Positions 1 to 64,000 of a DNA stretch of 64,000 bases are shown piece by piece. The stretch spans positions 62,001 through 126,000 of the IMG/VR virus record IMGVR_UViG_3300028735_000003; one strand, given 5' to 3'. Positions within the stretch are counted from its first letter, which is position 1. Each line of letters starts with the position of its first letter. Below the pieces are notes generated by a model, which saw only the letters and a list, made by a program, of their open reading frames with translations, did not search any database and had not been told where the DNA came from. A program made the translations under genes and the position numbers.

Positions 1-749
1 AAATTAATTTCTTTTATAGCGATAATCTTATGACCAAGGTATTTACTATGGGGCTTATCTTGATTAATTTCTTCGTATACATCTTCTAGCTTAAAAAGCA
101 GTATAACACCTTGTTCCATGCGTGTCAATGAACCGAATTTATTTCCTTTGTAATCAGTACAATTTGTGCACAAATCATAATTTTGTTTGGTTAAATTATG
201 TCTTTCAATGATTCGACAGATTGAATTTTTAATATCATCTTTGTTAGGAAATTTCTCAAATAGCTCAACCAAATTAGTACCATCAATTTCTAGACGATAC
301 TTATAATGAAACTCCCGACCAACGTCATAAAAATTAGGAGGCGGATAACTATTGTCATTTCCGGTAAAAATGTATGAGTCGGGATTGAAAATACAACTCT
401 TTAAAGTCTCATAGCTTGTAAAAGCTTTTCTACTATTACCAATAGACTGATGATCAATATAACCTTCAATTTCAAAGATTACATCATTACATCCAGTATG
501 ATCCATAATAACATCGCGAAGCATACGAAGTTTATCTGGGTCATTCTGACCATCAACAGCACAATAGTTGGCTTTAGTAAGCGAATCATTGATTCGTTCC
601 CAAGCACCACCAAATTCCCCTCCAGTCAAAATGATATTACCATTATCATCGGGTATAATAGTATCCAAAATTCCACTGCCATCCGCAATGGAAATTGAAT
701 GGCTACTAGATGAGTTGGTCTCAAAAATACCACGCCTAATATTTTTCAT
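1..749 (-). CDS. conserved phage hypothetical protein (FETNSSSSHS motif), runs off the left edge of the window
   Basis: Manual translation from ATG at 749: MKNIRRGIFETNSSSSHSISIADGSG...GYIDHQS...FTGNDN; open to base 1, absent from the ORF track because it has no stop in the window. Confidence 0.75.
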   Translation of the reverse strand, partial: MKNIRRGIFETNSSSSHSISIADGSGILDTIIPDDNGNIILTGGEFGGAWERINDSLTKANYCAVDGQNDPDKLRMLRDVIMDHTGCNDVIFEIEGYIDHQSIGNSRKAFTSYETLKSCIFNPDSYIFTGNDNSYPPPNFYDVGREFHYKYRLEIDGTNLVELFEKFPNKDDIKNSICRIIERHNLTKQNYDLCTNCTDYKGNKFGSLTRMEQGVILLFKLEDVYEEINQDKPHSKYLGHKIIAIKEIN

Positions 750-893
750 GATTATTTATATAACACTATAATTAAATTATAATTATTTAACCTAAAATCA
801 GCAGAAATCCTCTACCTTTAGGTGGAGGATGAATGCTGCTAAAAATTTTAAAATCTTTATCAATAGTTCGTTATATATTACAGTAGGCAAGAA

Positions 894-1310
894 ATGTATA
901 GAACAGATAAAACTAACAACGCTGTTTTTTCTCTATGTTATCATTTTATTTCTGTGGTAAAATATCGCCAAAAAGTATTCATAAATGATGAGATTGTAAG
1001 TGATTTGAAATCTATTGTTTGCCATATTGCATCTGATTTTGATGTTGAAATTATTGAACAATCTTGTGGAGACGATCATTTACATATTCTTTTTAGAGCA
1101 AAACCAACTTTAGATATGACAAAATTTATCAATATTCTAAAAGGAAGATCATCCCGTATGATTAGAGAAAAACACAAAAATTTTCTAAAGAATAAATTAT
1201 GGGGTGATAATTTTTGGAGCCCATCTTATTTTTTAGCAACAACAGGTAATGTAACCCTGGATATACTTAAAAAGTATGTTGAAAATCAAAGAACATTACA
1301 AGAAGACTAA
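894..1310 (+). CDS. tnpA: IS200-type Y1 (HUH) transposase
   Basis: YHFISVVKYR, DHLHIL (HUH), LWGDNFWSPSYF, KKYVENQ motifs. Confidence 0.95.
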   Translation: MYRTDKTNNAVFSLCYHFISVVKYRQKVFINDEIVSDLKSIVCHIASDFDVEIIEQSCGDDHLHILFRAKPTLDMTKFINILKGRSSRMIREKHKNFLKNKLWGDNFWSPSYFLATTGNVTLDILKKYVENQRTLQED

Positions 1311-1311
1311 T

Positions 1312-2439
1312 ATGTTAACTTTTCAATATAGAATATATCCAGATAAAGCTCAACAGCAAAAATTATGGTTGCATGCAAATAAATTAAATTGGCTGTATAA
1401 TTATTTTCTAAATCAGCGCATTGAGAATTATAAGAATGGTATTTCTATAGGACAAAAAGAACAACAATATGAATTGGTTAGCCTGAAAAAAAGTGACCCA
1501 ATACTTGCTGAAATACATTCTCAAGTATTACAACAAGTACCATTACGATTGCACCGTACTTATGAAAACTTTTTTAGAAGAGTTAAACAAAAAGGCGAGG
1601 CTCCTGGTTTTCCTAAATTTAGGAGTTGTCAAAACTTTTTTGGTATTTGCTATCCTCAATCTGGGTATTCCTTACAAAAGAATGTTTTTGTAACCAAAGT
1701 ATATGGTAAAATTGCTTTTGTTAAGCATAGATAGCTTAAAGGCACTATTAAACAAGTTTATATATCTACTAAAAATAATAAATGGTTTTTGAATATAACC
1801 ACTGATTATATTCAGGAGGAAATTAAACCACATGGAGAAATTGGCATTGATATTGGATTGAAAGATTTGGTAGTCGATTCAAATGGACAACACATTAAAA
1901 ATTGTGGTCATGTTAGGTATTTTGACAAAAAAATAGAAGATCTTCAAAGCAGAATAGATAATAAAAAGAAAGGATCACGAAGGTACCGTAGATTAAGACG
2001 AGCGAAGCAAAGGTTGTATGATGCGAAAGTTAGAAAAATCAATGACTTTCAGCATAAGGTTTCTAAAAACCTATCTCGTAAATATGATACAATTTTTGCA
2101 GAAAACTTGTCAGTAAAATATATGTCAGAAGAAAATTATACGAGATTGAATAAGGCAATAAGAAATGCCAAATTAGTGCAATTCATAGGTTTCCTTGGTT
2201 ATAAGGTTAATAAGTTGGTTTTAGTAAACCCCGCTTATACAAGTAAAATGTGCAATAATTGTGGTAAAATACATAATCTGAAATTATCAGATAGAACAAT
2301 AAGTTGTACATGTGGAAATAGTTATGACCGAGATGAAAATGCTGCTAAAAATATTCTTTGCTTGGGACAAGCCATCGTTTCTAAACGATGTACACAGTCG
2401 GCAACGATTGTGGAAGCTTCTGGCTTTAGCCAGAAGTAG
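1312..2439 (+). pseudogene. tnpB: TnpB RNA-guided nuclease interrupted by one in-frame TAG (1732-1734)
   Basis: ORFs 1276..1734 and 1789..2439 share a frame (KHR*LKGTIKQVY); RuvC motifs GIDIG, AENL, RDENAAKNI and Zn finger TSKMCNNCG/CTCG present. Confidence 0.88.
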
Positions 2440-2448
2440 TTCACAGAT

Positions 2449-2649
2449 TTAATTTCTCGTTTTAGGATCTGAATCACAATGTTGTATATAAGCATATCCA
2501 GCCATTGTTATACGATAAGAAGGATGTTCGCCACATTCAACAATCTCAATCATCCCTTTTTCTAAAAGACCCTGTATTGCATCTTCATATGACTGGTCAT
2601 CTAAGAAATAAAAATCATCTCTTATCACATTCGGATCATTTCTTTTCAT
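2449..2649 (-). CDS. hypothetical protein
   Basis: 66 aa ORF, overlaps neighbouring ORF in operon-like fashion. Confidence 0.5.
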   Translation of the reverse strand: MKRNDPNVIRDDFYFLDDQSYEDAIQGLLEKGMIEIVECGEHPSYRITMAGYAYIQHCDSDPKTRN

Positions 2650-2893
2650 ACCTAATCTCCTCTATTTGGGCAGGTACAGGAGTTACCTTATGATCCGGTT
2701 TTGTTGGCTCTTCGTTTAGATCCAATAATGCCCAGTCATTAGCTATTATAGTTCCTGCCTTTATTATTAAATAAAACTCTTCATTAGATAATTCCGACAT
2801 TAAAGATCGTATATCTAGAAGATCCATCTCTTTTGAGATGGCAATAGCAGCTTTGTGTATGTAGTATTCGAAGTCAATAATAGTGCCCCCCAT
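2636..2893 (-). CDS. hypothetical protein
   Basis: 85 aa ORF with plausible composition. Confidence 0.55.
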   Translation of the reverse strand: MGGTIIDFEYYIHKAAIAISKEMDLLDIRSLMSELSNEEFYLIIKAGTIIANDWALLDLNEEPTKPDHKVTPVPAQIEEIRYEKK

Positions 2894-3073
2894 TAGGTTA
2901 AGCTACTATTTCTTACACTCTGATACTACAATATTGGTTGTATTTATTCAGAAATAGCCGTAGCTGCTATTGCCGGTTCAATACTATAATTACCTCCCTT
3001 TGGGAGAAACCAAGCAATTTGTACTCTTGCTTGCACTTTGCTTGGAGCTAAGCCCCAGACAAAGCCTTTCTCA

Positions 3074-3559
3074 TCAACGATGAGGAAAATGATAATGTTC
3101 TTCATCTTCTTCATAGTTACTTCTCACAAGTTTATGATGGATAGGCGTGGTAGATGATATTGGGATTTCTTCAGCATAATCGTAAATCAATATATTACCA
3201 CGCCTGTCAATCCCTACTTGTGGACCATCATTCAAATGATGCGCCCAATCCGGGATTAATTTATATTGAACAGGGTTAAGATCATCAAGAACAGAAACAG
3301 CCCTCATCATCAAAATATTATCTTGAACCAAACGACAAGGCGCATAATTACTATTCCTGTTATGTCTGTATAAGAAACGCTCTCGCTTGTTTGCCAATAA
3401 ACCAGATTCGGTATAAGCAATCTTTAGAACTACATTTCCTCTCCCCCAAACACGACGTTCCTTTCCAGAGGAAACATATACCCAGCCCTTAGAAGAAATA
3501 ATACTTTCAATCTGAAGGGCTTGCATATACCATTTGTCGTAAAAAATATTTGTTAACAT
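3074..3559 (-). CDS. atypical protein-kinase-like protein (start uncertain)
   Basis: SSGKERRVW glycine loop, VVLKIA, ANKRE helix-C Glu, NILIYDY. Confidence 0.5.
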   Translation of the reverse strand: MLTNIFYDKWYMQALQIESIISSKGWVYVSSGKERRVWGRGNVVLKIAYTESGLLANKRERFLYRHNRNSNYAPCRLVQDNILMMRAVSVLDDLNPVQYKLIPDWAHHLNDGPQVGIDRRGNILIYDYAEEIPISSTTPIHHKLVRSNYEEDEEHYHFPHR

Positions 3560-3566
3560 AATTAAA

Positions 3567-4292
3567 TTATGGACAACTATCCTGCCTAACATAAGATGTT
3601 GGGGTACCTTTAAACAGGTTTGCAAGATAGTTGTCACAATCAGATTCATTGAGGCAATTGCAAACTGCATCATTAGCTGTTAATGTAAAATAATAGCAAC
3701 AGCTATATGTTACTGCGCAATTAGGATTGTGATATGTGTTAGTACATGTAGTCATAGAGACGCACATACAGTCTGCATCCGGATATGTCCGATCTGCACA
3801 ACACCATATAGTTGGACAACTGTTGTTTTTACAATCACTTGCACAAGTCTGTGTTGTAACCCACTCCCCATTTGAATTGCATGTTTGCACAAACTTGCCA
3901 TTGCACTGTTGTGTACCTGGTGAACATTCACCAGCACACATTCCATTTATACAAAGATAAGCACACGTTGGATTTGACTGTAAAATTCCATCCTTATCAC
4001 AAAACATTGGAGTTTTATCGTTACAGAACAGATCACCAGGGTTGCACCTGGCATCGTTTGTAACGATTGGCTCCTCATTTACATCAGGAACAGTATTCAC
4101 ATCAGGAACAGTAACTGTATCCTCAACCTTAGTATCTAGTTGATCTGGACCATCTGTCATAGTAATTGTTTCATCACTAGCATCATTAGGAATATTCACG
4201 TCTGGTGAAGACGTTACTTCACCATAAAAAAACTCCCCACCACCACATGACGCCAAACATACAGATAAACAGATCAATGATAGATTCTTCAT
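3567..4292 (-). CDS. Cys-rich lipoprotein resembling myxobacterial Cys-repeat lipoproteins
   Basis: Signal peptide with lipobox CLASC, Pro/Asp/Thr linker, repeated Cys motifs (CNPGDLFC, CSPGTQQC). Confidence 0.7.
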   Translation of the reverse strand: MKNLSLICLSVCLASCGGGEFFYGEVTSSPDVNIPNDASDETITMTDGPDQLDTKVEDTVTVPDVNTVPDVNEEPIVTNDARCNPGDLFCNDKTPMFCDKDGILQSNPTCAYLCINGMCAGECSPGTQQCNGKFVQTCNSNGEWVTTQTCASDCKNNSCPTIWCCADRTYPDADCMCVSMTTCTNTYHNPNCAVTYSCCYYFTLTANDAVCNCLNESDCDNYLANLFKGTPTSYVRQDSCP

Positions 4293-4293
4293 T

Positions 4294-4512
4294 TTACTCT
4301 CTAGTATGCTTACATATGCTAGGATACATAAGCCTAAATTGCCTTAGCTCTTCTTTTTTCTGTTCAAAAGCCAACTTGAATTCAATTAACTGGTCTTCTA
4401 GACCAGAGAGTTTAGATTGAAGTGCCAGAATTTTATATCTGACATCTTCTAATCGTTCTTCGTTAATGGAAAGCTCTTCCTCAAGTTTCTCTTCAGTAGT
4501 GTATATAGGCAT
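4294..4512 (-). CDS. coiled-coil hypothetical protein
   Basis: 72 aa, heptad Leu/Glu pattern. Confidence 0.55.
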   Translation of the reverse strand: MPIYTTEEKLEEELSINEERLEDVRYKILALQSKLSGLEDQLIEFKLAFEQKKEELRQFRLMYPSICKHTRE

Positions 4513-4572
4513 TTAGTTACTCTTTATTAGTTAATAATACTAAGATGCCATCTTATTAAGAGAATGCTGCTT

Positions 4573-4818
4573 TTATCGCAATTTTCTAATAAAACTTGCA
4601 ACCGTGCCATCATCAACCATTTGGTTGTAGATGCGCAAACCATCATCTGTAGCCGCAATCTCTTTAACTATTTCGTATCCACGACCAATCTCAAGCTCAA
4701 CAAGCTCACCGTCCTCCAAAGTCTTTTTGGTGTAAACTTTATCTCGCGTCGCAATAACGATGCGATTCATCTTCTCTCCAGGTTTGCTTATCTTCCCAGT
4801 TACTTGACATTTGAACAT
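4573..4818 (-). CDS. hypothetical protein
   Basis: 81 aa MFKCQVTGK..., RBS-like AAGGGGA upstream. Confidence 0.65.
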   Translation of the reverse strand: MFKCQVTGKISKPGEKMNRIVIATRDKVYTKKTLEDGELVELEIGRGYEIVKEIAATDDGLRIYNQMVDDGTVASFIRKLR

Positions 4819-4843
4819 TTCTGTATCCCCTTATATGATTGTC

Positions 4844-5089
4844 TCAGTCTTCATATTCTAGTCTAAATCTAGACCTACGAACAATCTCAATTTCTTTCTC
4901 TTCAACAGGTGTTGGAACAAACTTTATCAAAGATGATGATCTACAGATATATGCATCACCTCCAAAGTCTACCACAACAGCAGAACGATGGTTTCTAACT
5001 TCGCATATAATCTCTCCTAGCTTTGTACCAAGCTCGGAAAGAAACTTGTCACCAACATACTTCACTTTATCACCTGGCAAAAAACTCAT
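4844..5089 (-). CDS. hypothetical protein (possible SH3/KOW-like fold)
   Basis: PGDKVKYVG...VVVDFG pattern; GGAG upstream. Confidence 0.6.
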   Translation of the reverse strand: MSFLPGDKVKYVGDKFLSELGTKLGEIICEVRNHRSAVVVDFGGDAYICRSSSLIKFVPTPVEEKEIEIVRRSRFRLEYED

Positions 5090-5120
5090 TTATATCTCCT
5101 TATAATTAAATATTCTAAAT

Positions 5121-5474
5121 TTACTCCTTGTCCTGACTTTTCTTACGATCAGAAGATTTATCAATAGCGATAGGAGTTGTCGTTTTTCCATCCTTGCCAG
5201 CCTTGCCAGAACTCTTCTTTCGACCAGCCGCTTTTTCAGCGGCGATTCTAGCACCCTTGTTTTTGAGACGCAGCGCACGAGCTTCATCATTGAAGCGTGG
5301 ACTCTTGTGTTCAAACCACGACTTGGCTACTTCATCGCCATCTTTCGCCAGTTTACGAACAAAATTCTTGAAAGACAATTTATCATTGCCTTTCGCCACA
5401 CTAATCCTTCGAAAACGCCGCTTCAATACAAGTGATGCTTTGATATTTTTGATATTTGTCGCCATGTAATTCAA
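5121..5474 (-). CDS. highly basic hypothetical protein
   Basis: 117 aa Lys/Arg-rich; GAGG RBS upstream. Confidence 0.65.
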   Translation of the reverse strand: MNYMATNIKNIKASLVLKRRFRRISVAKGNDKLSFKNFVRKLAKDGDEVAKSWFEHKSPRFNDEARALRLKNKGARIAAEKAAGRKKSSGKAGKDGKTTTPIAIDKSSDRKKSQDKE

Positions 5475-5535
5475 TCCTCTTTAACTCTAAAAGATCTATA
5501 TCAACTAATAGACATGCCTCAGTATATACCCATCT

Positions 5536-5718
5536 TTAATTAAGAATTCCAATTTGATACCTTGCGTCAAATTCATCAACGTTCCATCCACATGATTCAA
5601 TGAATGCCTCTACTCGAATAAGAAAGTCATTCAATGTCTCGTCCTTGTCAAGACCTTTCGCATACATCTTTCCAACTTCTAGGTCTACAATCTCAAACGG
5701 AATCTTATTAGAAACCAT
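5536..5718 (-). CDS. hypothetical protein, tandem paralog 1
   Basis: MVSNKIPFEIVDLEVG...; AAGGAG RBS; near-copy of 5822..5995. Confidence 0.7.
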   Translation of the reverse strand: MVSNKIPFEIVDLEVGKMYAKGLDKDETLNDFLIRVEAFIESCGWNVDEFDARYQIGILN

Positions 5719-5821
5719 GATTGATCTCCTTTATAGTTTCTTTATCCGTGTTTCATGATGGGTGCGGTAGATTACAGCACGACTGCAATAGTAGATTATT
5801 TCTTATGAAAAAGTAGGCCAC

Positions 5822-5995
5822 CTACAAAATTTGATACATTGCGTTAAATTCATCGACGTTCCATCCACAGGATTCAATGAATGCCCCTACTCGAATAAGA
5901 AGGTCATTAAACGTCTCGTTCTCGTAGAGACCTTCAGCATACATCCTTCCAACTTCTAGATATACAATTTCAAACGGAATCTTATGTGAAACCAT
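5822..5995 (-). CDS. hypothetical protein, tandem paralog 2 (57 aa, not in ORF track)
   Basis: Manual translation MVSHKIPFEIVYLEVGRMYAEGLYENETFNDLLIRVGAFIESCGWNVDEFNAMYQIL; AAGGAG RBS. Confidence 0.7.
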   Translation of the reverse strand: MVSHKIPFEIVYLEVGRMYAEGLYENETFNDLLIRVGAFIESCGWNVDEFNAMYQIL

Positions 5996-6183
5996 GACTT
6001 CTCTCCTTTATGGTTCCTTTATTCGTGTTTCATGATGGGTATAACAGATTATAGTATGACTGTAACAGCAAATTATTTCTTATGAAAAAGAAAGCACCCA
6101 AAAAACGAAAAAGAAAATACGATGATTACAGTTGAGCCAATTACTTACAATTGAACACACACCTATATATTTTAGTTACCACC

Positions 6184-6708
6184 CTAACTATTATCATAAA
6201 CATCTTCATTGTCTCGATATTCAACAGCGAACAGATCACAAGGATCTCCTTCGCCTGATTCTAGGCTACAACCAATTGAATTCAAGTCAATTGCAGCCTG
6301 TTCGTACCACAATTCATCTTGGTACGCCTCTTTTGAACCAATCCCTCCACAAACAGTACAAGACCTTTCGTATCTGTTTTTAGCAGAAGTACGAATCTTG
6401 GCATGACGAATAGAATACTCACGACCATTCTTGATAGACAAGCGCATAATTCGCTCAAAACGAGCCTTATTGCGCTTTCTGATCCTGGCCGATTTGTGAC
6501 CAGGAACCGTGCCAGTACCCCTACAACATGGACAATAATCAAGATTAGATGAAGCCAATGGCATGTAGTATTTACCGCTAGGCGTCAAAGCGAATACAGT
6601 TCCTAGAAAGGTCGAACGCTTCTGAACATTACCTTCATTCTGCCAATCTTCAGAATCCAAGTCTTTACGAATGTTTTCGAGTTCTTCTTGACTGAAGACA
6701 GTTTCCAT
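6184..6708 (-). CDS. protein with two CxxCxGxG zinc-binding motifs
   Basis: CPCCRGTGTV and CTVCGGIGS; start set at METVFS after GGGAG RBS. Confidence 0.65.
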   Translation of the reverse strand: METVFSQEELENIRKDLDSEDWQNEGNVQKRSTFLGTVFALTPSGKYYMPLASSNLDYCPCCRGTGTVPGHKSARIRKRNKARFERIMRLSIKNGREYSIRHAKIRTSAKNRYERSCTVCGGIGSKEAYQDELWYEQAAIDLNSIGCSLESGEGDPCDLFAVEYRDNEDVYDNS

Positions 6709-6736
6709 AATTAACTCCCGTTTAGTTTTGATACCA

Positions 6737-7261
6737 TTAATCTTCAATCGGGTCCTTAATGCCACATTTCCAACAATATGACTCGCCTTCAGATACCTTA
6801 GCGCCGCAAACCCTACATGGTACATAAATCTTCTTATAAATTGTAGATTGTTGTGTTGTTTGTTGCATAATTGCAGATTTATCAACAGTTGGTGCAATAA
6901 CTCCCATCAAAGAAACGTTTATTGCAACTGTGTTTTTCCTAGATAGATTCAACCAAATCGTATCATACTCTGCAAGAGCATTAAGATACCCTTTAACCGT
7001 CCTCTTGTCAATGTTTGACTTGATAGTCAAATAGTTATTATGCATAACATGAGTGGGATTATGCATTGATTCTTTGTGCATCACATTAAGAATTGTGAGT
7101 GAAGCAGCTTTCAATGCGTCATGCTCCTCTTGATATAGAAAAACATTGCATATTGCACTTTGCAAGTGGTTCTCTTGCAATACCCAAACCATCATGTAAG
7201 TCGTCCCTTCGTCTTTAAACTCATTCGAATTGTGTCTGTGTACCAGTACACATACACACAA
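6737..7261 (-). CDS. hypothetical protein with C-terminal double zinc ribbon (start uncertain)
   Basis: C-terminal CRVCG...CWKCG. Confidence 0.55.
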   Translation of the reverse strand: MCVCVLVHRHNSNEFKDEGTTYMMVWVLQENHLQSAICNVFLYQEEHDALKAASLTILNVMHKESMHNPTHVMHNNYLTIKSNIDKRTVKGYLNALAEYDTIWLNLSRKNTVAINVSLMGVIAPTVDKSAIMQQTTQQSTIYKKIYVPCRVCGAKVSEGESYCWKCGIKDPIED

Positions 7262-7428
7262 ACTCTATTAACTCTATTATATATCTGTAGATCTGTACAA
7301 TACAGTCAAATTACAACAGTAGCTTTTTCAGTCTCAATGAACTAGATAAGAATCTGAAGCGAAGTAAATCCATATCAATTTATTACATTCATAATCATTA
7401 CTTTAATATGTCACAAAAACATGTGACA

Positions 7429-7791
7429 TCATTCATGGCGTCCCCAACTGTCAATCATGTAGTCTTTTGCGCGCCTCTCATATTCTTGAACCTTCGCGCG
7501 GATGGAAGCTAGTTGCTTCTCTCCATCAGCAACCAATTCAGGATGAGTTACCTTCCATTCATCTATCTTTTCCTGAAGGTAAACTTCTGCTCTCTTAAGA
7601 AAAGTCACAAATGAATCGGCTGTCTGAACCGCAAATACAGACGCAGATATGGCAGAGTCTTCAACACCATTTGCCATATTCACTGCACATTGACCACACG
7701 CAGTTTCAGGAATCTTTGGACATTGCTGCTTTGTTGTACAACCGAATGCAGTAAATGTAATCAAAAACAAACAAGCTGACTTCATATACAT
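7429..7791 (-). CDS. putative lipoprotein
   Basis: MYMKSACLFLITFTAFGC lipobox-like signal; AAGGAG RBS. Confidence 0.6.
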   Translation of the reverse strand: MYMKSACLFLITFTAFGCTTKQQCPKIPETACGQCAVNMANGVEDSAISASVFAVQTADSFVTFLKRAEVYLQEKIDEWKVTHPELVADGEKQLASIRAKVQEYERRAKDYMIDSWGRHE

Positions 7792-7843
7792 GATCGACTC
7801 CTTGAATGGAAACTCCGTACAAATACAATCTTTGAATATAAGT

Positions 7844-8122
7844 CTAATATTGCTGCTTGTATCTCTTACGATAAATACGGACAATCTTTGACCTTAATAC
7901 ATCCTGTTTTGTAACAAGAATTTCCTCGCAGGATGATGGATGCCGGGTAATGTACCCTTTAAACCATCTAACATCCTCTGGTTCCATATAAACTGTACGA
8001 AGATCAACTAGAGAAGTAAACTCTACTTGACCATGATTGTTTCTAAACCATAGTTCTTTACCATCAACTACCAGCTTGATTCCATATACTATGGATTTTG
8101 AAAGTAATTTTCTAGCTTTCAT
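7844..8122 (-). CDS. hypothetical protein
   Basis: 92 aa ORF directly downstream of a tRNA-like element. Confidence 0.55.
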   Translation of the reverse strand: MKARKLLSKSIVYGIKLVVDGKELWFRNNHGQVEFTSLVDLRTVYMEPEDVRWFKGYITRHPSSCEEILVTKQDVLRSKIVRIYRKRYKQQY

Positions 8123-8134
8123 TTTTTTTTACCA

Positions 8135-8202
8135 GGTGCTTCATGACAGAATCGAACTGCCTTCTGCTGAATCCGCCGATTTATCCAATAATCTAATGAA
8201 AC
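8135..8202 (-). ncRNA. tRNA-like element with collapsed anticodon arm
   Basis: Acceptor GTTTCAT/ATGAAGC+ACC, T arm GGCAG-TTCGATT-CTGTC, D arm GAT...ATC; only 16 nt between D and T arms (about 23 expected). Confidence 0.65.
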
Positions 8203-8395
8203 AATAATTAGACATACATATAACTATGTATCATGTTGTCATCCATCATTATCATGCGTATATGAGTGATCAATATAATACCACCAACACAATATCACGA
8301 GAAACATATCAATTTGTATTTTTTTGGTAAAATATATTCAAATGTATTCCTGGCTTATTATTTGGAAGAAGCTCATGAGAAAACCAGGGAAATCA

Positions 8396-8626
8396 TTAGC
8401 TTCTGGTTACGCTTGATATTTTTCTTACAAGCATAGCTTCATAGAGAAACTCTCCTTCATTTCTTATGAAATTTCCACGACTATCAAAACATCTTTTTAC
8501 TTCTTTCTCAAACCATCTAGGAAACTTCTCTTCCTTACATAGTTGAGAAAGCCATTCGTTAGCTTTGAATTCACCATACTCTTGGTATACGTATCTATAT
8601 TTAATTAGAATGTCCAATATGTTCAT
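8396..8626 (-). CDS. hypothetical protein
   Basis: 76 aa ORF. Confidence 0.55.
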   Translation of the reverse strand: MNILDILIKYRYVYQEYGEFKANEWLSQLCKEEKFPRWFEKEVKRCFDSRGNFIRNEGEFLYEAMLVRKISSVTRS

Positions 8627-8635
8627 GGTAATCCA

Positions 8636-8830
8636 TTATTTTGTGCGCCAAAAACATTTTCCGAATTGGATAATGCTTCCTTTGTACGTTTCTTTGCACT
8701 TGTCACGAATTGCCTTAAATGAAGTTCCAACCCATAGCTTCACAGATACATTAGACCCTGGTCCTTCAATCGTTACAAAACAGCAACACTCTCGACTAGG
8801 AGAATAAATAGGTGTGCCATACTTGGACAT
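8636..8830 (-). CDS. hypothetical protein
   Basis: 64 aa; a partial degraded copy of its 3' half lies at about 9815-9880. Confidence 0.5.
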   Translation of the reverse strand: MSKYGTPIYSPSRECCCFVTIEGPGSNVSVKLWVGTSFKAIRDKCKETYKGSIIQFGKCFWRTK

Positions 8831-8898
8831 TGTTCGATTCCTTTTATAATTAGCAATGTACTCATACTAATTGCTGTATCTTATTACATTGCTAAATA

Positions 8899-9372
8899 TC
8901 ACTTCAAAGGTCTCCCACAGTGTAGACTCCAACAATGAGTTGCGTCTACATCGTTCATCTTACCACAATGTGGACATGGAATTTCTTTTTTATCAGAAAC
9001 TTGATCCGGCTTCCCAATTCCATTGTCCAGTCTATGATAGACTCTTCGTTTATATATGTATATACAAATCCAATTATAATGATTGAATCTTGCATCACTT
9101 CCTATGCTATCGAATTTATCAATAGCATCATAATAACTGCCACTATCTAATAACTTTTTGACCTCGACGTAAATTTTATGTTCCTCCACATTTGAAGGAT
9201 TACCAAAGTCATTCTGAATGAACCAATAACTGATTTCATCAATAGCTATGAATATGGCTGATTCTTTTGTATCACAGACAAAAAAACGATTGTTTTTATC
9301 GTCCTTAGTTACAATTTCCATAATATACACATTATCAATATCAATTGGTGAAATGCTCATCATTTCCTCCAA
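8899..9372 (-). CDS. hypothetical protein with C-terminal zinc ribbon, paralog 1
   Basis: Ends CPHCGKMNDVDATHCWSLHCGRPLK, identical tail to 9916..10380. Confidence 0.7.
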   Translation of the reverse strand: MEEMMSISPIDIDNVYIMEIVTKDDKNNRFFVCDTKESAIFIAIDEISYWFIQNDFGNPSNVEEHKIYVEVKKLLDSGSYYDAIDKFDSIGSDARFNHYNWICIYIYKRRVYHRLDNGIGKPDQVSDKKEIPCPHCGKMNDVDATHCWSLHCGRPLK

Positions 9373-9505
9373 CTTTATCTGTTTAGGATAACGCAGTATC
9401 CTAAAACTACGAATACTGATAATGTTATTTCACAAATTACATTGATATCAATTCCAGTCATCATATGACATTTTGATTTCAATATCCACAGACACTTATG
9501 CCATT

Positions 9506-9745
9506 TCAACGTGCAGACTTACTATTCCGAACCTTAAAAAGGTCCAACTTATTCTGAAGCTTTTGGGTCTGCTTCTCCAATCGCTTCTTTTGATTAGCCA
9601 ATTGTTGTTGGCGTACAATCTGTTGCCGCAAAAGTCTACGTAGCAACTTCAATTTCCGAATCTCTTGCTTAATTGGTTCAAAATTATTATCACACATAGA
9701 GTCACCAGTAGTAGTTACATCGACCATATAATTAGACGCCTTCAT
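9506..9745 (-). CDS. basic coiled-coil hypothetical protein
   Basis: 79 aa, Q/K/R/L-rich helix. Confidence 0.55.
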   Translation of the reverse strand: MKASNYMVDVTTTGDSMCDNNFEPIKQEIRKLKLLRRLLRQQIVRQQQLANQKKRLEKQTQKLQNKLDLFKVRNSKSAR

Positions 9746-9915
9746 TGTCTTCTCCCTTGATCTGCTATCTTGAACTTTGTTTATAAGACAATCCTAACGA
9801 TTATTCTCTTATTTTGTACGCCAGAAACATCTTCCGAATTGAATAATATTTTACTTTGTACGTTTCTTTGCACTTATTCTACAATTAGAAATGTATCCGC
9901 ACTAATTGATGAATG

Positions 9916-10380
9916 TTAATACTTTAAGGGTCTCCCACAATGTAGACTCCAACAATGAGTCGCGTCTACATCGTTCATTTTACCACAATGTGGGCATGGA
10001 ATTTCTTTTTTGCCAGAAATTTGTTCTGGCTTCCCAATTCCATTATTCACATGCTTATGAAAAACTTTCTTTCTATAGATAGATATAAAAATCAAACTCT
10101 CATTCAAATTGAGAGTACCATTGTCTTCTATATTATCGAATTCATCAATAGCACAGTAATAATTTCCATTGTCCACCAGTTCTTTGATCCTGGTGTAAAT
10201 TTCATGTTCCTTCACATTCGAAGGATCATCAAAATCATTATTTTTGAACCAATTGTTCATTTCATCAATAGCAGCGAATATTGCAGACTCTTCTGTATCA
10301 TGAATAAAGTGATTGCTATCATCACCGCACTCATCTACAACCTCCAGAACATACACATGATCAATTGTGTAGGTATCCAT
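9916..10380 (-). CDS. hypothetical protein with C-terminal zinc ribbon, paralog 2
   Basis: Start set at MDTYTIDHV after GGAG; aligns along its length with 8899..9372. Confidence 0.7.
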   Translation of the reverse strand: MDTYTIDHVYVLEVVDECGDDSNHFIHDTEESAIFAAIDEMNNWFKNNDFDDPSNVKEHEIYTRIKELVDNGNYYCAIDEFDNIEDNGTLNLNESLIFISIYRKKVFHKHVNNGIGKPEQISGKKEIPCPHCGKMNDVDATHCWSLHCGRPLKY

Positions 10381-10397
10381 TTTTTTCTCCAACTTTA

Positions 10398-10476
10398 GGT
10401 GCTTCGTAGCAGAGTCGAACTGCTTTCTACGGATTGAAAAGTAAATCCGCCGATAGATACAATAGTCTAACGACAC
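10398..10476 (-). ncRNA. tRNA-like element with 12-nt anticodon loop
   Basis: T arm AGCAG-TTCGACT-CTGCT, 3' ACGAAGCACC, stem GCGGA/TCCGT enclosing TTTACTTTTCAA; paralogous to 8135..8202. Confidence 0.6.
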
Positions 10477-10579
10477 AATAATACATATAGCTATATTATT
10501 ACAAGCGCAGCTTCATATGAATTACCATTTATCTATAAGATAACCCCAACGATTATTCCGAAAATTATGTTCCTTTACT

Positions 10580-11509
10580 TTAGTAAATAGTAGGATCTTC
10601 TGTTCCACATTTCCAGCAAGGTGTTTCACCGGCATTCAAACCTGTCCCACAACACTTGCACGGATGGTCATTCTTGTTCTCGACTACAAAAGTTTCTTGG
10701 TGAAAATAGTTGTTTTCACACTCTTCACAATCGTCACAATCACAATCGTCACCATCACAATAGTCACAATCACAATCGTCACCATCACAATCATTACAAG
10801 AAGAATTCAGCATGTCTGACTGACTCTCATGAACATATACAGACCATTTCGTATGAAACTGCCCAGATTCATCTAGATTGAAAAGGTACCTGTTGATACC
10901 TTTTTCCTCCAACTCTCTGGCAATATCTTCTGGTGAGTCTGTCTGACCAAAATGTAACCCGGTTGTATATGAATTCTTATTCACTCTAATATACCCATAG
11001 TCAGACGGATCAAGATCTTTGATAGGATTTGCCTTCTGCGAATTCCCCTCAAATTCCTCAAAATAAGAGGAGGCGTCTTCTTTTATACATTCAACACACG
11101 ACAAATCACAGTCGATGTCTGAAAAATGATATGAAGGTGTCCAACCATATGAATCAGGTTGAATTCGAATGAGCTTTGAACAGTGATCACAAACTGACCA
11201 CTCATCATCCCACTCGCACTCAATACCCATTTTTTCAAATAGCTTGCCAACTCTATTTGGCAAGTCACTTACAAGCTTTCGCGTATGCGTATTGTAATCA
11301 TAACTGGTGATTGTATTCCAATCACCAGTCGCTACTATTCCGCATGCTGGAGTGTCATATCCAGGTTCAGCATAACCATGATGGTGTAGCCGAATCCCTT
11401 CAATTCTATTCTCAACAGAAATAGAAATAGATTTCGCCATATTCTTGGCGATATTCAGAATACGTTCTGCTCGAAGAGCAATGTTCTTGTTTCGTTCGTC
11501 AGAGTTCAT
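10580..11509 (-). CDS. hypothetical protein with Asp/Cys-rich repeat and C-terminal zinc ribbon
   Basis: 309 aa; CNDCDGDDCDCDYCDGDDCDCDDCEEC; ends CKCCG...CWKCG. Confidence 0.75.
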   Translation of the reverse strand: MNSDERNKNIALRAERILNIAKNMAKSISISVENRIEGIRLHHHGYAEPGYDTPACGIVATGDWNTITSYDYNTHTRKLVSDLPNRVGKLFEKMGIECEWDDEWSVCDHCSKLIRIQPDSYGWTPSYHFSDIDCDLSCVECIKEDASSYFEEFEGNSQKANPIKDLDPSDYGYIRVNKNSYTTGLHFGQTDSPEDIARELEEKGINRYLFNLDESGQFHTKWSVYVHESQSDMLNSSCNDCDGDDCDCDYCDGDDCDCDDCEECENNYFHQETFVVENKNDHPCKCCGTGLNAGETPCWKCGTEDPTIY

Positions 11510-11517
11510 GTTTTCGC

Positions 11518-11898
11518 CTACTCTTTTGTGTGCCCATCAAACCAAGGACCATACAATCTGGTCCTTCTCTTTCCTGCCGCTTTTGTGCAGGTACTTGAAG
11601 AGGTTTCCGGATCACTGCAATGCTCTTTCGCCTCTTCAAGAGTAAGTCCACGCTTTATTGTGATATTCCTGCAACTTTTGAAAAAAACTCGGAAAACTTT
11701 GTATGTTTCCATTGTGTACCCATCAAACCAAGGACCATACAATCTGGTCCTTCTCTTTCCTGCCGCTTTTGTGCAGGTACTTGAAGAGGTTTCCGGATCA
11801 CTGCAATGCTCTTTCGCCTCTTCAAGAGTAAGTCCACGCTTTATTGTGATATTCCTTCTACTCTCGAAAAAAAATCTAACGACTTTGTATGTTTCCAT
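11518..11898 (-). CDS. hypothetical protein made of two fused copies of a 62-aa unit
   Basis: 186-bp direct repeat (offset 11533 vs 11719). Confidence 0.7.
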   Translation of the reverse strand: METYKVVRFFFESRRNITIKRGLTLEEAKEHCSDPETSSSTCTKAAGKRRTRLYGPWFDGYTMETYKVFRVFFKSCRNITIKRGLTLEEAKEHCSDPETSSSTCTKAAGKRRTRLYGPWFDGHTKE

Positions 11899-11911
11899 GT
11901 TTTACCTGCTT

Positions 11912-12355
11912 TTATGGGTGGCAGAAACTATTTGTAGACTTGTTCTTTCGAACATATCGCCGCCAAAAATTATTGATCTTTCGGTCCAAATCAGATTTGT
12001 CCCGAAACTCATATCTACCATTTTCGTCCCAAAATTCAACAAAATCATCTACACTTGGGTGCAACCAAGAATGACAAGATGTCTTGCGATTCTCCTTATT
12101 ACATTTCAATAACTCCATACGAGTCACACCACTAGGTGATTCAGAGTCGAAAAACTTACCATACTGGTATGCAAACGCATGTGTATCATTGGAGTACAAT
12201 GAAACATCCTTATATAGGATGTACGCAATATACGCCCAACGATAACAATCCCCTTTGTTTATCTCTGATTCCATACCAACCATCTCTGGGAAAAATTCAC
12301 GAGTAATCAACTTCCCATCGATTTTACCTGGAAGTTTACCTGGAAGTTTACGCAT
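11912..12355 (-). CDS. hypothetical protein
   Basis: 147 aa; AGGAG RBS. Confidence 0.65.
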   Translation of the reverse strand: MRKLPGKLPGKIDGKLITREFFPEMVGMESEINKGDCYRWAYIAYILYKDVSLYSNDTHAFAYQYGKFFDSESPSGVTRMELLKCNKENRKTSCHSWLHPSVDDFVEFWDENGRYEFRDKSDLDRKINNFWRRYVRKNKSTNSFCHP

Positions 12356-12385
12356 GAATGTTCTCCTAGTTTTATGGTTTTGCTA

Positions 12386-12619
12386 TCAATATGGTTGATA
12401 ACAATTCTTCCATTCTTCAGAAGAATTGTACCAACAATACCACGTTCTATTACCACTTGGAGAAATTGTCTCGGCATACCAATTATGTTTATATACCAGT
12501 TGCAGCATTAGTCCAGATCCACTTGGAAGTGAATCCATACCATGCTGCTTTAGCATCCACTTTAGCCGTAAATGCACATGTGCAATGTGCATAAATAATT
12601 CGATCTGAGAAGAATCCAT
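12386..12619 (-). CDS. hypothetical protein
   Basis: 77 aa; AAGG upstream. Confidence 0.5.
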   Translation of the reverse strand: MDSSQIELFMHIAHVHLRLKWMLKQHGMDSLPSGSGLMLQLVYKHNWYAETISPSGNRTWYCWYNSSEEWKNCYQPY

Positions 12620-12622
12620 ACC

Positions 12623-12844
12623 TTATGTTGCCTTCTCAAATTTAGAGAAATATTCAATAATTCCTGTGCGAATCGCATTCACAGTTGCCGCATTCCACCT
12701 GTAGCTTCTTGCATCATATTCCAGATTTGCATACGCAACTATCAAATTTTGATTCACACCAACCGTAAACAGGAAGTTTCGGACAGCTACTGCCTTCACT
12801 CCCCTTCTCGACGCCAATTGCTCAATTCTCTCTGTTGTCAACAT
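12623..12844 (-). CDS. hypothetical protein
   Basis: 73 aa MLTTERIEQLASRRGVK. Confidence 0.6.
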   Translation of the reverse strand: MLTTERIEQLASRRGVKAVAVRNFLFTVGVNQNLIVAYANLEYDARSYRWNAATVNAIRTGIIEYFSKFEKAT

Positions 12845-12880
12845 TATTATACCTATAAAAGCATAAAAAAGAGAGAATAC

Positions 12881-13282
12881 CTATTCATATCTTGGTCGAA
12901 GCGTTGGACGCGCTGGATGATCTTCCAGGCAGACGATTATATCCATGCCTCCCAAAACTGAATAAATGTTCCCATTACGCCTGTGCCCATACAAATCTTC
13001 TAGATATCTACGAAACCAATCAACCTTTTCAGGATTGATGGGTTGCAACTCATAATCCCACTTGTCCGGACCGGCAACCGAAATTGCCTTTACCGGAATT
13101 GAGGCAACAGGGTTACGGTGGTTGTACCACCAACCACCTTCTTCCGGTCCGCCATAATGCCGGGTAATCTCATATGCATTCACATACATAAGAGATTCTG
13201 CACCGGGTTTTACATACCCTTCAGGCGGATAATCATCATCATATTGATGATCATAATCACAATCACAATCATAATCGCACAT
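12881..13282 (-). CDS. hypothetical protein
   Basis: 133 aa, YGGPEEGGWWY motif; GGAG RBS. Confidence 0.7.
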   Translation of the reverse strand: MCDYDCDCDYDHQYDDDYPPEGYVKPGAESLMYVNAYEITRHYGGPEEGGWWYNHRNPVASIPVKAISVAGPDKWDYELQPINPEKVDWFRRYLEDLYGHRRNGNIYSVLGGMDIIVCLEDHPARPTLRPRYE

Positions 13283-13301
13283 TATCGTTTCTCCATATCA
13301 G

Positions 13302-13352
13302 TGCGGTTCAAAAGTCTACACCTGTTTTACTCCACCGTTCCTGGAAACCAAA
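13302..13352. repeat. 51-bp exact repeat, copy 1 (copy 2 at 14497-14547)
   Basis: TGCGGTTCAAAAGTCTACACCTGTTTTACTCCACCGTTCCTGGAAACCAAA identical at both sites, non-coding. Confidence 0.9.
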
Positions 13353-13436
13353 CAAAACAAACATGTATAGACCCGTGAGGCGAACCCCAAAATGGCGGGA
13401 ACCCAATCCAATAGTCCCCCTTTGCATTAGACGTGG

Positions 13437-13602
13437 ATACCATAATCCAAACAAAGTTTGGACTGGTCTAGTCCCATACACACAATCTCTTATGTGTATG
13501 GGGACTGGTTTTACAAGAAAACAACATGATTCCAATACTAAACCAGCAAATATACCGGAATCTAAGTCTATGACAATGTTCAGAATGGTCCTGCCCATAC
13601 TG
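13437..13602. repeat. about 165-bp near-identical structured repeat, copy 1 (copy 2 at 13871-14036)
   Basis: Direct comparison, about 2 differences in the non-coding part; contains several hairpins. Confidence 0.9.
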
Positions 13603-13768
13603 AAACATTGTCTCTTACAACAACAAGAATCTCATCCATGTCCTCAACATGGATATTTTTTCCGCGCATGTATTCAAGGACATCCTCTTTCTTCTGGAGA
13701 CAAAGACTGTCAGGAGCCTTGCATGAAACCGTAATATCGCCGTCAAACGATACACAGATAAGTACCAT
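13580..13768 (-). CDS. 62-aa hypothetical protein, paralog 1 of 3
   Basis: MVLICVSFDGDITVSCKAPDSL...DEILVVVRDNVSVWAGPF; AAGGAG RBS. Confidence 0.65.
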   Translation of the reverse strand: MVLICVSFDGDITVSCKAPDSLCLQKKEDVLEYMRGKNIHVEDMDEILVVVRDNVSVWAGPF

Positions 13769-14013
13769 GATCGTTCTCCTTCCACGCTGAAAACTAGACA
13801 TATATGTATAGACCAGTGGGGAGACCCCCAAAATGGCGGAGACTAAATCTAGTATCACTTTTATACATAAATACCATAATCCAAACAAAGTTTGGACGGG
13901 TCTAGTCCCATACACACAATCTCTTATGTGTATGGGGACTGGTTTTACAAGAAAACAACATGATTCCAATACTAAACCAGCAAATATACCGGAATCTAAG
14001 TCTATAACAATGT

Positions 14014-14205
14014 TCAGAATGGTCTTGTCCATACTGTCACATTGTCATCCACAATAACAAGGATTTCATCAAGGTCATCCGTACTTACGCCTCTTTCTGC
14101 ACAGAGGAATTGAATTACATCCTCCTTTTTCTGGAAACGGAGGCTATACGGAGCCTTACACGAAAAGGTAGCATTATGGTCAAAAGACACACCGACGATA
14201 ACCAT
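14014..14205 (-). CDS. 63-aa hypothetical protein, paralog 2 of 3
   Basis: ...SCKAPYSL...DEILVIVDDNVTVWTRPF; AGGAG RBS. Confidence 0.65.
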   Translation of the reverse strand: MVIVGVSFDHNATFSCKAPYSLRFQKKEDVIQFLCAERGVSTDDLDEILVIVDDNVTVWTRPF

Positions 14206-14231
14206 GACAACTCTCCTATTGTTTGTAAAGT

Positions 14232-14426
14232 TCAGAATGGTCCTGACAATACTGTAATATTGTCGTTGACAATGACCAGAATCTCATCCGTGTCTTCCAG
14301 TGTAACATTATTTGTACGCAAATACTCAAGGATAGCCTCTTTCTTCTGAAGATCCTGAAGACAAAGACTGTCCGTAGCTTTGCATGAAACTGTGGCATCG
14401 CCATCAAGCTCATAAATGAGAACCAT
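14232..14426 (-). CDS. 64-aa hypothetical protein, paralog 3 of 3
   Basis: ...SCKATDSL...DEILVIVNDNITVLSGPF; AGGAG RBS. Confidence 0.65.
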   Translation of the reverse strand: MVLIYELDGDATVSCKATDSLCLQDLQKKEAILEYLRTNNVTLEDTDEILVIVNDNITVLSGPF

Positions 14427-14682
14427 AATATCTCTCCTAGTTGGAATATAAACAAATGTTTGGAAACAGGTTCGACCGCCTATATGAGCTTTTCATTGCG
14501 GTTCAAAAGTCTACACCTGTTTTACTCCACCGTTCCTGGAAACCAAATATATTGTCTTTCAAATTGGAAGGAACACGGTCAGGCTCGATATCGATTCGAC
14601 CGTTTCCCACGTATATTATACGTGTGCATTCTCCCAAGATCACGCATGCAAAATCTTGGGAATAAGCCTATCACATTCCTAG

Positions 14683-14745
14683 TGGGACCAGCCGGATTCG
14701 AACCGACATTTATTCCTTTACCCTAATCATTAGGGCAATGGTCCC
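14683..14745 (-). ncRNA. tRNA-like element lacking an anticodon arm
   Basis: Perfect acceptor GGGACCA/TGGTCCC+A, D-like arm GCCC...GGGT, T arm GTCGG-TTCGAAT-CCGGC; only 12 unpaired nt (AAAGGAATAAAT) between D and T arms. Confidence 0.7.
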
Positions 14746-14824
14746 AAAAGTACATGAACCTATAAGCTTCGGAAGAAAGGGGAATGAAACGGTTCTTATT
14801 CCATTCCCACACACCTACTATGTA

Positions 14825-15205
14825 CTACTTATCTTCCCGCTGGTCGGACCAGCGGGACACTCCGCCACCCTTTCCCTTTCCAATATGGAAAAGGGCGCCG
14901 GATTCACGGGCTCCGGCACGGTCCCGAACATAATTCTGAACTTTTTCAGAAAGAATTCGGAAGTTTTCCGGCTGAACGTTCAGCCTTTGGAGCGAATAGT
15001 TCACCAGGGCAGGCATATTGATCCTAGCCCCAGGGAACTGATCGAAGACAGCATTGACCGCGGCTCCAACCGCTTCATTTTCAGTTTCCATTTCAGCTTG
15101 AAAAGCCAAAAGGTCCTTGGCAAACTTCGCACAAGTAGCATCGAGGTCGATGCTGCCGTTCCCAGCACGCACAACGTAAGTATTGAGGTTGATCGCAGTA
15201 TTCAT
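14825..15205 (-). CDS. hypothetical protein
   Basis: Start set at MNTAINLNTY after GAAGGAG; GC-rich codon usage; GKGKGGGV motif. Confidence 0.75.
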   Translation of the reverse strand: MNTAINLNTYVVRAGNGSIDLDATCAKFAKDLLAFQAEMETENEAVGAAVNAVFDQFPGARINMPALVNYSLQRLNVQPENFRILSEKVQNYVRDRAGARESGALFHIGKGKGGGVSRWSDQREDK

Positions 15206-15430
15206 GACGAACTCCTTCTCTACGATGAATCTGGCGCTTGCCATGCTGAATCTTGACTCAATTCAAGATTCATTGACTCGCGCCTTCCTAGCACTTCCGC
15301 CCGAACGCCGTTACATGATGGGAACGTCAACCCGTTCCCGTTGCCTTGCCTTGCCTTGCGTTCGTCGCACCTTGGCGTTGTCTATGTTTCATGATGGGAT
15401 CGTTATGCGCCGCATATAATAAGGTTTCGT

Positions 15431-15746
15431 AGCAAAAACTATGCCAACTATACTTCGGCACGATTCTTGCTACGCACGAACACATGACCAATTTGGCATA
15501 TACTTTGCTTCTTTGCAATATACATGCCGTTTTGTATGGCACGATGTTTGCACTTTGCAAACGTTATGCCACCATATATCGTGACACTACATTGCCATAT
15601 ATTGTCATATATTGCCAACAAATATGGCACGAAGTTTGCACCTTTGCAAATGTTATGCCATCAATCGTGAAACTACATTGCTATATATTGTCATATAGTG
15701 TCACGCAAACATGGCACGACGTTTGCACTTTGCAAACGCTATGCCA
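15431..15746. promoter_or_regulatory. sigma54 -24/-12 cluster 1 (10 sites, both strands; includes an 87-88 bp tandem repeat)
   Basis: GG-N10-GC 16-mers at 15431(-), 15456(+), 15494(+), 15514(-), 15537(+), 15556(-), 15625(+), 15645(-), 15712(+), 15731(-), e.g. TGGCACGATGTTTGCA. Confidence 0.85.
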
Positions 15747-16206
15747 CATGATAATTCACCTCTTGTGAAAAGAGGTGCTGGTAAGTGCGGGCGAATAAAA
15801 ATCCGCCATAGTTTATCGTGAACTAGATAACGAAAAACTCTTACTGAGAGAAAGAGGTTCAATCCTCTTCTTCACCCCAGTCCTCGTTTTTCCAGTTTTT
15901 CATAGAATCCTTATGAGCTTTACTCATGCGTCGGGGCTTTTGTGCTTCGCCCCTTGCGACTGAAAGCGCAAAAAGATTGCGCCGACGTTTACGCGGTAAT
16001 TCGATTCTAAAAGACCGATCGCCTTTATGAGTAGCCATTTATCTACTCCTTTTCAAACAAGATTGGGACGCTAAAGCGCCCCAACACTACACCTTACTTC
16101 AAGGAAGTGACGGTTACCAGAACGAACCACAAACTCACTCAAATCGATCTTTCTCATGGGCTTACCCTTTCCTTCAAATCCTGTTTCATGATGGGCTGAT
16201 GTACAA

Positions 16207-16791
16207 TCAGCCCCGCGAGAACGCCACCTTGGATTGACGCACCTTCACGCCGAATCCAAGGTTGCCGTTAGACGGATGGCTCACTTTATGCACAGCCATC
16301 CGCGGCTTCTCAAAAAGACGAGAAAACGATTCATCGCGGCGAATAATATCCGTCGCGTGTTCGGGGTTAGCACACCTGTTCGAATGTACTTCCCCGAAAT
16401 AATCGGGGGGAGACTCAAACAGTCGGCGGTCAATCCAATCAATCGCCCTTTGATAAAGGGCAAACTCCTTTTCCAAAGCTTTACCCTGTTCATCACGGGC
16501 AACCTCCCCCGTGCCACGACGAATCGTGGCAACAAAGGGATATTCCACCTTTCTCGGCTTGTTCATGCCCGTATGGGCACTAGCCAAGATATGATCAAGA
16601 ACGACCCTTTTCAATTCAGTCAAAGCTGGCGTGGGAAGCAACTCCCCACTTTCCAGCTTCTTTACAATTGAAGCCGTCGCGTAAGACACTTCCGAATCCG
16701 AAGCGAGAAGGTACTCACGATGCGCTTGAAAAAAAGCAAGCGCACTAACCTTTGGAGAATTGGCTTTGTGCAGAAGCCTACGCGGTGTCAT
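16207..16791 (-). CDS. hypothetical protein
   Basis: 194 aa, GGAAGGGAG RBS, junction motif upstream. Confidence 0.7.
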   Translation of the reverse strand: MTPRRLLHKANSPKVSALAFFQAHREYLLASDSEVSYATASIVKKLESGELLPTPALTELKRVVLDHILASAHTGMNKPRKVEYPFVATIRRGTGEVARDEQGKALEKEFALYQRAIDWIDRRLFESPPDYFGEVHSNRCANPEHATDIIRRDESFSRLFEKPRMAVHKVSHPSNGNLGFGVKVRQSKVAFSRG

Positions 16792-16843
16792 GGCTAACTC
16801 CCTTCCTTTCCCTCTATCCCACTTCCGTGTTTAATGATGGGAA

Positions 16844-17026
16844 CTACTTGCTCCCACCAAAGAGCAGTCCGACGATCATGACCAGTGCACTAGCGCCGAC
16901 CGACCATCGGACAGATACTCCTTCAAAGTACTGTGCCATGATGGGAAACTGTGGGATCAGGAAAAAATTGATGGCACAAAAAATGCATGCGGACAAAATC
17001 GCCCAAAGTACCAACAGCTTCCACAT
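16844..17026 (-). CDS. small two-helix membrane protein
   Basis: MWKLLVLWAIL...; GGAGG RBS; two hydrophobic segments. Confidence 0.65.
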   Translation of the reverse strand: MWKLLVLWAILSACIFCAINFFLIPQFPIMAQYFEGVSVRWSVGASALVMIVGLLFGGSK

Positions 17027-17196
17027 ATCCGCCTCCAACTGTTTTATGATGGGTAGAACGTTCTACCCTTATTGCAACAGCACATTGACGTTCACACCTT
17101 ACTAGGTGTTTCCTAACGCCCGTCAAGTTGCGTTGCACCACCCACAATGTATTGTTTCATGATGGGATCGTTGCAATACATATAAAAGATATAACT

Positions 17197-17437
17197 TGGC
17201 ATGCTTATTGCAGACGGTTCTAACGTAGCACGCGAATTGCTACGTTGCAAAGCTCATGCCATCATATTCACGTGCAAGTATCGTACCATATACAAGTTAT
17301 GCAAGTATCATACCATATGCAAATATCATGCCAAATAATTATTCATTAGTTTCATTGATATGATAAACTTGGATATAATGAACTTTTCGTGAAAAACTTG
17401 GCTGGTATATCGTTTGCACCTTGCAAATTCAATGCCA
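17197..17437. promoter_or_regulatory. sigma54 -24/-12 cluster 2 (7 sites plus 1 variant)
   Basis: 17197(+), 17246(-), 17273(-), 17300(-), 17318(-), 17403(+), 17422(-); AG-N10-GC variant at 17226(+). Confidence 0.85.
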
Positions 17438-17505
17438 ACCTGAACAAAGAAACACAAAACTCCCGCTCATCAATTAGATGGCGAGATCAATTAGTAACGG
17501 GTTAG

Positions 17506-17841
17506 TTACACGTTGCGCTTACTCAACCAAGCAGCGCAACTGCCTTCACGGATGAGACGAACAATCTCATCCGTCAGAGGTGACCCGACTTCGGTATGAT
17601 ATCCTTGCATGGCAAGGATATCAACCTCCCGAGACGTAATCTCGGGAGAATACGTATTCCTTTCGAATTCGCGCAAGGCTTCACGCGCCTTGCGCGCGTT
17701 TTCCCGCGTTCCAATAAGCGCGGACTCAGCCCTTTCAAGGGCTTTCCTCGCCCGAGCTACGGCTTCTCGGGCGAACGCCTCATCCTCGGCTGCCTGCACG
17801 CAGGCAGCCTTGAGCCCTTCTAGAGTAGGTCTTATATTCAT
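17506..17841 (-). CDS. coiled-coil hypothetical protein
   Basis: Start set at MNIRPTL; Ala/Arg/Glu-rich helix. Confidence 0.65.
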   Translation of the reverse strand: MNIRPTLEGLKAACVQAAEDEAFAREAVARARKALERAESALIGTRENARKAREALREFERNTYSPEITSREVDILAMQGYHTEVGSPLTDEIVRLIREGSCAAWLSKRNV

Positions 17842-17922
17842 TTTATGCCTTCTTCGGTGTTGTGTTAGCGGCACCTTGACGCCAACTATGTTTCATGATG
17901 GGACGCGAACACCTGTTTTTCA

Positions 17923-18021
17923 TGGCACACACTTTGCTACTTTGCAAACAATATGCCTACCAAAACACAATGCAAGCAATTGACTTGACAATTGCTTGCA
18001 CTTACTAGCACGCTTCTTGCT
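17923..18021. promoter_or_regulatory. sigma54 cluster 3 (2 sites plus 1 variant) and a 12-bp inverted repeat
   Basis: 17923(+) TGGCACACACTTTGCT, 17943(-) AGGCATATTGTTTGCA, variant 18006(+); TGCAAGCAATTG-N6-CAATTGCTTGCA at 17971-18000. Confidence 0.75.
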
Positions 18022-18830
18022 TATCCTCCGCCCCCGCACGCTTCGTAGCGCGCTTCAAGCTCCGACCAGTTGTCGAAGTCAAGAATTCTTCTAATCTCGC
18101 GAGCCCTTGCATGCTCAAGGGCAGCTTTCATGGCGAAAACTCGCCATTCAGTTTCGGCGACGGTAGCATCATCTACCGTGCCTTCGGCGCGCAATTCACG
18201 CGCCAATTCCCGCTTGACACGCGCATCGATGACGAATTCATCGCGCGCATGTTCCGCGGTTACAAGCGCCGATACAAGTGACCGACGCATCTTGCTGGCG
18301 CGGCTTCCCACGCCAGCCGATCCAAAGACAACTGCCCTACCATGCCGGTTGGCATGGTCATCGGGCACAACATTAGGGTGACGAATCTCGAACATAATGA
18401 TCCGGCAGACGTCAAGCAAGGTACCTGTCGCCATATCTGGCATGAGGTATGCCACGCGATGGTCCTTAGTTTGACGAAGCCAAGCAATAAAGCCGTTACA
18501 ATAAGCGCGCAATTCCGTTGAAGTAGGATTCCGCCGTTGCGGCATCCCCTTTTCGTCACAATAAGCAATCTTTCCGTTGATGGCGGAATGGAATTCATCC
18601 GGTGACAACGGAATTGCGGAAGGGAATTCAGCATTAGCTGAATTCCAACCAGACTTAGACTTACGTGTCCCTTTACAATCAGAACACGACTTAGACTTCA
18701 CGGAACGCGGCTTAGTTGTAGTCGCGTCCGCGGACGAATCTGGAACCATTGCGGAGATAGAATTCTCCGCAATGTAGGTCGAAGCCAATCCTGCGAGAAA
18801 ACTATCAACAATAGACCTAGACATGGCCAA
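18021..18830 (-). CDS. hypothetical protein
   Basis: 269 aa, AAGGGAG RBS, GC-rich codons. Confidence 0.7.
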   Translation of the reverse strand: MAMSRSIVDSFLAGLASTYIAENSISAMVPDSSADATTTKPRSVKSKSCSDCKGTRKSKSGWNSANAEFPSAIPLSPDEFHSAINGKIAYCDEKGMPQRRNPTSTELRAYCNGFIAWLRQTKDHRVAYLMPDMATGTLLDVCRIIMFEIRHPNVVPDDHANRHGRAVVFGSAGVGSRASKMRRSLVSALVTAEHARDEFVIDARVKRELARELRAEGTVDDATVAETEWRVFAMKAALEHARAREIRRILDFDNWSELEARYEACGGGG

Positions 18831-18930
18831 CTCCCTTCTTTCGGGGGTATTCCCTCACTGTTGCGCCACAATTGTTTCATGATGGGTTTACATTATAGGT
18901 AGGTTGAATCCAACAATAATGAAACGAAGA

Positions 18931-19064
18931 CGGTATAGCAGTTGCTATTAGCAAAAACCATACCTGTTCTAAAACTGAATTGGTACTAATCATGCTATAG
19001 CAAAAATAATGCCACCTCTCAAAGAGACTCGGCACAACAATTGCTCCTTACAATATTCATGCCA
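18931..19064. promoter_or_regulatory. sigma54 cluster 4 (5 sites plus 1 variant)
   Basis: 18931(+), 18950(-), 18981(+), 18999(-), 19030(+); GG-N10-GT variant at 19049(-). Confidence 0.8.
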
Positions 19065-19347
19065 ACTACTTGATATTCAATATGTTTTTCACCGGACGAC
19101 AATCCCTAACCGAACTAATACTATAAAAAAAAGATAAAAAGTAGTTTTTGGTATAGTAAAAACTATATACTTTACGGACTTTCGTTATGTTCCTGCCGTC
19201 CGACAATTCCAGAACATATTAGAATCTGAAAATTATAACATTACTGTATATTACAAATAAAAAAAATATTCCAGAATATAAAAGAAAAAGAAAAATAATG
19301 AATAACAGTATAATGAGAAATAAAAATAAAAACTGGATTATTGATTT

Positions 19348-19482
19348 TGGCATAGGAAATGCTACTTGCAAAGAGCGTACCATCGTCGATTGAACTATTG
19401 GACGATGGCATGAGTATTGCTAATTGCAAGGAATATGCCAGTGAAGATTCTGAACAAGAGCCGCGTTGGCACGCGATTTGCC
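19348..19482. promoter_or_regulatory. sigma54 cluster 5 (5 sites)
   Basis: 19348(+), 19367(-), 19406(+), 19425(-), 19467(+) TGGCACGCGATTTGCC. Confidence 0.8.
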
Positions 19483-19822
19483 CCCCAAATAGGGGATACA
19501 AGCTTAAAAATTCAATGAAATAATTAATAAATCTTATCAAAATCAGTTTAAGACAAATCTAAAATAAGCTAAAGACCGATTTAACATGGTTCATAACGTG
19601 TCATTTGAAGGTTACAGACTAGTTCAAAACAGGTAATTAGAACATTAAAAGGGACGCTTCCACACTATTTGACACTTTTTGACACTTGAAAACACCAATT
19701 TTAAATTTTAAATTTTCTTATAGTTTCTTATAACATTATATTAATAATTTAATGACACTACATATATGGTCATTTTAAAATCTACTGATAATGGGGCATA
19801 AATATATAATTGGGATTATGAC

Positions 19823-20446
19823 ATGTACAGAACAAAGATATTGATATTTGTGGTAGGTATATTGTTAAATATAATATGTGGATGTCGGGACGAGAATCCG
19901 AGGTATCATTATATAGAGAGGGAGAAAGTAATTTACGAAGAAGTGATAATGCCAGTCTACTTAGATGTATTATTTAGTGATAAAGAGGAGACAGAGATAG
20001 AGCTTGGGTTAGACAGATGGAACAAGACACTTAATGGGTATATGAGGTTTGAGTATGCTGGTGAAATGGATATGGAGATATGGGCATTGAAGAAGATAGT
20101 AAATGGTGAGGCATATGGAATTTTCAGACTAAGTGAGGGGGATGATATATTAAAGAGGGCAGACGAGAGTAGGGAAGAGGGGGAGAAGGTATTAGGATTT
20201 GTAAATAAAGTAGGTGGCAGTTATATGTATTTAGCCCCTACTAGGATGAATGAAGGGGACATATATTACATAGTAATGCATGAGGCAGGGCATTTACTAG
20301 GGGCACGACATACGAGTGAAGGTATAATGAGGGGGAGTTATATAAGGGGGTACAATGGATTATGTATAGACAAGAGTGCGATAGAGCAAATAATAATTGG
20401 TAGGAATTGGGAATTAGATAGGATTAACTATTGTGTTAAAGATTAA
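19823..20446 (+). CDS. metzincin (matrixin/M10-like) zinc metallopeptidase, putative lipoprotein
   Basis: HEAGHLLGARH zinc motif followed by GIM Met-turn; N-terminal hydrophobic signal ending ICGC. Confidence 0.8.
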   Translation: MYRTKILIFVVGILLNIICGCRDENPRYHYIEREKVIYEEVIMPVYLDVLFSDKEETEIELGLDRWNKTLNGYMRFEYAGEMDMEIWALKKIVNGEAYGIFRLSEGDDILKRADESREEGEKVLGFVNKVGGSYMYLAPTRMNEGDIYYIVMHEAGHLLGARHTSEGIMRGSYIRGYNGLCIDKSAIEQIIIGRNWELDRINYCVKD

Positions 20447-21529
20447 TGAGGGGACATTTAATATTGGCAGAGAATTCTACAAAGATAATCTGAGATTTTA
20501 CATTACATTAAATTTATTATAATTATTTACATAAAACTTAGTTATCGTATATAGTGATTTTACGGAATTTACATCTAGTATAGATCTGGATAGGGAAATA
20601 TAATCTGATTATATTAGAATCTTGATACATGTATAGAAACAATTATCTAATGGATTTATGGATACTGAATTATTTTTCGGTAAGTGAATGATTACAGAAT
20701 GTAGTTATTACAGAATTTTAGGTTAAAAAAAATTAAAATTTAGCTCATATAATACGTCACAACATATTTAGTAGAAGTTATCAATTTTAAAGTTATAATT
20801 TTCACTACATAGTTTTATTATTAATGAAGGAGACATTTATTTTAAGTATGACCAGCACTTAAGCTTATTGGTTGACACACGGACTTATTTTACGTTCCAC
20901 TTTTAGCTGGAGCAGAGGTACTGAGGCAGAGGTAAAGTTATTGAGGCTATTCTTGGCAGAAATGACATTAGGTATTCATTATTTTGTGTTGAGACGGCGA
21001 ACATACAGTTATCGCAATTCGTTTGATTATTTATGTTAGGCTCTAAATTTGGATTATAGTATGTGCAAATGATGAATGATGATAGTATTACAATCAATTT
21101 AATATTAATGTTTGTAGTATTCGATTAATTTTGATACTGGGCATTTATTGGCAAAAAACATAAATATATGCAATGATTATATATTATGGAGAGCGACTTG
21201 ATTGCAGATACAGGTATAATATGGTTACAGAATTTGGAAATAATGAAGTGAATATGGGGCAGTTATTATTTTGGTGAGTGCCGCCCGAAACTCCCTTTGG
21301 TTCATATGATATGTTACAACATGTCACGGCACATCATACAGGGCTAAGATTTAATGAAAGGTTATAGTAATTGGGGTTAAAGTTATGTATTTCAAATTAG
21401 AATATATCTAGGTATTATAATTTTTACTATAGTTTTAGAGTAACGGAGTATAAGTTTAGGCAGTATTGTAGTCGAACGGTGTTTGCAATTTTGTGGGCGA
21501 AGGGAGTTATTTTAGAATTTTGATTTATT

Positions 21530-21850
21530 TTAAGTTTCGATATAACCAGATATTGTTTTTTTATTGAAACACGAGGATAGTTTTAAGTTTAGCCATTGCA
21601 TTTTTATATGCAGGTGCAAGATGAAGCGTGTTGGATATTTGATTTATTAAGTTATTTTTCTGCATCTGGGAATTGAGGATTGATAATTCTAGTAAAGTTA
21701 TGTTGATAATTTGAATAGAGGCAGTAAACATACAGTTACAGTTATCGGAATTAATGCGGATAATTTTCTTTATGTATATATTTTATACAATTTTTTGTAA
21801 TTGTATTTTACAAACTGGGCAGATCATAACATAGTTAGGTACAGTTTTAA
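21530..21850 (-). pseudogene. decayed copy of 23659..24027
   Basis: MICPVCK start and YQHNFTRIINPQFPDAEK segment with stops and frameshifts. Confidence 0.65.
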
Positions 21851-21854
21851 TTTT

Positions 21855-22262
21855 TGTTGTATATTATTTGGGTTAATATTTGGGATACCATTTATAGTAA
21901 TCATTTTAATATGAGTTGTATATTATTTTGTTGTATATTATATGTGTTTATATTTATGGCACCATTTATAGTAATGGTATTAGTCGAAGCCGTTGATATT
22001 TCTTTCTTATATTTTGCTGACCATATTTTAGTTTTATTTATGTCATAGTAGAAGCGGACGTAATATTGATATTGCAATATAGTATAGTGGACCACATTTG
22101 GAATATTCTACCATCACCGTAGTACATTACACTACATTTATCACATAATATTATTAAATCCAATTGATTATATGTTGATGTTGGGCGTAGATCCGAATTA
22201 TAATATGGGCAGATAATGATTGATGATTTATCTATATTTGAATTACAGTATGGGCAAATCAT
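21855..22262 (-). pseudogene. frameshifted copy of the MICPYCN gene
   Basis: N-half in ORF 22038..22262, C-half (YYVRFYYDINKTKIWSAKY...) in ORF 21901..22095 in another frame. Confidence 0.7.
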
Positions 22263-22968
22263 AATAGCGTTGCAATCAATTTAGTATTAAATTTAATTAA
22301 AGTTATAGCAGCGGACATACAATTAACACAAGTAAATTTGTTTTTGTTTTACATTGGGTTTATATTGGGGATATTATTGATAATAACGGTTTTAGGATAA
22401 GTTATTTGTATTTCTTCTATACATTTTAATGACCATATTTCAGTTTTATTTCTATTATAATAGAAGCAGACGTAGTATTTATATGGCATAATGAGTGTTC
22501 AGGGGATTCGATTAAAATTTAAATATGCTTAGCAACATATTACGGCACATCATACAGTGCCAAGATTTAATGAAAGGTTATTGTAATTATGGTTGAAGTT
22601 ATCGACATTAAGTTATAATATATTTAGGTATTATAATTTTTACTACAAGTATAAGTTTAGACGTGGTTGTAGGCGAACGGCGTTACATTATTGGCAATTG
22701 TTTTTATAGATGCTGGGAATGCGAGTTATATATTGGTTTTATTGAAACACTAGAATAGTTTTAAGTTTGGCTATTGCATTTCATTTATTTTTCTGTTTCA
22801 GGGAATTGAGTACCATAAATCTAGTATTGTAGTTTTTAGTATGAATAGATAATAGAGACAGAAGACATATATTTATCACAATTAATACAGGCAATTTTCT
22901 TTATGTATAGATTTTCTATAATTTTTGTAGTTGTATTTTACAAAGTTGTATTTTACAAAATGGTCAGA

Positions 22969-23280
22969 TTATAACATAGTTAGGTACAGTTTTAATTTTT
23001 GTTGTATATTATGTGGATTTATATTTAGGATACCATTTATAGTAATAGCATTAGTCGAAGCCGTTGATATTTCTTCCCTATATTTTACTGACCATATTTC
23101 AGTTTTATTTATGTCATAATGGAAGCAAACCAAGTGTTTAAATGGTATAATAGTGGTCCAGATTTGAAATATTCTACCGTTATGATTGTAAAACACATTA
23201 CATTTATCGCATAATATCATTAAATACAATTGATGATTTATGTTAGATTCTAAGATTGAATTACAGTATGGGCAAATCAT
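22969..23280 (-). CDS. CPxC zinc-finger family protein (type X)
   Basis: MICPYCN...LCDKC...QQKLKLYLTML. Confidence 0.7.
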   Translation of the reverse strand: MICPYCNSILESNINHQLYLMILCDKCNVFYNHNGRIFQIWTTIIPFKHLVCFHYDINKTEIWSVKYREEISTASTNAITINGILNINPHNIQQKLKLYLTML

Positions 23281-23658
23281 GATAGTATTACAATCAATTT
23301 AATATTAGTGTTTGTATGGTTCGATTAATTTTTAATACGTGGTTTTGATTAGCAAGTGATAATTAAATCAAATTTAAATATTTGCAATTTATAATAAAGT
23401 AAAAAGGGGCGGTTGTTATTTTGGTGAGTGCCGCCCGAAGCTCCCTTTGGTTTATATGATATGTCACAACATGTGACGGCACATCATACAGGCCAAGATT
23501 TAATGAAAGGTTATAGTAATTGGGGTTAAAGTTATGGATTTCAAATTAGAATATATCCAGGTATTATAATTTTTACTACAGTTTTCGGAGTATAAGTTTA
23601 GGCAGTATTGTAGTCGAACGGTGTTTGCAATTTTGTGGGCGAAGCGAGTTATTGGTTT

Positions 23659-24027
23659 TTATTGAAACACGAGGATAGTTTTAAGTTTAGAGATTGCATT
23701 TTTAGGGAAGATATTGATAATATGATTGATATTAAATATGCAGGTCCAAGATGAAGCGTGTTGGACATTTGATTTATTAAGTTGTTTTTCTGCTTCAGGG
23801 AATTGAGGACCCATAATTCTAGTAAAGTTATGTTGATAATCGACTATAAACCAATACGTCAACGAATCATATTGAACAAATATTGTAGTTTTTAGTAGTT
23901 CATTATTTTGAGTAGAGACAGTAAACATACAATTACAGTTATCACAATTAATGCGGATAAATTTTTCTTTATGTATAGATTTTTCTATAATTTTTTGTAG
24001 TTGTATTTTACAAAATGGGCAGATCAT
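23659..24027 (-). CDS. CPxC zinc-finger family protein (type Y)
   Basis: MICPFCK...CDNC...ISKLKTILVFQ. Confidence 0.7.
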   Translation of the reverse strand: MICPFCKIQLQKIIEKSIHKEKFIRINCDNCNCMFTVSTQNNELLKTTIFVQYDSLTYWFIVDYQHNFTRIMGPQFPEAEKQLNKSNVQHASSWTCIFNINHIINIFPKNAISKLKTILVFQ

Positions 24028-24335
24028 AAGATAGTTAGGTACAGTTTTAATTTTTGTTGTATATTATGTGGATTTATATTTAGGATACCATTTATAGTAA
24101 TGGTATTAGTATAAGTTTTGGGGAGTTCTTTTGTACATTTTACTGACCATATATTTGTGTGATTTGTATTATAGTAGAAGCGAACAAAGTGTTTATATTG
24201 TACGATATTAGTCCAAATCTGAAATATTCTACCATCATGGAGGTATATTACATTACATTTATCGCATAGTATCATTAAATATAATTGATTATTTATATTA
24301 TATTTTAAAATTGAATTACAGTATTGGCAAATCAT
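24024..24335 (-). CDS. CPxC zinc-finger family protein (type X)
   Basis: MICQYCN...LCDKC...QQKLKLYLTIL; 4-nt overlap with 23659..24027. Confidence 0.7.
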   Translation of the reverse strand: MICQYCNSILKYNINNQLYLMILCDKCNVIYLHDGRIFQIWTNIVQYKHFVRFYYNTNHTNIWSVKCTKELPKTYTNTITINGILNINPHNIQQKLKLYLTIL

Positions 24336-24653
24336 GATAGCATTACAATCAATTTAAGAGTTCATGGGATTAGATTAAAAATTAAATATATGACATTGAG
24401 TCGCCCGGAGCTCCATTTGGTTTACATGATGCTTAGCAACATATCACGGCACATCATACAGGAGCAATATTTAATGAAAGGTTATGGTAATTGTGGGTGA
24501 AGTTATCGACATCAAGTTATAATATATTTAGGTATTATAATTTTCACTATAAGTATAAGTTTAGACGGTATTGTAGGCGAACGGCGTTACATTATTGGCA
24601 ATTCTTTTTATAGATGCGGGAAAGGCGGGTTATATATTGGTTTTATTGAAACA

Positions 24654-25205
24654 CTAGAATAGTTTTAAGTTTAGCCATTGCATTTTAGGGGAGATATTGA
24701 TAATTTCATTAAGATGAAATAATTCTATTGTTGATATTTCTTCTCTATATTTTAATGACCATATTTCAGTTTTATTTATGTCATAATAGAGGCAAACGAA
24801 GTGTTTATACGGTGTAATGGTGGTCCAGATCTTAAATATTCTACCATCATTATGGTACAACACATTACATTTATCGCATAATATTATGAAAGATACAGTT
24901 TTAATTTTGTTGTATATTATGTGTATTTATATTTAGGACAACATTTTTAGTAATAATTGCTGAAGATTCTTATATACATTTTACTGACCATATTTCAGTT
25001 TTATTTATGTCATAATAGAGGCAAACGAAGTGTTTATACGGCATAATGGTTGTCCAGATGCGAAATATTGTACCATCATTAATGTACTGTACAATACAAT
25101 ACAATACAATACAATACATTACAATACATTACATTTACTGCATAGTATAATTAAATATAATTGATTAGTAATGTTATGTTCTAAATTCGAATTACAGTAG
25201 GGACA
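24654..25205 (-). pseudogene. disrupted and chimeric type X/Y copies with a (TACAA)n microsatellite
   Basis: MICPYCNSNLEH start at 25205 broken by repeats at 25085-25137; second fragment ends in a type-Y-like tail. Confidence 0.6.
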
Positions 25206-25207
25206 AA

Positions 25208-25573
25208 TCATGATAGAAGCACGATCAATTTAATTTTATTAAACAATTTATTATAGTTCATAGGCAATATAGGCTGAGTTTTACAGACATGTTTAAATAA
25301 GACGTGACCTATTTTATATTCGGTAGTAGCATTTGGGTGATCTGGTGGTATATGTATAGCTATTTGTGTATAGTTATTATATGTATCGATTTTATATGGC
25401 ATAACAATCATTTCATGATATTTATATTTACGATCTACTACATAATGGAATTTTTGTTTACCGCCTTGGAACTTAATAGGGGTTGGGCACCAATAGACTC
25501 CACGATTTACATCTTGAGTTTTCATAATTTTACCGCACAACGGGCATAATTCTGTTATTTGTTTTCTTATCAT
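25208..25573 (-). CDS. CPxC family protein with conserved C-terminal tail
   Basis: CPLCG...FNKIKLIVLLS. Confidence 0.7.
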   Translation of the reverse strand: MIRKQITELCPLCGKIMKTQDVNRGVYWCPTPIKFQGGKQKFHYVVDRKYKYHEMIVMPYKIDTYNNYTQIAIHIPPDHPNATTEYKIGHVLFKHVCKTQPILPMNYNKLFNKIKLIVLLS

Positions 25574-25860
25574 TAGGCAACTTTCATTGGTAAGTCATGA
25601 TTAATATCAAAATTATTTTAAAATATAATACTGCAATAACAAGGTAGTTTCTATAAAACAGAAGTCAATTTTATAAAAATAGCGGGTATATTTTTTAATT
25701 TGGTGACATTTTCCGTTGGTGATGAAGTTTTAGGTATAAATTTCATATATTTAATGATCATTTGCAAAATAAATTATCACCAACGCAGTGTTTTTGGCAA
25801 TAGGTATGGACATTTTATTATTAATAAAATCGCATATTGATATAACATACGGGAGATATT

Positions 25861-27669
25861 ATGCCTTTATTTTCAATCATCAATACGCCGGTGGAATTTT
25901 TACAATCGAAATCATGGATTACGAACAAATTTTTTGTTAATTTTGGATACATTGAAGATGGTCCTGGAACAGATTTAAAGTTCTCAAACAGTGCTATGGT
26001 TACTACGCCGATAGAACAGAATCCGTCATTAAAACAATATTTTAAGCCAATTAGCGATCAATACAACCTAAGTTCTTGTGTTGCGAATGCTGTTGCTGAT
26101 TGTTTTGAAGCACAGATGGCTCATAGGAAGGGTTGTGATCCATCTAATATAGAAGATATTTCCAGATTATTTATTTATTGGAACGCCAGGAATCTTTCCA
26201 ATCCACCTACAAGTAACATAGATAAGGGGTCACAGATCAGGTTAGCTTTTGACAGCATGGCACGTTACGGAGCGCCGAGTGAGAAGACATATCCATATGA
26301 TTTATCGAATGTGAACGTAAGACCACCTATTATTGCATATCGCGAAGCTATTAAACATAGGATTAGTAAGTTTTACAGAATAGACGTGGGAGGGATTAAT
26401 AGAATAGTTCAAATCAAGCAAGCATTATCTGCTGGTAATCCAGTTGTATTTGGGACTAAAGTAGCGGAGAGTTTTAAGTATGTAAACAGTGACGAAGTAG
26501 TGGTTAATCCTGGTGGTGGGTGGATAGGTGGACATGCTATGTGTATAGTGGGGTGGTCTGAAGACAAGCAAGCATTTGAAGTTAGAAATTCTTGGGGATG
26601 TTATGATGACAAGACAGAGATTTTGACAAATGATGGTTGGAAATTATTTAAAGATGTAACGTATAATGATAAATTTGCGACATTAAACTCTGATACGCAT
26701 CATTTGGAATTTCAAAAAGCATCAAAAATACATGAGTATGATTTTAGCGGCAAACTTTATTATTTCAAAGATGGACATATAGATCTTGCAGTTACTCCAA
26801 ATCACAGAATGTACGTAGGAGACTATAAAGACAAAGACGACACATCATGGAGTATTAAAAGAGCTGATGAAATTTCAAAGCCTATTTATTTTAAAAAAGA
26901 CGTTATAAACATTGTTCCGGACGTAAGTCACTTTAATATTGAAGACAAAACAGTTGAAGCTGATACGTGGTTAGAATTTATGGGTTATTTTCTATCATGT
27001 GGATACAATTGTGAAAAACATAATAAAACAACTATTTACGAGACAATTGGGTTAAATAAAGATAAGATTAATCATTGTTTGAAAAAACTTCCATTTAAAT
27101 TTTCTAAAGACAAAAAATCTATAAATCACAAAAGTATAAATAGATGGCATTATACAACGAAAGAATTATATAAATATCTTTCTATCTTTGGAAAAGAGGA
27201 TGAAAAATTCATACCACGCTATCTTTTAGAATTATCTCGTCGTCAAAGTAAGATTTTACTAGACGCTATGATGCTTGGTAATGGCACAAAAGTCAAAGGA
27301 AAATATATTTATCATACTTCATCCAAACAATTAGCAGATGATATTCAGGAGTTAGCTTTGCGCTGTAATTTATCGGCAGATATAAGAATTACAAACAGAG
27401 TTAGATCAAAAAATAATAAACACGCAGAATATAAGATAAAAATTAAAACTACAAAAACTATGTCACAATTCAATAATGAACCGATTCAGAAGTCATATAC
27501 TGGTAAAGTTTATTGTGTGACAGTACCAAATGGTCTATTATATGTTAGGAGAAATGGTAAAGCAGTATGGTGTGGAAATTCTGATTGGGGAGTTAATGGA
27601 TATTGTTGGATGGATAAGAACTATATAGCATCTAGCATAACTTCAGACATTTGGGTACCAACTGTTTAA
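25861..27669 (+). CDS. papain-like (C1) cysteine peptidase containing an intein
   Basis: QYNLSSCVANA (catalytic Cys), GGHAMCIVGW (His), VRNSWG (Asn), then intein, then SDWGVNGYCWM. Confidence 0.9.
   Translation: MPLFSIINTPVEFLQSKSWITNKFFVNFGYIEDGPGTDLKFSNSAMVTTPIEQNPSLKQYFKPISDQYNLSSCVANAVADCFEAQMAHRKGCDPSNIEDISRLFIYWNARNLSNPPTSNIDKGSQIRLAFDSMARYGAPSEKTYPYDLSNVNVRPPIIAYREAIKHRISKFYRIDVGGINRIVQIKQALSAGNPVVFGTKVAESFKYVNSDEVVVNPGGGWIGGHAMCIVGWSEDKQAFEVRNSWGCYDDKTEILTNDGWKLFKDVTYNDKFATLNSDTHHLEFQKASKIHEYDFSGKLYYFKDGHIDLAVTPNHRMYVGDYKDKDDTSWSIKRADEISKPIYFKKDVINIVPDVSHFNIEDKTVEADTWLEFMGYFLSCGYNCEKHNKTTIYETIGLNKDKINHCLKKLPFKFSKDKKSINHKSINRWHYTTKELYKYLSIFGKEDEKFIPRYLLELSRRQSKILLDAMMLGNGTKVKGKYIYHTSSKQLADDIQELALRCNLSADIRITNRVRSKNNKHAEYKIKIKTTKTMSQFNNEPIQKSYTGKVYCVTVPNGLLYVRRNGKAVWCGNSDWGVNGYCWMDKNYIASSITSDIWVPTV
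26599..27579 (+). mobile_element. intein (327 aa) with degenerate LAGLIDADG domain
   Basis: Begins CYDDKTEILT, block B VTPNH, ends VYCVTVPNGLLYVRRNGKAVWCGN, +1 Ser. Confidence 0.9.
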
Positions 27670-27679
27670 GGAGAGGTAC

Positions 27680-28030
27680 ATGAAAATCTTTCATGTTTTA
27701 TTATTAGTAGTAACTCTAATTGGTTGTGCAAACTGTAGTCAAGGCGGGAATGAGCCTTATGTTAGGACTCAGCCAGGGGTTGAATATTGCGATGATATGT
27801 GCAATGTATTAAAGGATAAAGATTGCAAAGGTTATTATGAAGATATTATAATAAACTGCAATGATGATCCTATTTACTTTAAAACAATGAATTGTGATAT
27901 AAACGGGGTGGTCATACTAACTTGCACTCAATTTTGTGAATATGAGATGCGCAATTCTGTTCAATTAAATCCTAAATGTATAGCCGACAATTTAGTTACT
28001 TGTGATGAAATAGAAGATATTTGTAAATAA
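27680..28030 (+). CDS. Cys-rich lipoprotein
   Basis: Lipobox LIGC, many Cys; AGGAG RBS; co-oriented with the protease. Confidence 0.7.
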   Translation: MKIFHVLLLVVTLIGCANCSQGGNEPYVRTQPGVEYCDDMCNVLKDKDCKGYYEDIIINCNDDPIYFKTMNCDINGVVILTCTQFCEYEMRNSVQLNPKCIADNLVTCDEIEDICK

Positions 28031-28031
28031 T

Positions 28032-28420
28032 CAAGAAAACACTACAAGCATTTAATTTTGTCCAATTTTTATCTTGAAAAGATAAATTAACTAAACCATC
28101 TGTTGACATAATTATAACAAATTGTAGAGTTTGATTTTATCAAATACCGATTGTTGTTTGTCGTTGGAGAAAAGCATCAAATGTTTACGTTGTGATAATT
28201 TTTGCAATTTATATATAATAGTTTTATTTTGTTATAATTTATATAAATTTTGTGTAGCAAAGATATAATAGTTTCTATTTAATTTACGATATACGTAGAA
28301 TAGTTTATTTGAATGTAGAATCTAATTCTTGTACATATTCTTTACGATCTTGACAAAGTCAAAGATTTTTATTAACAGGTAGCATTTCTCTATTGTAGAT
28401 TAGGCGCTTAAAGTTCATTT
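28032..28420 (-). pseudogene. decayed member(s) of the C-terminal-tail family
   Basis: Frameshifted tail KLDKIK/MLVVFS at about 28032-28075; scattered stops. Confidence 0.4.
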
Positions 28421-28578
28421 ATTTGAGTTTTTCTTATAATAGACTTATTTAAAGTTACCTTTATACACATATCTAAAGTCAGACATCATTGTTAGCATTA
28501 CTTATTTTCATTATCAATTTGAAAATCGTTCAAATTTATAGGAAGACATCTTTAGGCAAGAACTAAATATCGTAACAA

Positions 28579-28998
28579 TCACAAAAACGTTGCCAATGTT
28601 TTAATTTTGTTCAATGTATTTATAAGATAGGGATAATCAAGCGCAATCAATCTATTATTTAATACTACTTTTTCTGGTATTAAATAATCTTTTTCATATT
28701 TATTTTTAGTAAAATATACGATAGTTGTATTACGCATCACATAGTTTACATATATTTCATATCCTAAAACTGGAAGATCTACTTTTTCAAATAATTTCTC
28801 ATTAGATAATGATGATATTTGTGAGAATAAATGAGTTGGAGGATTTTCAAATTTAATTTGGTTAGTATCATAATGATTACATACAGACTCTATAAATGAA
28901 AATGAATGTTTATTAAGTATTTGGCATTTATCATTAAAAAAATACTTATATCTCATATCTTTGCCACAGACAGGGCATTTATCATAAGATTTAAACAT
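28579..28998 (-). CDS. CPxC family protein with conserved C-terminal tail
   Basis: CPVCG...LNKIKTLATFL. Confidence 0.75.
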   Translation of the reverse strand: MFKSYDKCPVCGKDMRYKYFFNDKCQILNKHSFSFIESVCNHYDTNQIKFENPPTHLFSQISSLSNEKLFEKVDLPVLGYEIYVNYVMRNTTIVYFTKNKYEKDYLIPEKVVLNNRLIALDYPYLINTLNKIKTLATFL

Positions 28999-29080
28999 TA
29001 AATAAACTCAATTTATAAATGATTTTGTACTTTTATTTTGATAAAATGATACACAATGTGTGATAATAAATGATATTTAA

Positions 29081-29464
29081 TCATAAAAACGTAGCATATA
29101 TCTTAATTTTCCTGATTAATTTATCAAAATTTGATATATCTGGATCAAACCAAGGCACAGTATTATAAAATAATTTACTATATGGAATTCCAGTAGTAAT
29201 TACACCAGCATTTTTTCCTTTTATGATAATAGGCTTATTAAGATATATGGTTTTAGTATTAAAATCCCAACGTATTTCTTTAGTGCTAGAGTCATTATAT
29301 GACATAATGAGCACTTTATCTATATTAGAATCATATTGAATAGTAAATCTGTGACTAGGGTATTTATTACAAATTTTTACGTCGTACAAACTTTTATTGT
29401 TAAAAAGACCGAAATCATTTAAAAGTATATCTCCGCATTTAGGGCATTTTGATGGTATTATCAT
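29081..29464 (-). CDS. CPxC family protein with conserved C-terminal tail
   Basis: CPKCG...IRKIKIYATFL. Confidence 0.75.
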   Translation of the reverse strand: MIIPSKCPKCGDILLNDFGLFNNKSLYDVKICNKYPSHRFTIQYDSNIDKVLIMSYNDSSTKEIRWDFNTKTIYLNKPIIIKGKNAGVITTGIPYSKLFYNTVPWFDPDISNFDKLIRKIKIYATFL

Positions 29465-29526
29465 AATATTTATTAGTAACTTGATATAATATATATTGAT
29501 TTTATAGCTACTTTAATTACATTTAA

Positions 29527-29892
29527 TCATAAGAATGTTATAAACAAAGACACTTTAGATTTTAGATTTTTTAAATCTGGGAAATCGGGATCTATTATTT
29601 TAGATACGTCTATTTTTGACATCTGTTTGTTATTTTTGTAACAAACAATTTGACTTTTCGTATTATAATAATCTAAAAATATAAATATATCATATTTACT
29701 GGTGAGAGACATTTTCAACAAATCAACTTGTTTAGTTTTTTCATCTACGAAAATTTGAAGGCAGTGATTTAAGCCCGCACAAGTTCTTTCTATATAATCT
29801 GATGTCTTATCAACAAATGTTATTAATCTGTTTTTTAATTTATTTGATCGCATTAAATCGCCACAAATAGGGCAATACTTAGTGTCTTGCAT
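29527..29892 (-). CDS. CPxC family protein with conserved C-terminal tail
   Basis: CPICG...KSKVSLFITFL. Confidence 0.75.
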   Translation of the reverse strand: MQDTKYCPICGDLMRSNKLKNRLITFVDKTSDYIERTCAGLNHCLQIFVDEKTKQVDLLKMSLTSKYDIFIFLDYYNTKSQIVCYKNNKQMSKIDVSKIIDPDFPDLKNLKSKVSLFITFL

Positions 29893-29920
29893 ACATAGCT
29901 ATATAACTCGAAGTTTACTC

Positions 29921-29990
29921 GTCAATTACCACAAGCACAAGGCTAGTAGCTTACCCATGGATAAACCTAGATATTCGGCTGATTGACACG
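29921..29990 (-). mobile_element. IS200/IS605 right-end (omegaRNA-like) remnant
   Basis: Minus strand GTCAATCAGCCG...degenerate hairpin...TAATTGAC, matching the 3' end of the 48.3-48.7 kb element. Confidence 0.55.
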
Positions 29991-30103
29991 CAATAAAGGA
30001 AAAGTTAAAAAAACTTTTATGTAAAGCTTGCATCATATCTGAATATCAGATAAATCTATATTTTATTGGCATAAAGTTGTATAGATAAATAAAGGAACTT
30101 TTT

Positions 30104-30454
30104 ATGAGCCACGACTCAACTAATTTATTAGATTTAGTAACTGCATTTGAAAAACGTGCTGAGTTAGCCTTGTTTAAAATTTCTGAAAACAAGAGAGATC
30201 CTAAAGCAAAGGTTAGAAATCGTGGAATAGTTTGTGTTCCTGCTGAAAGAGCAAAAGATAACAAAGATCATTTCCCAATTAATAATATTGATCAAGCAAG
30301 GAACGCCATTGCTAGAGTTAATCAATATAGCAAGGTACCAGATTGGTACAAAGGATCACTTCAGTCATTGGTTAATCTTGTAATACGCAAGGTACATTCG
30401 AAGTATCCATCAATTGAGATTTCTAAAGATGCCAAAAAACCTGGCAAAAATTAA
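30104..30454 (+). CDS. conserved phage hypothetical protein
   Basis: HFPINNIDQARNAIARVNQ motif; AAGGA upstream. Confidence 0.7.
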   Translation: MSHDSTNLLDLVTAFEKRAELALFKISENKRDPKAKVRNRGIVCVPAERAKDNKDHFPINNIDQARNAIARVNQYSKVPDWYKGSLQSLVNLVIRKVHSKYPSIEISKDAKKPGKN

Positions 30455-30460
30455 TTGTTG

Positions 30461-30544
30461 TGCTAAGGAGAGGGCTTGATCACTACACCATTACAGGTAT
30501 TAGTTTCTTAGGCTAGCGCGGCTGCCAGTTTCGCCACGATATCA
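30461..30544 (-). pseudogene. tRNA-Leu remnant (apparent anticodon AAG)
   Basis: Leu-type D arm GCGAAACTGGCAGCCGC, loop CTAAGAA, long variable region; degenerate T arm and unpaired acceptor. Confidence 0.55.
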
Positions 30545-30560
30545 TATTAAATTGTCATAG

Positions 30561-30644
30561 TGCTTAAGAGTGGATTCGAACCACTACGTCCTTTCGAGCA
30601 TAAGTTTTTAAGACTTCCCTGGCTACCAATTACAGCATTACTCC
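30561..30644 (-). pseudogene. tRNA-Leu(TAA) with non-pairing 5' acceptor strand
   Basis: D arm CTG...CAG, loop CTTAAAA, variable arm, T arm AGTGG-TTCGAAT-CCACT; 5' GGAGTAA does not pair with 3' CTTAAGC. Confidence 0.75.
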
Positions 30645-30893
30645 TGGTTAAATCTAGAGTCTGATATACTGGCGCGTGTGCAACCATTACGTCTACATAA
30701 TTTGTATTTATCTCTTTAACCATCCTATCAACTTTAGCCTCCATTTCTGGAAGCTCTCTTTCATAATTCCACATTATATTTATTATCCAAATCCAAAGAA
30801 TCTGCAAGTGGATGGTATAGTAGTGCGTCTGCTGTAGATCCATCAGAAAGATTCACAGTAATTGGTGAACGCCCATATCCACGTGGCTCAATA

Positions 30894-31145
30894 TCATTCA
30901 ACCACATGCGTATCATTTGATTGAGCAATTCCAAATTCATAAACTTTAACCACGGACGGGCTATCTGTCTGTTGAAAATATGACAATATCTTACTAAATC
31001 TCTTAAAGAAAGTTGGATCTGGTTCGTGAGTTACTTTTAAGATTTTATTTGGTTTATCTTCTAGTTCACATAACCATCCGCTTCTGCCTCTTATTGGCTT
31101 ACCAAGTTTAAACAAACTCCACATAGCGGTTCGTGCCGTGCTCAT
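30894..31145 (-). pseudogene. truncated kinase-like fragment
   Basis: GRSGW...KILKVT...SPSVVKVYEFG then stop. Confidence 0.45.
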
Positions 31146-31513
31146 ACCAACAATGTATGTCGTAAAAACTGTCGCGCAAGGACGGACATTTTTTAAAAAT
31201 CATGGATCTTGGTCTTCGATAATCATTCGCACACCTTGATAGATTCCTCGATTACAAAAAGTAAACTCTCCTTGCAATTTATGACAATCAATAAGTCGTT
31301 TCCCCTTCATCACATCCTCGAAATCAGACAGAAACATAGAATATTTGCGCCAGTGTTTAGTGACCTAAACAAAAATGAGCAGACCACTTTGTAGGATAAC
31401 ATCTAACAAACTAAAATGTATCAAAAAAAAAACATACAAATCATTCACTAGTACAAGACTGATGATTTTCTTGGTATAAAATCATTTTCCAAACCATTTA
31501 TTGTGAAGTTTTC

Positions 31514-32071
31514 CTATGAGAAAATAACATAAGTACTTAGCTTATTAATTAACCTTTCTCTGGTTTTAAATTTATAAAGAGGCAAAAGTGGAAGATCTAA
31601 CTTGATTATGTTATCAGCTTTACTGTTCCATACATTTACTTCTGTTTTATTTTCATCATACTCTGTCATAAGACTATAAATTCTATCACTATCATATACA
31701 GATAATATTTCGCGTTTAATAGTTAAGGCTTTTACATATCCATTTGAATTAAATTCCATGTTATTTGTTAGTATGTAGTTTCTACATTCGCTACAATTGC
31801 TGGTAAACACAAGATTTTTAGTCTCAAGATACGTTGAAAATTTTTTTTGATCTGACACTATGAATTTATTAGTTTCTATATAAATCCTTAATGCCAAAGT
31901 AAAAGAATACGTTATCTTTAAAGTAGCATCTAACACTCCATGATTTATAACTTGCTGAATATTTCTTATTTCATTATTTTCTAAGCAACAAATCTTAGCG
32001 GTTGTCTTTTCACCGCAGGAAAAACACGGTCCATTATATAGCATAAAGTCTTTGACTGTAAATCTTTTCAT
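31514..32071 (-). CDS. CxxC family protein with conserved C-terminal tail
   Basis: CFSCG, CSEC...INKLSTYVIFS. Confidence 0.75.
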   Translation of the reverse strand: MKRFTVKDFMLYNGPCFSCGEKTTAKICCLENNEIRNIQQVINHGVLDATLKITYSFTLALRIYIETNKFIVSDQKKFSTYLETKNLVFTSNCSECRNYILTNNMEFNSNGYVKALTIKREILSVYDSDRIYSLMTEYDENKTEVNVWNSKADNIIKLDLPLLPLYKFKTRERLINKLSTYVIFS

Positions 32072-32133
32072 TAACTTATAATTATCATTATATTATCGCG
32101 AGATGTTTTCTATAGCTAAAGCAAATTTAGATC

Positions 32134-33225
32134 TTATGATTTCGCGAAATATCTTAAATACGCCAAAATAAACTCTTGTATATCACCATCTAAAACACGA
32201 TTACAGTTGTTATGTTCAAAATCAGTTCTATGATCTTTTACTAATGAATAAGGTGAAAGAGTATAAGTTCTAATCTGGCTACCAAATTTGGCATCCATTT
32301 GAGACTCGATGAACTTATCTTTTTCAGATTGTCTTTTCTTCTTTTCGATATCATATAATTTTGATTTTAACATCTTCAGCGCAGTTTTCTTATTAGAAAG
32401 TTGATCGCGCTCGGTTCTAACCAATATATTAATGCCTGTAGGTAAATGTTTTAATCTAATTGCGCTAGCAACCTTGTTTACATTTTGACCGCCAGAGCCG
32501 GAAGATGTTTGTGCGGTGATTTCAATATCTTTATCTTCTATTTTAATATCGATAGTATCTTCGATATCTGGTGTAACAGATACTGCTGCAAAGGAAGTAT
32601 GACGGGCATCTCCTGCATTAAAAGGAGAATTACGGATTAAACGATGAACTCCATTTTCTCCTTTAAGGAAGCCATAAGCATATGGACCATCTATTCTATA
32701 AGATACGGAATCTGTACAAATAGAACTATGTTCTTCTGACGGTTTATTATCTAATATTTCCACTTTAAAATTATAAGCATCTGCCCAACGCAAGTACATT
32801 CTGGACATCATTGTAACCCAATTAGCGGCTTCTAGACCGCCAGCGCCCGCATTAATTGTCAGTATAGCCGGGCTATTAGCCATTGGATCTGTCATCATTT
32901 GACGAAACTCTAAGGCTAACAATTCATCATAAATCTTTGCAATATGCTCTTGTTGTTCCGGCAATTCTTCTGGGAGTTCTTTTGCAATTTCTGAATAGAA
33001 ATCGATGTCATCAGACATTTACTGTATTTTTGTGACGAAATCAGTTAGGCGCTGGCGTTCTTTCATAAGGGCGCCAGCTTTCTTTGCATCACTCCAAATA
33101 TTATTATTTGATATCTGTAAATCAATTTCGTCGATTCTAGCTCTATATTTACTAAAATCGGTCATACTATTTATAGACTTTATCTTCTCAACACAGTATG
33201 CAATTAATTGTTGTGCTGTTTCCAT
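32134..33225 (-). CDS. prfB: peptide chain release factor 2, interrupted by an in-frame TAA at codon 69 (33019-33021)
   Basis: SPF anticodon mimic (LIRNSPF), GGQ (SGSGGQNVNK); N-terminal 68 aa (IWSDAKKAGALMKER) in the same frame; junction CAG TAA ATG. Confidence 0.9.
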
Positions 33226-33406
33226 TGGTTTATAACTTTGGTTATAGGTTATAATTAAAACTTATTAATATAGGTGCAGATCTATAGCATTATAAAGACA
33301 TTTCCAAAACCAATGATGGAAGATATTATTATGATTATTGTTACCAAACACATAAATACTATCTAATGACATTGGCACTTATATAATAAGCTTTACAGTT
33401 TAAAAA

Positions 33407-34093
33407 TTAAGACATCAAGACCCAGTTATCTAGACGTGAAAACAATTTATCTCTATATTGAATATCAAAATTTGGTCTTATATTCAGTTTAGGTAATACT
33501 TTCTCAAAAATTTTAGGTCTAAATTTTTTATCTTTTGCTTCTTTATCAGTACGTGTGTAGTAAAGTAATACGGTCTCTTCATTTTCGTAGTCTATATTAA
33601 CCATATAAATCTTTTCTACGTCATTAACTTTTCTTGATAAAGAAAACGCCTCATTAGTGTTTACTATTTTTGAATTCGTTCTACTTAAATGGTTTGTAAT
33701 TATTACATTTTTATCATCCATGTATAGATCAAATATGGGAGAACATCTATAATAACAGCCGCGATATAGATCTATATACCAATTTTTACCAATAAACCCC
33801 TTATCGTTGCAAAGATAGAATAAATATATTTGTTTCTGTAAGGCTTTTTGTTTTAAAGATTGAGAGCTGAATCTTATATCTATTTTGCTATCACCGAATT
33901 CGATATCGATATATGACCCTGCGAAATCAGGGTCTTCTGATTTAAACGGTTCAAAACTATAAACTTTATTTTTTGCGTTAAAAATAGTAATACCTTTAAA
34001 ACACATAGAATCTATCATTTGTAGATATAGAGTCAAATGTTCGCCACAAATCGGACATTTTGAATTAAAATCCAAGAAATTATTAAAATTCAT
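33407..34093 (-). CDS. CPxC family protein with conserved C-terminal tail
   Basis: CPICG...FSRLDNWVLMS. Confidence 0.75.
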   Translation of the reverse strand: MNFNNFLDFNSKCPICGEHLTLYLQMIDSMCFKGITIFNAKNKVYSFEPFKSEDPDFAGSYIDIEFGDSKIDIRFSSQSLKQKALQKQIYLFYLCNDKGFIGKNWYIDLYRGCYYRCSPIFDLYMDDKNVIITNHLSRTNSKIVNTNEAFSLSRKVNDVEKIYMVNIDYENEETVLLYYTRTDKEAKDKKFRPKIFEKVLPKLNIRPNFDIQYRDKLFSRLDNWVLMS

Positions 34094-34154
34094 TTATTTT
34101 ATTATTGCAACTGGCATGGTCTATAATATGTAGATTTTTACTAATTTACCACTA

Positions 34155-34218
34155 GTCAATTATCATCAGCACAAGATTGGTGGCTTATCCTTGGATATCA
34201 ATGATATTTGATTGACTG
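34155..34218 (-). mobile_element. IS200/IS605 right-end remnant
   Basis: Minus strand GTCAATCAAATATC...AAGCCACCAATCTTGTGCTGATGATAATTGAC. Confidence 0.5.
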
Positions 34219-34321
34219 TTTGTTCTACATTATTCTTCTTAGTAGTTTATCATAAAAATAAAGAACTGATGAGAAACTTTCTGTAACTTGTTCTTTCTTT
34301 TCTAAATTTATATAATTATTA

Positions 34322-34960
34322 TTAGCTGAAAATAACTAGAGTAGATACTCTTGTTTTTAACTTATCTTTATCAAAATCTGAGAAATTTATAAATGGTATT
34401 ACCAATGGTTCACTTTCATAATTATTGATTGGGACTATTCTTGTTACATTATAAATCCAATCACTTTGTACCAAATATCTATCAATAGTAACTGATTCAA
34501 AATACGCACGGAATGGATATATTCTGGTATTGATGCTAAAATTTTTATATTCTCCAGATTGTTTTAGTGACTTTTCGCACGTTAAGAAATCTGAATTTAT
34601 AGAATAAAATGTTTTACAGTTTTTATTAGTACATCTAGATGAAATATGTGGTTTGAACTGCTCAAATATTCTTAATGTTTCGTTATATTCGGCATTATTG
34701 GTTTTATTTGGATGAAATGATATTTCATTAGTTTGTATATCTATAGAGCCCACAGAATCAACAGAAGTAGATATGGATGTGTACTTTATATTAAAGACCA
34801 AATGATTATCTGTCAGCTTAGAATTTATTAAAGATGAAATGCCTGAATAATCTAATATAACATAATTTGTAAGTCTAGATTTTAGCGGCTCTCCACAAAA
34901 AATGCATTGTGTCCTGAATGATATAAAATCAGATATATTTTCGAACTTTTTCTGAATCAC
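34322..34960 (-). CDS. CxxC family protein with conserved C-terminal tail
   Basis: CIFCG...KTRVSTLVIFS. Confidence 0.75.
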   Translation of the reverse strand: MIQKKFENISDFISFRTQCIFCGEPLKSRLTNYVILDYSGISSLINSKLTDNHLVFNIKYTSISTSVDSVGSIDIQTNEISFHPNKTNNAEYNETLRIFEQFKPHISSRCTNKNCKTFYSINSDFLTCEKSLKQSGEYKNFSINTRIYPFRAYFESVTIDRYLVQSDWIYNVTRIVPINNYESEPLVIPFINFSDFDKDKLKTRVSTLVIFS

Positions 34961-35601
34961 GAAAATACCAAAAGTTTCTTAATTCTATTTAACATATCAT
35001 ATGGATCTGAAACGTCATTAGATATCAATGGTAAACTTATCGTTTTAAATCCAGTATTTTTTTTAGTATTGTTTATTGGTGTATACTCTGTTTTGTCTAT
35101 TGTATATACATTACGTATTTCATATACATTATTTTTATCATGTTCCAACGTAATTAATTCAGAATTCAAAATTGCTTCATCTATGCGTCTTTCATTTATA
35201 TTAATCTTTAGCATTAGCGTATAAGAATACCTGTAACAATACATACAATCAATTGAGTGATCACACAACATTATCCCATTATACAAAGTATATTGTGGTT
35301 GAGTAACTCCAGGAATGAAAGCAAAAGGTATTTGCTTAAATCCGTATACAAAAGTATTGTTCATAGGTCGAGTAATAGAAAACTCTATAATAGTATTAGA
35401 GTCTATATTAAATACTAATCTGTCGCCATTATACAGATCTACTTTAATATTTCTTATTTTGCTATCAGAAAGAGGTAAAGAATGTGAATGATCATTTTGT
35501 ATATTCCAACAAAACAGAGATTCTGACATAGAATGTCCACATATCGGACAAACTTCACGATATGGATATGCATCACTTAATTTAGTAAAGATTTTCAGCA
35601 C
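34957..35601 (-). CDS. CPxC family protein with conserved C-terminal tail
   Basis: CPICG...LNRIKKLLVFS. Confidence 0.75.
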   Translation of the reverse strand: MLKIFTKLSDAYPYREVCPICGHSMSESLFCWNIQNDHSHSLPLSDSKIRNIKVDLYNGDRLVFNIDSNTIIEFSITRPMNNTFVYGFKQIPFAFIPGVTQPQYTLYNGIMLCDHSIDCMYCYRYSYTLMLKININERRIDEAILNSELITLEHDKNNVYEIRNVYTIDKTEYTPINNTKKNTGFKTISLPLISNDVSDPYDMLNRIKKLLVFS

Positions 35602-35604
35602 AAA

Positions 35605-36258
35605 TTATGACTCGTAATATTCTTCAAATACTTCTTTTGTTAATCCGGAATCAATCAAAATTGGTCTGCCATCTTTAGTTCCCCATGAAGAAATCCTAGC
35701 CATATCTCCTGGCATAAGATTAAATTTTTTACCAATTTCAACTAACTCTTTGTATATATCGCTATTAGATATAGCGTCAAAATTATCTGGTTTCTTTCGA
35801 TATTTATGTTTTGAAACCGATTTTAGCCCAAATTTAACCGACTCACCAAAATCATTGAAATCTAATCCAGTCATTTTCTTGAATTGTTTTTCAGTTATCT
35901 TCTCAAGATATGCGACCTCAATCCAAGCATAATTCTGTGCCTTACGAATTACATTATTTAAATACTTGGATTTCATTTTAGAATTTGCTTCTACTTTATT
36001 TTGCGCAATTCCTTTATCATTCTTAGCTAATTTAAGTACTGTTTTGTTCGGAGTCAAGTACACGATTCTGCTCGATCCAGACGATAAATGTTTTAGATTT
36101 TTCTCGGCATACTTCTTTCGTGCGCTATATGTATCTAATTTTTGAAGATTTTTCAAAATTACATCGGTATTTTCTGAGTTTTCAGGCAATTCTTCCTTCT
36201 CTGCGGTCGCCAATGACTCATATATGCTAGCAAATCTAAGTATTTTATTAGCGTTCAT
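35605..36258 (-). CDS. atypical protein-kinase-like protein
   Basis: SSGSSRIVY loop, VLKLAK, AQNKVE, DMARISSWG, ILIDSG. Confidence 0.65.
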   Translation of the reverse strand: MNANKILRFASIYESLATAEKEELPENSENTDVILKNLQKLDTYSARKKYAEKNLKHLSSGSSRIVYLTPNKTVLKLAKNDKGIAQNKVEANSKMKSKYLNNVIRKAQNYAWIEVAYLEKITEKQFKKMTGLDFNDFGESVKFGLKSVSKHKYRKKPDNFDAISNSDIYKELVEIGKKFNLMPGDMARISSWGTKDGRPILIDSGLTKEVFEEYYES

Positions 36259-36498
36259 GTAATAAATACTTTGTTAGTAATATTTCAGAAGATATATCAT
36301 ATTCTATGATAACAAAAGAAGATTATCTAAAATTGATACAGGAAGTGTTTGCATCAGAAAATGAAGATGATCTAGGTATAGATTCCGAAACATCCACAAA
36401 TGTCGAGCTAATTAACAAAAATAAAATAGATGCAGGATTAACATGATGCTATTTTAAAAGTTATAAGAACAAATAAAAAGATAATTATAGGCGAGTTT

Positions 36499-36798
36499 AT
36501 GGTTATAACGAAATCTATTTCCAGTCATATAAATGAAAATGTATATCAAGACTCTTCTACTAATGATATTAATAACTCAACAATATATACAATTATAGTA
36601 TATGAACATAAAACCAAAACATTAACAGGTATACCTTGTAATATTCAGGTAAAAGTAGATTTATCAAAAGATATAAGATTCGCTAATAAAGATTGGATAA
36701 AATGTTTCAATCGTTTTGCAGGAAAATTAAGTGAAAAAGAGTTCGTAGAGTTATTAAAATGGATGCAAGCAATTACAAAATTATCAGCATTCATCTAA
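36499..36798 (+). CDS. hypothetical protein
   Basis: 99 aa, ends QAITKLSAFI. Confidence 0.6.
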   Translation: MVITKSISSHINENVYQDSSTNDINNSTIYTIIVYEHKTKTLTGIPCNIQVKVDLSKDIRFANKDWIKCFNRFAGKLSEKEFVELLKWMQAITKLSAFI

Positions 36799-37457
36799 TA
36801 GAACGTCAATAATTTGTTTATTCTTGCTATGGTCTCAGATTTAGAGACAAATTTTATTAGACTTGTTTCTATAGTATTAAAGTTAGGAATGTATACAGAA
36901 GTTTTTATGTCATCCTTATATCTTTCTGTTCCGAAATTCAATATACTCTTATTAGTAATATAATTATTTACTAACTTAAATAGTCTATATCCATCATATC
37001 CATCAGTAATATGTGTTGATAAATCAAATGATTCTGAACTTATTGTTAAATCTGGTAATTTTAATGGTTCTGTCAGATTTATTTTGAAATAATTAGATGA
37101 GTACTGATATGATTTGCAATGATTACAGAATTTGTATATTTTATACATGCCGGTGTTTGCATTAAAAGATACAAATCTTTTAAGAAGAGACACCGGAATA
37201 TATTCTATTTTTTTGCTGTTTTTTCTATAAAACTCTATAAAAAATGAATTATCATCTAATCCAAATGAATAGCCTACATAATATGATTTTTGATTTTTAT
37301 CTATGGAAGGAATAAATAGACTAATCAATAATCTTCCATCTTCATATCTATGTTTTTGCTGTTTTCGTGAATTAAACGTCATTGACAGAGTGTTATCACA
37401 CAATGGGCACATATTCCTATAAACTAAAAAATCTCTCAAATTCATTACTATTTCCAA
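36795..37457 (-). CDS. CPxC family protein with conserved C-terminal tail
   Basis: CPLCD, CNHC...IARINKLLTFY. Confidence 0.75.
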   Translation of the reverse strand: MEIVMNLRDFLVYRNMCPLCDNTLSMTFNSRKQQKHRYEDGRLLISLFIPSIDKNQKSYYVGYSFGLDDNSFFIEFYRKNSKKIEYIPVSLLKRFVSFNANTGMYKIYKFCNHCKSYQYSSNYFKINLTEPLKLPDLTISSESFDLSTHITDGYDGYRLFKLVNNYITNKSILNFGTERYKDDIKTSVYIPNFNTIETSLIKFVSKSETIARINKLLTFY

Positions 37458-37656
37458 CTATTTACAGTATAAAATAATCACTACAGACAGAAATGCAACC
37501 CTGTTAATTACTTTAATTTATACGCATGCCAGTATAGTATATACTAACTCCCCCTATTATATTCCCCATACGTTTGTCGAGATCCAGTTCGGAATATAAA
37601 TACAAATATAGCGCCAAATCACGAAAATTTGACGCTATATAATGAAGATTATTTAA

Positions 37657-38997
37657 CTATTTATTCAATAAAGATTCTGGTGGTGGACCAGGTTGTGTCA
37701 TATATCCACTAGCCACTTCTTGCATATAATTAATTAATGACATATACTCTTTATATAAATCGCCAATTAGCTGACCATTATTGTTCATAGTATATAAATC
37801 TCCGTATTCTGGCTGAAAGTATGGGAGCCACAGCATTAGGACTTCGCTTTTGGATATATTCTTTTTTGATTTGAACATATATGTGTCTGCGGCAATAGCA
37901 TTATACATTCTATTTAATTTGTCTCTAAAGTTAATAAGTTTTGCTGCAGCAATACGGTCTGTATTAATATTTTGTTTGTTTTGTTGTATCAACGCTTCTT
38001 CAGGATTCGATTTAGTAGCATATTGTTGGTATAAATTCCAAGCAGTTCTAGTTCTTGGTCCGAGAATGCCATCCACATCACTTTCACTCCATTCTCTTCC
38101 ATTTAATTTATCAGATAATGTTTTTTTGAAATTAGGGTCTCTTTCAGTATAATTTAAAATATTTTGTTGAAATGACATAATTTTAGGCTTTGTTTTTAGA
38201 TTGGCATCAGCACTGTATGGATCTGAGCTTGTTTTTTTTGATTCTGCTAATACTCTACGCATGGCACTTGTTTCTAGCCAAGTATTTGGTGGGTTTTGTG
38301 TCATGTTAAACTGATTACGCACCTGTTGCACTAAATATCTTCCTTTATCTGCCAACTGACTTAATCTAGTGTTTTCTCTTGGATTAGAGATTACTAGTTT
38401 TGCAGACATATCGTCTAATCTAGTTATAACTCTTTCCATCTTAGGGACGAATGATTGTGCAGTTTTTGAATCGGATGATTTTTGTGCTTCTTGTAATTTT
38501 GCGTAATAGAAATTGAATAACGCATCTATTGATTGGGCTGGTTTGGGAGCTGGCGCTGGTGCCCCGGCTGCTTGTTCAGTAGTTTGCTGTGTTGATTTTG
38601 GTAATGTGGAGTTCGACATCAATTTTAAAAGATTATATTTTTTCATTAATGAATTTTTATACGATGGTACAATTCTTGATAAATTATCAATTGCTTCTTT
38701 TAACTTTTCTATATCAATATTAGGGTCCTTCAAAATTGATGAAGCTCTCATAGCTTCTTGTGAGTTTTTTTGATCTTGTGGTACTAGTGATAATATAGAT
38801 TGTGCGTATTGAACTAACTCTTTGAATTTATAAAGAAAGTCTAAAGCAGTTACTGGTCCTGTGTTACCGTATTCATCTACCATAAACACACTCTGAGTAC
38901 TCTGAGCAGATTTTAAAAAGTCTTTTCTTTCATCATACAATGATAATCTCTCAAACAATGCGGCTTTTTTAAGAATCATATCAATTTTTTTCATCAT
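37657..38997 (-). CDS. helical protein with putative peptidoglycan-binding motif
   Basis: VDGILGPRTRTAW resembles the PG_binding_1 DGIxGPxT motif; Ala/Pro linker. Confidence 0.6.
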   Translation of the reverse strand: MMKKIDMILKKAALFERLSLYDERKDFLKSAQSTQSVFMVDEYGNTGPVTALDFLYKFKELVQYAQSILSLVPQDQKNSQEAMRASSILKDPNIDIEKLKEAIDNLSRIVPSYKNSLMKKYNLLKLMSNSTLPKSTQQTTEQAAGAPAPAPKPAQSIDALFNFYYAKLQEAQKSSDSKTAQSFVPKMERVITRLDDMSAKLVISNPRENTRLSQLADKGRYLVQQVRNQFNMTQNPPNTWLETSAMRRVLAESKKTSSDPYSADANLKTKPKIMSFQQNILNYTERDPNFKKTLSDKLNGREWSESDVDGILGPRTRTAWNLYQQYATKSNPEEALIQQNKQNINTDRIAAAKLINFRDKLNRMYNAIAADTYMFKSKKNISKSEVLMLWLPYFQPEYGDLYTMNNNGQLIGDLYKEYMSLINYMQEVASGYMTQPGPPPESLLNK

Positions 38998-39055
38998 TGT
39001 GTACCTTTATTCATAGACACTACATTCTATACATCATTATGCAATAATAATGCAA

Positions 39056-39580
39056 TTATTTTCTGTTGATAAAATTTATATTGTTGTACTCATTATCAAT
39101 ATTAGGATTATGAACCCCGCTTGTATCTGCACTTTGTATAGCAAAAATACCTCCCAATTGTCTAGGAAATGGATATGCAATAGGAGATGGCAAGTTAACT
39201 ACATATTTAGAATGATTATATCTGAGAAGCTGATGTATTTCAATACGATTGATAGGAACTGTAAGACCTGGAGGTCCAAAGTTATTCTTTTCGATGCTTG
39301 CCAGACCATGCTTGACAAAAATAACAACATCCGCATATTCACGGTTCGTGTAGTCATGGAAGTCGGACCTAATTACTAAAATTCTATATTGCAATAGATG
39401 TACAATAGTTGGATAATTAGGGTCAGCTACAACGCGGGCATCAAATTCATCTCCAGTCATAGTTTCTGTGATATATAATTGTGATTCTAATGTAGCTTTA
39501 CTAACAGCATCTAAATCACCATAGGTAGTACCATATCCATCGATATTACCATTACAAAATATTATAGCTGGCGGGAACAT
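39056..39580 (-). CDS. hypothetical protein (start uncertain)
   Basis: ADVVIFVKHGLASIEKNNFGPPG motif. Confidence 0.6.
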   Translation of the reverse strand: MFPPAIIFCNGNIDGYGTTYGDLDAVSKATLESQLYITETMTGDEFDARVVADPNYPTIVHLLQYRILVIRSDFHDYTNREYADVVIFVKHGLASIEKNNFGPPGLTVPINRIEIHQLLRYNHSKYVVNLPSPIAYPFPRQLGGIFAIQSADTSGVHNPNIDNEYNNINFINRK

Positions 39581-39646
39581 AATTATATGATATTTTATCA
39601 CCTTGACTCGTAATTGTAAGTGATTATTCATCATAATGAGAAAAAT

Positions 39647-40171
39647 ATGACTAACGAAACAACTCCAATTTTTAAGTTTGCAATTCGAGAAGATTTAAAA
39701 GATAGCGAATTCGATTTTCTGCCACAAAAAGCCACACCTCGGTCATCAGGATGGGACGTGCGTGCAGCAATAAAATCCCCGTTTATTGATATAGAATATG
39801 GTGAGATAGTCAAGATACCACTGGGATTTAGGGCTTTTTGCCCAGACGGGTGGTGGTTAGAGCTTAAACCGAGGTCTTCTACATTTGTTAAGAAGAGGTT
39901 GCATTGTCTTTATGGCACGATTGATGAAGATTATGAGGGTGAGCTAATATTAGCCGCACAATTTATACCACATTTGATAGGATATAATAATACTATTGCT
40001 GGTAATTTTGACAAACTTCGGATTATGTTTGGAGAAGCATTAGGTCAGATAATACCAGTAAGAAGACAAGAGATGATTGTTGATAGAGTGTCTAATGAAG
40101 AATATGACGCTCTCTGTAAACAACGTAACGCTGAAAGAGGAGCTGGTGGGTTCGGCTCTACAGGTAAATAA
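39647..40171 (+). CDS. dut: trimeric dUTPase
   Basis: SGWDV, PRSS, GTIDEDYEG, RGAGGFGSTG motifs. Confidence 0.93.
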   Translation: MTNETTPIFKFAIREDLKDSEFDFLPQKATPRSSGWDVRAAIKSPFIDIEYGEIVKIPLGFRAFCPDGWWLELKPRSSTFVKKRLHCLYGTIDEDYEGELILAAQFIPHLIGYNNTIAGNFDKLRIMFGEALGQIIPVRRQEMIVDRVSNEEYDALCKQRNAERGAGGFGSTGK

Positions 40172-40172
40172 G

Positions 40173-40898
40173 ATGTCAAGATCGTCAGAGATAATGATAG
40201 AAAATGTATTTGAGAAACTAAGCTCTAATGAGTTTGTTCCGCTAACTACTTTGGAGCAAAACGAAGCCATCAAGAAATTTTATGAAGAACACAAAGAGAT
40301 GCAGACAAACCTTGTTAGAGGCGTCGGAGCAAATCAGTTTAGAGCTGATGAACCATGGATTCAGACGTATACTGGCAAACGATTTACGCCGACAAATCCA
40401 ATTGTAGACGATATAGTTATAGAAGATATTGCACATCCACTATCTATGCAATGTAGGTTTAGTGGACACGTAAAAAAATTCTATTCTGTTGCCCAACATT
40501 CTGTATTAGTGAGCTATGTTTGTGATAACCAAGATGCTTTATGGGGACTACTTCATGATGCTTCTGAAGCTTATTTGGTTGACATACCTAGACCTATTAA
40601 GAAATCAGGCAAATTTGATAACTATTTGGAATTCGAGAATATCATGCAAAGGGCAATTTGTAAAAAATTTGGGCTTCAACCTGACATGCCAGAATCTGTG
40701 AGAATGGCGGATGATATGCTATTAGCCACTGAAGCTAGGGATCTTATGTCGCCAATGCATAAGGATTGGATTAACTTAACAGATCCTCTACCATTTACAA
40801 TAACGCCATTATCTCATGATGATGCCAAATTATTGTTTTTAAAGCGTTTTGAAGAATTGACTGGTACACCATTTGTTTTCGAACCTTGTGAAAAATAA
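40173..40898 (+). CDS. HD-domain 5'-deoxynucleotidase-like protein (YfbR/YfdR-like)
   Basis: IQTYTG, IEDIAH, RFSGH, YSVAQHSV, LLHDASEAY. Confidence 0.85.
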   Translation: MSRSSEIMIENVFEKLSSNEFVPLTTLEQNEAIKKFYEEHKEMQTNLVRGVGANQFRADEPWIQTYTGKRFTPTNPIVDDIVIEDIAHPLSMQCRFSGHVKKFYSVAQHSVLVSYVCDNQDALWGLLHDASEAYLVDIPRPIKKSGKFDNYLEFENIMQRAICKKFGLQPDMPESVRMADDMLLATEARDLMSPMHKDWINLTDPLPFTITPLSHDDAKLLFLKRFEELTGTPFVFEPCEK

Positions 40899-40924
40899 TA
40901 TAATGCAGACGATATAGATATCTT

Positions 40925-41260
40925 ATGACAAATATTATTCCTAATCAGAGATGTAAACTATGTAAGAGGGTAGCTGAAAAACATCCGAAATTAAAATGGG
41001 CTGATAAGGATTTATGTTTAGAGTGTTTCAACAAACCAAAGCCTAAATTTTATTATGACGTTAAGGTAGAAGTTATGTTGCCTGCTATACTAACGTATAG
41101 AGTTCTAGCTGAAGATCCAGAAAAAGCTGCTGCTATGATTAAAGGAATGCACCCAACGTCAATAAAACACAGATTAATAGGCAGAAAAGAGCTCAAGTTA
41201 ATAGTTTATGAAGCGGGCTGTACGGTAATTAAGTATATGAGAAATTTATTTGGGAAATGA
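40925..41260 (+). CDS. hypothetical protein with CxxC pairs
   Basis: CKLC, CLEC. Confidence 0.6.
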   Translation: MTNIIPNQRCKLCKRVAEKHPKLKWADKDLCLECFNKPKPKFYYDVKVEVMLPAILTYRVLAEDPEKAAAMIKGMHPTSIKHRLIGRKELKLIVYEAGCTVIKYMRNLFGK

Positions 41261-41261
41261 T

Positions 41262-41753
41262 ATGTTTGATATTTATTTAAAAAGAGTCCAGATAGGGGAC
41301 AGAAAAGGGGTAGTTACTACTGTTACAATACCGTCAAATGTTCCTATTTGCGAAATAAAGGGCGATATTATAACATTTGATTCTCTTTCTAAATTAGAAA
41401 ATCCAAATGACGCCTTACAAATTGGTCCTGATATCTACATAGCTCCATCTGGTTCAATTACCGATTATATTAGACATAGTTGTAATCCTAATTGCATGTT
41501 ACATGTAGTTGGGAACAGAGCAATTATATATTCAATGTATGTAATAAAAGCTGACTCAGAAATAACATATGACTATTCATCTACATCTACAGAAAGCCTA
41601 AATACGTGGGAAATGAAATGCACTTGTAAATCGTTTAATTGCAGAAAAAATATTAGCGGATTTCAATATCTAGATCCGCAAATTCAATTAGAATATAAAA
41701 GAAAAGGTATTGCTGCTTTATTTATTAGGGAGCCAATATTTTTGAAAAAGTAA
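41262..41753 (+). CDS. SET-domain protein (lysine methyltransferase-like) with post-SET cysteines
   Basis: YIRHSCNPNC, EITYDY, CTCKSFNCR. Confidence 0.85.
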   Translation: MFDIYLKRVQIGDRKGVVTTVTIPSNVPICEIKGDIITFDSLSKLENPNDALQIGPDIYIAPSGSITDYIRHSCNPNCMLHVVGNRAIIYSMYVIKADSEITYDYSSTSTESLNTWEMKCTCKSFNCRKNISGFQYLDPQIQLEYKRKGIAALFIREPIFLKK

Positions 41754-41985
41754 GATAATATGAGTTTATATTTTTTATTTGGCTCCTTATAAAGGTAAGA
41801 TTTGTATCTTGAAATTTCAAAAGAAGATATCGACATGCCTTAATTATAAGGATATTAAATTTTATTTGGAATACTTAGATTCCATATTTTAGAACAGAAA
41901 TAAAATCCAGAAAAATTAGAAATTATCATTAGCATAACACAAATAAAAATATGGGGTATAATGTTGAAAACAAAAGGTACAAAAT

Positions 41986-42624
41986 ATGTCAGGACTTAAA
42001 TTTTATGTGGTTGATACGGAGACAAGTGGATTGCGCGCATCGTACCATGAGATTACAGAAATAGGTATAATTCGTGTCACAGATAGAATGCAATTACATA
42101 GGTGTATAAGGTGTGAATATCCGGAGAGAGCTAGTTTTGATGCTTTGAAGATCACAAAGAAAACAACAGCAGATTTAAGTAAAGGATACGATAAGGCTGC
42201 GGTTGTAGCAGAATGTAATAAGTTTTTTGCAGAAGATGGTGCTACTCCAGCAGCAAGGGTTATAGTTGGTCACAATATTATTGCGTTTGATAAAAAGTTT
42301 TTACATGCGTTATGGGCTGAACAAGGACAAGAATTTCCTGCACATTTGTGGTTAGATACGATGTCATTAACCAGACAATTTCTTAAACAAGCAGGAATAA
42401 AAACCAGGTCCATTAATCTTCATGCGTCCTGTGATTATGTGGGAGTTAAGAAGCTGTCAGAAGCGCATAATGCTAAGATAGATAGTCGAAATAACTATCT
42501 ACTTTACAAAAATTTGATTGAAGAAAAAAAGATAGATTATCTACCATTCATAAAATCATTTCCACATACACTTTCTATATCAAATGATAATGGTGGATTA
42601 GACCCAGATTTATTAAATTTATGA
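41986..42624 (+). CDS. DEDDh 3'-5' exonuclease (DnaQ-like)
   Basis: VVDTETSG, VGHNIIAFD, AHNAKID. Confidence 0.88.
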   Translation: MSGLKFYVVDTETSGLRASYHEITEIGIIRVTDRMQLHRCIRCEYPERASFDALKITKKTTADLSKGYDKAAVVAECNKFFAEDGATPAARVIVGHNIIAFDKKFLHALWAEQGQEFPAHLWLDTMSLTRQFLKQAGIKTRSINLHASCDYVGVKKLSEAHNAKIDSRNNYLLYKNLIEEKKIDYLPFIKSFPHTLSISNDNGGLDPDLLNL

Positions 42625-43274
42625 AAAGTCCAAGTATAGAGTCTCTTTACTCAACATTACATAAGCATATGTTAATGGTAGAATCTTATACAGAGGTTCC
42701 AAACATAACATTTATGTTTAAGGCATGCAGATTAAAACCATATTCTTATTTTTTTGAAGAAAGAAATAATAAAATTGCATTATATACATGGTGGTTTGAC
42801 GAATTTGGTAATTCGTTTAAACTGTTAAAGAGTAGAAGGCTTCAAATAATATACGGTGATTTAGCATTAGATCGAGACAAAATTGTTTGTACCGATTTAT
42901 ACTATGGAGTAGACATAAAGAAAATAGCCAAGATAAGTAAATTTGCGTACATAAGCTATGGAATAGATGAAGACCTATATCAAGACTGTGCTATAATATC
43001 AATGTTGGGAATAGACAATTATTTCAGAACTTATTTGTATCTATATGGGTATTGGCAGCAGGTATCTACATTAACTTTAGGAATAAAAAACATAAAGACA
43101 ATTGCTAAAAATTTAGACCTAAAGTATAATAAGGCGCTTTCAAATACAGAAAATATTAAACTACCTTGCGTGGAGGCGCAAACATGGTTAACTTCTTTAC
43201 CAATTCGTGATGATTTCTCTCACACCTTGGAGAAACAATGTAGTATTGTTTCGTCCATTTTTCAAACAAGTTGA
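42621..43274 (+). CDS. hypothetical protein
   Basis: 217 aa, 4-nt overlap with upstream gene. Confidence 0.65.
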   Translation: MKSPSIESLYSTLHKHMLMVESYTEVPNITFMFKACRLKPYSYFFEERNNKIALYTWWFDEFGNSFKLLKSRRLQIIYGDLALDRDKIVCTDLYYGVDIKKIAKISKFAYISYGIDEDLYQDCAIISMLGIDNYFRTYLYLYGYWQQVSTLTLGIKNIKTIAKNLDLKYNKALSNTENIKLPCVEAQTWLTSLPIRDDFSHTLEKQCSIVSSIFQTS

Positions 43275-43292
43275 AAGGAATAAATACAGTAT

Positions 43293-43508
43293 ATGTCAAA
43301 TCGTGATAGAGTAGAATTAGAAGGTAACGTTATTGATTCAAACAAAGGTAAGTTTAGAGTAAAGATTAGCGACACATATGTTGTTTTGTGTACGCTTAGC
43401 GGGAAAATTCGACAGAATTCTGTCAAGATTTTATTAGGTGACAGGGTAAAAGTTGAAGTGTCAGAGTATGACACAACTCAAGGAAGAATTACATATAGAA
43501 TGCAGTAA
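43293..43508 (+). CDS. infA: translation initiation factor IF-1
   Basis: VELEGNVI...FRVK...LSGKIRQNSVKILLGDRVKVEVSEYDTTQGRITYR. Confidence 0.93.
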   Translation: MSNRDRVELEGNVIDSNKGKFRVKISDTYVVLCTLSGKIRQNSVKILLGDRVKVEVSEYDTTQGRITYRMQ

Positions 43509-44753
43509 TTATCCTAATTTTTCGTTTATATCGTTGAGAAAATTATTAATTCTATTCATAATAGATATACGTTGAGATTTGCTGTTATGATCTGTGGTTC
43601 TTGGTGTAGCTGAAGCTGGCGGGGCTGGCGGGGCTGGCGGGGCTGGCGGGGCTGGCGAAGCTGGCGACGTAGTTGTGATGACACTGTTTGGTTTAGATGA
43701 ATCGATTTTTTCGTACAAACTAATTCCAAATGGTTTGTTGCTGTGGCGTTCTTTTCTAGCCAAATAAGTTTTGCCATTACTTAATGTAACAGTTATTTCA
43801 GACCCGTATGGTCTATCCAATAATGATTTAGCAGCAGATGTAGCCTCATCAAATACAGCAGGGTCAATACTTGCTGACCTATATCCTGGTGGTGGTCCAT
43901 CGCTTTTTACTGTATATCCTCTTATACCAACGCCTGGATTGAATGTCAACGCTGAAGATAGATGTCTAGTATTTAAGGCTCTATCAAGTGTTGTGCGAAT
44001 CTGTCTGCCATTTTTATCTGTAACAACCACATTACCATTATCTACTCCGCGCAACCAAGTAATATACTCTTGTTGATCTAGCCCATGAGGCGTTGTACCT
44101 ATACCACCCTGTTCTGGCTTATTGCTATCCACACTAGTCCAAATACCATAATAGGCTGCACGGTTTTCTGCTCCTGGCTCTGGTTGTACAATTGATTTTG
44201 CAAATCCATCAACAGGTTTATTTGGATCCATTCCCTCTTGTGACGCTAATTGATCACTAACTCTTCTACTATATTCTATAGTAGCTCTAGGATCGCTAAT
44301 TAGTCCCGAGACTACTTCTTCTGGAGAATAGCGTCTTCCTTCTATTGTAACTCCAGTTCCACTTAATGGTCTTGCTGGCACTTTATTTGAATTCTGATGA
44401 ATTAAATCTGCCATCTTGGCAGTTGGTAATTCCATTCCAAAATGCCTAGCAATTCTTTGGGCAGTTGGTGGTGACGGAGATACTCTAATTCCGTCAATAG
44501 TAAAAAAGTCCTGCATTACTTGAAAAGTAATTTTCGTACCATCTGGACCAGGGACAGTAATTGGAACCATTTTAGGTTTTGGCTGTCTTATTGCATACTG
44601 ATATATTAACTCATCTCGTTCTTTTGGTGTTTTAGCTTGAGAATAGAGTTCTCTAAAAGATTTTGTCTTTGTATCCTCAGCGGCTGTTTTTGATTTCAAT
44701 ACATTCAACGCACGTTTGTGTATTAACGCTCTTTTTTCAGATAAAGTAATCAT
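43509..44753 (-). CDS. uncharacterised multidomain protein, paralog of 44761..45516
   Basis: TAQRIA...LPTAKMADLI; (PPA)x4 repeat. Confidence 0.7.
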   Translation of the reverse strand: MITLSEKRALIHKRALNVLKSKTAAEDTKTKSFRELYSQAKTPKERDELIYQYAIRQPKPKMVPITVPGPDGTKITFQVMQDFFTIDGIRVSPSPPTAQRIARHFGMELPTAKMADLIHQNSNKVPARPLSGTGVTIEGRRYSPEEVVSGLISDPRATIEYSRRVSDQLASQEGMDPNKPVDGFAKSIVQPEPGAENRAAYYGIWTSVDSNKPEQGGIGTTPHGLDQQEYITWLRGVDNGNVVVTDKNGRQIRTTLDRALNTRHLSSALTFNPGVGIRGYTVKSDGPPPGYRSASIDPAVFDEATSAAKSLLDRPYGSEITVTLSNGKTYLARKERHSNKPFGISLYEKIDSSKPNSVITTTSPASPAPPAPPAPPAPPASATPRTTDHNSKSQRISIMNRINNFLNDINEKLG

Positions 44754-44760
44754 GGCTATA

Positions 44761-45516
44761 TTAATATCTCAGAAATGTTAAGATGCCCTCATCACTAATT
44801 AATGCAGACAATGTAGCATCTTTAAAAACATCTTGTATTCTCATCGGTGAATGATTTACCATTACATCATTGGCAATTAACCTGATTCCGTGACTATAAT
44901 CGGCATATGTATCTTCATGACTCCAGTAATTCATATTTTGAATCGGAGTTCCATCAGCCTTAAACCAACCAAATATAGCGACCCTTTTATTTGGATTATT
45001 AGGGCTGAGTTTATTTGTTAATATGACGTCTTTTTTATGACCAGCAGTTAGCATTGTATTATCCATACCGATCAAAAGTTTATTAATTCGATCATTATGA
45101 ATTCTAATTCTATCCATACTCATCATACTAGAATCGTATGGTGGACCCCATGTTAATTTATTAGCATCCAACTTATTTATTGCATGTTGCCAAATATCAG
45201 TAACCATCTTTCTAGTTGGAAGAGAACAATCGTACTTATCTGCTATTTTTTGAGCAGTTAAGGGATTCATTGGCATTCTTATATAGTCAGAATCATCTCC
45301 AATAGATAAATAATCTGGGCTAACCATATAAGTTATGGTATTTCCATTCGATGAAACAGTAACTGGTATAAATTTTCTAATAAAACCAGGGATATTGCCA
45401 CTTAAAAAAGAATCAAGTATATGGTCTTCTCTAACATTTATGGCGACAGACATATTGCCGCTAATAAACTCAGAACCCGAAATAGCTACTGGTTGTCTAT
45501 CTGGTATTAGTGCCAT
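44761..45516 (-). CDS. uncharacterised conserved protein
   Basis: TAQKIA...LPTRKMV, GHKKD, AIFGW, HEDTYADYSHGIRL. Confidence 0.75.
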   Translation of the reverse strand: MALIPDRQPVAISGSEFISGNMSVAINVREDHILDSFLSGNIPGFIRKFIPVTVSSNGNTITYMVSPDYLSIGDDSDYIRMPMNPLTAQKIADKYDCSLPTRKMVTDIWQHAINKLDANKLTWGPPYDSSMMSMDRIRIHNDRINKLLIGMDNTMLTAGHKKDVILTNKLSPNNPNKRVAIFGWFKADGTPIQNMNYWSHEDTYADYSHGIRLIANDVMVNHSPMRIQDVFKDATLSALISDEGILTFLRY

Positions 45517-45907
45517 TTTATCCTGCCAATCATATTAACTACCAACATATACATGCCAAGATAAGCGCAGGAGTTAATCTATAATATCTTTTATGTATAC
45601 AATTATTCATGATATAACTGATAGTTTATCAACATAATAATTAACAGAGCCAATTATATTTAAGCTATCACAATATATCATATATTATAGAAGATTTTAT
45701 GTCTGGAAGCGTTATGCTAATTTTACAAACTTAATCAATAAATTTAATGTACTTTATTATATTATATTATTTTTATCTTTATTTTTTACGGATTGACATT
45801 ATTTGCGTGTGTGGTTATATTCTATTTGTCGATGTTTATTCGATTTTATAATAAAATTATAAATTATTTTGTGTGAGTATATCGTTGACGCATCAGGAGA
45901 ATTATTT

Positions 45908-46921
45908 ATGGACTATGTTATAAGAGACGGGTTGGTATTTGACGACGTTTTATTAGTTCCGAAATACTCCACCATAGATAGCAGGACTACCGGTGTAGAT
46001 GTTTCAGTTAAGATTAAAAATGTCACATATCTTCACCCTATAATTCCTGCTAATATGCAAACGATAACTGGACATGAAATGGCTCAGGCTGTTTCTAGAA
46101 GTGGTGGATTAGCTATTGTAAACAGATTTATGCCTTTTGAGTACCAATTAAATATCGCTAAAAAAGAAAAAGATAATTTGAATAATATTGGATTTTCGGT
46201 TGGTGTAAAACAAGAATATAAGGATTATGTTAAGATATTTAGTGAGTATGGTGTAAATATATTCTGTATAGATATTGCTCATGGAGATTCAAAAGGCGGT
46301 GTCAATATGACATCGTGGATTCGTGACAATTATCCTGAAGCTACTATAATAGCAGGCAATGTTGCTACTGGTAATGGAGCATTAAGGTTATGGAATGCCG
46401 GTGCAGATATTGTAAAAGTTGGAGTTGGTCCTGGTAGTTTATGTACTACTAGAATTGAAACTGGTAACGGAGTGCCACAATTAACAGCCTTAATGGATGT
46501 CGCAGAAGCCAGAAAATATCGATTACAGGATTCAAAATCTGCTTTTATTATCGCAGATGGTGGTATAAAGAATGCTGGAGATATTGTAAAAGCATTATGT
46601 TTTGCTGATATGGTTATGGCGGGGAATATATTTGCCGGATGCCTAGAAACACCTGGTACAGTTCTATCTATCATGGGTAAGACATATAAGGAGTACAGGG
46701 GCAGCTCAACGCATAAAACAAGTCATGTGGAAGGCGTAGCGGCAATAGTCCCAACAAAAGGAACATTCAAATCCATCCTAGATAAATTAATAGAAGGATT
46801 GCGCTCTGGTTGTTCATATCAGGGTTCTGCGAATTTACAAGAACTTAAAGAAGATCCTGAGTTTATTAGAATAACAAACGCAGGGTTAATTGAGAGTTAT
46901 CCTCACAACATATCGGGTTAA
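45908..46921 (+). CDS. IMP dehydrogenase / GMP reductase family (no CBS domains)
   Basis: LVFDDVLLVP, IDIAHG, KVGVGPGSLCTTR, ADGGI, EGV; IMPDH versus GMPR not resolved. Confidence 0.9.
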   Translation: MDYVIRDGLVFDDVLLVPKYSTIDSRTTGVDVSVKIKNVTYLHPIIPANMQTITGHEMAQAVSRSGGLAIVNRFMPFEYQLNIAKKEKDNLNNIGFSVGVKQEYKDYVKIFSEYGVNIFCIDIAHGDSKGGVNMTSWIRDNYPEATIIAGNVATGNGALRLWNAGADIVKVGVGPGSLCTTRIETGNGVPQLTALMDVAEARKYRLQDSKSAFIIADGGIKNAGDIVKALCFADMVMAGNIFAGCLETPGTVLSIMGKTYKEYRGSSTHKTSHVEGVAAIVPTKGTFKSILDKLIEGLRSGCSYQGSANLQELKEDPEFIRITNAGLIESYPHNISG

Positions 46922-46923
46922 TA

Positions 46924-47112
46924 ATGAGCTTTAAATTATTCAAGATAATAATTTTCTTTCTAATATGTATTATTACAATAATAACATATATATTAATGTT
47001 CTGGGCTTTTAACAAGCAAATATATTATATGGCTGCACTATGTGGTTTATTAGCAATATCACAGATATATTATCTATATCTGGATTATGTAAGAATATGG
47101 AGATCAAAATGA
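46924..47112 (+). CDS. small membrane protein
   Basis: 62 aa, two hydrophobic segments. Confidence 0.5.
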   Translation: MSFKLFKIIIFFLICIITIITYILMFWAFNKQIYYMAALCGLLAISQIYYLYLDYVRIWRSK

Positions 47113-47294
47113 GTTTAATGAGAATCATTGCAGCTATTGTGACATTATTACTTTTAATTGTTTGTTTAATATTAATGGTTATTACTGCATTATCTGGTAA
47201 TTGGTCAGCGGCACTTGTTATATTTATGATTTGTTGTGGTTTTAGTATTTTCACATACAATGATTACTTGAAGTTTTTTGTTGATAAAAAATGA
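47109..47294 (+). CDS. small membrane protein
   Basis: 61 aa, two hydrophobic segments; 4-nt overlaps on both sides. Confidence 0.55.
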   Translation: MSLMRIIAAIVTLLLLIVCLILMVITALSGNWSAALVIFMICCGFSIFTYNDYLKFFVDKK

Positions 47295-48169
47295 ACGAAG
47301 AAGAAAATAACTATTTGAAATTGCTGAAAACTATATTACAGTGCGGAGAAGAGCGCGTAGATAGGACTGGTGTTGGAACAATTGGAATTTTTGGAACCCA
47401 ACTTAGATTTTCACTTGAAAATAATAAAATACCGATGCTAACAACTAAGAAGATATTTGCTAAAGGAGTTGTAGAAGAATTATTGTTCTTTTTGAGAGGC
47501 GATACTGATACTAAAAAGTTGGAAGCAAAAGGCGTTAATATATGGAAAGGCAATACTACAAGAAAATTTCTTGACAGTCGTGGATTAAAGAATCTTCCAG
47601 AAGGCGATATGGGCAAAGGTTATGGGTTTCAGTGGCGTCATTTTGGCCAACACAAAAATGATTATAACGGTCAATATTGCAACAAAGGTGTAGACCAATT
47701 AGCTGATGTTTTAGATAAATTAAAGAACCACCCAGATGATAGAAGAATTTTGATCAGTGCGTGGAATCCATCTCAATTAGATGAGATGGCTTTACCGCCG
47801 TGTCATTTATTGGCTCAGTTCTATGTTATAAAAGGGCATTTGTCATGTCAATTTTATCAAAGGTCTGTGGATTCATTTCTTGGATTACCGTTCAATATTC
47901 TAAGTTATGCTATAATGACACATATTCTGGCAAAAGCATCTAAACTTAAACCAAAAGAATTAGTATTCGTTGGTGGGGATACACATATATATAAGAGTCA
48001 CATACAACAAGTAACTAATCAGATATGTAGAATACCTTATGACTTCCCAACTTTACAGATCAATAAAGATATAAAATCAATAAAAGATATTGAAGAACTT
48101 GAATGGAAAGATTTTATAATTGATGGATATGTAAGTCATCCTGCAATAAAGGCAGAAATGGCAGTGTAA
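47291..48169 (+). CDS. thyA: thymidylate synthase
   Basis: DRTGVGT, YGFQWR, MALPPCH, YQRSVD, PFNI, HIY, IKAEMAV. Confidence 0.97.
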   Translation: MNEEENNYLKLLKTILQCGEERVDRTGVGTIGIFGTQLRFSLENNKIPMLTTKKIFAKGVVEELLFFLRGDTDTKKLEAKGVNIWKGNTTRKFLDSRGLKNLPEGDMGKGYGFQWRHFGQHKNDYNGQYCNKGVDQLADVLDKLKNHPDDRRILISAWNPSQLDEMALPPCHLLAQFYVIKGHLSCQFYQRSVDSFLGLPFNILSYAIMTHILAKASKLKPKELVFVGGDTHIYKSHIQQVTNQICRIPYDFPTLQINKDIKSIKDIEELEWKDFIIDGYVSHPAIKAEMAV

Positions 48170-48269
48170 TAATCAATACACTAGAAATATATGCTTTCTA
48201 TACATATTTATATTAAAAATATAATATCATAAAGTTATAACTATAAATTATAGTAACGCAGTTTGCAAG

Positions 48270-48680
48270 TGTCCGCATCATGAAAACCTCGCAAGGAGAC
48301 CCACGGCTTTAGCCGTGGGAGGAATTGCGGATTAGAAAAGTTAATCCGCTTATTATTTTTATTTGATTTTCTACTACTAATGATATATATATCTGTGATG
48401 CGAAGAACTTATAATTTTTATTTAGATGCAAGATATACTTCTCAAAAATGTTTTAATTGTAGAATTATTGAAAAGTCTAATAGAAATAAGTCGAGATATA
48501 TTTGTAGCAGATGTGGTTACATAGAACATGCAGATATTAATGCTGCTAAAAATATTAAGACAAATTACTTTCTCTCGTTAGCTGAAAAGAATAACGAGCA
48601 GGCTGTTGTCAATCAGCCAAATGCAGCCAAAACTAATGTTTTGAGCAGCAAGCCCACGACTTTAGTCGTGGGTTATTGAC
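48270..48680 (+). mobile_element. internally deleted IS200/IS605 (tnpB-type) element
   Basis: Hairpins CCCACGGC-TTTA-GCCGTGGG (48300-48319) and CCCACGAC-TTTA-GTCGTGGG-TTATTGAC (48653-48680); TnpB C-terminal fragment YTSQKC...CSRCG...ADINAAKNI. Confidence 0.85.
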
Positions 48681-48722
48681 TATATATGATATAAAAATAG
48701 GTAGAATATTGAGATTTCTATT

Positions 48723-49286
48723 ATGATAGGTATAATTTCTTCTACAAGTATAAATGGAGTTATTGGAATTTACAAAGATGGACTTGGCAAATTACCATTT
48801 CATTATCCAGATGATATGAGATACTTTAGAGAGACAACTCGTGGCTCTATAGTTATTATGGGACGTAAGACTTTCGAAAGCATAGGAAAACCTTTGCCAA
48901 AAAGAGAAAATATCGTAATTACATCGCAGAATTTAGAAGTTTCTGGAGTCACTTGCCATAGGAGTATTGCGTCTGCTCTTAAGGCAGAATCTGTAAAATT
49001 ACGTGATCATGCTGTAAATATATGGTTCATTGGTGGCTCAGGCATCTATCAAGAAGCAATGCTATATGCAGACGAAATTCATTTGACATTAATTCCAGAT
49101 TATATAGACGATCAAAACTCAATTAAATTTCCATTTATAAATCCAATAATGTTTGATTTATGTGGATACAAACAATTATCAGACCCACCAACTGATAAAT
49201 TAATCTGTGCTATTTATAATAGGAAAAAAAAGAATAACCATTATGAAAAAGTCATTAACGAGACCAAACTTTTAAAAGATAAATAA
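48723..49286 (+). CDS. folA: dihydrofolate reductase
   Basis: NGVIG, LPF...DMRYFR, VIMGRKTFESIGKPLPKRENIVIT, IGGSGIY. Confidence 0.95.
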   Translation: MIGIISSTSINGVIGIYKDGLGKLPFHYPDDMRYFRETTRGSIVIMGRKTFESIGKPLPKRENIVITSQNLEVSGVTCHRSIASALKAESVKLRDHAVNIWFIGGSGIYQEAMLYADEIHLTLIPDYIDDQNSIKFPFINPIMFDLCGYKQLSDPPTDKLICAIYNRKKKNNHYEKVINETKLLKDK

Positions 49287-49307
49287 ATTTGTTACAGTTA
49301 ACAGTGG

Positions 49308-50039
49308 TTAAATATTTTTTGTAATTCTATAATATTCATCAGCTATTTTTTCAATTTTTTTAACCTTTATACTAAAGGCAATTCTATTTCGATTAGTTAA
49401 ATGTTCGTTCATGTTGAACGAATGAGCTTCTTGTTTAGCTTCATCAGATAGCCAAGATTTTTCACCAGGTTTTAATTTAAATGATGGTGTCGGGACATAT
49501 ACATAATTTTTGGGATCTTGATAAACGCCATCTTTTTTAATTTCTAGGTGTAGATGAGGAGAAGTGCCGGCCGCATTACCACTATCTCCTACAGTACCAA
49601 TTATTGTATTTTTGCTAACTTTTTGATTTGGGTATACTGAGACAGTTCCCATGTGTCTATAAATAGAAGACAATCTATCAGAATGTTTAATATTAATTAC
49701 GTTACCACCTTTTGGTTCTGAACTAACACTTACGACGATACCATCGGCAATTGGATAAACAGAAGTTCCACCTGGGGCTCTTAAATCTACACCATTATGA
49801 ACTCCATTATGTCTTTTATCACCAACACCAAAAATACCCGAACATTCATAATGTACTTTAATTGGGTTCTGAAAATATCCGTTTGATTCTGGCTGTGACT
49901 GTTCTCCGTCACCATTCAAAAATTGCAGAAAAGTATCCGCATAACTATCTGATTTACTGACATCTGAAGATATTAGCGATACGATTTGTTGTAATAAATT
50001 GTTTACATCAACCATAAAAATATACCACATTATAGACAT
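49308..50039 (-). CDS. M23 family metallopeptidase (peptidoglycan hydrolase)
   Basis: HNGVDL, YRHM, IGTVGDSG, PHLHLEI. Confidence 0.9.
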   Translation of the reverse strand: MSIMWYIFMVDVNNLLQQIVSLISSDVSKSDSYADTFLQFLNGDGEQSQPESNGYFQNPIKVHYECSGIFGVGDKRHNGVHNGVDLRAPGGTSVYPIADGIVVSVSSEPKGGNVINIKHSDRLSSIYRHMGTVSVYPNQKVSKNTIIGTVGDSGNAAGTSPHLHLEIKKDGVYQDPKNYVYVPTPSFKLKPGEKSWLSDEAKQEAHSFNMNEHLTNRNRIAFSIKVKKIEKIADEYYRITKNI

Positions 50040-50050
50040 AAAACGAAAAT

Positions 50051-50078
50051 AAGGCAGTCTTATGGCTGCCTTATTTTT
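50051..50078 (-). terminator. probable intrinsic terminator
   Basis: AAGGCAG-N8-CTGCCTT hairpin flanked by A and T runs, between two minus-strand genes. Confidence 0.5.
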
Positions 50079-50105
50079 AATACAATTTAATACTATAATA
50101 TAGTA

Positions 50106-50588
50106 TTATTGAGTTTCTTCGTAATAATATACGCTTATTCCATTTTGTATTAATTGTTCATCCAGCATCTTGGTGATTTCAGGAACCAAATTAACTAATA
50201 TAGAAGATACATGTACTGAAGCTTTCTCATATTTAGCCATATCACTAACTTTTTTAAGACATGCTTCTAATGCTTTCAGGTCAGTAGTCAGGTTTTCATC
50301 TTGGAAAAGCATGTGAATTACCCAAGTATCACTTTGTACTGCTGTAGTCATAACTGCACCCAGCTTGTATGCACCTGTTTTTGTGGCAAACCATCCCATA
50401 CTTTCTTGACGAACCTGTTTCCACTTTTTATCAAAAATTGTAAATAATGGATTTTCTGGTTTGCCTGCCATATTATTTACGGATAGTACAAATCTTAGAC
50501 CGGCATTTTCCGGGGCTAAAATTGTCCCCTTTATAATCTTTGTTTTCCCAAGAGGCTTAAATCTATTAACTTCTGTTTTAGTGCTCAT
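50106..50588 (-). CDS. macrodomain-like protein
   Basis: IIKGTIL...VNNM...GW...LG...VIHML pattern as in small phage macrodomains. Confidence 0.45.
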   Translation of the reverse strand: MSTKTEVNRFKPLGKTKIIKGTILAPENAGLRFVLSVNNMAGKPENPLFTIFDKKWKQVRQESMGWFATKTGAYKLGAVMTTAVQSDTWVIHMLFQDENLTTDLKALEACLKKVSDMAKYEKASVHVSSILVNLVPEITKMLDEQLIQNGISVYYYEETQ

Positions 50589-50631
50589 ATTCTGTTCCTT
50601 TATCTATACAATAGATATATCAATACCAACG

Positions 50632-51282
50632 TTAATTTTTCTTTTCCACAGGATTCAAGATCATATTTTCTATTTGTTTTAGCATTGAATCCCGCTCCTC
50701 TGACGAAGAAATCTTGTCTAAATTAAATTCTACTGATTGAAGTCCAAATTCACTACCCATTATAAGGTTATCAGGCAAATCGTCCAAATATACACAACCA
50801 TAAAATTTAGGATATCTTTGTAAAAAGCTCTGATAATACAACGACTGAGGTTTTCTAACACCAACTTCACAACTGAAATAACGTATTGCCTCTTTCCAAA
50901 CCTGTGTATTCAACATCTTCAGATATGAATCAATAACCTTTGTGTGTTCAAACCCAACATTAGATAATAAAGCAATATGTAAATCATGATTATTGCTAAT
51001 CTCAGTAAAAAATTCAAACATATCATGATCAAAGTTTAGAACATTCATATTCCAAGAGTGTAGCAAATCTTTTACGACTACAGATGATTTAATATGGAAC
51101 TCACCTTCCAAAATTTCTTTCATATTGACTAAACCAGAATCTAGTAACCTTTGTGATCTACTTATACAAGCACTAACTTCCAAAGTAGATATATTTAGTC
51201 TTTCTGATATATCGGATATAAAATCTTTAAGGTTGATTTTACATAAAACATTTCCTATGTCTAATGCCACATATCTTTTCAT
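50632..51282 (-). CDS. HAD-family hydrolase
   Basis: ALDIGNVL, LLSN, RKP, YLDDLPDNL. Confidence 0.8.
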   Translation of the reverse strand: MKRYVALDIGNVLCKINLKDFISDISERLNISTLEVSACISRSQRLLDSGLVNMKEILEGEFHIKSSVVVKDLLHSWNMNVLNFDHDMFEFFTEISNNHDLHIALLSNVGFEHTKVIDSYLKMLNTQVWKEAIRYFSCEVGVRKPQSLYYQSFLQRYPKFYGCVYLDDLPDNLIMGSEFGLQSVEFNLDKISSSEERDSMLKQIENMILNPVEKKN

Positions 51283-52268
51283 ATTTCGGATATTCTTTCG
51301 TGCAATAGTTTAATGTGTGATGAATAATTGGGAGTTATTATTTTATCATATTCATAATCTATATTGTCTGACGGGTCATAAATTGTTGTACTAAGCTCAA
51401 ATTTCTCTGATGCTACACTATTTATTATACTATCTATGTCGTTGTGATCTACTAATACTAAACTATGTTTTCCATTATAGAAGGCATCTGCTAAAAAACT
51501 TGTCTGACCGCCACAAATAAATAAGTTAGAGTTTCGTAGATTACATGCATACTCTTGTTCATTTTTTATATCTTTTGTAAGAATATCAGGATAATACTCG
51601 TTGCCATCGTCACAAAATAGCACAGAATCATAATGTTTTCTTAACAAGCTTATTATGTTTCTTTGTGGTTTTATCATACCGGCGACCAAATTGTGTTCAC
51701 AAATTTTTGACTTGCTGCCAACGGTATGATATGGTCTTATCCATTCAAATTGGTCTTTGATATTAAAATTGTTGGCATCGCCAAAATGAGAATATACAAA
51801 GTTATGGCTAGAATTATCTATCATATTCATAATTCTTTGGTTATTCAATGGGACTTTATGAAAAATATAATAATATTGTTTAAACAAACCCAAATTGTAT
51901 TTTTGATATCGTGGTAATGCAAAATTCAACAGTGATGAACTACACTGCCACAAAGTAATGTTTAAAACATTCGCTATATAAGACGTAAAGTATTCAAGAT
52001 CGCTAATTATCAAATCAGGATTAAATAGTCTGACCTGATCAAAATAAATTTCAAAATTCTCATTATCTAAAGAAATATGATTTGGTTTAAAAATGTTGTA
52101 TAAGCAATCCAAAGTCCAATCTATATTTAATCCTATTGGACTAGATTTTTTGTACGCAGCAACCTTCAGATTATATCCTGAATTAGCTATAGCTTTAGAA
52201 AATCTTTCCAATTGAATTCTAGAACTATAGTTGTTGGATGCTGCATACAATATCTTTAAGCTATTCAT
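51279..52268 (-). CDS. GT-B glycosyltransferase-like protein
   Basis: PDLIISDLEYFT and FICGGQTSFLADAFYNGK patterns. Confidence 0.5.
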   Translation of the reverse strand: MNSLKILYAASNNYSSRIQLERFSKAIANSGYNLKVAAYKKSSPIGLNIDWTLDCLYNIFKPNHISLDNENFEIYFDQVRLFNPDLIISDLEYFTSYIANVLNITLWQCSSSLLNFALPRYQKYNLGLFKQYYYIFHKVPLNNQRIMNMIDNSSHNFVYSHFGDANNFNIKDQFEWIRPYHTVGSKSKICEHNLVAGMIKPQRNIISLLRKHYDSVLFCDDGNEYYPDILTKDIKNEQEYACNLRNSNLFICGGQTSFLADAFYNGKHSLVLVDHNDIDSIINSVASEKFELSTTIYDPSDNIDYEYDKIITPNYSSHIKLLHERISEI

Positions 52269-52857
52269 TATATTTGACTAACATCTCCTTAAAGAAAGCG
52301 ACTTGTTTCATAAACACTTCTTTAGTAGCTTTAGTATCAGCTCCGGCAGAGTGCGCCTTGTCATTTTTGACACCATATTTCTTTATAATGGTACTTAAAT
52401 TATAGTGATCCGAGAAGCTTCCCTTACAATAGTCTTTAAATAGTTCTATGATCATTGTATCCAAATATCGTCTTCCAAAAGGATATGTGTCTCGTGAGTT
52501 GCACTTAATCCATAACTGTTCTAGACGCTCCAAGTCGAATGATACATTGTGACCAACTGCAAGTCTTTGTTCAGCAGGGACGCCATCTTCCATTAACCAA
52601 TTTTCAATTTCTACGATTACCTTGTTTGGATCGCCATATAGTTCACGACCTTGTTTTGTTTCATGTCTTAGATCCTCAATCTTATGTCCATTAATTCTTA
52701 AAGCTCCAGCTTCAAAATTATTTGGATTGGTTGGCTTTAATAGCCACGTCTTTTGAACGTTGTCTTTCAATCTGTATAATGATATCTCAATCACATCATA
52801 TAAACGAGAGTCTAATCCGGTAGTTTCAGTATCTAAAATGTAAATAGAATAATACAT
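52261..52857 (-). CDS. DEDDh 3'-5' exonuclease
   Basis: ILDTETTG, VGHNVSFD, AHSAGAD. Confidence 0.88.
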   Translation of the reverse strand: MYYSIYILDTETTGLDSRLYDVIEISLYRLKDNVQKTWLLKPTNPNNFEAGALRINGHKIEDLRHETKQGRELYGDPNKVIVEIENWLMEDGVPAEQRLAVGHNVSFDLERLEQLWIKCNSRDTYPFGRRYLDTMIIELFKDYCKGSFSDHYNLSTIIKKYGVKNDKAHSAGADTKATKEVFMKQVAFFKEMLVKYNE

Positions 52858-52911
52858 AAAAATTCTCCTAAGACTGCGCCTAGGTGTAAAATAATCCTAA
52901 TAATTAGCCTG

Positions 52912-53355
52912 TCAAGACTGTGAATTTATTTTCTTTTTTATTTCGGTCTTCAGATGATTGAATGAGTTAATGCCTGTTTTATATTGAGCTATTAGGAAAT
53001 TGACTCCGTCTACAGATCGTAGAAAAGACTTCTCTTTTTTAGTTAATTTTGCACCCTCAATAATAAACACTACTTTATTATCTTCAAATATCTTCCAACG
53101 CTCTCCATTATTTGGTAAAGAAAATCTTTTTACTCTGATTATTTTCTCAGTAATATCATCTTCCTCATGATAAAGATCATATTCGAATTTACTGAGATTA
53201 TACTTCAAGTTTGGATCTTTGAATTCTTCAACAACATAATTAGTAATAGATGATTCATTTGGTAATGTTTTAATTGGCATTAATTTTTCCCTTGATGTTT
53301 TATGTGGTTCAACAGATAGACAAAATTGATGTCTGTATTTGTAAGTGATAATCAT
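52912..53355 (-). CDS. hypothetical protein (start may be internal)
   Basis: 147 aa ORF. Confidence 0.6.
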   Translation of the reverse strand: MIITYKYRHQFCLSVEPHKTSREKLMPIKTLPNESSITNYVVEEFKDPNLKYNLSKFEYDLYHEEDDITEKIIRVKRFSLPNNGERWKIFEDNKVVFIIEGAKLTKKEKSFLRSVDGVNFLIAQYKTGINSFNHLKTEIKKKINSQS

Positions 53356-53483
53356 TAGTTTTTTGGTTCTATATATTTCTTCATAGATCGTAATAAATTG
53401 TATTTATATTGATTTTTATATTCTTGTAACGTTTAGGTGAAAAGTTTTCCAAAAATTTCTATAAACAGCATTTATTACATATT

Positions 53484-54698
53484 TTACTTGCAAGCATTAT
53501 CAGCAGCTATTATTCCTGTTACTGCTGCTGCTAGTATGCCTATTATACCAGCAGATTCGCCAGCAACAAACATTCCGTCCACATCTGATGATAGATTATT
53601 GCCTATATTAATTTTAGGAGACATAGGAATAATTGTAGGTACATAAAAATAAGCTTTTGTTATTATTTCTGGAATAATAATCGATAAATCTGTGATCGCT
53701 TGTTTAAGCCAGCTATATTCTGGAATAATGGAAATTTTACTTTTATTTGCAAATAGAGCAGAAATTCTTTCCTTTATTATTCTATCATTAGCTAAAACAA
53801 ATGTTAATTTTCCAATTCTATCTGTTTGTTCAAATCCAGCATTTGGGAAATATCTATTGCCTATTATATTAAAGGATACCTTATCAGTCTTCCATCTGTT
53901 TTCATTAGATCTAAAAGCCGATATAGCCATATCTAAATGATCTTCTGGTATAACAGTGCCATACCAATTGAACGGACCAACCTCAAGAGATTCATCATCT
54001 TTAATAAGATTGCACGAAGATTTGTTAAGATCCTTTAAAACATCAGAGTTCATTTCCACTCTAATTCCAAATTTAGCTATATCATTATTATTGACAATTC
54101 CAAACTTGTTATACAATTCATTTGTCCATCTCCAACCGCTTCTACCAACTGCTAGAATTATCTTTTTGCATCTAAATTCTTCTTCTCCAGTTGATACAAC
54201 AAACATAGCATTTTTCTTGTACAAACTTTGTATTTCATTATCGAACGAATATTTAATGTTTTTATTTTGTTCAATAATTTCAGACATATATTTAGATAAA
54301 GCATGAATATCTTTAGGACATATCTGATAATGATCATTTAAAAATATAGAGTATTTATTTTTTCTTAATCTTTTTATAAAAGAGGCTGATGGAGACTTAT
54401 CTTTGATTAGTTTAAATGTATTAATATTGGATAGGACATTATTGAAATAATCGTATGCATATTTGCACTTTCTCATTCCAACTATATCAGAAACATTCAA
54501 CAGATTATTTGTGTAAAGTTTTCCATCACTATTGGGAAGGCAACCTAGCCATCCTTCTAGTTGACGACGACGTTTCATAGGAGGTCGTCCCAAATCAAAT
54601 AGTATAGTCTTTACATTTTTATGTTTTTGAGCTAAGCGCAAGGCTGCAAAAGATCCGGCAACGCCTGCCCCAATAATACCGATGTCATAATTGTTCAT
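53484..54698 (-). CDS. FAD-dependent oxidoreductase
   Basis: IGIIGAGVAG Rossmann motif, ILAVGRSG, C-terminal FVAGE. Confidence 0.85.
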   Translation of the reverse strand: MNNYDIGIIGAGVAGSFAALRLAQKHKNVKTILFDLGRPPMKRRRQLEGWLGCLPNSDGKLYTNNLLNVSDIVGMRKCKYAYDYFNNVLSNINTFKLIKDKSPSASFIKRLRKNKYSIFLNDHYQICPKDIHALSKYMSEIIEQNKNIKYSFDNEIQSLYKKNAMFVVSTGEEEFRCKKIILAVGRSGWRWTNELYNKFGIVNNNDIAKFGIRVEMNSDVLKDLNKSSCNLIKDDESLEVGPFNWYGTVIPEDHLDMAISAFRSNENRWKTDKVSFNIIGNRYFPNAGFEQTDRIGKLTFVLANDRIIKERISALFANKSKISIIPEYSWLKQAITDLSIIIPEIITKAYFYVPTIIPMSPKINIGNNLSSDVDGMFVAGESAGIIGILAAAVTGIIAADNACK

Positions 54699-54756
54699 GC
54701 AATATACCTGCTACAGACCTCTGTAACGAATATTATATCATGACCAGATTATTATT

Positions 54757-55410
54757 TTAAGTCTCAACGCTATTAATTAGGTCATCAATTATATCAAAAA
54801 TCGGATCTTCATAAGGACGATGTCCAGATTGTATTTTCTTTACTGCCTCATTAAATTGATCATTGATATTTGGAAACACCCACATAAAATAGTATGATGA
54901 ACTCTTGAATTCAGATATAAATGAATTTTTAGCATTATCTAAATAAGGGTTAAAATGCATCTTCTCTGATAGTTTTTGAATCGTATATAATGACGCCATA
55001 TATGCGCGGCGTTCAAAATACATTCTAAAATAGGATGGCAAAGGAGTTAAGCTTAATATTGTAAGAATAATTGCAATCTTCCAACTAAAAATAAATAGTG
55101 GTAACGCAACTAATAACAATGAAACTGGGAACAAATATAGAAAGTTATATACAATTGGGTTGAATCTTTTTGAATCGTATATATGTACGAGCTCATGCAA
55201 TAAAATTATGATAGAAGATCGTGGTCTACTATTTACATACCTTTCATCTGGAAAATAAATAGTAGACCCTATAGTAGTAGTATATTTTGTTATGAAACGT
55301 TTATTAAAAAATAGAATATAGCTAAGTAGTTTCATAAGAATAGAATTATTCTTATACTTTATTTTTATATTTGGAAAATACTTCTTAGCATATTCTACTA
55401 AATTTAACAT
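54757..55410 (-). CDS. HExxH-motif protein with membrane segment
   Basis: ILLHELVH; hydrophobic stretch. Confidence 0.55.
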   Translation of the reverse strand: MLNLVEYAKKYFPNIKIKYKNNSILMKLLSYILFFNKRFITKYTTTIGSTIYFPDERYVNSRPRSSIIILLHELVHIYDSKRFNPIVYNFLYLFPVSLLLVALPLFIFSWKIAIILTILSLTPLPSYFRMYFERRAYMASLYTIQKLSEKMHFNPYLDNAKNSFISEFKSSSYYFMWVFPNINDQFNEAVKKIQSGHRPYEDPIFDIIDDLINSVET

Positions 55411-55411
55411 T

Positions 55412-55903
55412 TTATAATTCCACCCAAACTTTTGGCGAATCATAAGGCATTTCATAGTTACTTATAGTTGTATAATTAGCCCAATTTGGATCTCTAGAAT
55501 ACGAATCCAAAGCTGCTTTTACAGCAGCCTTAAGTCGGGGTATATATGAATTATATACCCTATCTATTACTGGTTTCATAGCTGGATTATCAACAAGAGA
55601 GCCTGTAACGTTTAAAGATATACTATCTATTACCCATCCAGACTTCTCTTTATGAGCTGTCATGGATCCACCACCTCCAATGGTAACATCACCATATATT
55701 TCGTTACCCTTCCTCCATTCTGCATCTCTTTTGGCTGTTAAAGCAGTAGCTAGCCTATTTTGTAAATTAAATGCTTCCATAGATTTTGAGATAGTTCCAA
55801 CAATAAAAATAGAAATTGCTGATGAATCTGCTTCCCCGGCATATTTCCTAAGTTTTGTTTCAAATCTATCAGCTAGTTTTATTAGTCTATAAGTGTAATT
55901 CAT
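55412..55903 (-). CDS. hypothetical protein
   Basis: MNYTYRLIKLADRF...; AAGGAG RBS. Confidence 0.7.
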   Translation of the reverse strand: MNYTYRLIKLADRFETKLRKYAGEADSSAISIFIVGTISKSMEAFNLQNRLATALTAKRDAEWRKGNEIYGDVTIGGGGSMTAHKEKSGWVIDSISLNVTGSLVDNPAMKPVIDRVYNSYIPRLKAAVKAALDSYSRDPNWANYTTISNYEMPYDSPKVWVEL

Positions 55904-56009
55904 GTTGCTCCTTATTATTATATAATCTAATTAATAGATATGTTCCTATTTTATTTTGAAGATCGTTTAAAAGTATGTTATTTTGTATCGTACAGAAAGT
56001 AGATATGAA

Positions 56010-56060
56010 GTCAATTATCATCAGCATAAGCTGTTGGTTTTCTTTACATAAGATAAGTAA
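56010..56060 (-). mobile_element. IS200/IS605 right-end remnant
   Basis: Plus strand GTCAATTATCATCAGCATAAGCTGTTGG, nearly the same as 34155. Confidence 0.45.
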
Positions 56061-56319
56061 ATATTCTTTTCTGCTAATCTTATGTTACAATATGTAACAT
56101 AAGATCCTGTGCTACAATTACTATATAACATTGATTAAACCTGACTACTTCACAAGATAAAACATTATTGTTGAACATATTGTGCAGACGACGACTAGAG
56201 CTATTGTATTAATAGTTGTGTTATTATCAAAATCATGGGGTGTTTTGTGATATTAATTACCTGAGATGCATTCTCTATTAGAGTATACTAAACTTTTAGT
56301 ATATTTACGAGGTTCATGT

Positions 56320-57294
56320 ATGCCAATAGTTTATCCAGCACAGATTGATACTAATATAACTTTGCCCAAAGTTACTGATAATTTAACCCCGGTTACTGGA
56401 TCTGTATATAATCGTTTGCAAGAAGCGGTTATTGCGATAGAATTAGAATTAGGCGTTAAACCAAGTGCAACATACTCAACAGTTAGGTCCAGATTAGATA
56501 CGTTAGAAGGTATTTTAAGTAAATTGAAACTTAATCTACAATTTGGCGGTGATATCGAAGTGCAATCAGATCCAACAATTCAACATGTTATTGGAATTAG
56601 GGGTGAAATTATTTTAGACAATTTAGAAAAGCCGGTTGGAGGTTCATTGCGATGGAACGGATCATATTGGAATCAGACGCAATTATATCAAGATGATATT
56701 TTACCGCCATTCATGGTTACAATAAATGGTCCTGCAATGGCAGAAGTAAATCAACACATCTCTCATCCTGCATTTGTATCTACATACAATTTTGACCCAC
56801 CAACATCAATTTCGTTATCTGATACCGAAGGTCATTCACAGGTAATTCCAATAGCTGATAGAGCATTATTTTATAGCGATTACGAATTTCAAAAAACAGT
56901 ATTCGACGGATATGTAACATTTACACTTACAGCAGAACACCATCAAACCACAAGGACCGCTGAATATACTATATATTGGGGGCAAAAATTATATTGGGGA
57001 GTTGGTCCTGCTGGATATACGACAGCATCTGATATTAAAAATAATTTGGATGGATATGTTACTAATAGTATTGCTGCAAAATTTAATGTAAATGCTGGTG
57101 CAACTGAAAAGATTTATTTCGCATGCAGGGCAGCATATGGGGCAGCTACATTCTATGTGGGCGGATTCGAGGGTGGTTTCACATTAGTTAGTGATGCAAT
57201 ATCGTTAACAAACGATTACGGATACACTGAAAATTATGCTTTATATGAAAGCGATAATCTTGGACTTGGTAGCACTACTGTTACTGTTAGCTAA
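56320..57294 (+). CDS. putative virion structural protein
   Basis: YPAQID..., [10 protein letters not shown], beta-rich C-terminus. Confidence 0.65.
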
Positions 57295-57302
57295 GGGATA
57301 CT

Positions 57303-58547
<1,245 letters not shown>

Positions 58548-58560
58548 TTTAAGGAACAAT

Positions 58561-60465
58561 ATGCCAATAAACTTAATTTCTAAAATTAAACCAAAGAATG
58601 ACGGATATTTTCCTGTCTGCGAAGATGTAGATATTGAAGGCGGATATCAGGTAAGAGCAAACATAGCTGATAGAAATAGAATACCAACACTTAATAGAAA
58701 AATTGGTATGTTAGTTTATGTTCAATCTGAAGCTAAATATTATACTTTATCTGGTGGAACTGGAAATGAACATTGGATTGAAGCTCAAATTGGTGGAGGA
58801 GGGTTTACACCTGGAGGAGACTTATCAGGAACCAGCACAAATCAAATAGTTATCGGATTAAATACAGTTCCGATACCACAAGCACTACCAATAGATTCTG
58901 ATATATTGGAGGTTAATAAACCACTATTATTATCTAAACAGGCATTTGGAAGTACAACAGATGGCTATAGTGTATGGGTAGCTGACATATTTAATCCATA
59001 TGATGGTGATGTAAATCCATATCATTATTCAAACTATGGTGGTCTAGTAAAAGTAAATTATGCTGACGAATATATATCTACACGTTATGACTATTCTGAG
59101 CAATTAATTACTGGAAGTAATAGCAAAAGAATTTATACTGTTGCATATTTTGATGGATACCTTTATGCTTCTGGAACTGAAAAAAATAATAACGAATGGC
59201 ATTCAGCTATTTGGAAGATTAATCCTGCAAATGGATATATTTTAGACTCATCATTTACTGACAAATTATCTTACATATACTCTGCTGCTGGATCATTATG
59301 GTTAACGGTACCAGGTGGATATAGTAGTTATGAAGATTCTTCTCCATTGTATAAAGTAGACCCTACAAATTTATCAATACAAACATTGGTAGACTTATCA
59401 GAATATATTGAAGGGCAATATACATATTATTGTGGATTCACTTATGATTCAACATTAGAAAAGATTTGGTTTTCATCATCAGACACTGGATATATATTCA
59501 GAATTGATCCTACAACACTTAATATAGATATTGCAATATCTGATTATAATTTTCCTAATGGAATGGCATATGATCCAGATAATCATAAAATATGGGTAAC
59601 ATGTTCTGCTGTGGGTTATTATGCAACAAATAATTCTAACTGGATTCATATTCTAAATCCAATCAGCGGATCATTAATCACAACAGTATCTGATACAACT
59701 GAACTAATACACAATAACTTACTAATATCTTATGATTCTACAAATCATAAGATGTGGTGCCCATCCAGTAGTATACCTGACAAATTAGACCCTCCTGGCA
59801 AAATCAGTGGAAATAGAATAATAAGAATTGATGCTACTACGTATACTATAGATGGTATTGGGCAATTAAATAGTAGTATAAATAATTCTCTTATATGTGC
59901 TGGTGGATATGTTTGGAATATTGATAATCCAGAAGACACTGTAGAATATTCAATTGTAAAAATAGCACCGTCACAAATTACTGATATTACAGACCCAGAC
60001 AATTCACCATTCTATACTGGACAAGATTGGGGGGGGATACTTGCCTCAATAGATTCTGGACGAATATCATATACATTCGTACAGAAAAACAGCAGTGTTG
60101 TGACAGATTGTACAGCCAGAGAGTTAATACTTATAAGAAATAAAGATGAAATAGTTCTCGCTCCAATTAATAGCGATATATATCTTCCTTTAACACCAGT
60201 TGATGGTCAAAAACATACTATTATAGATGCTAATGGGGGTGCAGGGCAACCATATTCATCTATTTATGTGTATAAACAAATTCCTTATCATTATCCGTTC
60301 CGATCTTTATTATACAAAATATATGATAATTATGGCGCCCTAACAGTTATATGGTCAGAAGCAATGAGTAGGTGGTATATAATTTCATATTACCCAATAA
60401 GTTCTACTGGTCCTACTGGTCCTACTGGAGATACTGGTCCTACTGGACCTAGAGGAGATAAATGA
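58561..60465 (+). CDS. putative tail/fibre protein with beta-propeller-like repeats and short terminal collagen stub
   Basis: Repeated YDxxxxKIW / IDPxT motifs; GGDLSGT motif; ends [18 protein letters not shown]. Confidence 0.7.
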   Translation: MPINLISKIKPKNDGYFPVCEDVDIEGGYQVRANIADRNRIPTLNRKIGMLVYVQSEAKYYTLSGGTGNEHWIEAQIGGGGFTPGGDLSGTSTNQIVIGLNTVPIPQALPIDSDILEVNKPLLLSKQAFGSTTDGYSVWVADIFNPYDGDVNPYHYSNYGGLVKVNYADEYISTRYDYSEQLITGSNSKRIYTVAYFDGYLYASGTEKNNNEWHSAIWKINPANGYILDSSFTDKLSYIYSAAGSLWLTVPGGYSSYEDSSPLYKVDPTNLSIQTLVDLSEYIEGQYTYYCGFTYDSTLEKIWFSSSDTGYIFRIDPTTLNIDIAISDYNFPNGMAYDPDNHKIWVTCSAVGYYATNNSNWIHILNPISGSLITTVSDTTELIHNNLLISYDSTNHKMWCPSSSIPDKLDPPGKISGNRIIRIDATTYTIDGIGQLNSSINNSLICAGGYVWNIDNPEDTVEYSIVKIAPSQITDITDPDNSPFYTGQDWGGILASIDSGRISYTFVQKNSSVVTDCTARELILIRNKDEIVLAPINSDIYLPLTPVDGQKHTIIDANGGAGQPYSSIYVYKQIPYHYPFRSLLYKIYDNYGALTVIWSEAMSRWYIISYYPISSTGPTGPTGDTGPTGPRGDK

Positions 60466-60737
60466 CAACTGCATATATTTCTAAAATAATACACAATCAT
60501 AATCTTATCACAATAGAGGAACATGAAGATTTAATGCAGCAAACAATTGATTCTGGCGCTGCTGCAGAAGAGCCTGAACCAGAAAAATCTCAGATCATTT
60601 ATACTAAAATAGGCTGTAGTAGATGTGGATTTGAACTTATAGATGCAAAAGAAACAAAAACGACAAATGATGGTAAAAAATATAGGCGATGTTTCTGTTT
60701 TAGATGCGGTAATAGGGCTTGGAGAAGAACACCATGA
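60462..60737 (+). CDS. zinc-ribbon hypothetical protein
   Basis: CSRCG...CFRCG. Confidence 0.55.
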   Translation: MTTAYISKIIHNHNLITIEEHEDLMQQTIDSGAAAEEPEPEKSQIIYTKIGCSRCGFELIDAKETKTTNDGKKYRRCFCFRCGNRAWRRTP

Positions 60738-61384
60738 AAAGATTTTTAGTAACAAGTATCGGTAGAAGCGGTACAAAATACATATCAAAACTATTTTCAG
60801 AATCTGGAATTTATTGTAGTTGGGAAAAATCCTTTACTATAAATAAACATGATATAAATTGGAATATTGGTAGTAATGGTGGCGAAGTATCTTGGTTAGC
60901 AGCTCCATATATTTTTCAACTACCTGCTGGAACAATCATTTTACATCAAACGAGAAATCCATTAGTATGGTTAAATTCTTGGTTAAAAGTTACACCACAA
61001 TGGGGTCAACAAATCACAAATTTTGTAGATGATAATTGTGGATTTTACAGATGGTTTGATGGCTATCATCCAACAGTAGATATGAAATTATATGTAAATT
61101 GGAATAATATGATTGAAGCAGCCGCTCAAGACCCAAAATTTACGTATATTAGATATAAATTGGAAGATATTAATACAAATAAAATAATCGAATTAGCAAA
61201 ATTAATTGAATCACCAGTTAATCAAACAGATATTTTACAAGCAATAAACAAATTAGGTAAAAAAGTGAATTCATCAAAAGATAATCCTTTGTATGTACCG
61301 GTAACATGGAATACGTTGCCTACTGGACCCGAGCTTGATGATTTTAAAGCTATTACGCTAAAATATGGGTATATTATAGAATAA
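60734..61384 (+). CDS. sulfotransferase-like (P-loop) protein
   Basis: VTSIGRSGTKYI (5'-PSB-like) and HQTRNPL (3'-PB-like). Confidence 0.6.
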   Translation: MKRFLVTSIGRSGTKYISKLFSESGIYCSWEKSFTINKHDINWNIGSNGGEVSWLAAPYIFQLPAGTIILHQTRNPLVWLNSWLKVTPQWGQQITNFVDDNCGFYRWFDGYHPTVDMKLYVNWNNMIEAAAQDPKFTYIRYKLEDINTNKIIELAKLIESPVNQTDILQAINKLGKKVNSSKDNPLYVPVTWNTLPTGPELDDFKAITLKYGYIIE

Positions 61385-62455
61385 TTAAAGCTCACTATAC
61401 TTTAGATTTTTGATTATTCTTTCAACCTGAGCACCAGGAAGCATGCCGCTATTTAACAAATATTTGTTTAAATATGCGGCTTCTTGTTTTTTACCAATCC
61501 AATATGCAGCAATAGCTAATTCGTCTATTATCTTCCAATCGTAACATGCTGATTCTATAAATAATCCATCTTGAGGCTTTGGTATATTACACCCAATTTT
61601 TGCATAAAAATACGATTTATGGAAATCATTAGATGTTCTACAAAAAGAACATAAATAGGCTAACGCTTCAACTCTTTTAGGCTGGCAATTAAACGCTTCT
61701 AAATATTTAGTTTCTATTTTTAGATTATCATGCGGATATAATGACTCGTAAAGTTTTGCCGCTTCTAGTAATGCTATATACTGTTCTTCGATCCAACCGC
61801 CCATTTTACTACGTTGTTGATATAATTTTAAAGATTTTTCTTTATTCCCCGCATCTCTATAGCTTTGAGCGGCATAAAACACATAACGTGAATTGTTTGG
61901 CTCAGCAATCAATGCTTTTTCTAATACCTCTGCATCTTTAAGATACTTGTTAGGGTCTTGTGAGCGAGCTCCATTAGCTCCAAAAATTATCTTACAATCA
62001 TCCAATGGAACAGCAATAACATTGCTTGGTAACTCAAGATATTCGTGTAATACACCAACATATCTTGCTGATAATTTAGAACTAAATAATTGTGGTCGGC
62101 TATATACTATCGGTCCATGATTAAAAGTAATTGTATATGCTTGCTTATTTAGATTTTTGAATACATCAATATTATTAATTACAAGATAATCATCAGCGTC
62201 TATTATAAATATATAATCCGCTTTATTTTTAGCTAGTTCTAAAGATTTATTTCTATTGGTAGCAAAATCAAACCACTTATGCTTATGGAATTCACCAGGA
62301 ATATCTTTAAGGCAATTCTGAACAATATATTCTGTATTATCAGTAGAGCCAGTATCACATATAATCCAGTAATCAATAAATGGTTTTACAGAGTTAAGAC
62401 ATCTTTCTATGCAATGCGCCTCATTTTTTACAATCATAGATAAACATATGGTCAT
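61385..62455 (-). CDS. GT2 glycosyltransferase with TPR-like C-terminus
   Basis: ICLSMIVKNEAHCIERCL, DTGSTD, IIDADD, HEY; TPR-like helices. Confidence 0.88.
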   Translation of the reverse strand: MTICLSMIVKNEAHCIERCLNSVKPFIDYWIICDTGSTDNTEYIVQNCLKDIPGEFHKHKWFDFATNRNKSLELAKNKADYIFIIDADDYLVINNIDVFKNLNKQAYTITFNHGPIVYSRPQLFSSKLSARYVGVLHEYLELPSNVIAVPLDDCKIIFGANGARSQDPNKYLKDAEVLEKALIAEPNNSRYVFYAAQSYRDAGNKEKSLKLYQQRSKMGGWIEEQYIALLEAAKLYESLYPHDNLKIETKYLEAFNCQPKRVEALAYLCSFCRTSNDFHKSYFYAKIGCNIPKPQDGLFIESACYDWKIIDELAIAAYWIGKKQEAAYLNKYLLNSGMLPGAQVERIIKNLKYSEL

Positions 62456-62476
62456 GTCCTATGATATATCGATACG

Positions 62477-63463
62477 TTACTCATATTTTACAAGTATATA
62501 TGCATCATAGCATATTAATTCGTTTAAGGAAAATATGGATACATTATAGTGAGCTGCTATAGCATTTCTTATGCTACCATTATTGTTTCCTACTGATAAT
62601 TTTTCGCTGATATAACGAATTGGTTTTGTATCTTTTACGATAATATTTCCAGTAACAATTACTTCATTATTAGTTTCATCATATAATTGTATGGTTATCT
62701 TTTCGCCAATATTATTAGATTTAATATCAATTACAAAAAATAATGTACGTGTTAGTCCAGATATTATAGTAGGATAATCTGCCATATCAATACTAGTGCC
62801 GCCAACAACTCCATGGGTAACAGGCGTCATAGAGCTAACTATTGGTACTCGAACTGGTAAAATAGCGCCTGGTAATCCCTGAATACCAGGTGGTCCCTGA
62901 AGACCTTGGTCTCCTTTTGGTCCTTGTATTCCTTGTGGACCTGCCGGTCCAACTGGACCCGTAGGACCAGGAATACCTTGTAGACCTTGAATTCCCTGAA
63001 CTCCCTGAACTCCTTGATCACCTTTTGGTCCTTGAGGTCCTCTAATTCCTTGAATACCGGCGGGACCCGTATCGCCTTTAGGACCTTGTGGACCTGTATC
63101 ACCTTTAGGACCAGTTGGTCCAATAGGTCCCATTGGTCCCGTTGGACCAATATCACCAGTATCACCTTTCGCGCCTATTTTACCTTCTGGTCCCTGTAAT
63201 CCTTGCGGACCTGTTGGTCCTGTATCACCAGTGTCTCCCCTTTCTCCAGTCATACCCTGTGGTCCTGTTGGACCTGGACTTCCAGAAATAGTAGCCACAG
63301 AATCGCCATCATAAAACATCCAACCAGATTTAACATTGTATCGTAAAGATGCTGTTTTACCATCTGCGCATTGGAAAACAATCTCTTTATCTGAATCGGT
63401 TCCATCACCAATGTATAATGTATTTCCAGGTATTGAATTTATCGGGCTGCTTAGTTTTGGCAT
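62477..63463 (-). CDS. collagen-like fibre protein
   Basis: About 45 G-X-Y triplets; start set at MPKLSS after AAAGAG. Confidence 0.85.
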
Positions 63464-63477
63464 GATTATCTCTTTAC

Positions 63478-63798
63478 TTAAATTGCCCAGGTTGCTATGA
63501 CTCTTATTGTAGGTTGAACTAATGTCCCAGGACCAGAATAATGTGCTCCAGTGAAATCTGGAGAACCAGTTACTGTCCAACCAACGTTATTTGTTCCATT
63601 ATAACCCACCATATGATAATATCTGACTTGTGTTGTTCCTGATCCTGCACCAACAGAGCAATAAACTGATGCCAATTTAGCATTTGGTAATGATGACTTA
63701 ACTGGGTCTTTAAACTCATGTTTTCCATCATATCTTACATCAGGTGCTGAAGAAGATACCGCAACATATGGAAGAGCTTCACCACTTAAATCAGCCAT
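63478..63798 (-). CDS. hypothetical protein (structural cluster)
   Basis: Start set at MADLSGE, overlapping the upstream stop. Confidence 0.6.
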
Positions 63799-64000
63799 TA
63801 GAAACCCACCAATGGTATTGTGCCAGGAACACTTGGAGTTCCATTCCAAGGAAAAATAAAATCATCGCATTGCCAAAATTGTCTTGTTGAATCATCTGGG
63901 TATGTTGTATCCACATATGATCCTAAATTAGCTGCAGATATATCTCCAAACCACAAATCATATATTTGCCCATGACGACCCTTAGCTCCGGTAGTTTCCG
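63798..64000 (-). CDS. partial CDS running off the right edge
   Basis: ...KGRHGQIYDLWFGD...YPDDSTRQFWQCDDFIFPWNGTP... stop at 63798-63800. Confidence 0.6.
   Translation of the reverse strand, partial: ETTGAKGRHGQIYDLWFGDISAANLGSYVDTTYPDDSTRQFWQCDDFIFPWNGTPSVPGTIPLVGF

What the first reader, a model, noticed from the sequence alone, without database searches (positions are those of the whole stretch)
5749..18886. 14-nt gene-junction motif CCCATCATGAAACA (10 copies), often closing a variable hairpin that contains the upstream stop codon
Seen (plus strand TGTTTCATGATGGG): exact at 5749, 6026, 15385, 16182, 17153, 17889, 18873; variants at 15309, 16828, 17040. All are in one orientation and upstream of minus-strand ORFs. 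In four copies the CCC is the 3' base of a hairpin with unrelated sequence: GGGAACG-GGTTGA-CGTTCCC, GGGCTGAT-TGTAC-ATCAGCCC, GGGAGC-AAGTA-GTTCCC, GGGTAGAA-CG-TTCTACCC. In the first three the upstream ORF's stop lies inside the hairpin. The copies at 15385, 17153, 17889 and 18873 directly follow sigma54 clusters. Established: hairpin plus a 3' ...GAAAC tail is the architecture of Cas6-cut CRISPR repeats (AUUGAAAC handle), and phage solitary repeat units can act as RNA anti-CRISPRs; integron cassettes also carry a recombination site at each gene junction. Inference: an RNA processing or antitermination signal, a crRNA-handle mimic, or a cassette recombination site.
Basis: partly seen in the sequence, partly recalled or inferred. 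Interest (0 to 1): 0.8.

Follow-up and report, generated by a model that had tools for sequence, protein, structure and literature searches.

The report
Gene-junction signal of a huge-phage clade
The 14-base motif is real: it is this phage's version of a short, one-directional signal (shared core CCCAT) that sits just before most small genes in one region of a group of uncultured giant phages, most likely a phage-specific gene-start (promoter) cassette and not a CRISPR mimic.

Summary
CCCATCATGAAACA (minus strand) has 7 exact and 3 near copies, all in one orientation. They lie 13-48 nt upstream of start codons that have a Shine-Dalgarno (SD, ribosome-binding) sequence. An eleventh match (16932) lies inside an ORF and is chance. 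The window is bases 62001-126000 of a 354-kb IMG/VR phage contig, and the motif is confined to about 13 kb of that contig.

Relatives were found through two conserved genes of unknown function in this region. Close relatives keep the motif at every equivalent junction. Distant relatives each carry their own very abundant, strand-specific junction motif with the same core: TCCCATCGGTCAA, CCCATC-YR-GTCAC, CCCATCGGGAA, CTCCCATTCAC, tCCCATC. These occur 17-77 times per 8-20 kb.

The ATG, the GAAAC tail and the hairpin are therefore features of this lineage only. That removes the CRISPR-handle, leader-peptide and integron readings.

All lineages also carry clusters of sites matching the sigma54 promoter consensus upstream of the motif-gene runs. 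In one pair of relatives, homology blocks end at the motif far more often than chance.

Best reading (confidence 0.4): a compact promoter-type regulatory cassette recognised by a phage-specified transcription factor, analogous to the T4-type promoter-stem-loop cassettes (PeSLs). Main rival (0.3): a sequence-specific RNA processing or binding site on sigma54-driven polycistronic transcripts. Mapping RNA 5' ends would decide.

The parts
18873..18886 (-). Motif copy 1, exact. Follows sigma54-like sites; 48 nt upstream of the gene A start (gene A 18021-18824).
   Evidence: It is a 21-nt island of identity inside a diverged flank versus L123.
17889..17902 (-). Motif copy 2, exact. Follows a sigma54-like palindrome; upstream of gene B (17506-17841).
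   Evidence: Conserved in L123 and L126.
17153..17166 (-). Motif copy 3, exact. Follows five sigma54-like sites (three of them match the strict TGGCA-N6-TTGC pattern) and opens a 113-nt leader unit.
   Evidence: In the alignments the leader unit differs from L123 and L126 at only a few positions.
17040..17053 (-). Motif copy 4, variant CCCATCATAAAACA. Preceded by a hairpin at 17051-17068; 13 nt upstream of gene C (16844-17026).
   Evidence: A variant with the same ATA is kept in L123, L126 and L127 (CCCATCATAAAACG).
16828..16841 (-). Motif copy 5, variant CCCATCATTAAACA. Preceded by a hairpin at 16839-16855 that holds gene C's stop codon; upstream of gene D (16207-16791).
   Evidence: The copy is canonical (ATG) in L126 and L127.
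16182..16195 (-). Motif copy 6, exact. Preceded by a hairpin at 16193-16213 that holds gene D's stop codon; upstream of the gene E remnant (16071-16157).
15385..15398 (-). Motif copy 7, exact. Follows a cluster of sigma54-like sites (four strict matches) and opens a 76-nt leader unit.
15309..15322 (-). Motif copy 8, variant CCCATCATGTAACG. Preceded by a hairpin at 15320-15339; upstream of gene G (14825-15205).
   Evidence: The same variant is kept in L126 and L127.
6026..6039 (-). Motif copy 9, exact. Belongs to a 277-nt tandemly duplicated cassette (motif, SD, 57-aa gene 5822-5995, terminator). No sigma54-like site nearby.
   Evidence: family D1.
5749..5762 (-). Motif copy 10, exact. Lies about 50 nt after an intrinsic-terminator-like hairpin (5813-5825), upstream of a 60-aa paralogue (5536-5718).
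15431..15760 (.). Context: cluster of TGGCA-N6-TTGC (sigma54 -24/-12-like) sites, several as inverted pairs, upstream of copy 7. Similar clusters lie at 17245-17452, 17907-17960, 18940-19030 and 19390-19485.
   Evidence: 17 sites, all between 15.4 and 19.5 kb. The cluster is 95-98% identical to L126. Such sites are present in all related loci.
17969..18002 (-). Context: intrinsic-terminator-like hairpin closing the gene A unit. Others lie at 16062-16085, 14780-14808 and 5813-5825.

Best explanation
The motif is the window lineage's form of a compact (11-21 nt), strictly directional cis-element. Its core CCCAT(C/T) is shared by a clade of uncultured huge phages, and its 3' half differs by lineage. 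It sits between the upstream stop codon and the downstream SD of most small genes, and some non-coding units, in one plastic region of genes with no known relatives.

I read it as the recognition element of a phage-specified transcription-initiation system: a phage RNA polymerase, or a sigma-like factor that needs no -35 element. Under this reading each gene carries its own promoter cassette on top of the sigma54-type promoter clusters and intrinsic terminators that the host polymerase would use. Because the same short sequence flanks every gene, it would also act as a microhomology for cassette gain, loss and exchange.

Shown here: the anatomy, conservation, strand bias, position, family-wide core and breakpoint enrichment. 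Inferred: that the element is read as DNA by a transcription protein, and that transcripts start at or just after it.
For: 1. Real and constrained. There are 10 copies against 0.66 expected. Every copy is kept in the 73-79%-identical relatives L123, L126 and L127. One copy is an island of identity within a diverged flank.

2. Family-wide. Loci found through gene D homologues carry tTCCCATCGGTCAA 28 times in 11.8 kb (L128), CCCATC 77 times on + against 2 on - (L130), CTCCCATTCAC 43 times (L131), CCCATC-YR-GTCAC in 59 unique copies (L133, L135) and CCCATCGGGAA 17 times (L136). L128, L134 and L137 share the same motif. L128 has no blastn similarity to the other two, and L134 and L137 share only three short blocks. 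A conserved core plus a lineage-specific part is the pattern of promoters read by phage-encoded polymerases (T7, T3, SP6; from my own knowledge).

3. Position. 55-67% of copies lie 24-70 nt before an SD+ATG start, against 8-22% for random positions, in the window, L126, L128, L134 and L131; the enrichment is weaker in L130, L133 and L135. No -35-like block is conserved up to -45. In L133 and L135 an invariant purine lies 6 nt after the GTCAC block, where a start site would fall.

4. Parallels with T4-type PeSL cassettes (PMC2839356): the order stop codon, cassette, SD, start; location in plastic regions of genes without homologues; stem-loops that overlap the element in some copies; a copy in the linker between the two domains of gene D in L133 and L135; and 7 of 38 internal homology-block ends at the motif in both L133 and L135, where motifs with a 5-nt margin cover about 3.7% of the sequence.

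5. The cassettes at 5749 and 6026 have no sigma54-like site, and one follows a terminator. Something in or next to the motif must start transcription there, or the terminator leaks.

6. The motif is confined to about 13 kb of a 354-kb genome, as expected for one temporal class of genes.
Against: No RNA polymerase or sigma gene was seen in the window, and the rest of the genome could not be read. The sigma54-like clusters plus terminators already account for transcription of most units, so a second promoter type is not required. The element is GC-rich and has no obvious AT-rich segment to melt. In a few copies the SD abuts the motif (17040 in the window; L133 12757 and 14036), so a start site would have to lie within or at the edge of the motif. 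Arrays of 7-8 copies spaced 90-190 nt apart, around conserved and apparently structured non-coding units, are explained at least as well by RNA processing. No transcript ends are known.
Confidence: 0.4

Rival explanations
1. An RNA-level punctuation signal. Sigma54-driven polycistronic transcripts carry the motif in front of each cistron and each small-RNA unit. A sequence-specific protein, most likely a phage-encoded endoribonuclease or RNA-binding protein, cuts or binds there. This would yield single-gene mRNAs and small RNAs with uniform 5' ends, and in this lineage upstream pieces that end in a flush hairpin.
For: Sigma54-like clusters and terminators already define host-type transcription units. 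Nearly every cluster is followed by a motif copy before the first gene, followed by long motif-gene runs without other signals. The motif presses against upstream stop codons (34 copies at 0-10 nt) but almost never overlaps the ORF end (2 copies). In the window the hairpins occur only at internal copies that have transcribed RNA upstream, and each ends exactly at the motif's CCC. Arrays of copies flank conserved non-coding units, including tRNA-like elements. All copies are on the transcribed strand.
Against: No structural or accessibility signal surrounds the motif in any lineage, and the hairpin is not general. A full, conserved copy lies inside the gene D coding sequence in L133 and L135, where cleavage would destroy the message. 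No Rfam family or ribozyme matches. No complementary guide-like sequence is present in the loci. The cassettes at 5749 and 6026 lack any recognisable upstream promoter. To my knowledge, no phage endoribonuclease with a linear site of about 13 nt repeated at each gene is known.
Confidence: 0.3
2. A DNA operator for a phage regulator, for example a roadblock repressor that shuts the region off later or an accessory activator of the sigma54 promoters, rather than a promoter itself.
For: The copies are highly invariant. They lie 45-95 nt downstream of the last sigma54-like site of each cluster. The core is conserved and the other half is lineage-specific.
Against: Strict co-orientation with genes (for example 77 against 2 in L130) is not needed for an operator. 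Copies occur before genes far from any promoter. There is no dyad symmetry beyond TCATGA in this lineage and none in the others.
Confidence: 0.1
3. A translational element in the 5' UTR, such as an enhancer, a standby site or a re-initiation signal, possibly linked to the phage-encoded translation proteins.
For: The motif lies just upstream of the SD and just after stop codons. Relatives encode ribosomal L7/L12-like domain proteins in the same region, and the window encodes a release factor.
Against: The distance to the start codon varies from 13 to several hundred nt. Many copies precede non-coding units. The AUG inside the window's motif is absent in the other lineages and in two of the window's own copies, and the short ORFs it opens are not conserved in L123.
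Confidence: 0.07
4. A dedicated site-specific recombination site (integron-like) or a crRNA-handle or anti-CRISPR RNA mimic.
For: Homology-block ends are enriched at the motif in L133 versus L135. A motif-gene-terminator cassette is duplicated 9 kb from the main cluster. The window lineage has a hairpin plus a ...GAAAC tail in 4 copies.
Against: There is no inverted core-site pair, and no integrase was found among the window's Pfam hits. The only indel between the window and L126 is not at the motif. The GAAAC tail and the hairpin are lineage-specific. No array of the motif at CRISPR spacing exists in GTDB genomes. The hairpin stems are unrelated to each other in sequence.
Confidence: 0.05

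Closest known systems
PeSL (promoter-early stem-loop) cassettes of T4-type phages RB49 and phi1 (Arbiol et al. 2010, PMC2839356)
   Same: About 50 short repeated intergenic cassettes per genome. Their layout is stop codon, cassette, SD, start, in front of genes without homologues in plastic regions. Stem-loops can overlap the element. Recombination between cassettes shuffles genes. PeSL-like sequences are found between the two halves of a gene that is split in some phages. All of these have a counterpart here.
   Different: PeSLs contain a full host sigma70 -35/-10 promoter plus an AT-rich upstream region. This motif matches no host promoter consensus, has no -35 block, is GC-rich, and coexists with separate sigma54-type clusters. 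Promoter activity is not shown here.
Promoters of phage-encoded RNA polymerases (T7, T3, SP6 class) and the -35-less T4 late promoter read by gp55 (from my own knowledge)
   Same: Nearly invariant copies, all co-oriented with genes, placed just upstream of the SD. Related phages share a core and differ in a specificity part. The element is restricted to one class of genes.
   Different: The element is shorter (11-21 nt against about 23 nt for T7), is present before most genes rather than a subset, and has no AT-rich melting segment. No polymerase or sigma gene has been identified.
RNase III processing sites between T7 early genes, and Cas6-type cleavage of CRISPR repeats (from my own knowledge)
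   Same: A repeated signal at gene or unit junctions of a transcript made from clustered host promoters. In the window lineage, a hairpin lies directly 5' of the conserved tail.
   Different: Those sites are defined by structure (long duplexes, or a constant repeat hairpin). Here the signal is a linear sequence with no consistent structure.

Membership tests
CRISPR repeat / crRNA-handle mimic (solitary repeat, RNA anti-CRISPR) | Near-identity to the repeat of a CRISPR array in a host genome | tested here: not met
   Two motif copies at 40-70 nt spacing: 0 hits in 185,579 GTDB species genomes. The test covers only arrays whose repeat contains the 13-mer.
CRISPR repeat / crRNA-handle mimic (solitary repeat, RNA anti-CRISPR) | Constant repeat hairpin and a conserved ...GAAAC handle | tested here: not met
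   The four stems are unrelated in sequence and absent from 6 of the 10 copies. The homologous motifs of the other lineages lack GAAAC.
Integron attC cassette site | Imperfect inverted repeat with paired core sites (RYYYAAC ... GTTRRRY) at the 3' end of each cassette | tested here: not met
   It is a single linear motif. No inverted partner occurs on either strand near the copies.
Integron attC cassette site | Adjacent tyrosine-recombinase integrase | tested here: inconclusive
   No integrase appears among the 25 of 30 matched Pfam families that were listed for 56 window ORFs, nor in the per-protein scans. Only 64 kb of the 354-kb genome were read.
PeSL-type mobile regulatory cassette | Intergenic, between the upstream stop and the downstream SD, before genes without homologues in plastic regions | tested here: met
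PeSL-type mobile regulatory cassette | Contains a host sigma70-type promoter (-35, -10, AT-rich upstream element) | tested here: not met
   No conserved block is seen up to -45. sigma70-like matches in the region are at the shuffle level, 49 against 45.7.
PeSL-type mobile regulatory cassette | Mosaic or indel breakpoints between related phages at the cassettes | tested here: met
   7 of 38 internal HSP ends lie at the motif in both L133 and L135; motifs with a 5-nt margin cover about 3.7% of the sequence. Not seen in the one indel between the window and L126.
Promoter of a phage-encoded RNA polymerase or sigma-like factor | Phage gene for the polymerase or factor, and primary transcript 5' ends at the element | not testable with these tools
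   No such gene is in the window.
sigma54 (-24/-12) promoter | GG-N10-GC with a TGGCAC-N5-TTGCW context | tested here: not met
   The motif itself has no such pattern. The sigma54-like sites are separate elements upstream of it.
Intrinsic terminator | GC-rich hairpin followed by a U tract | tested here: not met
   The hairpins before the motif are followed by AUCAUGAAACA, not a U tract. The true terminator-like sites lie elsewhere.
Known structured RNA families or self-cleaving ribozymes (Rfam 15) | Match to a covariance model | tested here: not met
   Only a tRNA-like hit at 14683-14745, and none at the motif, even at E<=5.

The most novel reading that the evidence does not exclude
The motif family marks a phage-encoded, CRISPR-independent RNA punctuation system. 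A sequence-specific endoribonuclease, or an RNA-binding protein that co-evolves with the 3' half of the site, would dice sigma54-driven polycistronic early transcripts into single-gene mRNAs and a set of small structured RNAs (including tRNA-like RNAs lacking a D arm) across a whole clade of huge phages.
Probability: 0.28. Interest if true: 0.85.

Novelty: new variant of a known kind. Interest (0 to 1): 0.62.

Why it matters
If the motif is a promoter, it defines the recognition sequence, and its lineage-specific variants, of an unknown transcription system in a clade of uncultured 350-490-kb phages. That clade also appears to use host sigma54 promoters, which I did not find described for phage early regions in two literature searches. 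A set of orthogonal short promoters with a shared core would be a natural specificity series.

If it is an RNA signal, it would be a new kind of sequence-specific mRNA and small-RNA punctuation in phages.

In either case the motif is a practical marker. It delimits genes and non-coding units in regions where gene callers disagreed or called opposite-strand genes over apparent motif-SD-ATG starts. It marks cassette boundaries in a mosaic region. It also allows a covariation search for the protein that reads it.

Tried and rejected
- Leader peptide or leaderless-AUG reading. The ATG inside the motif opens ORFs of 1-60 codons that are not conserved in L123. Two window copies lack the ATG, and no other lineage's motif has one.
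- ECF-type -35 (TGAAAC) with a downstream -10. Three to four copies are too close to the SD and start codon, and no conserved -10 follows.
- Fixed spacing from the sigma54-like sites. By my estimate from the sequence, the distance from the predicted start site varies from about 22 to about 75 nt.
- Consistent RNA structure or accessibility. None was found. Hairpin enrichment is limited to this lineage.
- Guide-RNA pairing. No complementary site occurs on the transcribed strand of any locus, apart from a single near-complementary site at window 63305-63318, taken as chance.
- Rfam searches, including permissive ones. Nothing at the motif.
- Cultured or annotated relatives. None in INPHARED, by DNA or by gene D protein. 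None in GTDB genomes. No other IMG/VR contig carries the motif more than once, the sigma54 palindrome pattern more than once, or the TCCCATCGGTCAATT type.
- Function of the two conserved proteins. Pfam and PHROGs give nothing. AlphaFold models of gene A (mean pLDDT 75) and gene D (85.5) have no significant PDB fold match. The PspA/ESCRT-III-like helical-hairpin hits for gene A have E>1 and were not used.
- A second enriched upstream motif elsewhere in the window. None was found.
- Contig ends as RNA ends. Only L123 ends at a motif, and the other contigs do not.

Full report
**Observation**

The plus-strand 14-mer TGTTTCATGATGGG (CCCATCATGAAACA on the minus, coding strand) occurs exactly 7 times and with 1-2 mismatches 4 more times, all in one orientation. 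Dinucleotide-preserving shuffles give 0.66 matches. Ten copies lie in 5' untranslated positions of minus-strand genes, 13-48 nt before start codons with strong SD (ribosome-binding) sequences, or in longer leaders. The eleventh (16932) lies inside a 60-aa ORF and is not conserved in a close relative, so it is chance.

**Source**

The window is bases 62001-126000 of IMGVR_UViG_3300028735_000003, a 353,765-bp viral contig. It has no relative in GenBank phages. The window encodes collagen-like tail fibres, ThyA, DHFR, GMP reductase/IMPDH, a class-I release factor and split TnpB pieces.

The region carrying most copies (14-19 kb) has 45-47% G+C, against about 30% elsewhere. A complete IMG/VR scan for the motif with A/T flanks finds, in the whole contig, only the four such copies inside the window. 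The motif is therefore confined to about 13 kb of the 354-kb genome.

**Local anatomy**

TGGCA-N6-TTGC sites match the sigma54 -24/-12 consensus. There are 17 in the window, all between 15.4 and 19.5 kb, and several form inverted pairs. Together with terminator-like hairpins they form the following units:
- Promoter cluster, motif, gene A, terminator.
- Promoter, motif, gene B, and a hairpin with a T-rich tail that I read as a terminator (the scan did not list it).
- Promoter cluster, motif, 113-nt leader, hairpin+motif, gene C, hairpin+motif, gene D, hairpin+motif, gene E remnant, terminator.
- Promoter cluster, motif, 76-nt leader, hairpin+motif, gene G, terminator.

Two further copies (5749, 6026) belong to a tandemly duplicated 277-nt cassette of motif, SD, a gene of about 60 aa, and a terminator. 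This cassette has no sigma54-like site near it. None of the proteins has a Pfam or PHROG assignment.

**Close relatives**

Gene A has one 73%-identical homologue, on a 2.5-kb JGI contig (L123). Gene D has 78-79%-identical homologues; the contigs carrying one of them are L126 and L127. All equivalent motif copies are kept, including two of the three variants. The third variant is canonical in the relatives.

Upstream of gene A the flanks have diverged, and the motif is a 21-nt island of identity. The sigma54-like clusters and the tRNA-like region are 95-99% identical, more than the coding sequence at mostly 83-88%.

**Distant relatives: the key result**

Gene D has 33-46%-identical homologues on contigs of up to 490 kb, and gene A has distant homologues too. 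Their loci lack the window's 14-mer. Each instead has its own extremely abundant motif on the coding strand only, with the same core:

| Locus or loci | Motif | Copies |
|---|---|---|
| L128, L134, L137 | tTCCCATCGGTCAA(t) | 28 in 11.8 kb of L128 |
| L133, L135 | aCCCATC-YR-GTCAC-N5-cAA | 59 unique |
| L136 | CCCATCGGGAA | 17 in 7.8 kb |
| L131, L132 (57.5% G+C) | CTCCCATTCAC | 43 in 20.6 kb |
| L130 | tCCCATC | 77 on + against 2 on - in 20.6 kb |

L128, L134 and L137 share their 14-mer. L128 has no blastn-detectable similarity to the other two, and L134 and L137 share only three short blocks.

All loci also carry multiple TGGCA-N6-TTGC sites, where I estimate about 0.1 per locus by chance. 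Feature maps show sigma54-like clusters nearly always followed by a motif copy. After that come long motif-gene-motif-gene runs with few other signals. In L133 and L135 there are arrays of 7-8 copies spaced 90-190 nt apart around conserved non-coding units.

**What this excludes**

The ATG and the GAAAC tail are peculiar to the window lineage, so the leader-peptide, leaderless-AUG and crRNA-handle readings fail at family level. No array of the motif at CRISPR spacing exists in 185,579 GTDB genomes.

Hairpins ending at the CCC are enriched only in the window lineage: 4 of 11 matches against about 10% background, and at background rate elsewhere. There is no consistent structure or accessibility around the motif, no Rfam match and no complementary guide-like sequence. 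The motif has no inverted partner, so it is not attC-like. One copy per gene does not fit nut- or ops-type antitermination signals.

**Position statistics**

In the window, L126, L128, L134 and L131, 55-67% of copies lie 24-70 nt before an SD+ATG start, against 8-22% for random positions. The enrichment is weaker in L130, L133 and L135. Relative to the upstream ORF, 34 copies start 0-10 nt after the stop codon and only 2 overlap the last 13 nt of the ORF.

No upstream (-35-like) block is conserved. In L133 and L135 an invariant purine lies 6 nt after GTCAC. One full copy lies in frame in the linker between the two predicted domains of gene D in L133 and L135. It is conserved while its flanks differ.

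**Mosaicism**

Between L133 and L135, 7 of 38 internal homology-block ends fall within 5 nt of a motif copy in both genomes. Motifs with that margin cover about 3.7% of the sequence. Motif-bounded units are present in one genome and absent in the other. In the window lineage the only indel (gene E, 115 aa in L126 and a 28-aa remnant here) is not at the motif.

**Interpretation**

The element is a per-gene, directional signal with a conserved core and a lineage-specific half, recognised most likely by a protein. Two mechanisms fit.

*Promoter-type cassette read by a phage polymerase or a sigma-like factor that needs no -35 element (confidence 0.4).* Arguments for it:
- The pattern matches phage-specific promoters: near-invariant copies, co-orientation with genes, a shared core plus a specificity part, and restriction to one class of genes.
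- It matches T4-type PeSL cassettes point by point.
- The 5749 and 6026 cassettes are self-contained.
- A copy inside an ORF is tolerated.

*RNA processing or binding site on sigma54-driven polycistronic transcripts (confidence 0.3).* Arguments for it:
- The host-type signals already explain transcription.
- The motif abuts stop codons but avoids ORFs.
- Arrays of copies surround structured non-coding units.
- The hairpins in this lineage end flush with the CCC.

No tool available here can tell a primary RNA end from a processed one, so the choice rests on analogy. Operator, translational-element and dedicated recombination-site readings are less likely (0.1, 0.07 and 0.05).

**Trans-acting factor**

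It was not identified. AlphaFold models of the two conserved proteins (gene A mean pLDDT 75, gene D 85.5) have no significant PDB match. No polymerase or sigma gene lies in the window.

**Novelty**

The kind of element, a repeated regulatory cassette at phage gene junctions, is known. This family is new in three respects: the CCCAT core with lineage-specific halves, the absence of any host promoter consensus, and the coupling to sigma54-type clusters in an uncultured huge-phage clade. I did not find it described.

Noticed in passing
window 15431-15760, 17245-17452, 17907-17960, 18940-19030, 19390-19485; also L126-L137: There are 17 TGGCA-N6-TTGC (sigma54 -24/-12-like) sites, all within 4 kb. 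Many are inverted pairs whose -12 ends face each other across 1-4 nt; others are tandem. The clusters are 95-98% identical to L126, more than the coding sequence. Such sites recur in every related lineage. Use of sigma54-type promoters seems to be a trait of this clade, and the purpose of the palindromic pairing is unexplained.
   Followed up: partly
window 14683-14745 (-); L126 7185-7247: A tRNA-like element without a D arm (Rfam tRNA 33.8 bits; ARAGORN calls nothing). The surrounding 110-nt alignment block is 99% identical to L126. It sits in a 300-nt non-coding stretch that is 96-99% conserved. Related loci carry further T-arm-like (GGTTCGAnTCC) elements next to motif copies (L131 3270, 8456 and 20531; L133 9938).
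   Followed up: partly
window 13298-13352 and 14493-14547; 13300-14460: A 55-nt direct repeat, 98% identical, brackets a block of tandem paralogous small ORFs (about 63-150 aa, ending ...ILVIV.DN.TV...PF) with 219-nt and 126-nt repeats. Function unknown.
   Followed up: no
window 32134-33018 (-): A 294-aa class-I peptide-chain release factor homologue (PCRF 8e-37, RF-1 9e-34). The neighbouring 20-31 kb stretch has few long ORFs under the standard code, which raises the possibility of stop-codon reassignment in part of the genome. Not tested.
   Followed up: no
window 1276-1734 and 1789-2439 (+): A TnpB/IS605 OrfB-like gene in two consecutive ORFs (HTH_OrfB_IS605, OrfB_IS605 and Cas12f1-like TNB domains).
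   Followed up: no
window 16071-16157 (-) versus L126 5498-5845: Gene E is a 28-aa remnant here. The relative has a 115-aa gene, and the window lacks about 260 nt inside it. The N-terminus resembles that of gene G (…VVR.GN…), which suggests the two genes are paralogues.
   Followed up: partly
window 15343-15362 (-): A short CAAGG x3 run lies in the 76-nt leader between motif copies 7 and 8. The run is shorter in L126.
   Followed up: no
window 10710-10806: 15-nt periodic repeats (TCACAATCGTCACAA-like) inside the 309-aa ORF 10580-11509, which has no family match.
   Followed up: no
L134 3132-3716, L135 4168-4770, L137 1161-1712 and 5889-6188; L133 2455-3603: The motif-bearing regions of relatives encode proteins with ribosomal L7/L12 domains, and one HisKA/HATPase sensor kinase. 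The latter is notable because sigma54 activators are often partners of two-component systems.
   Followed up: no
L128 and L129, bases 1-30: Two independent Logan contigs start at the same base with GTTGACCTTTT tandem repeats. This may be a physical genome end next to the motif-rich region, or an assembly break.
   Followed up: no
window 25861-27669 (+): A 602-aa ORF with a weak LAGLIDADG-like domain (E 3.5e-4, below the Pfam cut-off).
   Followed up: no

What the first reader, a model, noticed from the sequence alone, without database searches (positions are those of the whole stretch)
8135..10476. Paralogous tRNA-like pair with remodelled anticodon arms (one collapsed, one expanded)
Seen: both keep acceptor, D and T arms and share GGCGGATT, AGAA, GCAGTTCGA and GAAGCACC. 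In 8135..8202 about 7 nt of the anticodon arm are missing; in 10398..10476 the loop is 12 nt. Each ends 12-17 nt before a start codon. Established: host defences such as PrrC and PARIS cut tRNA anticodon loops, and phages counter with their own tRNAs. Inference: nuclease decoys, RNase P/Z processing punctuation for mRNAs, or simple decay.
Basis: partly seen in the sequence, partly recalled or inferred. Interest (0 to 1): 0.6.

Follow-up and report, generated by a model that had tools for sequence, protein, structure and literature searches.

The report
Non-decoding tRNA relics in a jumbo phage
Two neighbouring tRNA-shaped elements in a 354-kb phage genome are copies of one tRNA gene that stopped decoding after a 5-base duplication in its anticodon loop, yet their other stems have been kept paired, so they are either slowly decaying relics or, slightly more likely, RNA-processing signals.

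Summary
On the minus strand, 8135-8202 (TL1) and 10398-10476 (TL2) are paralogous tRNA-like elements in intergenic gaps of a 353,765-bp phage record. ARAGORN calls neither. Rfam tRNA scores them 35.8 and 25.3 bits. A close relative (L030) carries, at TL1's position, a perfect cloverleaf with the same 12-nt loop as TL2. That loop reads as a tandem duplication of TTTTC inside a TTTTCAA (Glu-UUC type) anticodon loop. So the expanded form is ancestral, and TL1 is a later 11-nt deletion of it. The two forms are not independent remodellings. All three copies also end ACC-T instead of the CCA encoded by 8 of the phage's 9 real tRNAs. They are therefore not adaptors. The stems are nevertheless maintained: 4 of TL1's 5 substitutions form two compensatory pairs, and TL2 has one more. 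A third, unrelated element with no anticodon arm (TL3, 14683-14745) is conserved in three related contigs. Against function, TL1 evolves at the noncoding rate and its T arm is thermodynamically out-competed, and TL2 has a broken D stem and an acceptor mismatch. The family was found in only two closely related genomes, and no expression data could be obtained. Best reading, about 0.45: retained RNase P/Z-type processing elements. Plain decay: about 0.37.

The parts
8135..8202 (-). TL1: a 66-nt tRNA-like element (G1 at 8202, discriminator A at 8137) followed by CC. It has a 7/7 acceptor stem, a 4-bp D stem with the GG loop, and a 5-bp T stem with a TTCGATT loop. The anticodon arm is collapsed.
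   Evidence: Rfam tRNA 35.8 bits. Strict acceptor plus T-arm scan. Alignment to L030 and TL2. Missed by ARAGORN and by Rfam's filters when the whole 64-kb window is scanned at once.
8166..8176 (-). The 11-nt remnant of TL1's anticodon arm (GCGGATTCAGC). Relative to L030 it has lost 11 of the 12 loop bases and carries a C-to-A change in the 3' stem strand.
   Evidence: Alignments. The freed GCGGAU strand is predicted to pair with the 3' strand of the T arm, leaving the T stem at about 2% in the ensemble.
10398..10476 (-). TL2: a 77-nt tRNA-like element (G1 at 10476, discriminator A at 10400) followed by CC. It has an intact T arm and a 5-bp anticodon stem with a 12-nt loop. The acceptor stem is 6/7, and the D hairpin is shifted by 2 nt.
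   Evidence: Rfam tRNA 25.3 bits, below the gathering score. Folds as a cloverleaf-like structure. Pair counts.
10434..10445 (-). TL2's 12-nt loop, TTTACTTTTCAA. L030 has TTTTCTTTTCAA, which is TTTTC twice followed by AA. This reads as a 5-nt tandem duplication in a TTTTCAA (anticodon UUC) loop.
   Evidence: ARAGORN reads the L030 copy as tRNA-Glu(ttc), but only by accepting a 3-bp anticodon stem.
8203..8228 (-). The 5' flank of TL1 that belongs to the duplicated unit (ATAGTTATATGTAT...TTATT).
   Evidence: Shared with TL2 and L030. It is not a genome-wide motif and no sigma-70-type promoter was called there.
10477..10495 (-). The matching 5' flank of TL2 (ATAGCTATATGTATTATT).
7844..8122 (-). 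A 92-aa ORF of unknown function whose ATG lies 12 nt after TL1's ACC.
   Evidence: The L030 ortholog is 89% identical, and there the spacer is about 49 nt longer.
9916..10380 (-). A 154-aa ORF with a C-terminal zinc ribbon, a paralog of 8899-9363. Its ATG lies 17 nt after TL2's ACC and is preceded by a GGAG ribosome-binding site.
14683..14745 (-). TL3: an unrelated 63-nt tRNA-like element. It has a 7-bp acceptor stem, a 9-bp hairpin in place of the D arm, a 10-nt linker instead of an anticodon arm, and a 5-bp T arm with a TTCGAAT loop. It is followed by CTA.
   Evidence: Rfam tRNA 33.8 bits. Fold z-score -4.56. Orthologs in L042, L045 and L053 show only structure-preserving changes.
14556..14815 (-). 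A conserved, highly structured noncoding stretch around TL3. It holds a terminator-like hairpin at 14780-14808, then TL3, then several downstream hairpins.
   Evidence: About 98% identical in L042 and L045, while the upstream gene is about 88-90% identical. Fold z-score -4.83. Hairpin called.

Best explanation
TL1 and TL2 are two copies of one phage tRNA gene, most simply a tRNA-Glu(UUC) type. In the common ancestor of this phage and its relative L030, that gene lost its decoding function through a 5-nt tandem duplication (TTTTC twice) in the anticodon loop, and its encoded CCA became CCT. These steps are shown or directly inferred from sequence. The 12-nt-loop form is ancestral. TL1, at the original position upstream of the 92-aa ORF, later lost 11 loop bases. 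TL2 is a more diverged copy sitting at a mosaic junction upstream of a 154-aa paralog. The proposed mechanism is inferred, not shown. Because the elements are embedded in same-strand polycistronic transcripts, the acceptor/T-arm (and D-arm) shape continues to be recognised by host RNase P at the 5' side. At the 3' side it would be recognised by RNase Z or RNase E plus exonucleases, and possibly by the phage's own CCA-adding enzymes. Each element would then act as a cis processing site that separates the upstream message from the downstream ORF, whose start lies 12-17 nt beyond. It would work like a plant-mitochondrial t-element rather than as an adaptor. TL3, a separate element with no anticodon arm 4.2 kb away, would be a better-conserved example of the same use.
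For: Origin and non-decoding state:
- The TL1, TL2 and L030 alignments show a shared body, a shared 5' flank and a shared ACC-T end.
- L030's element at TL1's syntenic position scores 46.7 bits and folds as a perfect cloverleaf with the 12-nt loop (z -3.66).
- 8 of the 9 real tRNAs in this genome encode CCA.

Structure is maintained after loss of decoding:
- TL1 differs from L030 by 5 substitutions. Four of them form two compensatory pairs (acceptor 6:67 G-C to A-U, D stem 13:22 C-G to U-A), and no acceptor, D or T pair is broken.
- The probability of this by chance is about 4e-4 under a generic model and about 0.7-0.9% under an extreme model that allows only GC-to-AT changes.
- TL2 adds a compensatory T-stem pair (G-C to A-U) and a G.U to G-C change.
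- Overall, 93.7% of cells are paired against 24-47% when partners are slid, and 3 pairs changed on both sides, a value reached by 14 of 500 shuffles.
- TL2 is 85% identical to L030's element, while the adjoining gene is 74-76% identical.

Context:
- All three elements are intergenic and on the same strand as the genes.
- TL1 and TL2 lie 15 and 20 nt before the next ATG, against 43-1016 nt for the 9 real tRNAs.
- TL3 keeps 100% pairing in four genomes. A relative with 5 substitutions in 62 nt has none that breaks a stem, and TL3 sits in a noncoding block more conserved than the neighbouring gene.
- Among about 327 tRNAs in 20 other phage loci, no armless element with perfect acceptor and T arms was seen.
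- The phage encodes two CCA-adding-family proteins and an RNA ligase.

Established knowledge:
- RNase P measures the acceptor/T-stem stack and the elbow, not the anticodon arm (PMC4919913).
- t-elements direct RNase P/Z cleavage of mRNAs (PMC1920247).
Against: - There is no expression or end-mapping data.
- TL1 diverges from L030 at 7.6%, like the flanking noncoding DNA (9.7%) and faster than the flanking ORFs (3-5%).
- In TL1 the deletion frees a strand that is predicted to out-compete the T stem. The tRNA-like fold is -12.9 kcal/mol against an MFE of -15.6, and the T stem forms in about 2% of the ensemble.
- TL2 has an acceptor mismatch, a broken canonical D stem and a lost D-loop G, and its Rfam score is below the gathering score.
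- The short distance to the start codon is not conserved in L030.
- The family was found in only two genomes that are 90-95% identical.
- The covariation evidence rests on three sequences.
Confidence: 0.45

Rival explanations
1. The elements are plain tRNA pseudogenes in neutral decay. A tRNA-Glu-type gene was knocked out by the 5-nt loop duplication and has no remaining role. TL1 and TL2 are two relics picking up further lesions, and their tRNA-like look only reflects recent origin.
For: - The ancestor already carried two inactivating lesions, the 12-nt loop and CCA changed to CCT.
- Both copies in this genome carry extra private damage. TL1 has the 11-nt deletion, a stem mismatch and a predicted loss of the T arm. 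TL2 has an acceptor mismatch, a broken D stem and a lost G in the D-loop GG.
- TL1's substitution rate equals the noncoding rate.
- The distribution is limited to two near-identical genomes.
- The genome holds another decayed tRNA fragment, at window 30569-30637.
Against: - Four of TL1's five substitutions form two compensatory pairs, with P about 4e-4 to 9e-3, and TL2's T stem adds another.
- No T-arm or T-loop damage is present in any copy.
- TL2 is better conserved than its neighbouring gene.
- The decayed tRNA-Leu fragment shows the opposite pattern: its acceptor is broken and its anticodon arm is kept.
- The armless TL3 is clearly conserved.
Confidence: 0.37
2. The elements are trans-acting decoys or sponges. 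After excision they would bind host factors that recognise the tRNA body, such as defence nucleases, toxins acting on the acceptor end, or tRNA-modifying or CCA-adding enzymes. They could not themselves be disabled at an anticodon loop.
For: - The acceptor, T and (in TL1 and L030) elbow nucleotides are kept while the anticodon arm is dispensable.
- TL3 shows the same design.
- The phage invests in tRNA biology: 9 tRNAs, a tmRNA, an RNA ligase and two CCA-adding-family genes.
- tRNA-targeting defences and phage tRNA counter-measures are established (PMC10264068, PMC11464382, PMC12445682).
Against: - Nothing tested here is specific to this idea.
- Known phage counter-measures are functional replacement tRNAs, not decoys (PMC11464382, PMC12445682).
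- A decoy for an anticodon nuclease would be expected to keep an anticodon loop, which TL1 and TL3 lack.
- There is no expression evidence.
Confidence: 0.12
3. The 12-nt-loop form is still an adaptor. It could be an unusual tRNA-Glu using the weak alternative fold that ARAGORN draws, a frameshifting or hopping tRNA, or a gene that is switched back on when the 5-nt repeat slips out.
For: - ARAGORN calls the L030 copy tRNA-Glu(ttc) at default settings.
- The phage has no other tRNA-Glu.
- In L030 the two TTTTC units are a perfect repeat.
Against: - The ARAGORN fold needs a 3-bp anticodon stem with two mismatches and U at position 37. The thermodynamic fold is a 5-7-bp stem with a 12- or 8-nt loop.
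- Known frameshift suppressors have 8-9-nt loops on 5-bp stems (own knowledge).
- All copies lack A76.
- TL2's repeat is interrupted by a T-to-A change, and TL1 has no loop at all.
Confidence: 0.04

Closest known systems
t-elements of plant mitochondria (tRNA-like processing signals; Forner et al. 2007, PMC1920247)
   Same: Both are non-canonical cloverleaves derived from tRNAs. Both keep a conserved T arm, lie next to mRNA starts or ends in polycistronic transcripts, and cannot decode. t-elements direct RNase P and RNase Z cuts, and some receive CCA-type additions.
   Different: t-elements are organellar and their ends have been mapped experimentally. The elements here are in a phage and nothing has been mapped. 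The T-loop context is AGTTCGAYTCT rather than the GGTTCRANYCC used to find t-elements.
Ordinary phage tRNA genes and phage tRNAs with anticodon-loop changes that evade host nucleases (PMC10264068, PMC11464382, PMC12445682)
   Same: They share the genomic setting (a phage tRNA-rich region on the gene strand), the same overall body, and changes concentrated in the anticodon arm.
   Different: Those tRNAs keep a 7-nt loop, an anticodon and CCA, and they still decode. TL1, TL2 and TL3 cannot, having a 12-nt loop or no arm, and no A76.
tRNA pseudogenes
   Same: They arise from a tRNA gene through an inactivating indel, and standard tRNA finders miss them.
   Different: The damage is not spread at random. 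Stems are kept by compensatory changes, and one unrelated armless element is conserved across four genomes.
mascRNA-type tRNA-like 3'-end processing (MALAT1 / MEN-beta; own knowledge) and the tRNA-like domains of tmRNA and bacterial Y RNA YrlA (PMC4201824)
   Same: These are tRNA-shaped modules used for RNase P cleavage or protein binding without any anticodon function. For TL3, a stable hairpin lies just upstream of the putative RNase P site.
   Different: There is no sequence or Rfam relationship: searches give only tRNA hits. Those RNAs have other defining domains (triple helix, mRNA-like domain, Ro-binding stem) that are absent here.

Membership tests
Canonical decoding tRNA (Rfam RF00005) | 7-bp acceptor stem plus discriminator base | tested here: met
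   TL1 has 7/7 pairs. TL2 has 6/7, with a G.A mismatch at 3:70. Both have discriminator A.
Canonical decoding tRNA (Rfam RF00005) | 5-bp T stem with a T-loop of the TTCRANY type | tested here: met
   TL1 has GGCAG/CTGTC with TTCGATT. TL2 has AGCAG/CTGCT with TTCGACT. Caveat: in TL1 the T stem is predicted at only about 2% of the thermodynamic ensemble.
Canonical decoding tRNA (Rfam RF00005) | 5-bp anticodon stem closing a 7-nt loop with U33 and an anticodon | tested here: not met
   TL1 has an 11-nt remnant with at most 2 bp. TL2 has a 5-bp stem with a 12-nt loop, or a 7-bp stem with an 8-nt loop.
Canonical decoding tRNA (Rfam RF00005) | 4-bp D stem with the G18 G19 loop | tested here: inconclusive
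   Met in TL1 and in L030. Not met in TL2, where 2 of 4 pairs are broken, one G is lost and only a shifted hairpin remains.
Canonical decoding tRNA (Rfam RF00005) | Detection score: Rfam gathering score of 29 bits, or an ARAGORN call | tested here: inconclusive
   TL1 scores 35.8 bits, but only in a small search space. TL2 scores 25.3 bits. ARAGORN calls neither.
Canonical decoding tRNA (Rfam RF00005) | 3' CCA, as encoded by this phage's own tRNAs | tested here: not met
   8 of the 9 real tRNAs end in NCCA. TL1, TL2 and L030 end in ACCT, and TL3 in ACTA.
t-element-like processing signal | Non-canonical cloverleaf with an intact T arm and acceptor, in sense orientation inside a transcription unit | tested here: met
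   The elements are intergenic and on the same strand as all neighbouring ORFs. Structure.
t-element-like processing signal | RNA ends of the flanking messages coincide with the element's borders, and RNase P/Z cleave there | not testable with these tools
No biochemical test is available here.
Neutral tRNA pseudogene | Derived from a tRNA gene by an inactivating lesion | tested here: met
   A 5-nt tandem duplication in the loop, and CCA changed to CCT.
Neutral tRNA pseudogene | Substitutions fall without regard to base pairing | tested here: not met
   TL1 has two compensatory pairs among 5 substitutions, with P about 4e-4 to 9e-3. TL2 has one compensatory pair in the T stem. The sample is small, at three sequences.
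Neutral tRNA pseudogene | Evolves at the neutral (noncoding) rate | tested here: met
   TL1 differs from L030 by 7.6%, against 9.7% for the flanking noncoding DNA and 3-5% for the flanking ORFs.
Frameshift-suppressor tRNA with an expanded anticodon loop | 8-9-nt loop on a normal 5-bp stem, with a chargeable CCA end | tested here: not met
   The loop is 12 nt, or 8 nt on a 7-bp stem, and there is no A76.
tmRNA / YrlA tRNA-like domains | Match to the family model, plus an mRNA-like or Ro-binding domain | tested here: not met
   No Rfam hit other than tRNA at these sites. The phage's tmRNA lies elsewhere.

The most novel reading that the evidence does not exclude
This jumbo-phage lineage deliberately keeps tRNA-shaped RNAs that cannot decode. 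TL3 has no anticodon arm and is conserved in four genomes inside an ultra-conserved noncoding block. The Glu-derived TL family has a 12-nt loop or a collapsed arm. These would act as RNase P/Z-dependent punctuation of phage messages, or as excised small RNAs that occupy host factors recognising the tRNA body. That would be the first t-element-like or armless-tRNA system described in a bacteriophage, and standard tRNA finders overlook it.
Probability: 0.3. Interest if true: 0.7.

Novelty: new variant of a known kind. Interest (0 to 1): 0.42.

Why it matters
Phage tRNAs are now seen as weapons in a conflict over host tRNA-cutting defences. A set of phage tRNA-shaped RNAs that have given up decoding but keep their processing-relevant shape would add a second use for such genes: organising phage transcripts, or occupying host tRNA-binding factors. 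It would also show how a tRNA embedded in an operon can outlive its adaptor role, as in plant mitochondria. There is a practical point as well. ARAGORN finds none of these elements, and Rfam's speed filters drop the best one in a whole-window scan. Such elements are therefore probably under-counted in phage genomes. If the elements are only decaying relics, the finding is ordinary. It would then be a dated example of tRNA gene loss by a 5-base slippage.

Tried and rejected
**Searches for more relatives**
- Megablast of 7000-15000 against GenBank phages gave no match.
- The search for related loci with the 309-aa neighbour found nothing.
- Five IUPAC pattern scans of viral contigs were run. A T-arm/acceptor pattern hit only genuine tRNA-Val, Thr and Phe genes in other phages. 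The D-arm, loop, gapped-arm and TL3 patterns gave nothing.
- One metagenome scan and one genome-contig scan with a gapped pattern that would have caught 7-nt-loop, 12-nt-loop or collapsed versions returned only the phage's own genome and chance hits.
- Only the word-based protein search led to relatives: L030, L031, L042-L045 and L053-L056.

**Expression**

**Ideas rejected**
- The shared 5' flank is not a phage promoter motif. It is not repeated elsewhere in the genome, and no sigma-70-type site is called there.
- There is not a larger hidden family of such elements in this genome. A relaxed scan gives no further credible hits above the shuffle level.
- Similarity of the body to tRNA-Val(UAC) is not evidence of identity, because it was forced by the search pattern.
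- TL3 does not extend to more distant relatives. It is absent from the 66-70% relatives L043, L044, L055 and L056.

**Neighbouring proteins**
- The 92-aa and 154-aa zinc-ribbon ORFs and their neighbours have no informative Pfam or PHROG match.

Full report
**Setting.** The window is bases 62001-126000 of a 353,765-bp IMG/VR virus record, CheckV 79% complete. It is an AT-rich jumbo phage. ARAGORN finds nine tRNAs on the whole record, all on the minus strand: Lys-UUU, Pro-UGG, Tyr-GUA, Leu-CAA, Leu-UAA, two Ile-UAU, Arg-CCU and Arg-UCU. It also finds a tmRNA. The phage encodes two PolyA_pol/CCA-adding-family proteins and an RNA ligase. ARAGORN finds no tRNA inside the window.

Read on the minus strand, 8202-8137 (TL1) and 10476-10400 (TL2) match the Rfam tRNA model from end to end. 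TL1 scores 35.8 bits and TL2 25.3 bits against a gathering score of 29.
- TL1 has a 7/7 acceptor stem, a 4-bp D stem with a GG loop and a 5-bp T stem with a TTCGATT loop. Only 11 nt remain where the 17-nt anticodon arm should be.
- TL2 has an intact T arm and a 5-bp anticodon stem closing a 12-nt loop. It also has a G.A acceptor mismatch, two broken D-stem pairs and a lost D-loop G. A hairpin shifted by two bases remains.
- Both elements are followed by CC-T. The next ATG follows 12 nt (TL1) or 17 nt (TL2) later.
- A strict scan for a 7/7 acceptor plus a 5/5 T stem recovers all nine tRNAs, TL1, a third element (TL3) and two AT-rich hits. Shuffled genomes give 0-4 hits. A relaxed scan finds no further credible members.
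- When all 64 kb are scanned at once, Rfam's filters lose TL1. Such elements are therefore easy to miss.

**A relative gives the history.** The 154-aa ORF downstream of TL2 led to a 39.5-kb metagenomic contig, L030. It is collinear with the window and 90-95% identical in DNA.
- At TL1's position, upstream of the 92-aa ORF (89% identical protein), L030 carries a 77-nt element that scores 46.7 bits. All four stems are perfect and the fold z-score is -3.66.
- Its anticodon loop is 12 nt, TTTTCTTTTCAA. TL2's loop differs at one base.
- The loop is TTTTC twice followed by AA. That is a 5-nt tandem duplication inside a canonical TTTTCAA loop with anticodon UUC (Glu).
- ARAGORN does call the L030 copy tRNA-Glu(ttc). 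It does so only by drawing a 3-bp anticodon stem with two mismatches and a long variable loop. The thermodynamic fold is a 5-7-bp stem with a 12- or 8-nt loop.
- The expanded loop is therefore ancestral. TL1 arose from it by deleting 11 of the 12 loop bases and changing one stem base.
- All three copies share ACC-T at the 3' end, whereas 8 of the 9 real tRNAs encode CCA. The common ancestor already carried two disabling changes.
- L030 has no element at TL2's position. TL2 sits exactly at a break in homology, next to a gene that is only 74-76% identical to either L030 paralog. TL2 itself is 85% identical to the L030 element. It probably arrived with a segment from a more distant relative.

**Decay or constraint?**

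Evidence for constraint:
- TL1 differs from the L030 element by five substitutions. Four of them form two compensatory pairs: acceptor 6:67 G-C to A-U, and D stem 13:22 C-G to U-A. The fifth lies in the disrupted anticodon stem. No acceptor, D or T pair is broken.
- Random placement of five substitutions gives two or more compensatory doubles with probability about 4e-4. An extreme model that allows only G/C-to-A/T changes gives about 0.7-0.9%.
- TL2 has a compensatory T-stem pair (G-C to A-U) and a G.U to G-C change.
- Over the three sequences, 93.7% of cells are paired, against 24-47% when partners are slid. Three pairs changed on both sides, a value reached by 14 of 500 shuffles.

Evidence for decay:
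- TL1 diverges from L030 by 7.6%. The flanking noncoding DNA diverges by 9.7% and the flanking ORFs by only 3-5%.
- The deletion frees the strand GCGGAU, which is predicted to pair with the 3' strand of the T arm. The tRNA-like fold is then 2.7 kcal/mol worse than the MFE, and the T stem forms in about 2% of the ensemble.
- TL2 carries several private lesions.
- The family was found in only these two genomes, despite pattern scans of viral, metagenome and genome collections.

**A third element changes the odds.** TL3 (14745-14683, minus strand, 33.8 bits) is unrelated in sequence to TL1 and TL2.
- It has a perfect 7-bp acceptor stem, a 9-bp hairpin, a 10-nt linker in place of the anticodon arm, and a perfect T arm. 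Its fold z-score is -4.56.
- It is identical or nearly identical in L042 and L045.
- In L053, where the neighbouring protein is 84% identical, TL3 has five substitutions in 62 nt and none breaks a pair. Two turn G.U pairs into Watson-Crick pairs, one lies in a hairpin loop and two lie in the linker. Meanwhile the 5' flank has been replaced by a different hairpin.
- The 260-nt noncoding block around TL3 is about 98% identical in L042 and L045, whereas the upstream gene is about 88-90% identical. The block is strongly structured, with z -4.83.
- Relatives at 66-70% protein identity lack TL3.
- This lineage therefore maintains at least one tRNA-shaped RNA that cannot decode.
- As a control, about 440 kb of other phage loci carrying 327 ARAGORN tRNAs contained five irregular tRNAs that ARAGORN missed. 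All five kept an anticodon arm and CCA.
- A decayed tRNA-Leu-like fragment elsewhere in the window shows the opposite damage pattern: its acceptor is broken and its anticodon arm is kept.

**Most likely mechanism.** All three elements are intergenic and lie on the gene strand. TL1 and TL2 lie 15 and 20 nt before the next ATG, while the nine real tRNAs lie 43-1016 nt before the next ORF. RNase P reads the acceptor/T-stem stack and the elbow, not the anticodon arm (PMC4919913). tRNA-like t-elements in plant mitochondria direct RNase P and RNase Z cuts that form mRNA ends (PMC1920247). I therefore think the elements most likely persist as cis processing sites. In that role they would release the upstream message and leave the downstream ORF with a short leader, and the excised piece might be CCA-tailed. 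This step is inferred and none of it was observed.

Confidence in each reading:
- Retained processing sites: about 0.45.
- Neutral decay: about 0.37.
- Decoy for factors that bind the tRNA body: about 0.12. It is possible given current work on tRNA-targeting defences (PMC10264068, PMC11464382, PMC12445682), but nothing here supports it specifically.
- A remaining decoding role: about 0.04.

**What could not be done.** I did not try to obtain the same result another way, so there is no expression evidence. The comparative evidence rests on three sequences for TL1/TL2 and four for TL3.

**Verdict.** The elements are non-decoding derivatives of a Glu-type tRNA gene. Together with TL3 they look like a phage counterpart of t-elements, but for TL1 and TL2 plain pseudogene decay is nearly as likely. 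Interest is moderate.

Noticed in passing
window 14683-14745 (-), within 14556-14815: A third tRNA-like element (TL3) has no anticodon arm. It sits in a 260-nt, strongly structured noncoding block that is more conserved among relatives than the neighbouring gene. The hairpins downstream of TL3 match no Rfam family.
   Followed up: partly
window 30569-30637 (-): A tRNA-Leu(UAA)-like fragment (Rfam 22.1 bits, model positions 8-63) keeps its D, anticodon, long variable and T arms but has a broken acceptor stem. It is probably a decayed tRNA.
   Followed up: partly
window 15536-15747: Three tandem repeats of about 87 nt, each containing a 37-nt palindrome (ATGGCACG...ATGCCAC), lie upstream of the 126-139-aa gene. 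This region produced spurious microRNA-family hits in Rfam.
   Followed up: no
window 8899-9363 (-), 9916-10380 (-), about 9795-9880: Two tandem paralogous 154-aa proteins carry a C-terminal zinc ribbon, and a truncated copy of the 64-aa ORF lies between them. Further tandem duplications lie at 13.3-14.2 kb. The region is mosaic relative to L030.
   Followed up: partly
G000 306537-306898 (-); 26314-26682 (+); 254476-254868 (-); 59302-59775 (-): The phage encodes a tmRNA (tag ANDNAFVPMAQAA), two PolyA_pol/CCA-adding-family proteins, and an RNA ligase next to a duplicated tRNA-Ile(UAU) pair.
   Followed up: no
L053 518-946: In this relative, the homolog of the gene upstream of TL3 matches the database protein only if TGA is read as Trp. 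This may reflect a gene-caller choice or a different genetic code in that relative. No sign of recoding was seen in the window.
   Followed up: no
window 53484-54698 (-), 45869-46921 (+), 57303-58547 (+), 62477-63580 (-): Auxiliary genes in the window include a GidA/TrmFO-like FAD protein (weak N-terminal match only), a GMP reductase/IMPDH-family protein, and two collagen-repeat proteins.
   Followed up: no
window 9375-9400 (-); L030 4375-4400; L031 about 105-135: Paralogs of the 154-aa gene that lack a tRNA-like element upstream have a short stem-loop just before their ribosome-binding site. A structured element upstream of the start may be a shared feature of these genes.
   Followed up: no
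L001 8287-8354; L002 6388-6462, 8144-8239, 9789-9867; L003 5135-5233: Other phage tRNA arrays fetched as controls contain irregular tRNA-like genes with perfect acceptor and T stems that ARAGORN does not call. Four of the five end in CCA.
   Followed up: no

What the first reader, a model, noticed from the sequence alone, without database searches (positions are those of the whole stretch)
14683..14745. 63-nt mini-tRNA with perfect acceptor and T arms but no anticodon arm
Seen: 7/7 Watson-Crick acceptor, canonical TTCGAAT T loop, strong D-like hairpin GCCCTAA-TGA-TTAGGGT, joined by an unstructured 12-nt linker. It is unrelated in sequence to the 8135/10398 pair, so anticodon-arm loss occurred at least twice. 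Established: the tRNA elbow (D/T) and acceptor are what RNase P, CCA-adding enzyme and EF-Tu recognise, as in tmRNA and Y-RNA tRNA-like domains. Inference: a functional elbow mimic.
Basis: partly seen in the sequence, partly recalled or inferred. Interest (0 to 1): 0.62.

Follow-up and report, generated by a model that had tools for sequence, protein, structure and literature searches.

The report
Conserved anticodon-less tRNA-like element, huge phage
A 63-base remnant of a tRNA gene that lost its anticodon arm but kept its acceptor and T arms sits between two genes of an uncultivated 354-kb phage; it evolves far more slowly than its neighbours, so it is probably still used, most likely as a cutting signal for the host's tRNA-processing enzymes.

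Summary
On the minus strand, 14745->14683, lies a 63-nt tRNA-like sequence. It scores 33.8 bits on Rfam tRNA (threshold 29) and ARAGORN rejects it. It has a 7-bp Watson-Crick acceptor stem, a GUCGG/UUCGAAU/CCGGC T arm, a 7-bp hairpin in the D-arm position, and a 12-nt linker where the anticodon arm should be.

The window is part of a 353,765-bp IMG/VR huge-phage contig.

The same anticodon-less element occurs in four other metagenomes. It differs at 0-5 of 63 positions, while third codon positions of the adjacent gene differ by 22-45%. Both stem changes keep pairing. No relative carries an intact tRNA at this site, so it is neither a one-off deletion nor a freely decaying pseudogene.

More distant phages carry other tRNA-like elements with broken anticodon regions after the same gene. 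The window's 8137/10400 pair is independently derived from tRNA-Val.

The "elbow mimic" reading is only partly supported. The single G of the D-like loop is not conserved; what is conserved is the acceptor/T-arm minihelix.

Best explanation (about 0.4): a cis-acting RNase P / RNase Z processing signal, like plant-mitochondrial t-elements or mascRNA. No expression data exist.

The parts
14683..14745 (-). 63-nt anticodon-less tRNA-like element. Acceptor 5' strand 14745-14739; U8 U9 at 14738-14737; D-position hairpin 14736-14720; 12-nt linker 14719-14708; T arm 14707-14691; acceptor 3' strand 14690-14684; discriminator A at 14683.
   Evidence: Rfam tRNA 33.8 bits. Fold z = -4.56. Identical or nearly identical copies at L003:4482-4544, L004:2583-2645, L015:996-1058 and in run X2.
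14780..14808 (-). Hairpin GGGAAUGGAAU-AAGAACC-GUUUCAUUCCC followed by CUUUCUUCC. It starts 17 nt after the stop codon of the upstream gene and ends 34 nt before the element. It could be a weak terminator or a 3'-end protecting hairpin.
   Evidence: Terminator-like scan and fold. L015 has a hairpin of different sequence, GGGUAUGG..CCAUACCC, 8 nt before the element and with no U tract.
14825..15244 (-). Upstream gene of 139 aa (the source record aa). It is a real family of about 125-145 aa with no Pfam match. The predicted C-terminal half is winged-helix-like.
   Evidence: 50 homologues. No Pfam hit. AlphaFold model pLDDT 83. Only weak winged-helix matches: Foldseek E about 0.4; atlas TM by query 0.37-0.47.
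14565..14682 (-). Conserved structured trailer. It contains hairpin CCCAAGAU..AUCUUGGG (14660-14633), palindrome CACGUAUAAUAUACGUG (14624-14608) and stem-loop GGAAACGGUC..GACCGUGUUCC (14607-14570).
   Evidence: 97-98% identical to L003 and L004. Shared with L005 and L008, which lack the tRNA-like element. 4 of 26 predicted pairs show changes on both sides.
14493..14547 (-). 55-nt repeat (second copy at 13298-13352, 98% identical). It lies upstream of the next genes and is a candidate promoter or 5'-leader module.
   Evidence: the repeat finder family D6.
14232..14426 (-). First downstream gene (64 aa). It is one of three tandem paralogues in repeats of about 434 nt.
15536..15747 (.). Three copies of a 37-nt palindromic repeat spaced 87-88 nt apart, upstream of the 139-aa gene. 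Operator- or iteron-like.
   Evidence: the repeat finder family D4.

Best explanation
The element is a tRNA gene that lost about 11-12 nt, roughly positions 27-38: the 5' strand of the anticodon stem plus the loop. What remains is the acceptor stem, a D-position hairpin, a 12-nt linker (the old 3' stem strand 'GGA' plus the variable loop 'AUAAAU') and the T arm. It can no longer decode.

A small clade of huge phages has kept it under purifying selection. It still presents the acceptor/T-arm minihelix that RNase P, RNase Z and the CCA-adding enzyme recognise.

The most likely mode of action is cis-acting RNA processing:
1. It is transcribed on the minus strand with the upstream winged-helix-like gene, through the hairpin at 14808-14780.
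2. RNase P cuts at G14745 and RNase Z or an exonuclease cuts after A14683.
3. The upstream mRNA is left with a hairpin-protected 3' end, the structured downstream leader is freed, and a 63-nt RNA (66 nt with CCA) is released as a by-product.

Shown: the structure, its conservation, the stem-preserving substitutions, the absence of an intact tRNA in relatives, and same-strand intergenic placement. Inferred: transcription, cleavage, CCA addition, and the benefit to the phage.
For: 1. Structure and significance.
2. Purifying selection. The element differs at 1, 0 and 5 of 63 positions from L003, L004 and L015. Third-codon divergence of the adjacent gene is 0.22, 0.26 and 0.45, giving binomial P of 3e-6, 6e-9 and 2e-10. 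Run X2 shows a single change, at linker position 14708, while the gene carries dozens.
3. The two stem substitutions in L015 keep pairing: G-U to A-U in the hairpin and U-G to C-G in the T stem. The other three changes fall in the triloop and the linker.
4. No intact tRNA at this site in any of roughly 20 distinct related loci.
5. Same-position elements in more distant phages keep an acceptor-like stem and a T arm but have no anticodon stem. L012:8529-8620 has T stem GUAGG/CCUAC, a C-G to A-U change on both sides at 51-63, and linker AAUGGAAACAAU matching 9 of 12 positions. L010:8496-8568 has GGUCGGG/CUCGACC with GCAGG/CCUGC. L106 carries three elements.
6. Context fits processing. All elements lie on the coding strand between same-strand genes. 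A hairpin sits 3-34 nt upstream in five of the six same-position elements checked; L012's upstream hairpin lies further off. U is at -1 in the window, L015, the three L106 elements and the 8137/10400 pair. The 3' trailer starts with CUA, as after genuine tRNA-Lys and tRNA-Leu genes of related phages. The 8137/10400 elements end 13 and 20 nt before start codons.
7. [quoted passage not shown]
Against: - There are no RNA data: no RNA run holds the sequence.
- The nearest sister lineages, L005 and L008, keep the gene, the hairpin and the downstream structured block but lack the element. It is therefore dispensable for expressing the neighbours.
- The upstream hairpin has a weak U tract in the window and might terminate transcription before the element.
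- The whole 250-nt non-coding block is conserved, so part of the conservation could reflect something other than the tRNA-like fold, or a recent recombination sweep.
- Only four distinct sequences exist, and there are no changes on both sides of a pair within the clade.
- The deeper 'homologues' were found with a scan that required an intact acceptor and T arm. That is an ascertainment bias, and their homology is inferred from position and short similarities (R1 scores: 20 bits for L012, only 7 bits for L010).
Confidence: 0.4

Rival explanations
1. A trans-acting stable small RNA. After RNase P/Z processing and CCA addition, the 63-66-nt minihelix accumulates and works as a decoy, sponge or cofactor for tRNA-binding proteins. 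Candidates are host toxins or defence enzymes that act on tRNA acceptor ends, tRNA-modifying or processing enzymes, or a phage protein.
For: - The purifying selection and structure evidence is the same as for the main explanation.
- The element is dispensable for neighbour expression in the sister lineages, which suits an accessory trans-acting gene.
- In the window a TATAGG motif lies 20 nt upstream, leaving room for an own promoter (reading only).
- The side hairpin and the linker are conserved too, more than a bare RNase P signal would need.
- Phages are known to counter tRNA-directed defences with their own tRNAs (PMC12445682).
Against: - No partner protein was identified.
- The neighbouring 139-aa protein looks like a DNA-binding winged helix rather than an RNA binder, and even that match is weak.
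- L015 leaves only 8 nt between the upstream hairpin and the element, so there is no room for an own promoter.
- The known phage counter-measures use decoding-competent tRNAs.
- No expression data.
Confidence: 0.2
2. A non-functional relic: a tRNA pseudogene that lost its anticodon arm and is conserved only because it is embedded in a conserved, perhaps recently exchanged, non-coding module.
For: - Huge phages carry many tRNA genes with fast turnover. Related phages have genuine tRNAs nearby (L008 tRNA-Lys, L009 tRNA-Leu).
- The window holds two further damaged tRNA-Val copies.
- The element has a patchy distribution on the protein tree.
- The flanking trailer is equally conserved.
- There are no compensatory changes on both sides of a pair within the clade.
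Against: - Divergence is 0.08 in the element against 0.45 at third codon positions for L015 (P about 2e-10).
- Both stem substitutions preserve pairing.
- The element is more conserved than its own leader, which is replaced in L015.
- A sweep would have to have occurred separately in samples from different habitats.
Confidence: 0.2
3. A DNA-level element. The palindromes (CCCTAAT-N-ATTAGGG; GGGACCA..TGGTCCC) would serve as protein-binding sites, a recombination or attachment site derived from a tRNA gene, or part of an origin.
For: - The D-position hairpin is a perfect 7-bp inverted repeat whose centre base varies while the half-sites stay constant.
- The neighbour is a possible winged-helix DNA binder, and palindromic repeats lie nearby.
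- tRNA genes are common integration sites (established knowledge).
- The element looks like an insertion or deletion relative to L005 and L008.
Against: - Wobble to Watson-Crick changes (G-U to A-U, U-G to C-G) make sense for RNA pairing. At the DNA level they create or remove mismatches in a cruciform.
- No integrase or direct repeats flank the element.
- The nearby 37-nt repeats are unrelated in sequence to it.
- The canonical T-loop sequence is kept exactly.
Confidence: 0.08
4. One reading: a mimic of the tRNA elbow (D-loop/T-loop corner), recognised as such by elbow-reading factors.
For: - The T loop is canonical and invariant.
- U8 is present.
- RNase P and other enzymes do read the elbow (established knowledge).
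Against: - There is no G18-G19.
- The D-position loop closes to three bases in the predicted fold, and its only G changes to C in L015.
- In L012 the D position is occupied by a long, unrelated hairpin.
Confidence: 0.07

Closest known systems
t-elements of plant mitochondria (tRNA-like structures at mRNA ends, proposed substrates of RNase P and RNase Z; Forner et al. 2007 as cited in PMC4368725)
   Same: tRNA-derived acceptor/T-arm structures that do not decode. They lie in untranslated regions between genes on the coding strand and are proposed to define mRNA 5' and 3' ends.
   Different: They belong to an organelle, not a phage, and share no sequence homology. For t-elements mapped transcript ends exist; here nothing is mapped.
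mascRNA / menRNA (tRNA-like small RNAs at the 3' ends of MALAT1 and MEN-beta; PMC8457004)
   Same: A tRNA-like element of about 60 nt lies just downstream of a 3'-end protecting structure. RNase P cleavage makes the upstream RNA's 3' end. RNase Z and the CCA-adding enzyme finish the small RNA. The 3' trailer is conserved.
   Different: These are vertebrate nuclear lncRNAs. The protecting structure is a triple helix rather than a hairpin. There is no homology, and processing of the phage element is untested.
Canonical tRNA (Rfam RF00005), in particular phage-encoded tRNAs
   Same: The acceptor stem, U8, T arm and discriminator A are present. The 3' trailer begins CUA, as after tRNA-Lys and tRNA-Leu genes of related phages. 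The acceptor plus T-loop pattern is otherwise found in full-length tRNAs: 65 of 88 genome and viral matches are tRNA-CAU, and one IMG/VR phage tRNA-Arg shares the T arm.
   Different: There is no anticodon stem-loop, no G18-G19, and the length is 63 nt. ARAGORN rejects it.
tRNA-like domain of tmRNA
   Same: An acceptor stem plus T arm with a reduced D region and no anticodon arm.
   Different: The element has no G3-U70 alanine identity pair (it has G3-C70), no mRNA-like domain or tag reading frame, and ARAGORN finds no tmRNA. tmRNA is several hundred nt long, not 63.
Bacterial Y-RNA-like YrlA with Ro60/Rsr (some jumbo phages encode a TROVE protein; PMC7824862)
   Same: A non-decoding tRNA mimic with a T arm and a D-like arm.
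   Different: In YrlA the RNA ends form the Ro-binding helix and the 'acceptor' is closed (from memory). Here the ends form the acceptor stem. There is no Ro-binding helix, no Rfam hit other than tRNA, and no TROVE match among the window proteins scanned.
Phage T4 RNA C and RNA D (small stable RNAs of unknown role from the tRNA gene region; PMC3014915)
   Same: Phage-encoded small non-decoding RNAs associated with tRNA genes, with unknown function.
   Different: They are longer (from memory, about 120-140 nt).

Membership tests
Canonical tRNA (RF00005) | 7-bp acceptor stem with a discriminator base | tested here: met
   GGGACCA/UGGUCCC plus A73.
Canonical tRNA (RF00005) | T arm of 5 bp with a 7-nt T-psi-C loop | tested here: met
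   GUCGG UUCGAAU CCGGC.
Canonical tRNA (RF00005) | Anticodon stem-loop (5 bp plus a 7-nt loop with an anticodon) | tested here: not met
   The Rfam alignment has 5 nt where the model has 15. ARAGORN finds no tRNA. The 12-nt linker is unpaired.
Canonical tRNA (RF00005) | D loop with G18-G19 for the elbow contact | tested here: not met
   The loop is UAAUGAUUA, or a 3-nt loop in the fold. Its single G is C in L015.
tRNA-like processing signal (t-element / mascRNA type) | A non-decoding acceptor/T-arm structure in an untranslated region, on the coding strand | tested here: met
   It lies between the same-strand genes 15244-14825 and 14426-14232.
tRNA-like processing signal (t-element / mascRNA type) | Cleavage by RNase P and RNase Z that defines transcript ends in vivo | not testable with these tools
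   No RNA run holds the sequence, and Logan contigs cannot show RNA ends.
tRNA-like processing signal (t-element / mascRNA type) | A 3'-end protecting structure just upstream of the cleavage site | tested here: met
   Hairpin at 14808-14780. There are hairpins of different sequence in L015 (8 nt upstream), L010 and L106. Significance is mixed: z from -4.3 to +0.2.
tmRNA | G3-U70 pair and an internal tag-encoding reading frame | tested here: not met
   The pair is G3-C70, the element is 63 nt, and ARAGORN finds no tmRNA.
Y RNA / YrlA | A Ro-binding helix formed by the RNA ends, with a Ro60/TROVE gene nearby | tested here: not met
   The ends form the acceptor stem. Only tRNA is matched in Rfam at E up to 1. 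No TROVE match among the 28 window proteins scanned; this test was incomplete.
Neutral tRNA pseudogene | Evolves at the neutral rate, with stem-breaking substitutions tolerated | tested here: not met
   0-5 of 63 differences against 22-45% third-codon divergence. Both stem changes keep pairing.
tRNA-derived attachment site of an integrative element | A partial tRNA copy flanked by an integrase and by a direct repeat of the tRNA 3' part | tested here: not met
   No integrase-like ORF or matching direct repeat within 12.5-16.2 kb. Both acceptor strands are present.

The most novel reading that the evidence does not exclude
Huge phages maintain a class of anticodon-less tRNA mimics. Examples are this 63-mer, the tRNA-Val-derived pair in the same genome, and the elements in L010, L012 and L106. 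These would be cut out by RNase P and RNase Z, CCA-tailed, and would act in trans. Possible roles are decoys or sponges for host tRNA-directed immunity or toxins that read the acceptor end or T arm, or titrators of host tRNA-processing and modification enzymes during takeover.
Probability: 0.1. Interest if true: 0.8.

Novelty: new variant of a known kind. Interest (0 to 1): 0.47.

Why it matters
Phage tRNA genes are usually discussed as codon-usage helpers or as replacements for host tRNAs destroyed by defence nucleases. A tRNA remnant that cannot decode yet evolves 6-15 times more slowly than neighbouring synonymous sites points to a second use of the tRNA shape in phages. That use could be transcript punctuation, as in organelles, or a protein-binding small RNA.

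It also shows that tRNA finders miss such elements. ARAGORN finds none in this window, and default Rfam filters missed the 8137 copy. Surveys of phage 'tRNA' content may therefore overlook a class of conserved tRNA-like RNAs.

Tried and rejected
- **Plant-organelle origin.** This was my first guess, from the weak antisense hit to Plastid-ycf2. I rejected it: the hit is simply the antisense of a tRNA-like sequence, and the window is an IMG/VR phage contig.
- **More copies by DNA pattern.** IMG/VR searches with four patterns and one metagenome-contig scan found only the source contig. The scan with the linker plus T-arm pattern returned chance coding matches and ordinary or odd tRNAs.
- **An intact parent tRNA.** The acceptor plus T-loop pattern gave 88 full-length tRNAs in genomes and viral contigs. 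They were mostly tRNA-CAU of Patescibacteria, Bdellovibrionales and Chloroflexota, plus archaeal tRNA-Pro. None has the GCCC D stem, so the parent stays unknown. Resemblance to the L008 phage tRNA-Lys (variable loop AAAU, GGG..CA acceptor) is suggestive only.
- **A conserved micro-ORF.** AAGGA, then 4 nt, then AUG, 12 codons. Rejected: the AUG is ACG in L003 and X2, and in L012 the AUG is followed directly by a stop.
- **Leader-trailer pairing around the element.** Predicted in the window, but the leader is replaced in L015 while the trailer is kept, so it is not conserved.
- **The 139-aa neighbour as an RNA-binding partner** (its IGKGKGGG motif recalls a KH loop). The model shows only a weak winged-helix likeness. 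There is no Pfam, PHROG, PDB-sequence or GenBank-phage match, so no support.
- **Stop-codon recoding of the phage.** Suggested by a release-factor gene and an in-frame TAG in TnpB. Reading through TAG adds almost no ORF length.
- **Literature.** Searches for phage tRNA-like elements without anticodon arms found nothing specific.
- **Sequencing runs.** Read laying on three DNA runs gave contigs only. This was useful for variants but gave no expression data.

Full report
**1. What is there**

Read on the minus strand from 14745 to 14683 the sequence is GGGACCA UU GCCCUAA UGA UUAGGGU AAAGGAAUAAAU GUCGG UUCGAAU CCGGC UGGUCCC A.
- Rfam's tRNA model matches it end to end at 33.8 bits, against a gathering score of 29. 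It is the only gathering-level hit in the 64-kb window.
- The Rfam alignment has 5 nt where the model has 15 anticodon-arm positions.
- ARAGORN calls no tRNA anywhere in the window.
It is -28.2 kcal/mol, z = -4.56, and none of 200 shuffles does as well.
- A strict pattern scan for 'T arm directly followed by a 7-bp acceptor closure' finds two sites in the window against 0.17 expected.

**2. Where it is**

- The window is part of IMGVR_UViG_3300028735_000003 (also Ga0272446_1000003), 353,765 bp, from a microbial-mat metagenome.
- Window genes match phage families: thymidylate synthase, dNMP phosphatase and an M23-type peptidase. There is also a class-I release factor with PCRF and RF-1 domains, collagen-repeat proteins and an IS200/IS605 pair. 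This is a huge phage.
- The left 19 kb has higher G+C (36-55%) than the rest (27-31%), and all its genes are on the minus strand.
- The stretch 18880-14449 is colinear, at 80-90% identity, with independent metagenome contigs L003 and L004.

Reading the minus strand around the element:

| Feature | Coordinates |
|---|---|
| 139-aa gene | 15244-14825 |
| Hairpin with weak U tract | 14808-14780 |
| Spacer, 34 nt | 14779-14746 |
| The element | 14745-14683 |
| Conserved structured trailer, about 118 nt | 14682-14565 |
| 55-nt repeat, also found before another gene | 14547-14493 |
| Next gene | 14426-14232 |

The 139-aa gene is a real family with 50 homologues and no Pfam match. Its model is only weakly winged-helix-like.

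**3. Is it a one-off deletion or a kept element?**

The gene family let me fetch related loci.
- The element is present at the same place in L003 (one change, the last linker base U to C), in L004 (identical) and in L015 (five changes). It is also in a contig of a hot-spring run, X2, with the same single change as L003.
- That makes five independent samples, all without an anticodon arm.
- Third codon positions of the adjacent gene differ from the window by 0.22 (L003), 0.26 (L004) and 0.45 (L015). The element differs at 1, 0 and 5 of 63 positions. Binomial probabilities at the neighbour's rate are 3e-6, 6e-9 and 2e-10.
- Of the five L015 changes, two are in stems and both keep pairing: G-U to A-U in the side hairpin and U-G to C-G in the T stem. 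One is in the triloop and two are in the linker. All 57 pair cells across the three distinct sequences are standard pairs.
- There are no changes on both sides of a pair within this clade, so classical covariation is absent.
- The leader upstream of the element is replaced in L015. A different hairpin, GGGUAUGG..CCAUACCC, lies 8 nt upstream, while the 3' trailer is kept.

It does not apply: no related locus has an intact tRNA at this site.

**4. Distribution**

- On a tree of the 139-aa protein, the four element-bearing sequences form one clade with 100/99 support.
- The nearest sampled lineages, L005-L007 and L008, lack the element. They keep the post-gene hairpin and the structured trailer.
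- The element is therefore an insertion or deletion difference inside a conserved non-coding region, and neighbour expression does not need it.

Further away there are tRNA-like elements at the same place after the gene:
- L012-L014 (protein 50% identical). An outer 6-bp stem GGCGCU/GGCGCC encloses a long hairpin, the linker AAUGGAAACAAU (9 of 12 identical to the window's) and a T arm GUAGG UUCGAGU CCUAC, followed by CCA. R1 scores it 20 bits, E = 9e-5 locally.
- L010 and L011 (57% identical). This is a 72-nt element, GGUCGGG UA GCCC ... GCAGG UGUAAGU CCUGC CUCGACC. It has the length of a tRNA, but its 23-nt 'anticodon region' cannot form the stem.
- L106 (a 181-kb IMG/VR phage). It has three elements sharing the acceptor UCGYCUA/UAGRCGA and canonical T arms, with three different middles. 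One scores 48.5 bits on Rfam tRNA, but ARAGORN assigns it only a two-base 'anticodon' and no amino acid.

Between these groups the acceptor and T stems differ by paired changes, for example T-stem 51-63 C-G to A-U.

Two caveats apply. These elements were found with scans that demanded an intact acceptor and T arm. Their homology to the 63-mer rests on position and short similarities; R1 gives L010 only 7 bits. Loci L009, L105, L107-L109 and L124-L128 have nothing at the site.

**5. Origin**

- The linker reads A + AAGGA + AUAAAU.
- In ordinary phage tRNAs the same motif occurs as the 3' end of the anticodon stem plus the variable loop. An example is the L130 tRNA-Gln...ACGGA AAAAAU GUGGG UUCGA.
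- A normal tRNA has 23 nt between the D and T stems; this element has 12.
- The simplest history is loss of about 11-12 nt, covering the 5' strand of the anticodon stem and the loop.
- The parent tRNA cannot be named. The acceptor plus T-loop pattern occurs in 88 full-length tRNAs, 65 of them tRNA-CAU. One IMG/VR phage tRNA-Arg shares the T arm, and a related phage's tRNA-Lys shares the variable loop and part of the acceptor.

The 8137-8202 and 10400-10476 elements of the window are a separate case. Thirteen IMG/VR phage tRNA-Val(UAC) genes share their T arm and acceptor 3' strand. One copy has the loop expanded to 12 nt. In the other, 11 nt (GCGGAUUCAGC) stand where the 17-nt anticodon stem-loop should be.

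**6. How it most likely works**

What selection has kept is the acceptor/T-arm coaxial helix, the exact T loop, U8, the discriminator A, a U at -1 and a CUA start of the trailer. Genuine tRNA-Lys and tRNA-Leu genes in related phages have the same trailer start. These are features that bacterial RNase P, RNase Z and the CCA-adding enzyme use, and minihelices lacking D and anticodon arms are known substrates (established knowledge, from memory).

The element lies on the coding strand behind a hairpin. In L015 there is no room for a separate promoter. I therefore favour co-transcription with the upstream gene, followed by excision. RNase P cleavage at 14745 would leave the upstream mRNA to be trimmed back to its protecting hairpin, and the 3' cut would free the structured leader of the downstream genes. 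The model for this logic is twofold. t-elements have been proposed as RNase P substrates at plant mitochondrial mRNA ends (PMC4368725), and mascRNA sits behind the MALAT1 triple helix (PMC8457004). The tRNA-Val-derived pair ends 13 and 20 nt before start codons, which fits the same punctuation idea.

I give this 0.4. Every step after 'the structure is conserved' is inference.

Rivals:
- A trans-acting stable small RNA, as decoy or cofactor: 0.2. The side hairpin and linker are conserved beyond what a cleavage signal needs, and the element is dispensable in sister lineages.
- A relic riding in a conserved module: 0.2. The rate contrast and the stem-preserving changes argue against it.
- A DNA-level site: 0.08.
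It is weakened because the D-position loop lacks G18-G19, its only G is not conserved, and L012 has an unrelated long hairpin there.

**7. Comparison with known things and novelty**

- It is not a tRNA: there is no anticodon arm and no G18-G19.
- It is not tmRNA: the pair is G3-C70, there is no tag frame, and ARAGORN is negative.
- It is not Y RNA/YrlA: the RNA ends form the acceptor stem, there is no Ro-binding helix, and there is no Rfam hit.
- It does not behave as a neutral pseudogene.
- It works most like a t-element or mascRNA, but it is unrelated to them and sits in a phage.
- I found no description of anticodon-less tRNA-like elements in phages in the searchable literature. No GenBank phage matches the region or the neighbour gene.
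- T4 RNA C and D are phage small RNAs of unknown role from a tRNA region (PMC3014915) and may be the nearest phage precedent. I could not compare them.

I rate it a new variant of a known kind. Interest is moderate (0.47). It is real, conserved, easy to test, and possibly one example of a wider class. But only four distinct sequences exist, there are no expression data, and the element is optional in sister phages.

Noticed in passing
window 8137-8202 (-) and 10400-10476 (-): Two paralogous tRNA-like elements derived from tRNA-Val(UAC). Thirteen IMG/VR phage tRNA-Val genes share their T arm and acceptor 3' strand. The 8137 copy (66 nt) scores 35.8 bits on Rfam in a small search but is missed by the default filters; 11 nt (GCGGAUUCAGC) stand where its anticodon stem-loop should be. 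The 10400 copy (77 nt, 25.3 bits) keeps the stem but has a 12-nt loop. Both are followed by CCU and end 13 and 20 nt before a start codon.
   Followed up: partly
L106:19-91, 2177-2248, 2317-2394; L010:8496-8568; L012:8529-8620: Other huge-phage contigs carry tRNA-like elements with an intact acceptor and T arm but no working anticodon arm. L106 has three that share the acceptor UCGYCUA/UAGRCGA but have different middles. Several have a hairpin a few nt upstream and U at -1.
   Followed up: partly
window 14565-14682 (-); L005:6580-6705; L008:722-855: A conserved structured non-coding block lies downstream of the element. It is present also in relatives that lack the element. It includes the stem-loop GGAAACGGNC...GNCCGUG, with changes on both sides of some pairs (4 of 26 predicted pairs). 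No Rfam match. Function unknown.
   Followed up: partly
window 15536-15572, 15624-15660, 15711-15747: Three copies of a 37-nt palindromic repeat (ATGGCACGATGTTTGCACTTTGCAAACGTTATGCCAC) spaced 87-88 nt apart, upstream of the possible winged-helix gene. They look like operators or iterons. Copy number varies in run X3, where a joint skips 86 nt.
   Followed up: no
window 13294-14550: Tandem repeats of about 434 nt encode three 63-64-aa paralogues (…SCKA.DSLCLQ.KKE…DEILV.V.DN.…GPF). A 55-nt repeat (13298-13352 and 14493-14547) is 98% identical. Relatives L004, X2 and X3 differ in the number of units.
   Followed up: no
window about 3000-19000 versus 19000-64000: There is a sharp change at about 19.0-19.5 kb. 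G+C drops from 36-55% to 27-31% and GC skew flips sign. The left part is colinear with independent contigs of 45-48% G+C. This is either a horizontally acquired or early-gene module, or an assembly join. The junction could not be tested.
   Followed up: partly
window 894-2439 (+): An IS200/IS605 element. It has TnpA (Y1 transposase, 894-1310) and a TnpB whose frame 1276-2439 carries one in-frame TAG at 1732-1734. Reading through TAG adds almost no ORF length elsewhere, so this is probably a pseudogene rather than recoding.
   Followed up: partly
window 32134-33018 (-): A phage-encoded class-I peptide chain release factor with PCRF and RF-1 domains. Its relatives are in Prevotella (Lak-type) and other phage records.
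   Followed up: partly
window 25861-27669 (+): A 602-aa protein whose N-terminal part and extreme C-terminal end read like a papain-like peptidase. It is interrupted by an insert of about 330 aa with a weak LAGLIDADG match (E = 3.5e-4), so possibly an intein. The peptidase part was judged by eye only.
   Followed up: partly
window 11518-11898 (-): This ORF consists of two nearly identical 63-aa halves (METYKV.R.FF.S.RNITIKRGLTLEEAKEHCSDPETSSSTCTKAAGKRRTRLYGPWFDG), an internal tandem duplication.
   Followed up: no
window 22969-24335 (-): Three small paralogues of 103-122 aa begin MICP(Y/F)C... and have zinc-ribbon-like CxxC...CxxC motifs. Further zinc-ribbon C-termini (CPHCGKMNDVDATHCWSLHCGRPLK) occur in the ORFs at 8899-9372 and 9916-10476.
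   Followed up: no

What the first reader, a model, noticed from the sequence alone, without database searches (positions are those of the whole stretch)
15431..19482. Dense array of about 30 sigma54 (-24/-12) elements, mostly in head-to-head pairs: candidate RpoN-holoenzyme capture or decoy system in a phage
Seen: 29 16-mers matching NGGYAY-N4/5-(T/A)TGC(W) with exact GG-N10-GC spacing, plus 3 near-matches, in five non-coding clusters (15431-15746, 17197-17437, 17923-18021, 18931-19064, 19348-19482). I found no comparable site elsewhere in the window by eye. Twelve are inverted pairs whose -12 ends lie 2-4 bp apart. The two arms of a pair differ at non-consensus positions (TGGCACGATGTTTGCA vs TGGCATAACGTTTGCA) while keeping the consensus, and unpaired direct copies exist (17273, 17300, 17318), so conservation follows the protein-binding consensus rather than hairpin symmetry. 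Established: sigma54-RNAP binds TGGCACG-N4-TTGCW as a stable closed complex that needs an AAA+ enhancer-binding protein; rpoN is essential in Myxococcus xanthus. Inference: far more sites than genes, and mutually occluding geometry, suggest a sponge that titrates host sigma54 holoenzyme, or a redundant RNAP loading platform for early genes or genome entry. No rpoN or activator gene is in this window.
Basis: partly seen in the sequence, partly recalled or inferred. Interest (0 to 1): 0.93.

Follow-up and report, generated by a model that had tools for sequence, protein, structure and literature searches.

The report
Paired sigma-54 sites in phage
A huge phage carries about 30 near-perfect docking sites for the host's sigma-54 RNA polymerase, mostly as head-to-head pairs in front of each unit of a small-gene module; the same paired element occurs in hundreds of other phages, including cultured Pseudomonas phages, and what it does is not known.

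Summary
GGYAY-N5-WTGC occurs 34 times in the window against 2.8 ± 1.7 in shuffles, and 33 of the 34 lie in 15431-19482. About 12 pairs are head-to-head with a 3-4 bp gap. The window is positions 62004-126003 of a 354-kb IMG/VR phage contig.

The arrays recur at the syntenic place in three to four related huge phages. A second, per-gene motif differs between those phages, but the sigma-54 consensus does not. In IMG/VR the close dyad needs the exact sigma-54 spacing: at least 120 loci, about 760 by extrapolation, against 1-2 with wrong spacing. It is also present in cultured Pseudomonas Pakpunaviruses.

In the window each array sits at the 5' edge of a terminator-bounded transcription unit. No canonical rpoN or activator signature occurs anywhere on the contig.

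Best reading, confidence about 0.4: these are host sigma-54 holoenzyme docking dyads that form the control regions of an early-type module, and the gene-facing arms act as activator-dependent promoters. A pure sponge, an insulator or regulator role, and an unknown non-sigma-54 binding protein all remain open. The closest precedent is phage YuA, which uses single sigma-54 promoters. I rate this a new variant of a known kind.

The parts
15431..15746 (.). Cluster 1: 10 sigma-54-type sites. A back-to-back pair 15431-15446(-) / 15456-15471(+), and four head-to-head dyads at 15494-15529, 15537-15571, 15625-15660 and 15712-15746. The last three lie in an approximately 87-bp tandem repeat.
17197..17437 (.). 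Cluster 2: site 17197-17212(+); a dyad made of a near-match arm 17225-17240(+) and 17246-17261(-); three direct gene-sense sites 17273-17288, 17300-17315 and 17318-17333(-); dyad 17403-17437.
17923..18021 (.). Cluster 3: dyad 17923-17958 and a near-match site 18006-18021(+). The terminator hairpin of the upstream gene lies between them.
18931..19064 (.). Cluster 4: dyad 18931-18965; a weaker dyad 18981-19014; site 19030-19045(+) with a near-match partner at 19049-19064(-).
19348..19482 (.). Cluster 5: dyads 19348-19382 and 19406-19440, and the single site 19467-19482(+), which points toward the rightward gene 19823-20446.
   Evidence: The dyad 19406-19440 is what identified the contig.
19065..19347 (.). 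AT-rich non-coding spacer (16-32% GC) between clusters 4 and 5, at the divergent junction between the leftward module and the rightward metallopeptidase-like gene. An equivalent AT-rich stretch lies next to the arrays in relatives L193 and L192.
18873..18886 (-). One copy of the per-gene motif CCCATCATGAAACA. Other copies: 17889-17902, 17153-17166, 17040-17053, 16828-16841, 16182-16195, 15385-15398, 15309-15322, 6026-6039, 5749-5762. It lies 11-100 nt upstream of start codons. It is either a phage-specific promoter or an RNA-processing signal. Relatives carry variant versions.
   Evidence: (13 matches against 0.71 expected)
18021..18830 (-). Gene A (about 267 aa, no known family), the first gene of the leftward module. 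It is preceded by clusters 4 and 5 and followed by a terminator. The homologue in L193 shares a similar N-terminus.
17969..18002 (-). Intrinsic terminator hairpin with a T-run after gene A. Further terminators on the minus strand at 16062-16085 and 14780-14808.
17506..17841 (-). Gene B (about 111 aa, Glu/Ala-rich). It forms its own unit behind cluster 3.
15859..17026 (-). The unit behind cluster 2: gene C 16844-17026 (small membrane protein), gene D 16207-16791 (194 aa; homologues in L193 and L192), a small ORF, and gene E 15859-16038 (a basic 59-aa protein).
14825..15205 (-). Gene F, the unit behind cluster 1.

Best explanation
The clusters are arrays of genuine recognition elements for the host's sigma-54 (RpoN) RNA polymerase holoenzyme. 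Most are built as face-to-face dyads of the form TGGCAY-N5-TTGCW, 2-4 bp, WGCAA-N5-RTGCCA. They form the upstream control region of each transcription unit in a high-GC module of small, early-type genes of unknown function, in a 354-kb phage.

Proposed working. Host holoenzyme docks as a stable closed complex. Because the two -12 ends are only a few base pairs apart, a dyad can hold one holoenzyme at a time, in either orientation. Arms that face the genes serve as activator-dependent promoters. The repeated copies and the opposite-facing arms raise occupancy, so each region works as a polymerase landing pad. Titration of sigma-54 would then be a by-product.

The ATPase activator must come from the host or be an unrecognised phage factor. 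A separate per-gene motif (CCCATCATGAAACA) probably serves a phage-specific transcription or RNA-processing system acting on the same genes.

Shown: the sequence identity of the sites, their geometry, placement and conservation. Inferred: binding by sigma-54, one holoenzyme per dyad, and firing.
For: 1. Enrichment and consensus. 34 matches against 2.8 ± 1.7 in shuffles, 33 of them in 4 kb. The logo equals the sigma-54 consensus. Unrelated loci carry 0.006 strict sites per kb; this array carries about 4 per kb.

2. Geometry. N4 gives 1 locus and N6 gives 2. After masking the ascertaining dyads, TGGCA-N6-TTGC occurs 287 times against about 14 at other spacings.

3. A conserved, probably host, reader. 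Related huge phages L193/L194, L192 and L014 carry arrays at the syntenic place. Their per-gene motif has diverged (CCCATCATGAAACA, CCCATCGCCTAACGG, CCCAGCGACTAAGTTTTG, CCTAGCGACTAACAC) but the sigma-54 consensus has not. Unrelated podophage-like contigs and contigs of 30-68% GC carry the same element, and no protein family is shared with the window. In one podophage family the consensus positions are invariant while the N positions vary.

4. Promoter-like placement. Each of the four terminator-bounded units on the minus strand starts with an array. The module shows no excess of sigma-70-type promoters, 10 against 11 ± 3.1. Unpaired sites are co-oriented with the next gene more often than not: 187 against 130 across loci, about 5 against 2 in the window by hand count, and four of four upstream of the gene D homologue in L193.

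5. Precedent and tractable hosts. Development of Pseudomonas phage YuA is reported to depend strictly on host sigma-54 (PMC5053324, PMC10914365). The dyad is present in the RNA-seq-defined early region of cultured Pakpunavirus PAK_P4 (PMC5563952). The cultured relatives found so far infect Pseudomonas, Vibrio and Alphaproteobacteria, groups that have rpoN to my knowledge.
Against: About half of the sites (14 of 29) point antisense, into the terminator of the upstream unit. There are up to 10 sites per intergenic region, far more than a promoter needs.

No enhancer or activator site was recognised. No canonical activator signature (GHExGAFTGA) or RpoN-box coding sequence exists on the contig, or on any array-bearing contig fetched.

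In other phages the neighbouring genes have consensus sigma-70 promoters, and the sigma-54-type sites lie upstream of them. In L037 they even point away from the genes. This fits a regulatory or architectural role as well as a promoter role.

In the window every gene also has the phage-specific motif, which could be the real promoter. The host is unknown: the best match of the IS200 transposase is 71% to a contig of a Peribacteria genome bin. No binding or transcript data exist for this phage.
Confidence: 0.4

Rival explanations
1. Pure decoy or sponge. The sites bind host sigma-54, or its holoenzyme, without producing transcripts. As the genome replicates they drain sigma-54 from host promoters and so silence sigma-54-dependent host responses.
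For: The sites are very dense and close to consensus, about 30 in 4 kb; E. coli has 135 mapped sites in its whole genome (PMC4591121). Sense and antisense sites are balanced, 15 against 14. No activator is encoded. The head-to-head layout would make firing self-defeating.
Against: A dyad with a 2-4 bp gap should hold only one holoenzyme (inferred), which wastes half the sites. The gap is tightly constrained, and a sponge does not need that. Placement is not free: the arrays sit at unit boundaries and upstream of outward-firing promoters. Many phages carry only 2-9 sites. Unpaired sites show an orientation bias.
Confidence: 0.15
2. Regulator or insulator. A sigma-54 holoenzyme parked as a closed complex acts as a protein roadblock or competitor. 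It separates neighbouring transcription units or modulates the adjacent promoters, which are sigma-70-type in other phages and the phage-specific motif here.
For: Dyads lie upstream of outward-firing strong sigma-70-like promoters: 133 fire away and 25 fire toward them within 400 bp, with about 38 expected each way. In PAK_P4 the dyad ends 11 bp from the -35 hexamer of an annotated promoter of an RNA-seq-detected non-coding RNA. In the window the arrays lie between the terminator of one unit and the leader of the next. Dyad symmetry suits a barrier that works in both directions. Sigma-54 holoenzyme binds in a transcriptionally inactive state (PMC4591121).
Against: Real terminators already separate the units. 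Ten sites in a row is excessive for a barrier. There is no direct evidence, and the related loci used are not independent of one another.
Confidence: 0.15
3. Not sigma-54. The dyad is the site of another DNA-binding protein, from phage or host, for example iterons of a replication origin or an operator of a dimeric regulator. The match to the -24/-12 consensus would then be convergent or coincidental.
For: The 34-36 bp dyad places four conserved blocks about one helical turn apart, as multimeric binders do. The arrays adjoin AT-rich, repeat-bearing non-coding stretches at divergent junctions, which looks origin-like, in the window, L193, L192 and L116. In about 45% of the first 120 loci the dyads lie upstream of the small-terminase, large-terminase and portal genes.
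Against: The centre spacing varies (N3 to N6 between TTGC and GCAA: 17, 65, 26 and 21 cases). The arms agree less than chance at positions 6-8 (230 matches against 301 ± 12.7), which argues against a symmetric dimer. Unpaired and tandem direct sites keep the same 16-mer. No protein family is shared between the huge phages and the podophage-like contigs. Every unforced position matches the sigma-54 consensus.
Confidence: 0.2
4. RNA or DNA hairpins: terminators, processing sites or cruciforms formed by the inverted repeats.
For: Several window dyads fold as RNA hairpins of -15 to -20 kcal/mol, with z-scores of -4 to -7.
Against: Others fold no better than shuffles (z -0.3 to -0.6). The stability comes from the consensus blocks. 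There are no U-tracts, and separate canonical terminators exist. Across 129 dyads the arms are less complementary than chance. Unpaired sites keep the motif.
Confidence: 0.03

Closest known systems
Classical sigma-54 (RpoN) dependent promoters such as glnAp2, nifH and pspA (consensus TGGCACG-N4-TTGCW, recalled from memory; inactive-state binding in PMC4591121)
   Same: Identical two-block consensus and exact GG-N10-GC spacing. The sites are intergenic, and many lie upstream of and co-oriented with genes.
   Different: Bacterial promoters are single and come with an enhancer for a dedicated AAA+ activator. Here there are up to 10 per intergenic region, mostly as face-to-face pairs, with no recognisable enhancer and no activator gene.
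Sigma-54 use by Pseudomonas phage YuA (Ceyssens et al. 2008, as cited in PMC5053324 and PMC10914365)
   Same: A phage that relies on host sigma-54. Its record annotates promoters with a -24/-12 consensus.
   Different: The YuA sites are three single, weak matches inside the late structural region. They are not consensus dyad arrays in an early-type or non-coding region.
Symmetry-driven bidirectional sigma-70 promoters (recalled from memory, not checked here)
   Same: Two opposed promoters packed at a fixed short distance, so that they share the region where melting starts.
   Different: That case rests on the near-palindromic -10 hexamer of sigma-70. Here two complete -24/-12 elements face each other, and no transcripts are known.
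Titrating site clusters such as the E. coli datA locus for DnaA, and the repeat-rich injection-stop region of phage T5 (both recalled from memory)
   Same: Dense clusters of sites for a host DNA-binding factor in non-coding DNA. A T5-like Vibrio phage has a few sigma-54-type sites next to DnaA boxes near its pre-early genes.
   Different: No titration has been shown here. The factor is a sigma holoenzyme, and the Vibrio example is weak because several of its -12 blocks read TTGAC.
The early-promoter cluster of phage T7 (A1-A3) ahead of genes that also carry phage-polymerase promoters (from memory)
   Same: Several host-polymerase promoters stacked at the head of an early module whose genes also carry a phage-specific signal.
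   Different: The T7 promoters are sigma-70-type, unidirectional and need no activator.

Membership tests
sigma-54 dependent promoter | GG and GC dinucleotides exactly 10 bp apart (-24/-12) | tested here: met
   All 29 cluster sites meet it. Off-spacing controls collapse.
sigma-54 dependent promoter | Extended consensus TGGCAC(G)-N4-TTGCW | tested here: met
   Logo. Unforced positions 7 (R) and 16 (W) also match, in the window and in 129 dyads.
sigma-54 dependent promoter | Lies upstream of, and co-oriented with, a transcription unit | tested here: inconclusive
   The arrays sit at the 5' edge of all four units. Only 15 of 29 sites face the genes. Unpaired sites are co-oriented 187 against 130.
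sigma-54 dependent promoter | Enhancer (UAS) and a cognate AAA+ activator | tested here: not met
   No NtrC, NifA or IHF-type sites in the arrays. No GAFTGA coding sequence in the window or loci, nor on the whole contig. A host activator acting from solution, or an unknown factor, cannot be excluded.
sigma-54 dependent promoter | Host encodes rpoN, and the holoenzyme binds and initiates 11-13 nt after the GC | not testable with these tools
   Host unknown. The phage contig has no RpoN-box coding sequence. No transcript data exist for this phage.
Decoy or titration locus | Many high-affinity sites with no productive output, and a measurable drop in free factor | not testable with these tools
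   Density is met. Output and titration need experiments.
Operator of a symmetric dimeric regulator, or iteron array | Fixed half-site spacing and arm symmetry | tested here: not met
   The centre spacer varies from N3 to N6, and the arms are less alike than chance.
Operator of a symmetric dimeric regulator, or iteron array | A cognate binding-protein gene that travels with the sites | tested here: not met
   No protein family is shared between the huge-phage loci and the podophage-like loci. The flanks were limited to 10 kb or less.
Intrinsic terminator or structured RNA | Stable hairpin followed by a U-tract, with pairing kept by compensatory change | tested here: not met
   Rfam finds nothing in the arrays.

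The most novel reading that the evidence does not exclude
Face-to-face sigma-54 dyads are a widespread, undescribed class of phage cis-element. An estimated 760 IMG/VR contigs carry them, from 40-kb podophage-like genomes to 350-kb phages, as do cultured Pseudomonas Pakpunaviruses. Through them phages plug into host sigma-54 polymerase without encoding an activator. They would either fire it by an unconventional route that needs no activator or uses a phage factor, or park it deliberately to control early transcription and the host sigma-54 regulon.
Probability: 0.3. Interest if true: 0.85.

Novelty: new variant of a known kind. Interest (0 to 1): 0.72.

Why it matters
Sigma-54 is the one bacterial sigma factor that binds promoters silently and needs an ATPase to fire. 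Phage use of it is considered rare: YuA is the only case the literature searches turned up.

If these dyads bind sigma-54 holoenzyme, many phages use or neutralise this polymerase form. That includes relatives of therapeutic P. aeruginosa phages.

It would open several questions:
- how a phage without an activator fires, or exploits, a closed complex;
- whether phages sense host stress through host activators;
- whether sigma-54 regulons (envelope, motility, stress repair) are shut down by titration.

Because PAK_P4-type phages carry the dyad, these questions can be tested directly in laboratory strains.

Tried and rejected
DNA similarity of the region to cultured phages found nothing.

Pfam and PHROGs on the module's proteins gave no function. 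Sequence search of genes A and D against solved structures gave nothing.

An alternative genetic code as the reason for the low ORF density was not supported.

Host assignment through the IS200 transposase gave only a 71% match to a contig of a Peribacteria genome bin, which is not informative.

DnaA, IHF, NifA and NtrC sites are not present in the arrays. The centre of three dyads reads TTGCA-N3-TGCAA, which resembles a LuxO-type site from memory, but the centre spacing varies in other phages, so I dropped this lead.

In the window the gene-facing arms tend to read TGGCAT...TTGCA and the antisense arms TGGCAC...TTGCT (p about 0.02). This rests partly on three tandem copies and is not reproduced in relatives, so it is not used.

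Orientation of the arm types relative to the terminase gene shows no clear rule.

My first gene-orientation count was spoiled by spurious ORFs called over the arrays. I repeated it with ORFs of at least 90 aa.

Four literature searches for phage sigma-54 arrays found nothing. The YuA paper itself is not held, and the TSS tables of PMC10914365 are not held.

The T5-like Vibrio phage match is weak, because several of its -12 blocks read TTGAC.

Full report

Yes. GGYAY-N5-WTGC occurs 34 times in the 64-kb window, against 2.76 ± 1.65 (largest 7) in dinucleotide-preserving shuffles. 33 of the 34 lie between 15431 and 19482 (independent regex scans). Four weaker ones lie inside ORFs.

The logo is T G G C A Y R N3 t T T G C W, the textbook -24/-12 element including positions I did not force. 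Ten adjacencies are head-to-head with 3-4 bp between the 16-mers. Two or three more have one near-match arm. Direct unpaired copies at 17273, 17300 and 17318 exist.

The array carries about 4 per kb.

**2. What is the genome?**

The window is 100% identical to IMG/VR contig IMGVR_UViG_3300028735_000003 (353,765 bp), positions 62004-126003. It is about 30% GC. It encodes a release-factor-like protein, thymidylate synthase, GMP reductase, an M23 peptidase, collagen-repeat proteins and an IS200/IS605 element.

The stretch 11-19 kb is 41-50% GC. It holds small minus-strand genes with no recognisable family. The standard genetic code fits. The host is unknown.

**3. Layout around the arrays**

Read on the minus strand, the module is a series of terminator-bounded units. 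Each unit begins with an array, followed by a 14-nt motif, CCCATCATGAAACA.
- Clusters 5 and 4, then the motif, gene A, and the terminator 17969-18002.
- Cluster 3, then the motif and gene B.
- Cluster 2, then the motif and genes C, D and E. Here the motif alone recurs before the inner genes.
- Cluster 1, then the motif, gene F, and the terminator 14780-14808.

Sigma-70-type promoters are not enriched in the module, 10 against 11 ± 3.1. An AT-rich 280-bp spacer (16-32% GC) lies between clusters 4 and 5. It marks the divergent junction with the rightward gene 19823-20446.

**4. Relatives**

Three to four related huge-phage contigs share homologues of gene D, of the metallopeptidase-like gene and of genes from 25-40 kb of the window. 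They are L009 = L193 (identical to L194), L192 and L014. All carry sigma-54-type arrays at the syntenic place. Most arrays are dyads, and they lie next to an AT-rich stretch.

The per-gene motif differs in each phage: CCCATCATGAAACA, CCCATCGCCTAACGG, CCCAGCGACTAAGTTTTG, CCTAGCGACTAACAC. This is how promoters of phage-encoded polymerases co-vary with their enzyme. The CGACT...TTTTG version recalls T7-group promoters; that comparison is from memory.

The sigma-54-type consensus does not change between these phages. That points to a conserved reader, most simply a host factor.

In L193 the four sites upstream of the gene D homologue all face the gene. In two of them (tandem copies) the predicted +1 is the first base of the per-gene motif.

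**5. The dyad is a general phage element**

Their GC content ranges from 30 to 68%.

The same pattern with N4 or N6 arms gives 1 and 2 loci. A centre gap of 9-13 gives 28 loci.

A sub-pattern (both arms TGGCAC, centre N4) gives 76 loci in the whole collection. 12 of them were among the first 120, so about 760 contigs carry close dyads.

After masking the ascertaining dyads, the 1.0 Mb of loci still holds 287 TGGCA-N6-TTGC, against about 14 at other spacings. It also holds 108 further head-to-head adjacencies, with gaps of 1-5 bp.

79% of the sites lie outside ORFs of 90 aa or more.

Across 129 distinct dyads the arms agree less than chance at positions 6-8: 230 matches against 301 ± 12.7. That excludes hairpin or homodimer symmetry as the conserved feature. 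It suggests selection against perfect palindromes.

In one podophage-like family at 80-86% identity, the consensus positions are invariant while the N positions vary.

**6. Where the dyads sit in other phages**

In about 45% of the first 120 loci they lie in the divergent region upstream of the small-terminase, large-terminase and SU10-type portal genes.

Strong sigma-70-like promoters within 400 bp fire away from the dyads 133 times and toward them 25 times, with about 38 expected each way. Related loci inflate these counts.

In L037 tandem sites lie upstream of consensus sigma-70 promoters and point away from the genes.

**7. Cultured phages**

Four of the loci are Pseudomonas aeruginosa Pakpunaviruses (MAG1, C2-10_Ab02 and relatives).

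In PAK_P4 a dyad at 55823-55856 ends 11 bp from the -35 hexamer of the annotated promoter_03. That promoter drives as16, a non-coding RNA detected by RNA-seq. Further sites lie at 55671 and at 67.5-68.5 kb.

Both places are inside, or at the end of, the RNA-seq-defined early region gp080-gp124 (PMC5563952).

The cultured relatives found so far infect Pseudomonas, Vibrio and Alphaproteobacteria. To my knowledge these groups have rpoN.

**8. Literature**

Searches found no description of sigma-54 site arrays or dyads in phages, and no paper that links sigma-54 with jumbo phages.

[quoted passage not shown] Its annotated -24/-12 promoters are three single, weak matches in late genes.

E. coli sigma-54 holoenzyme binds 135 mapped sites in a transcriptionally inactive state (PMC4591121).

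**9. Is an activator or sigma-54 encoded by the phage?**

No GAFTGA or RpoN-box motif occurs in any frame of the window or of the first 120 loci.

Collection-wide scans, which include the whole 354-kb contig, were also negative for array-bearing contigs:
- GHExGAFTGA coding sequence: 31 contigs, none array-bearing, and their flanks hold essentially no sites.
- RRTVAKYRE coding sequence: 6 contigs, none of them this contig or its relatives.

Divergent versions cannot be excluded.

**10. Interpretation**

I put the claim that these are sigma-54 holoenzyme docking sites at about 0.65-0.7.

For function I favour the following, at about 0.4. The arrays are control regions in which the gene-facing arms are activator-dependent promoters, and the dense dyads act as a polymerase landing pad. 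Four things support this:
- the arrays mark every unit start;
- the module lacks sigma-70-type promoters;
- unpaired sites lean toward the genes;
- a phage precedent exists.

Against it:
- half the sites point the wrong way;
- the number of copies is excessive;
- no enhancer or activator was found;
- in other phages the sites sit upstream of ordinary sigma-70 promoters.

This leaves room for a parked-polymerase regulator or insulator (0.15), a pure sponge (0.15), or an unknown non-sigma-54 protein, perhaps tied to a replication origin (0.2). Hairpins are unlikely (0.03).

The tight 2-5 bp gap should allow one holoenzyme per dyad. That step is inferred from published closed-complex structures recalled from memory. 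The tight gap argues that the pair works as one unit. A plain sponge does not require that.

**11. Verdict**

The sigma-54 identification is supported by sequence. The sponge idea is one of several live options and is not the best supported. This is a new variant of a known kind. It can be tested in P. aeruginosa with PAK_P4-type phages.

Noticed in passing
window 5749-18886 (minus strand); L193, L192, L014: A per-gene 14-nt motif, CCCATCATGAAACA, occurs 13 times against 0.7 expected, 11-100 nt before start codons. Each related phage has its own variant (CCCAGCGACTAAGTTTTG, CCTAGCGACTAACAC, CCCATCGCCTAACGG). It looks like a promoter for a phage-encoded polymerase or an RNA-processing site. In L193 two copies directly follow the 3' ends of tRNAs.
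   Followed up: partly
window 11000-19080 against the rest; L014, L193: The array-bearing module is 41-50% GC in a genome of about 30% GC. The same contrast is seen in relative L014 (46-48% against 34-40%), so it is a conserved property and not a recent import.
   Followed up: partly
window 894-2439: An IS200/IS605 element. TnpA (894-1310) is intact. The TnpB-like gene is split into two ORFs (1276-1734 and 1789-2439) by an in-frame stop.
   Followed up: partly
window 32134-33018 (-): A 294-aa peptide-chain release factor homologue (PCRF and RF-1 domains) encoded by the phage. The standard code still gives the best ORF picture.
   Followed up: partly
window 14683-14745 (-): Rfam calls a tRNA (33.8 bits, just above the gathering score) directly after the terminator of gene F. 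ARAGORN does not find it.
   Followed up: no
window 5551-6090: A 277-bp tandem duplication (1.9 copies, 85% identity). Each copy carries the per-gene motif and the start of a small gene.
   Followed up: no
window 20450-23000: About 2.5 kb with no ORF of 90 aa or more, strong positive GC skew and several short tandem repeats. Its content is unexplained.
   Followed up: no
window 25861-27669 (+): A 602-aa ORF with a weak LAGLIDADG-type homing-endonuclease domain match near its C-terminus.
   Followed up: no
window 57303-58547 and 62477-63580: Two proteins with collagen triple-helix repeats, next to a Kelch-motif protein and a family-2 glycosyltransferase. This may be a fibre or decoration module.
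   Followed up: no
L037 2050-4600: An unrelated phage contig. Each early-gene upstream region holds two tandem sigma-54-type sites pointing away from the gene, two copies of a 15-bp palindrome (CTGCCATTTTGGCAG), and a consensus sigma-70 promoter.
   Followed up: partly
L116 9780-10200; podophage-like family L012/L028/L090/L094/L115/L117/L118: A conserved G-run (GGGGGAGGGGG) follows the dyads. In L116 an AT-rich stretch with CTAAGTAAAAT repeats follows as well, which is origin-like.
   Followed up: no
L121 (Vibrio phage D419, OZ195672.1) 6200-7400: In this T5-like phage the non-coding region beside the DNA-transfer (pre-early) genes holds several DnaA boxes and a few sigma-54-type sites. It is annotated with tiny hypothetical genes that are probably spurious.
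   Followed up: partly
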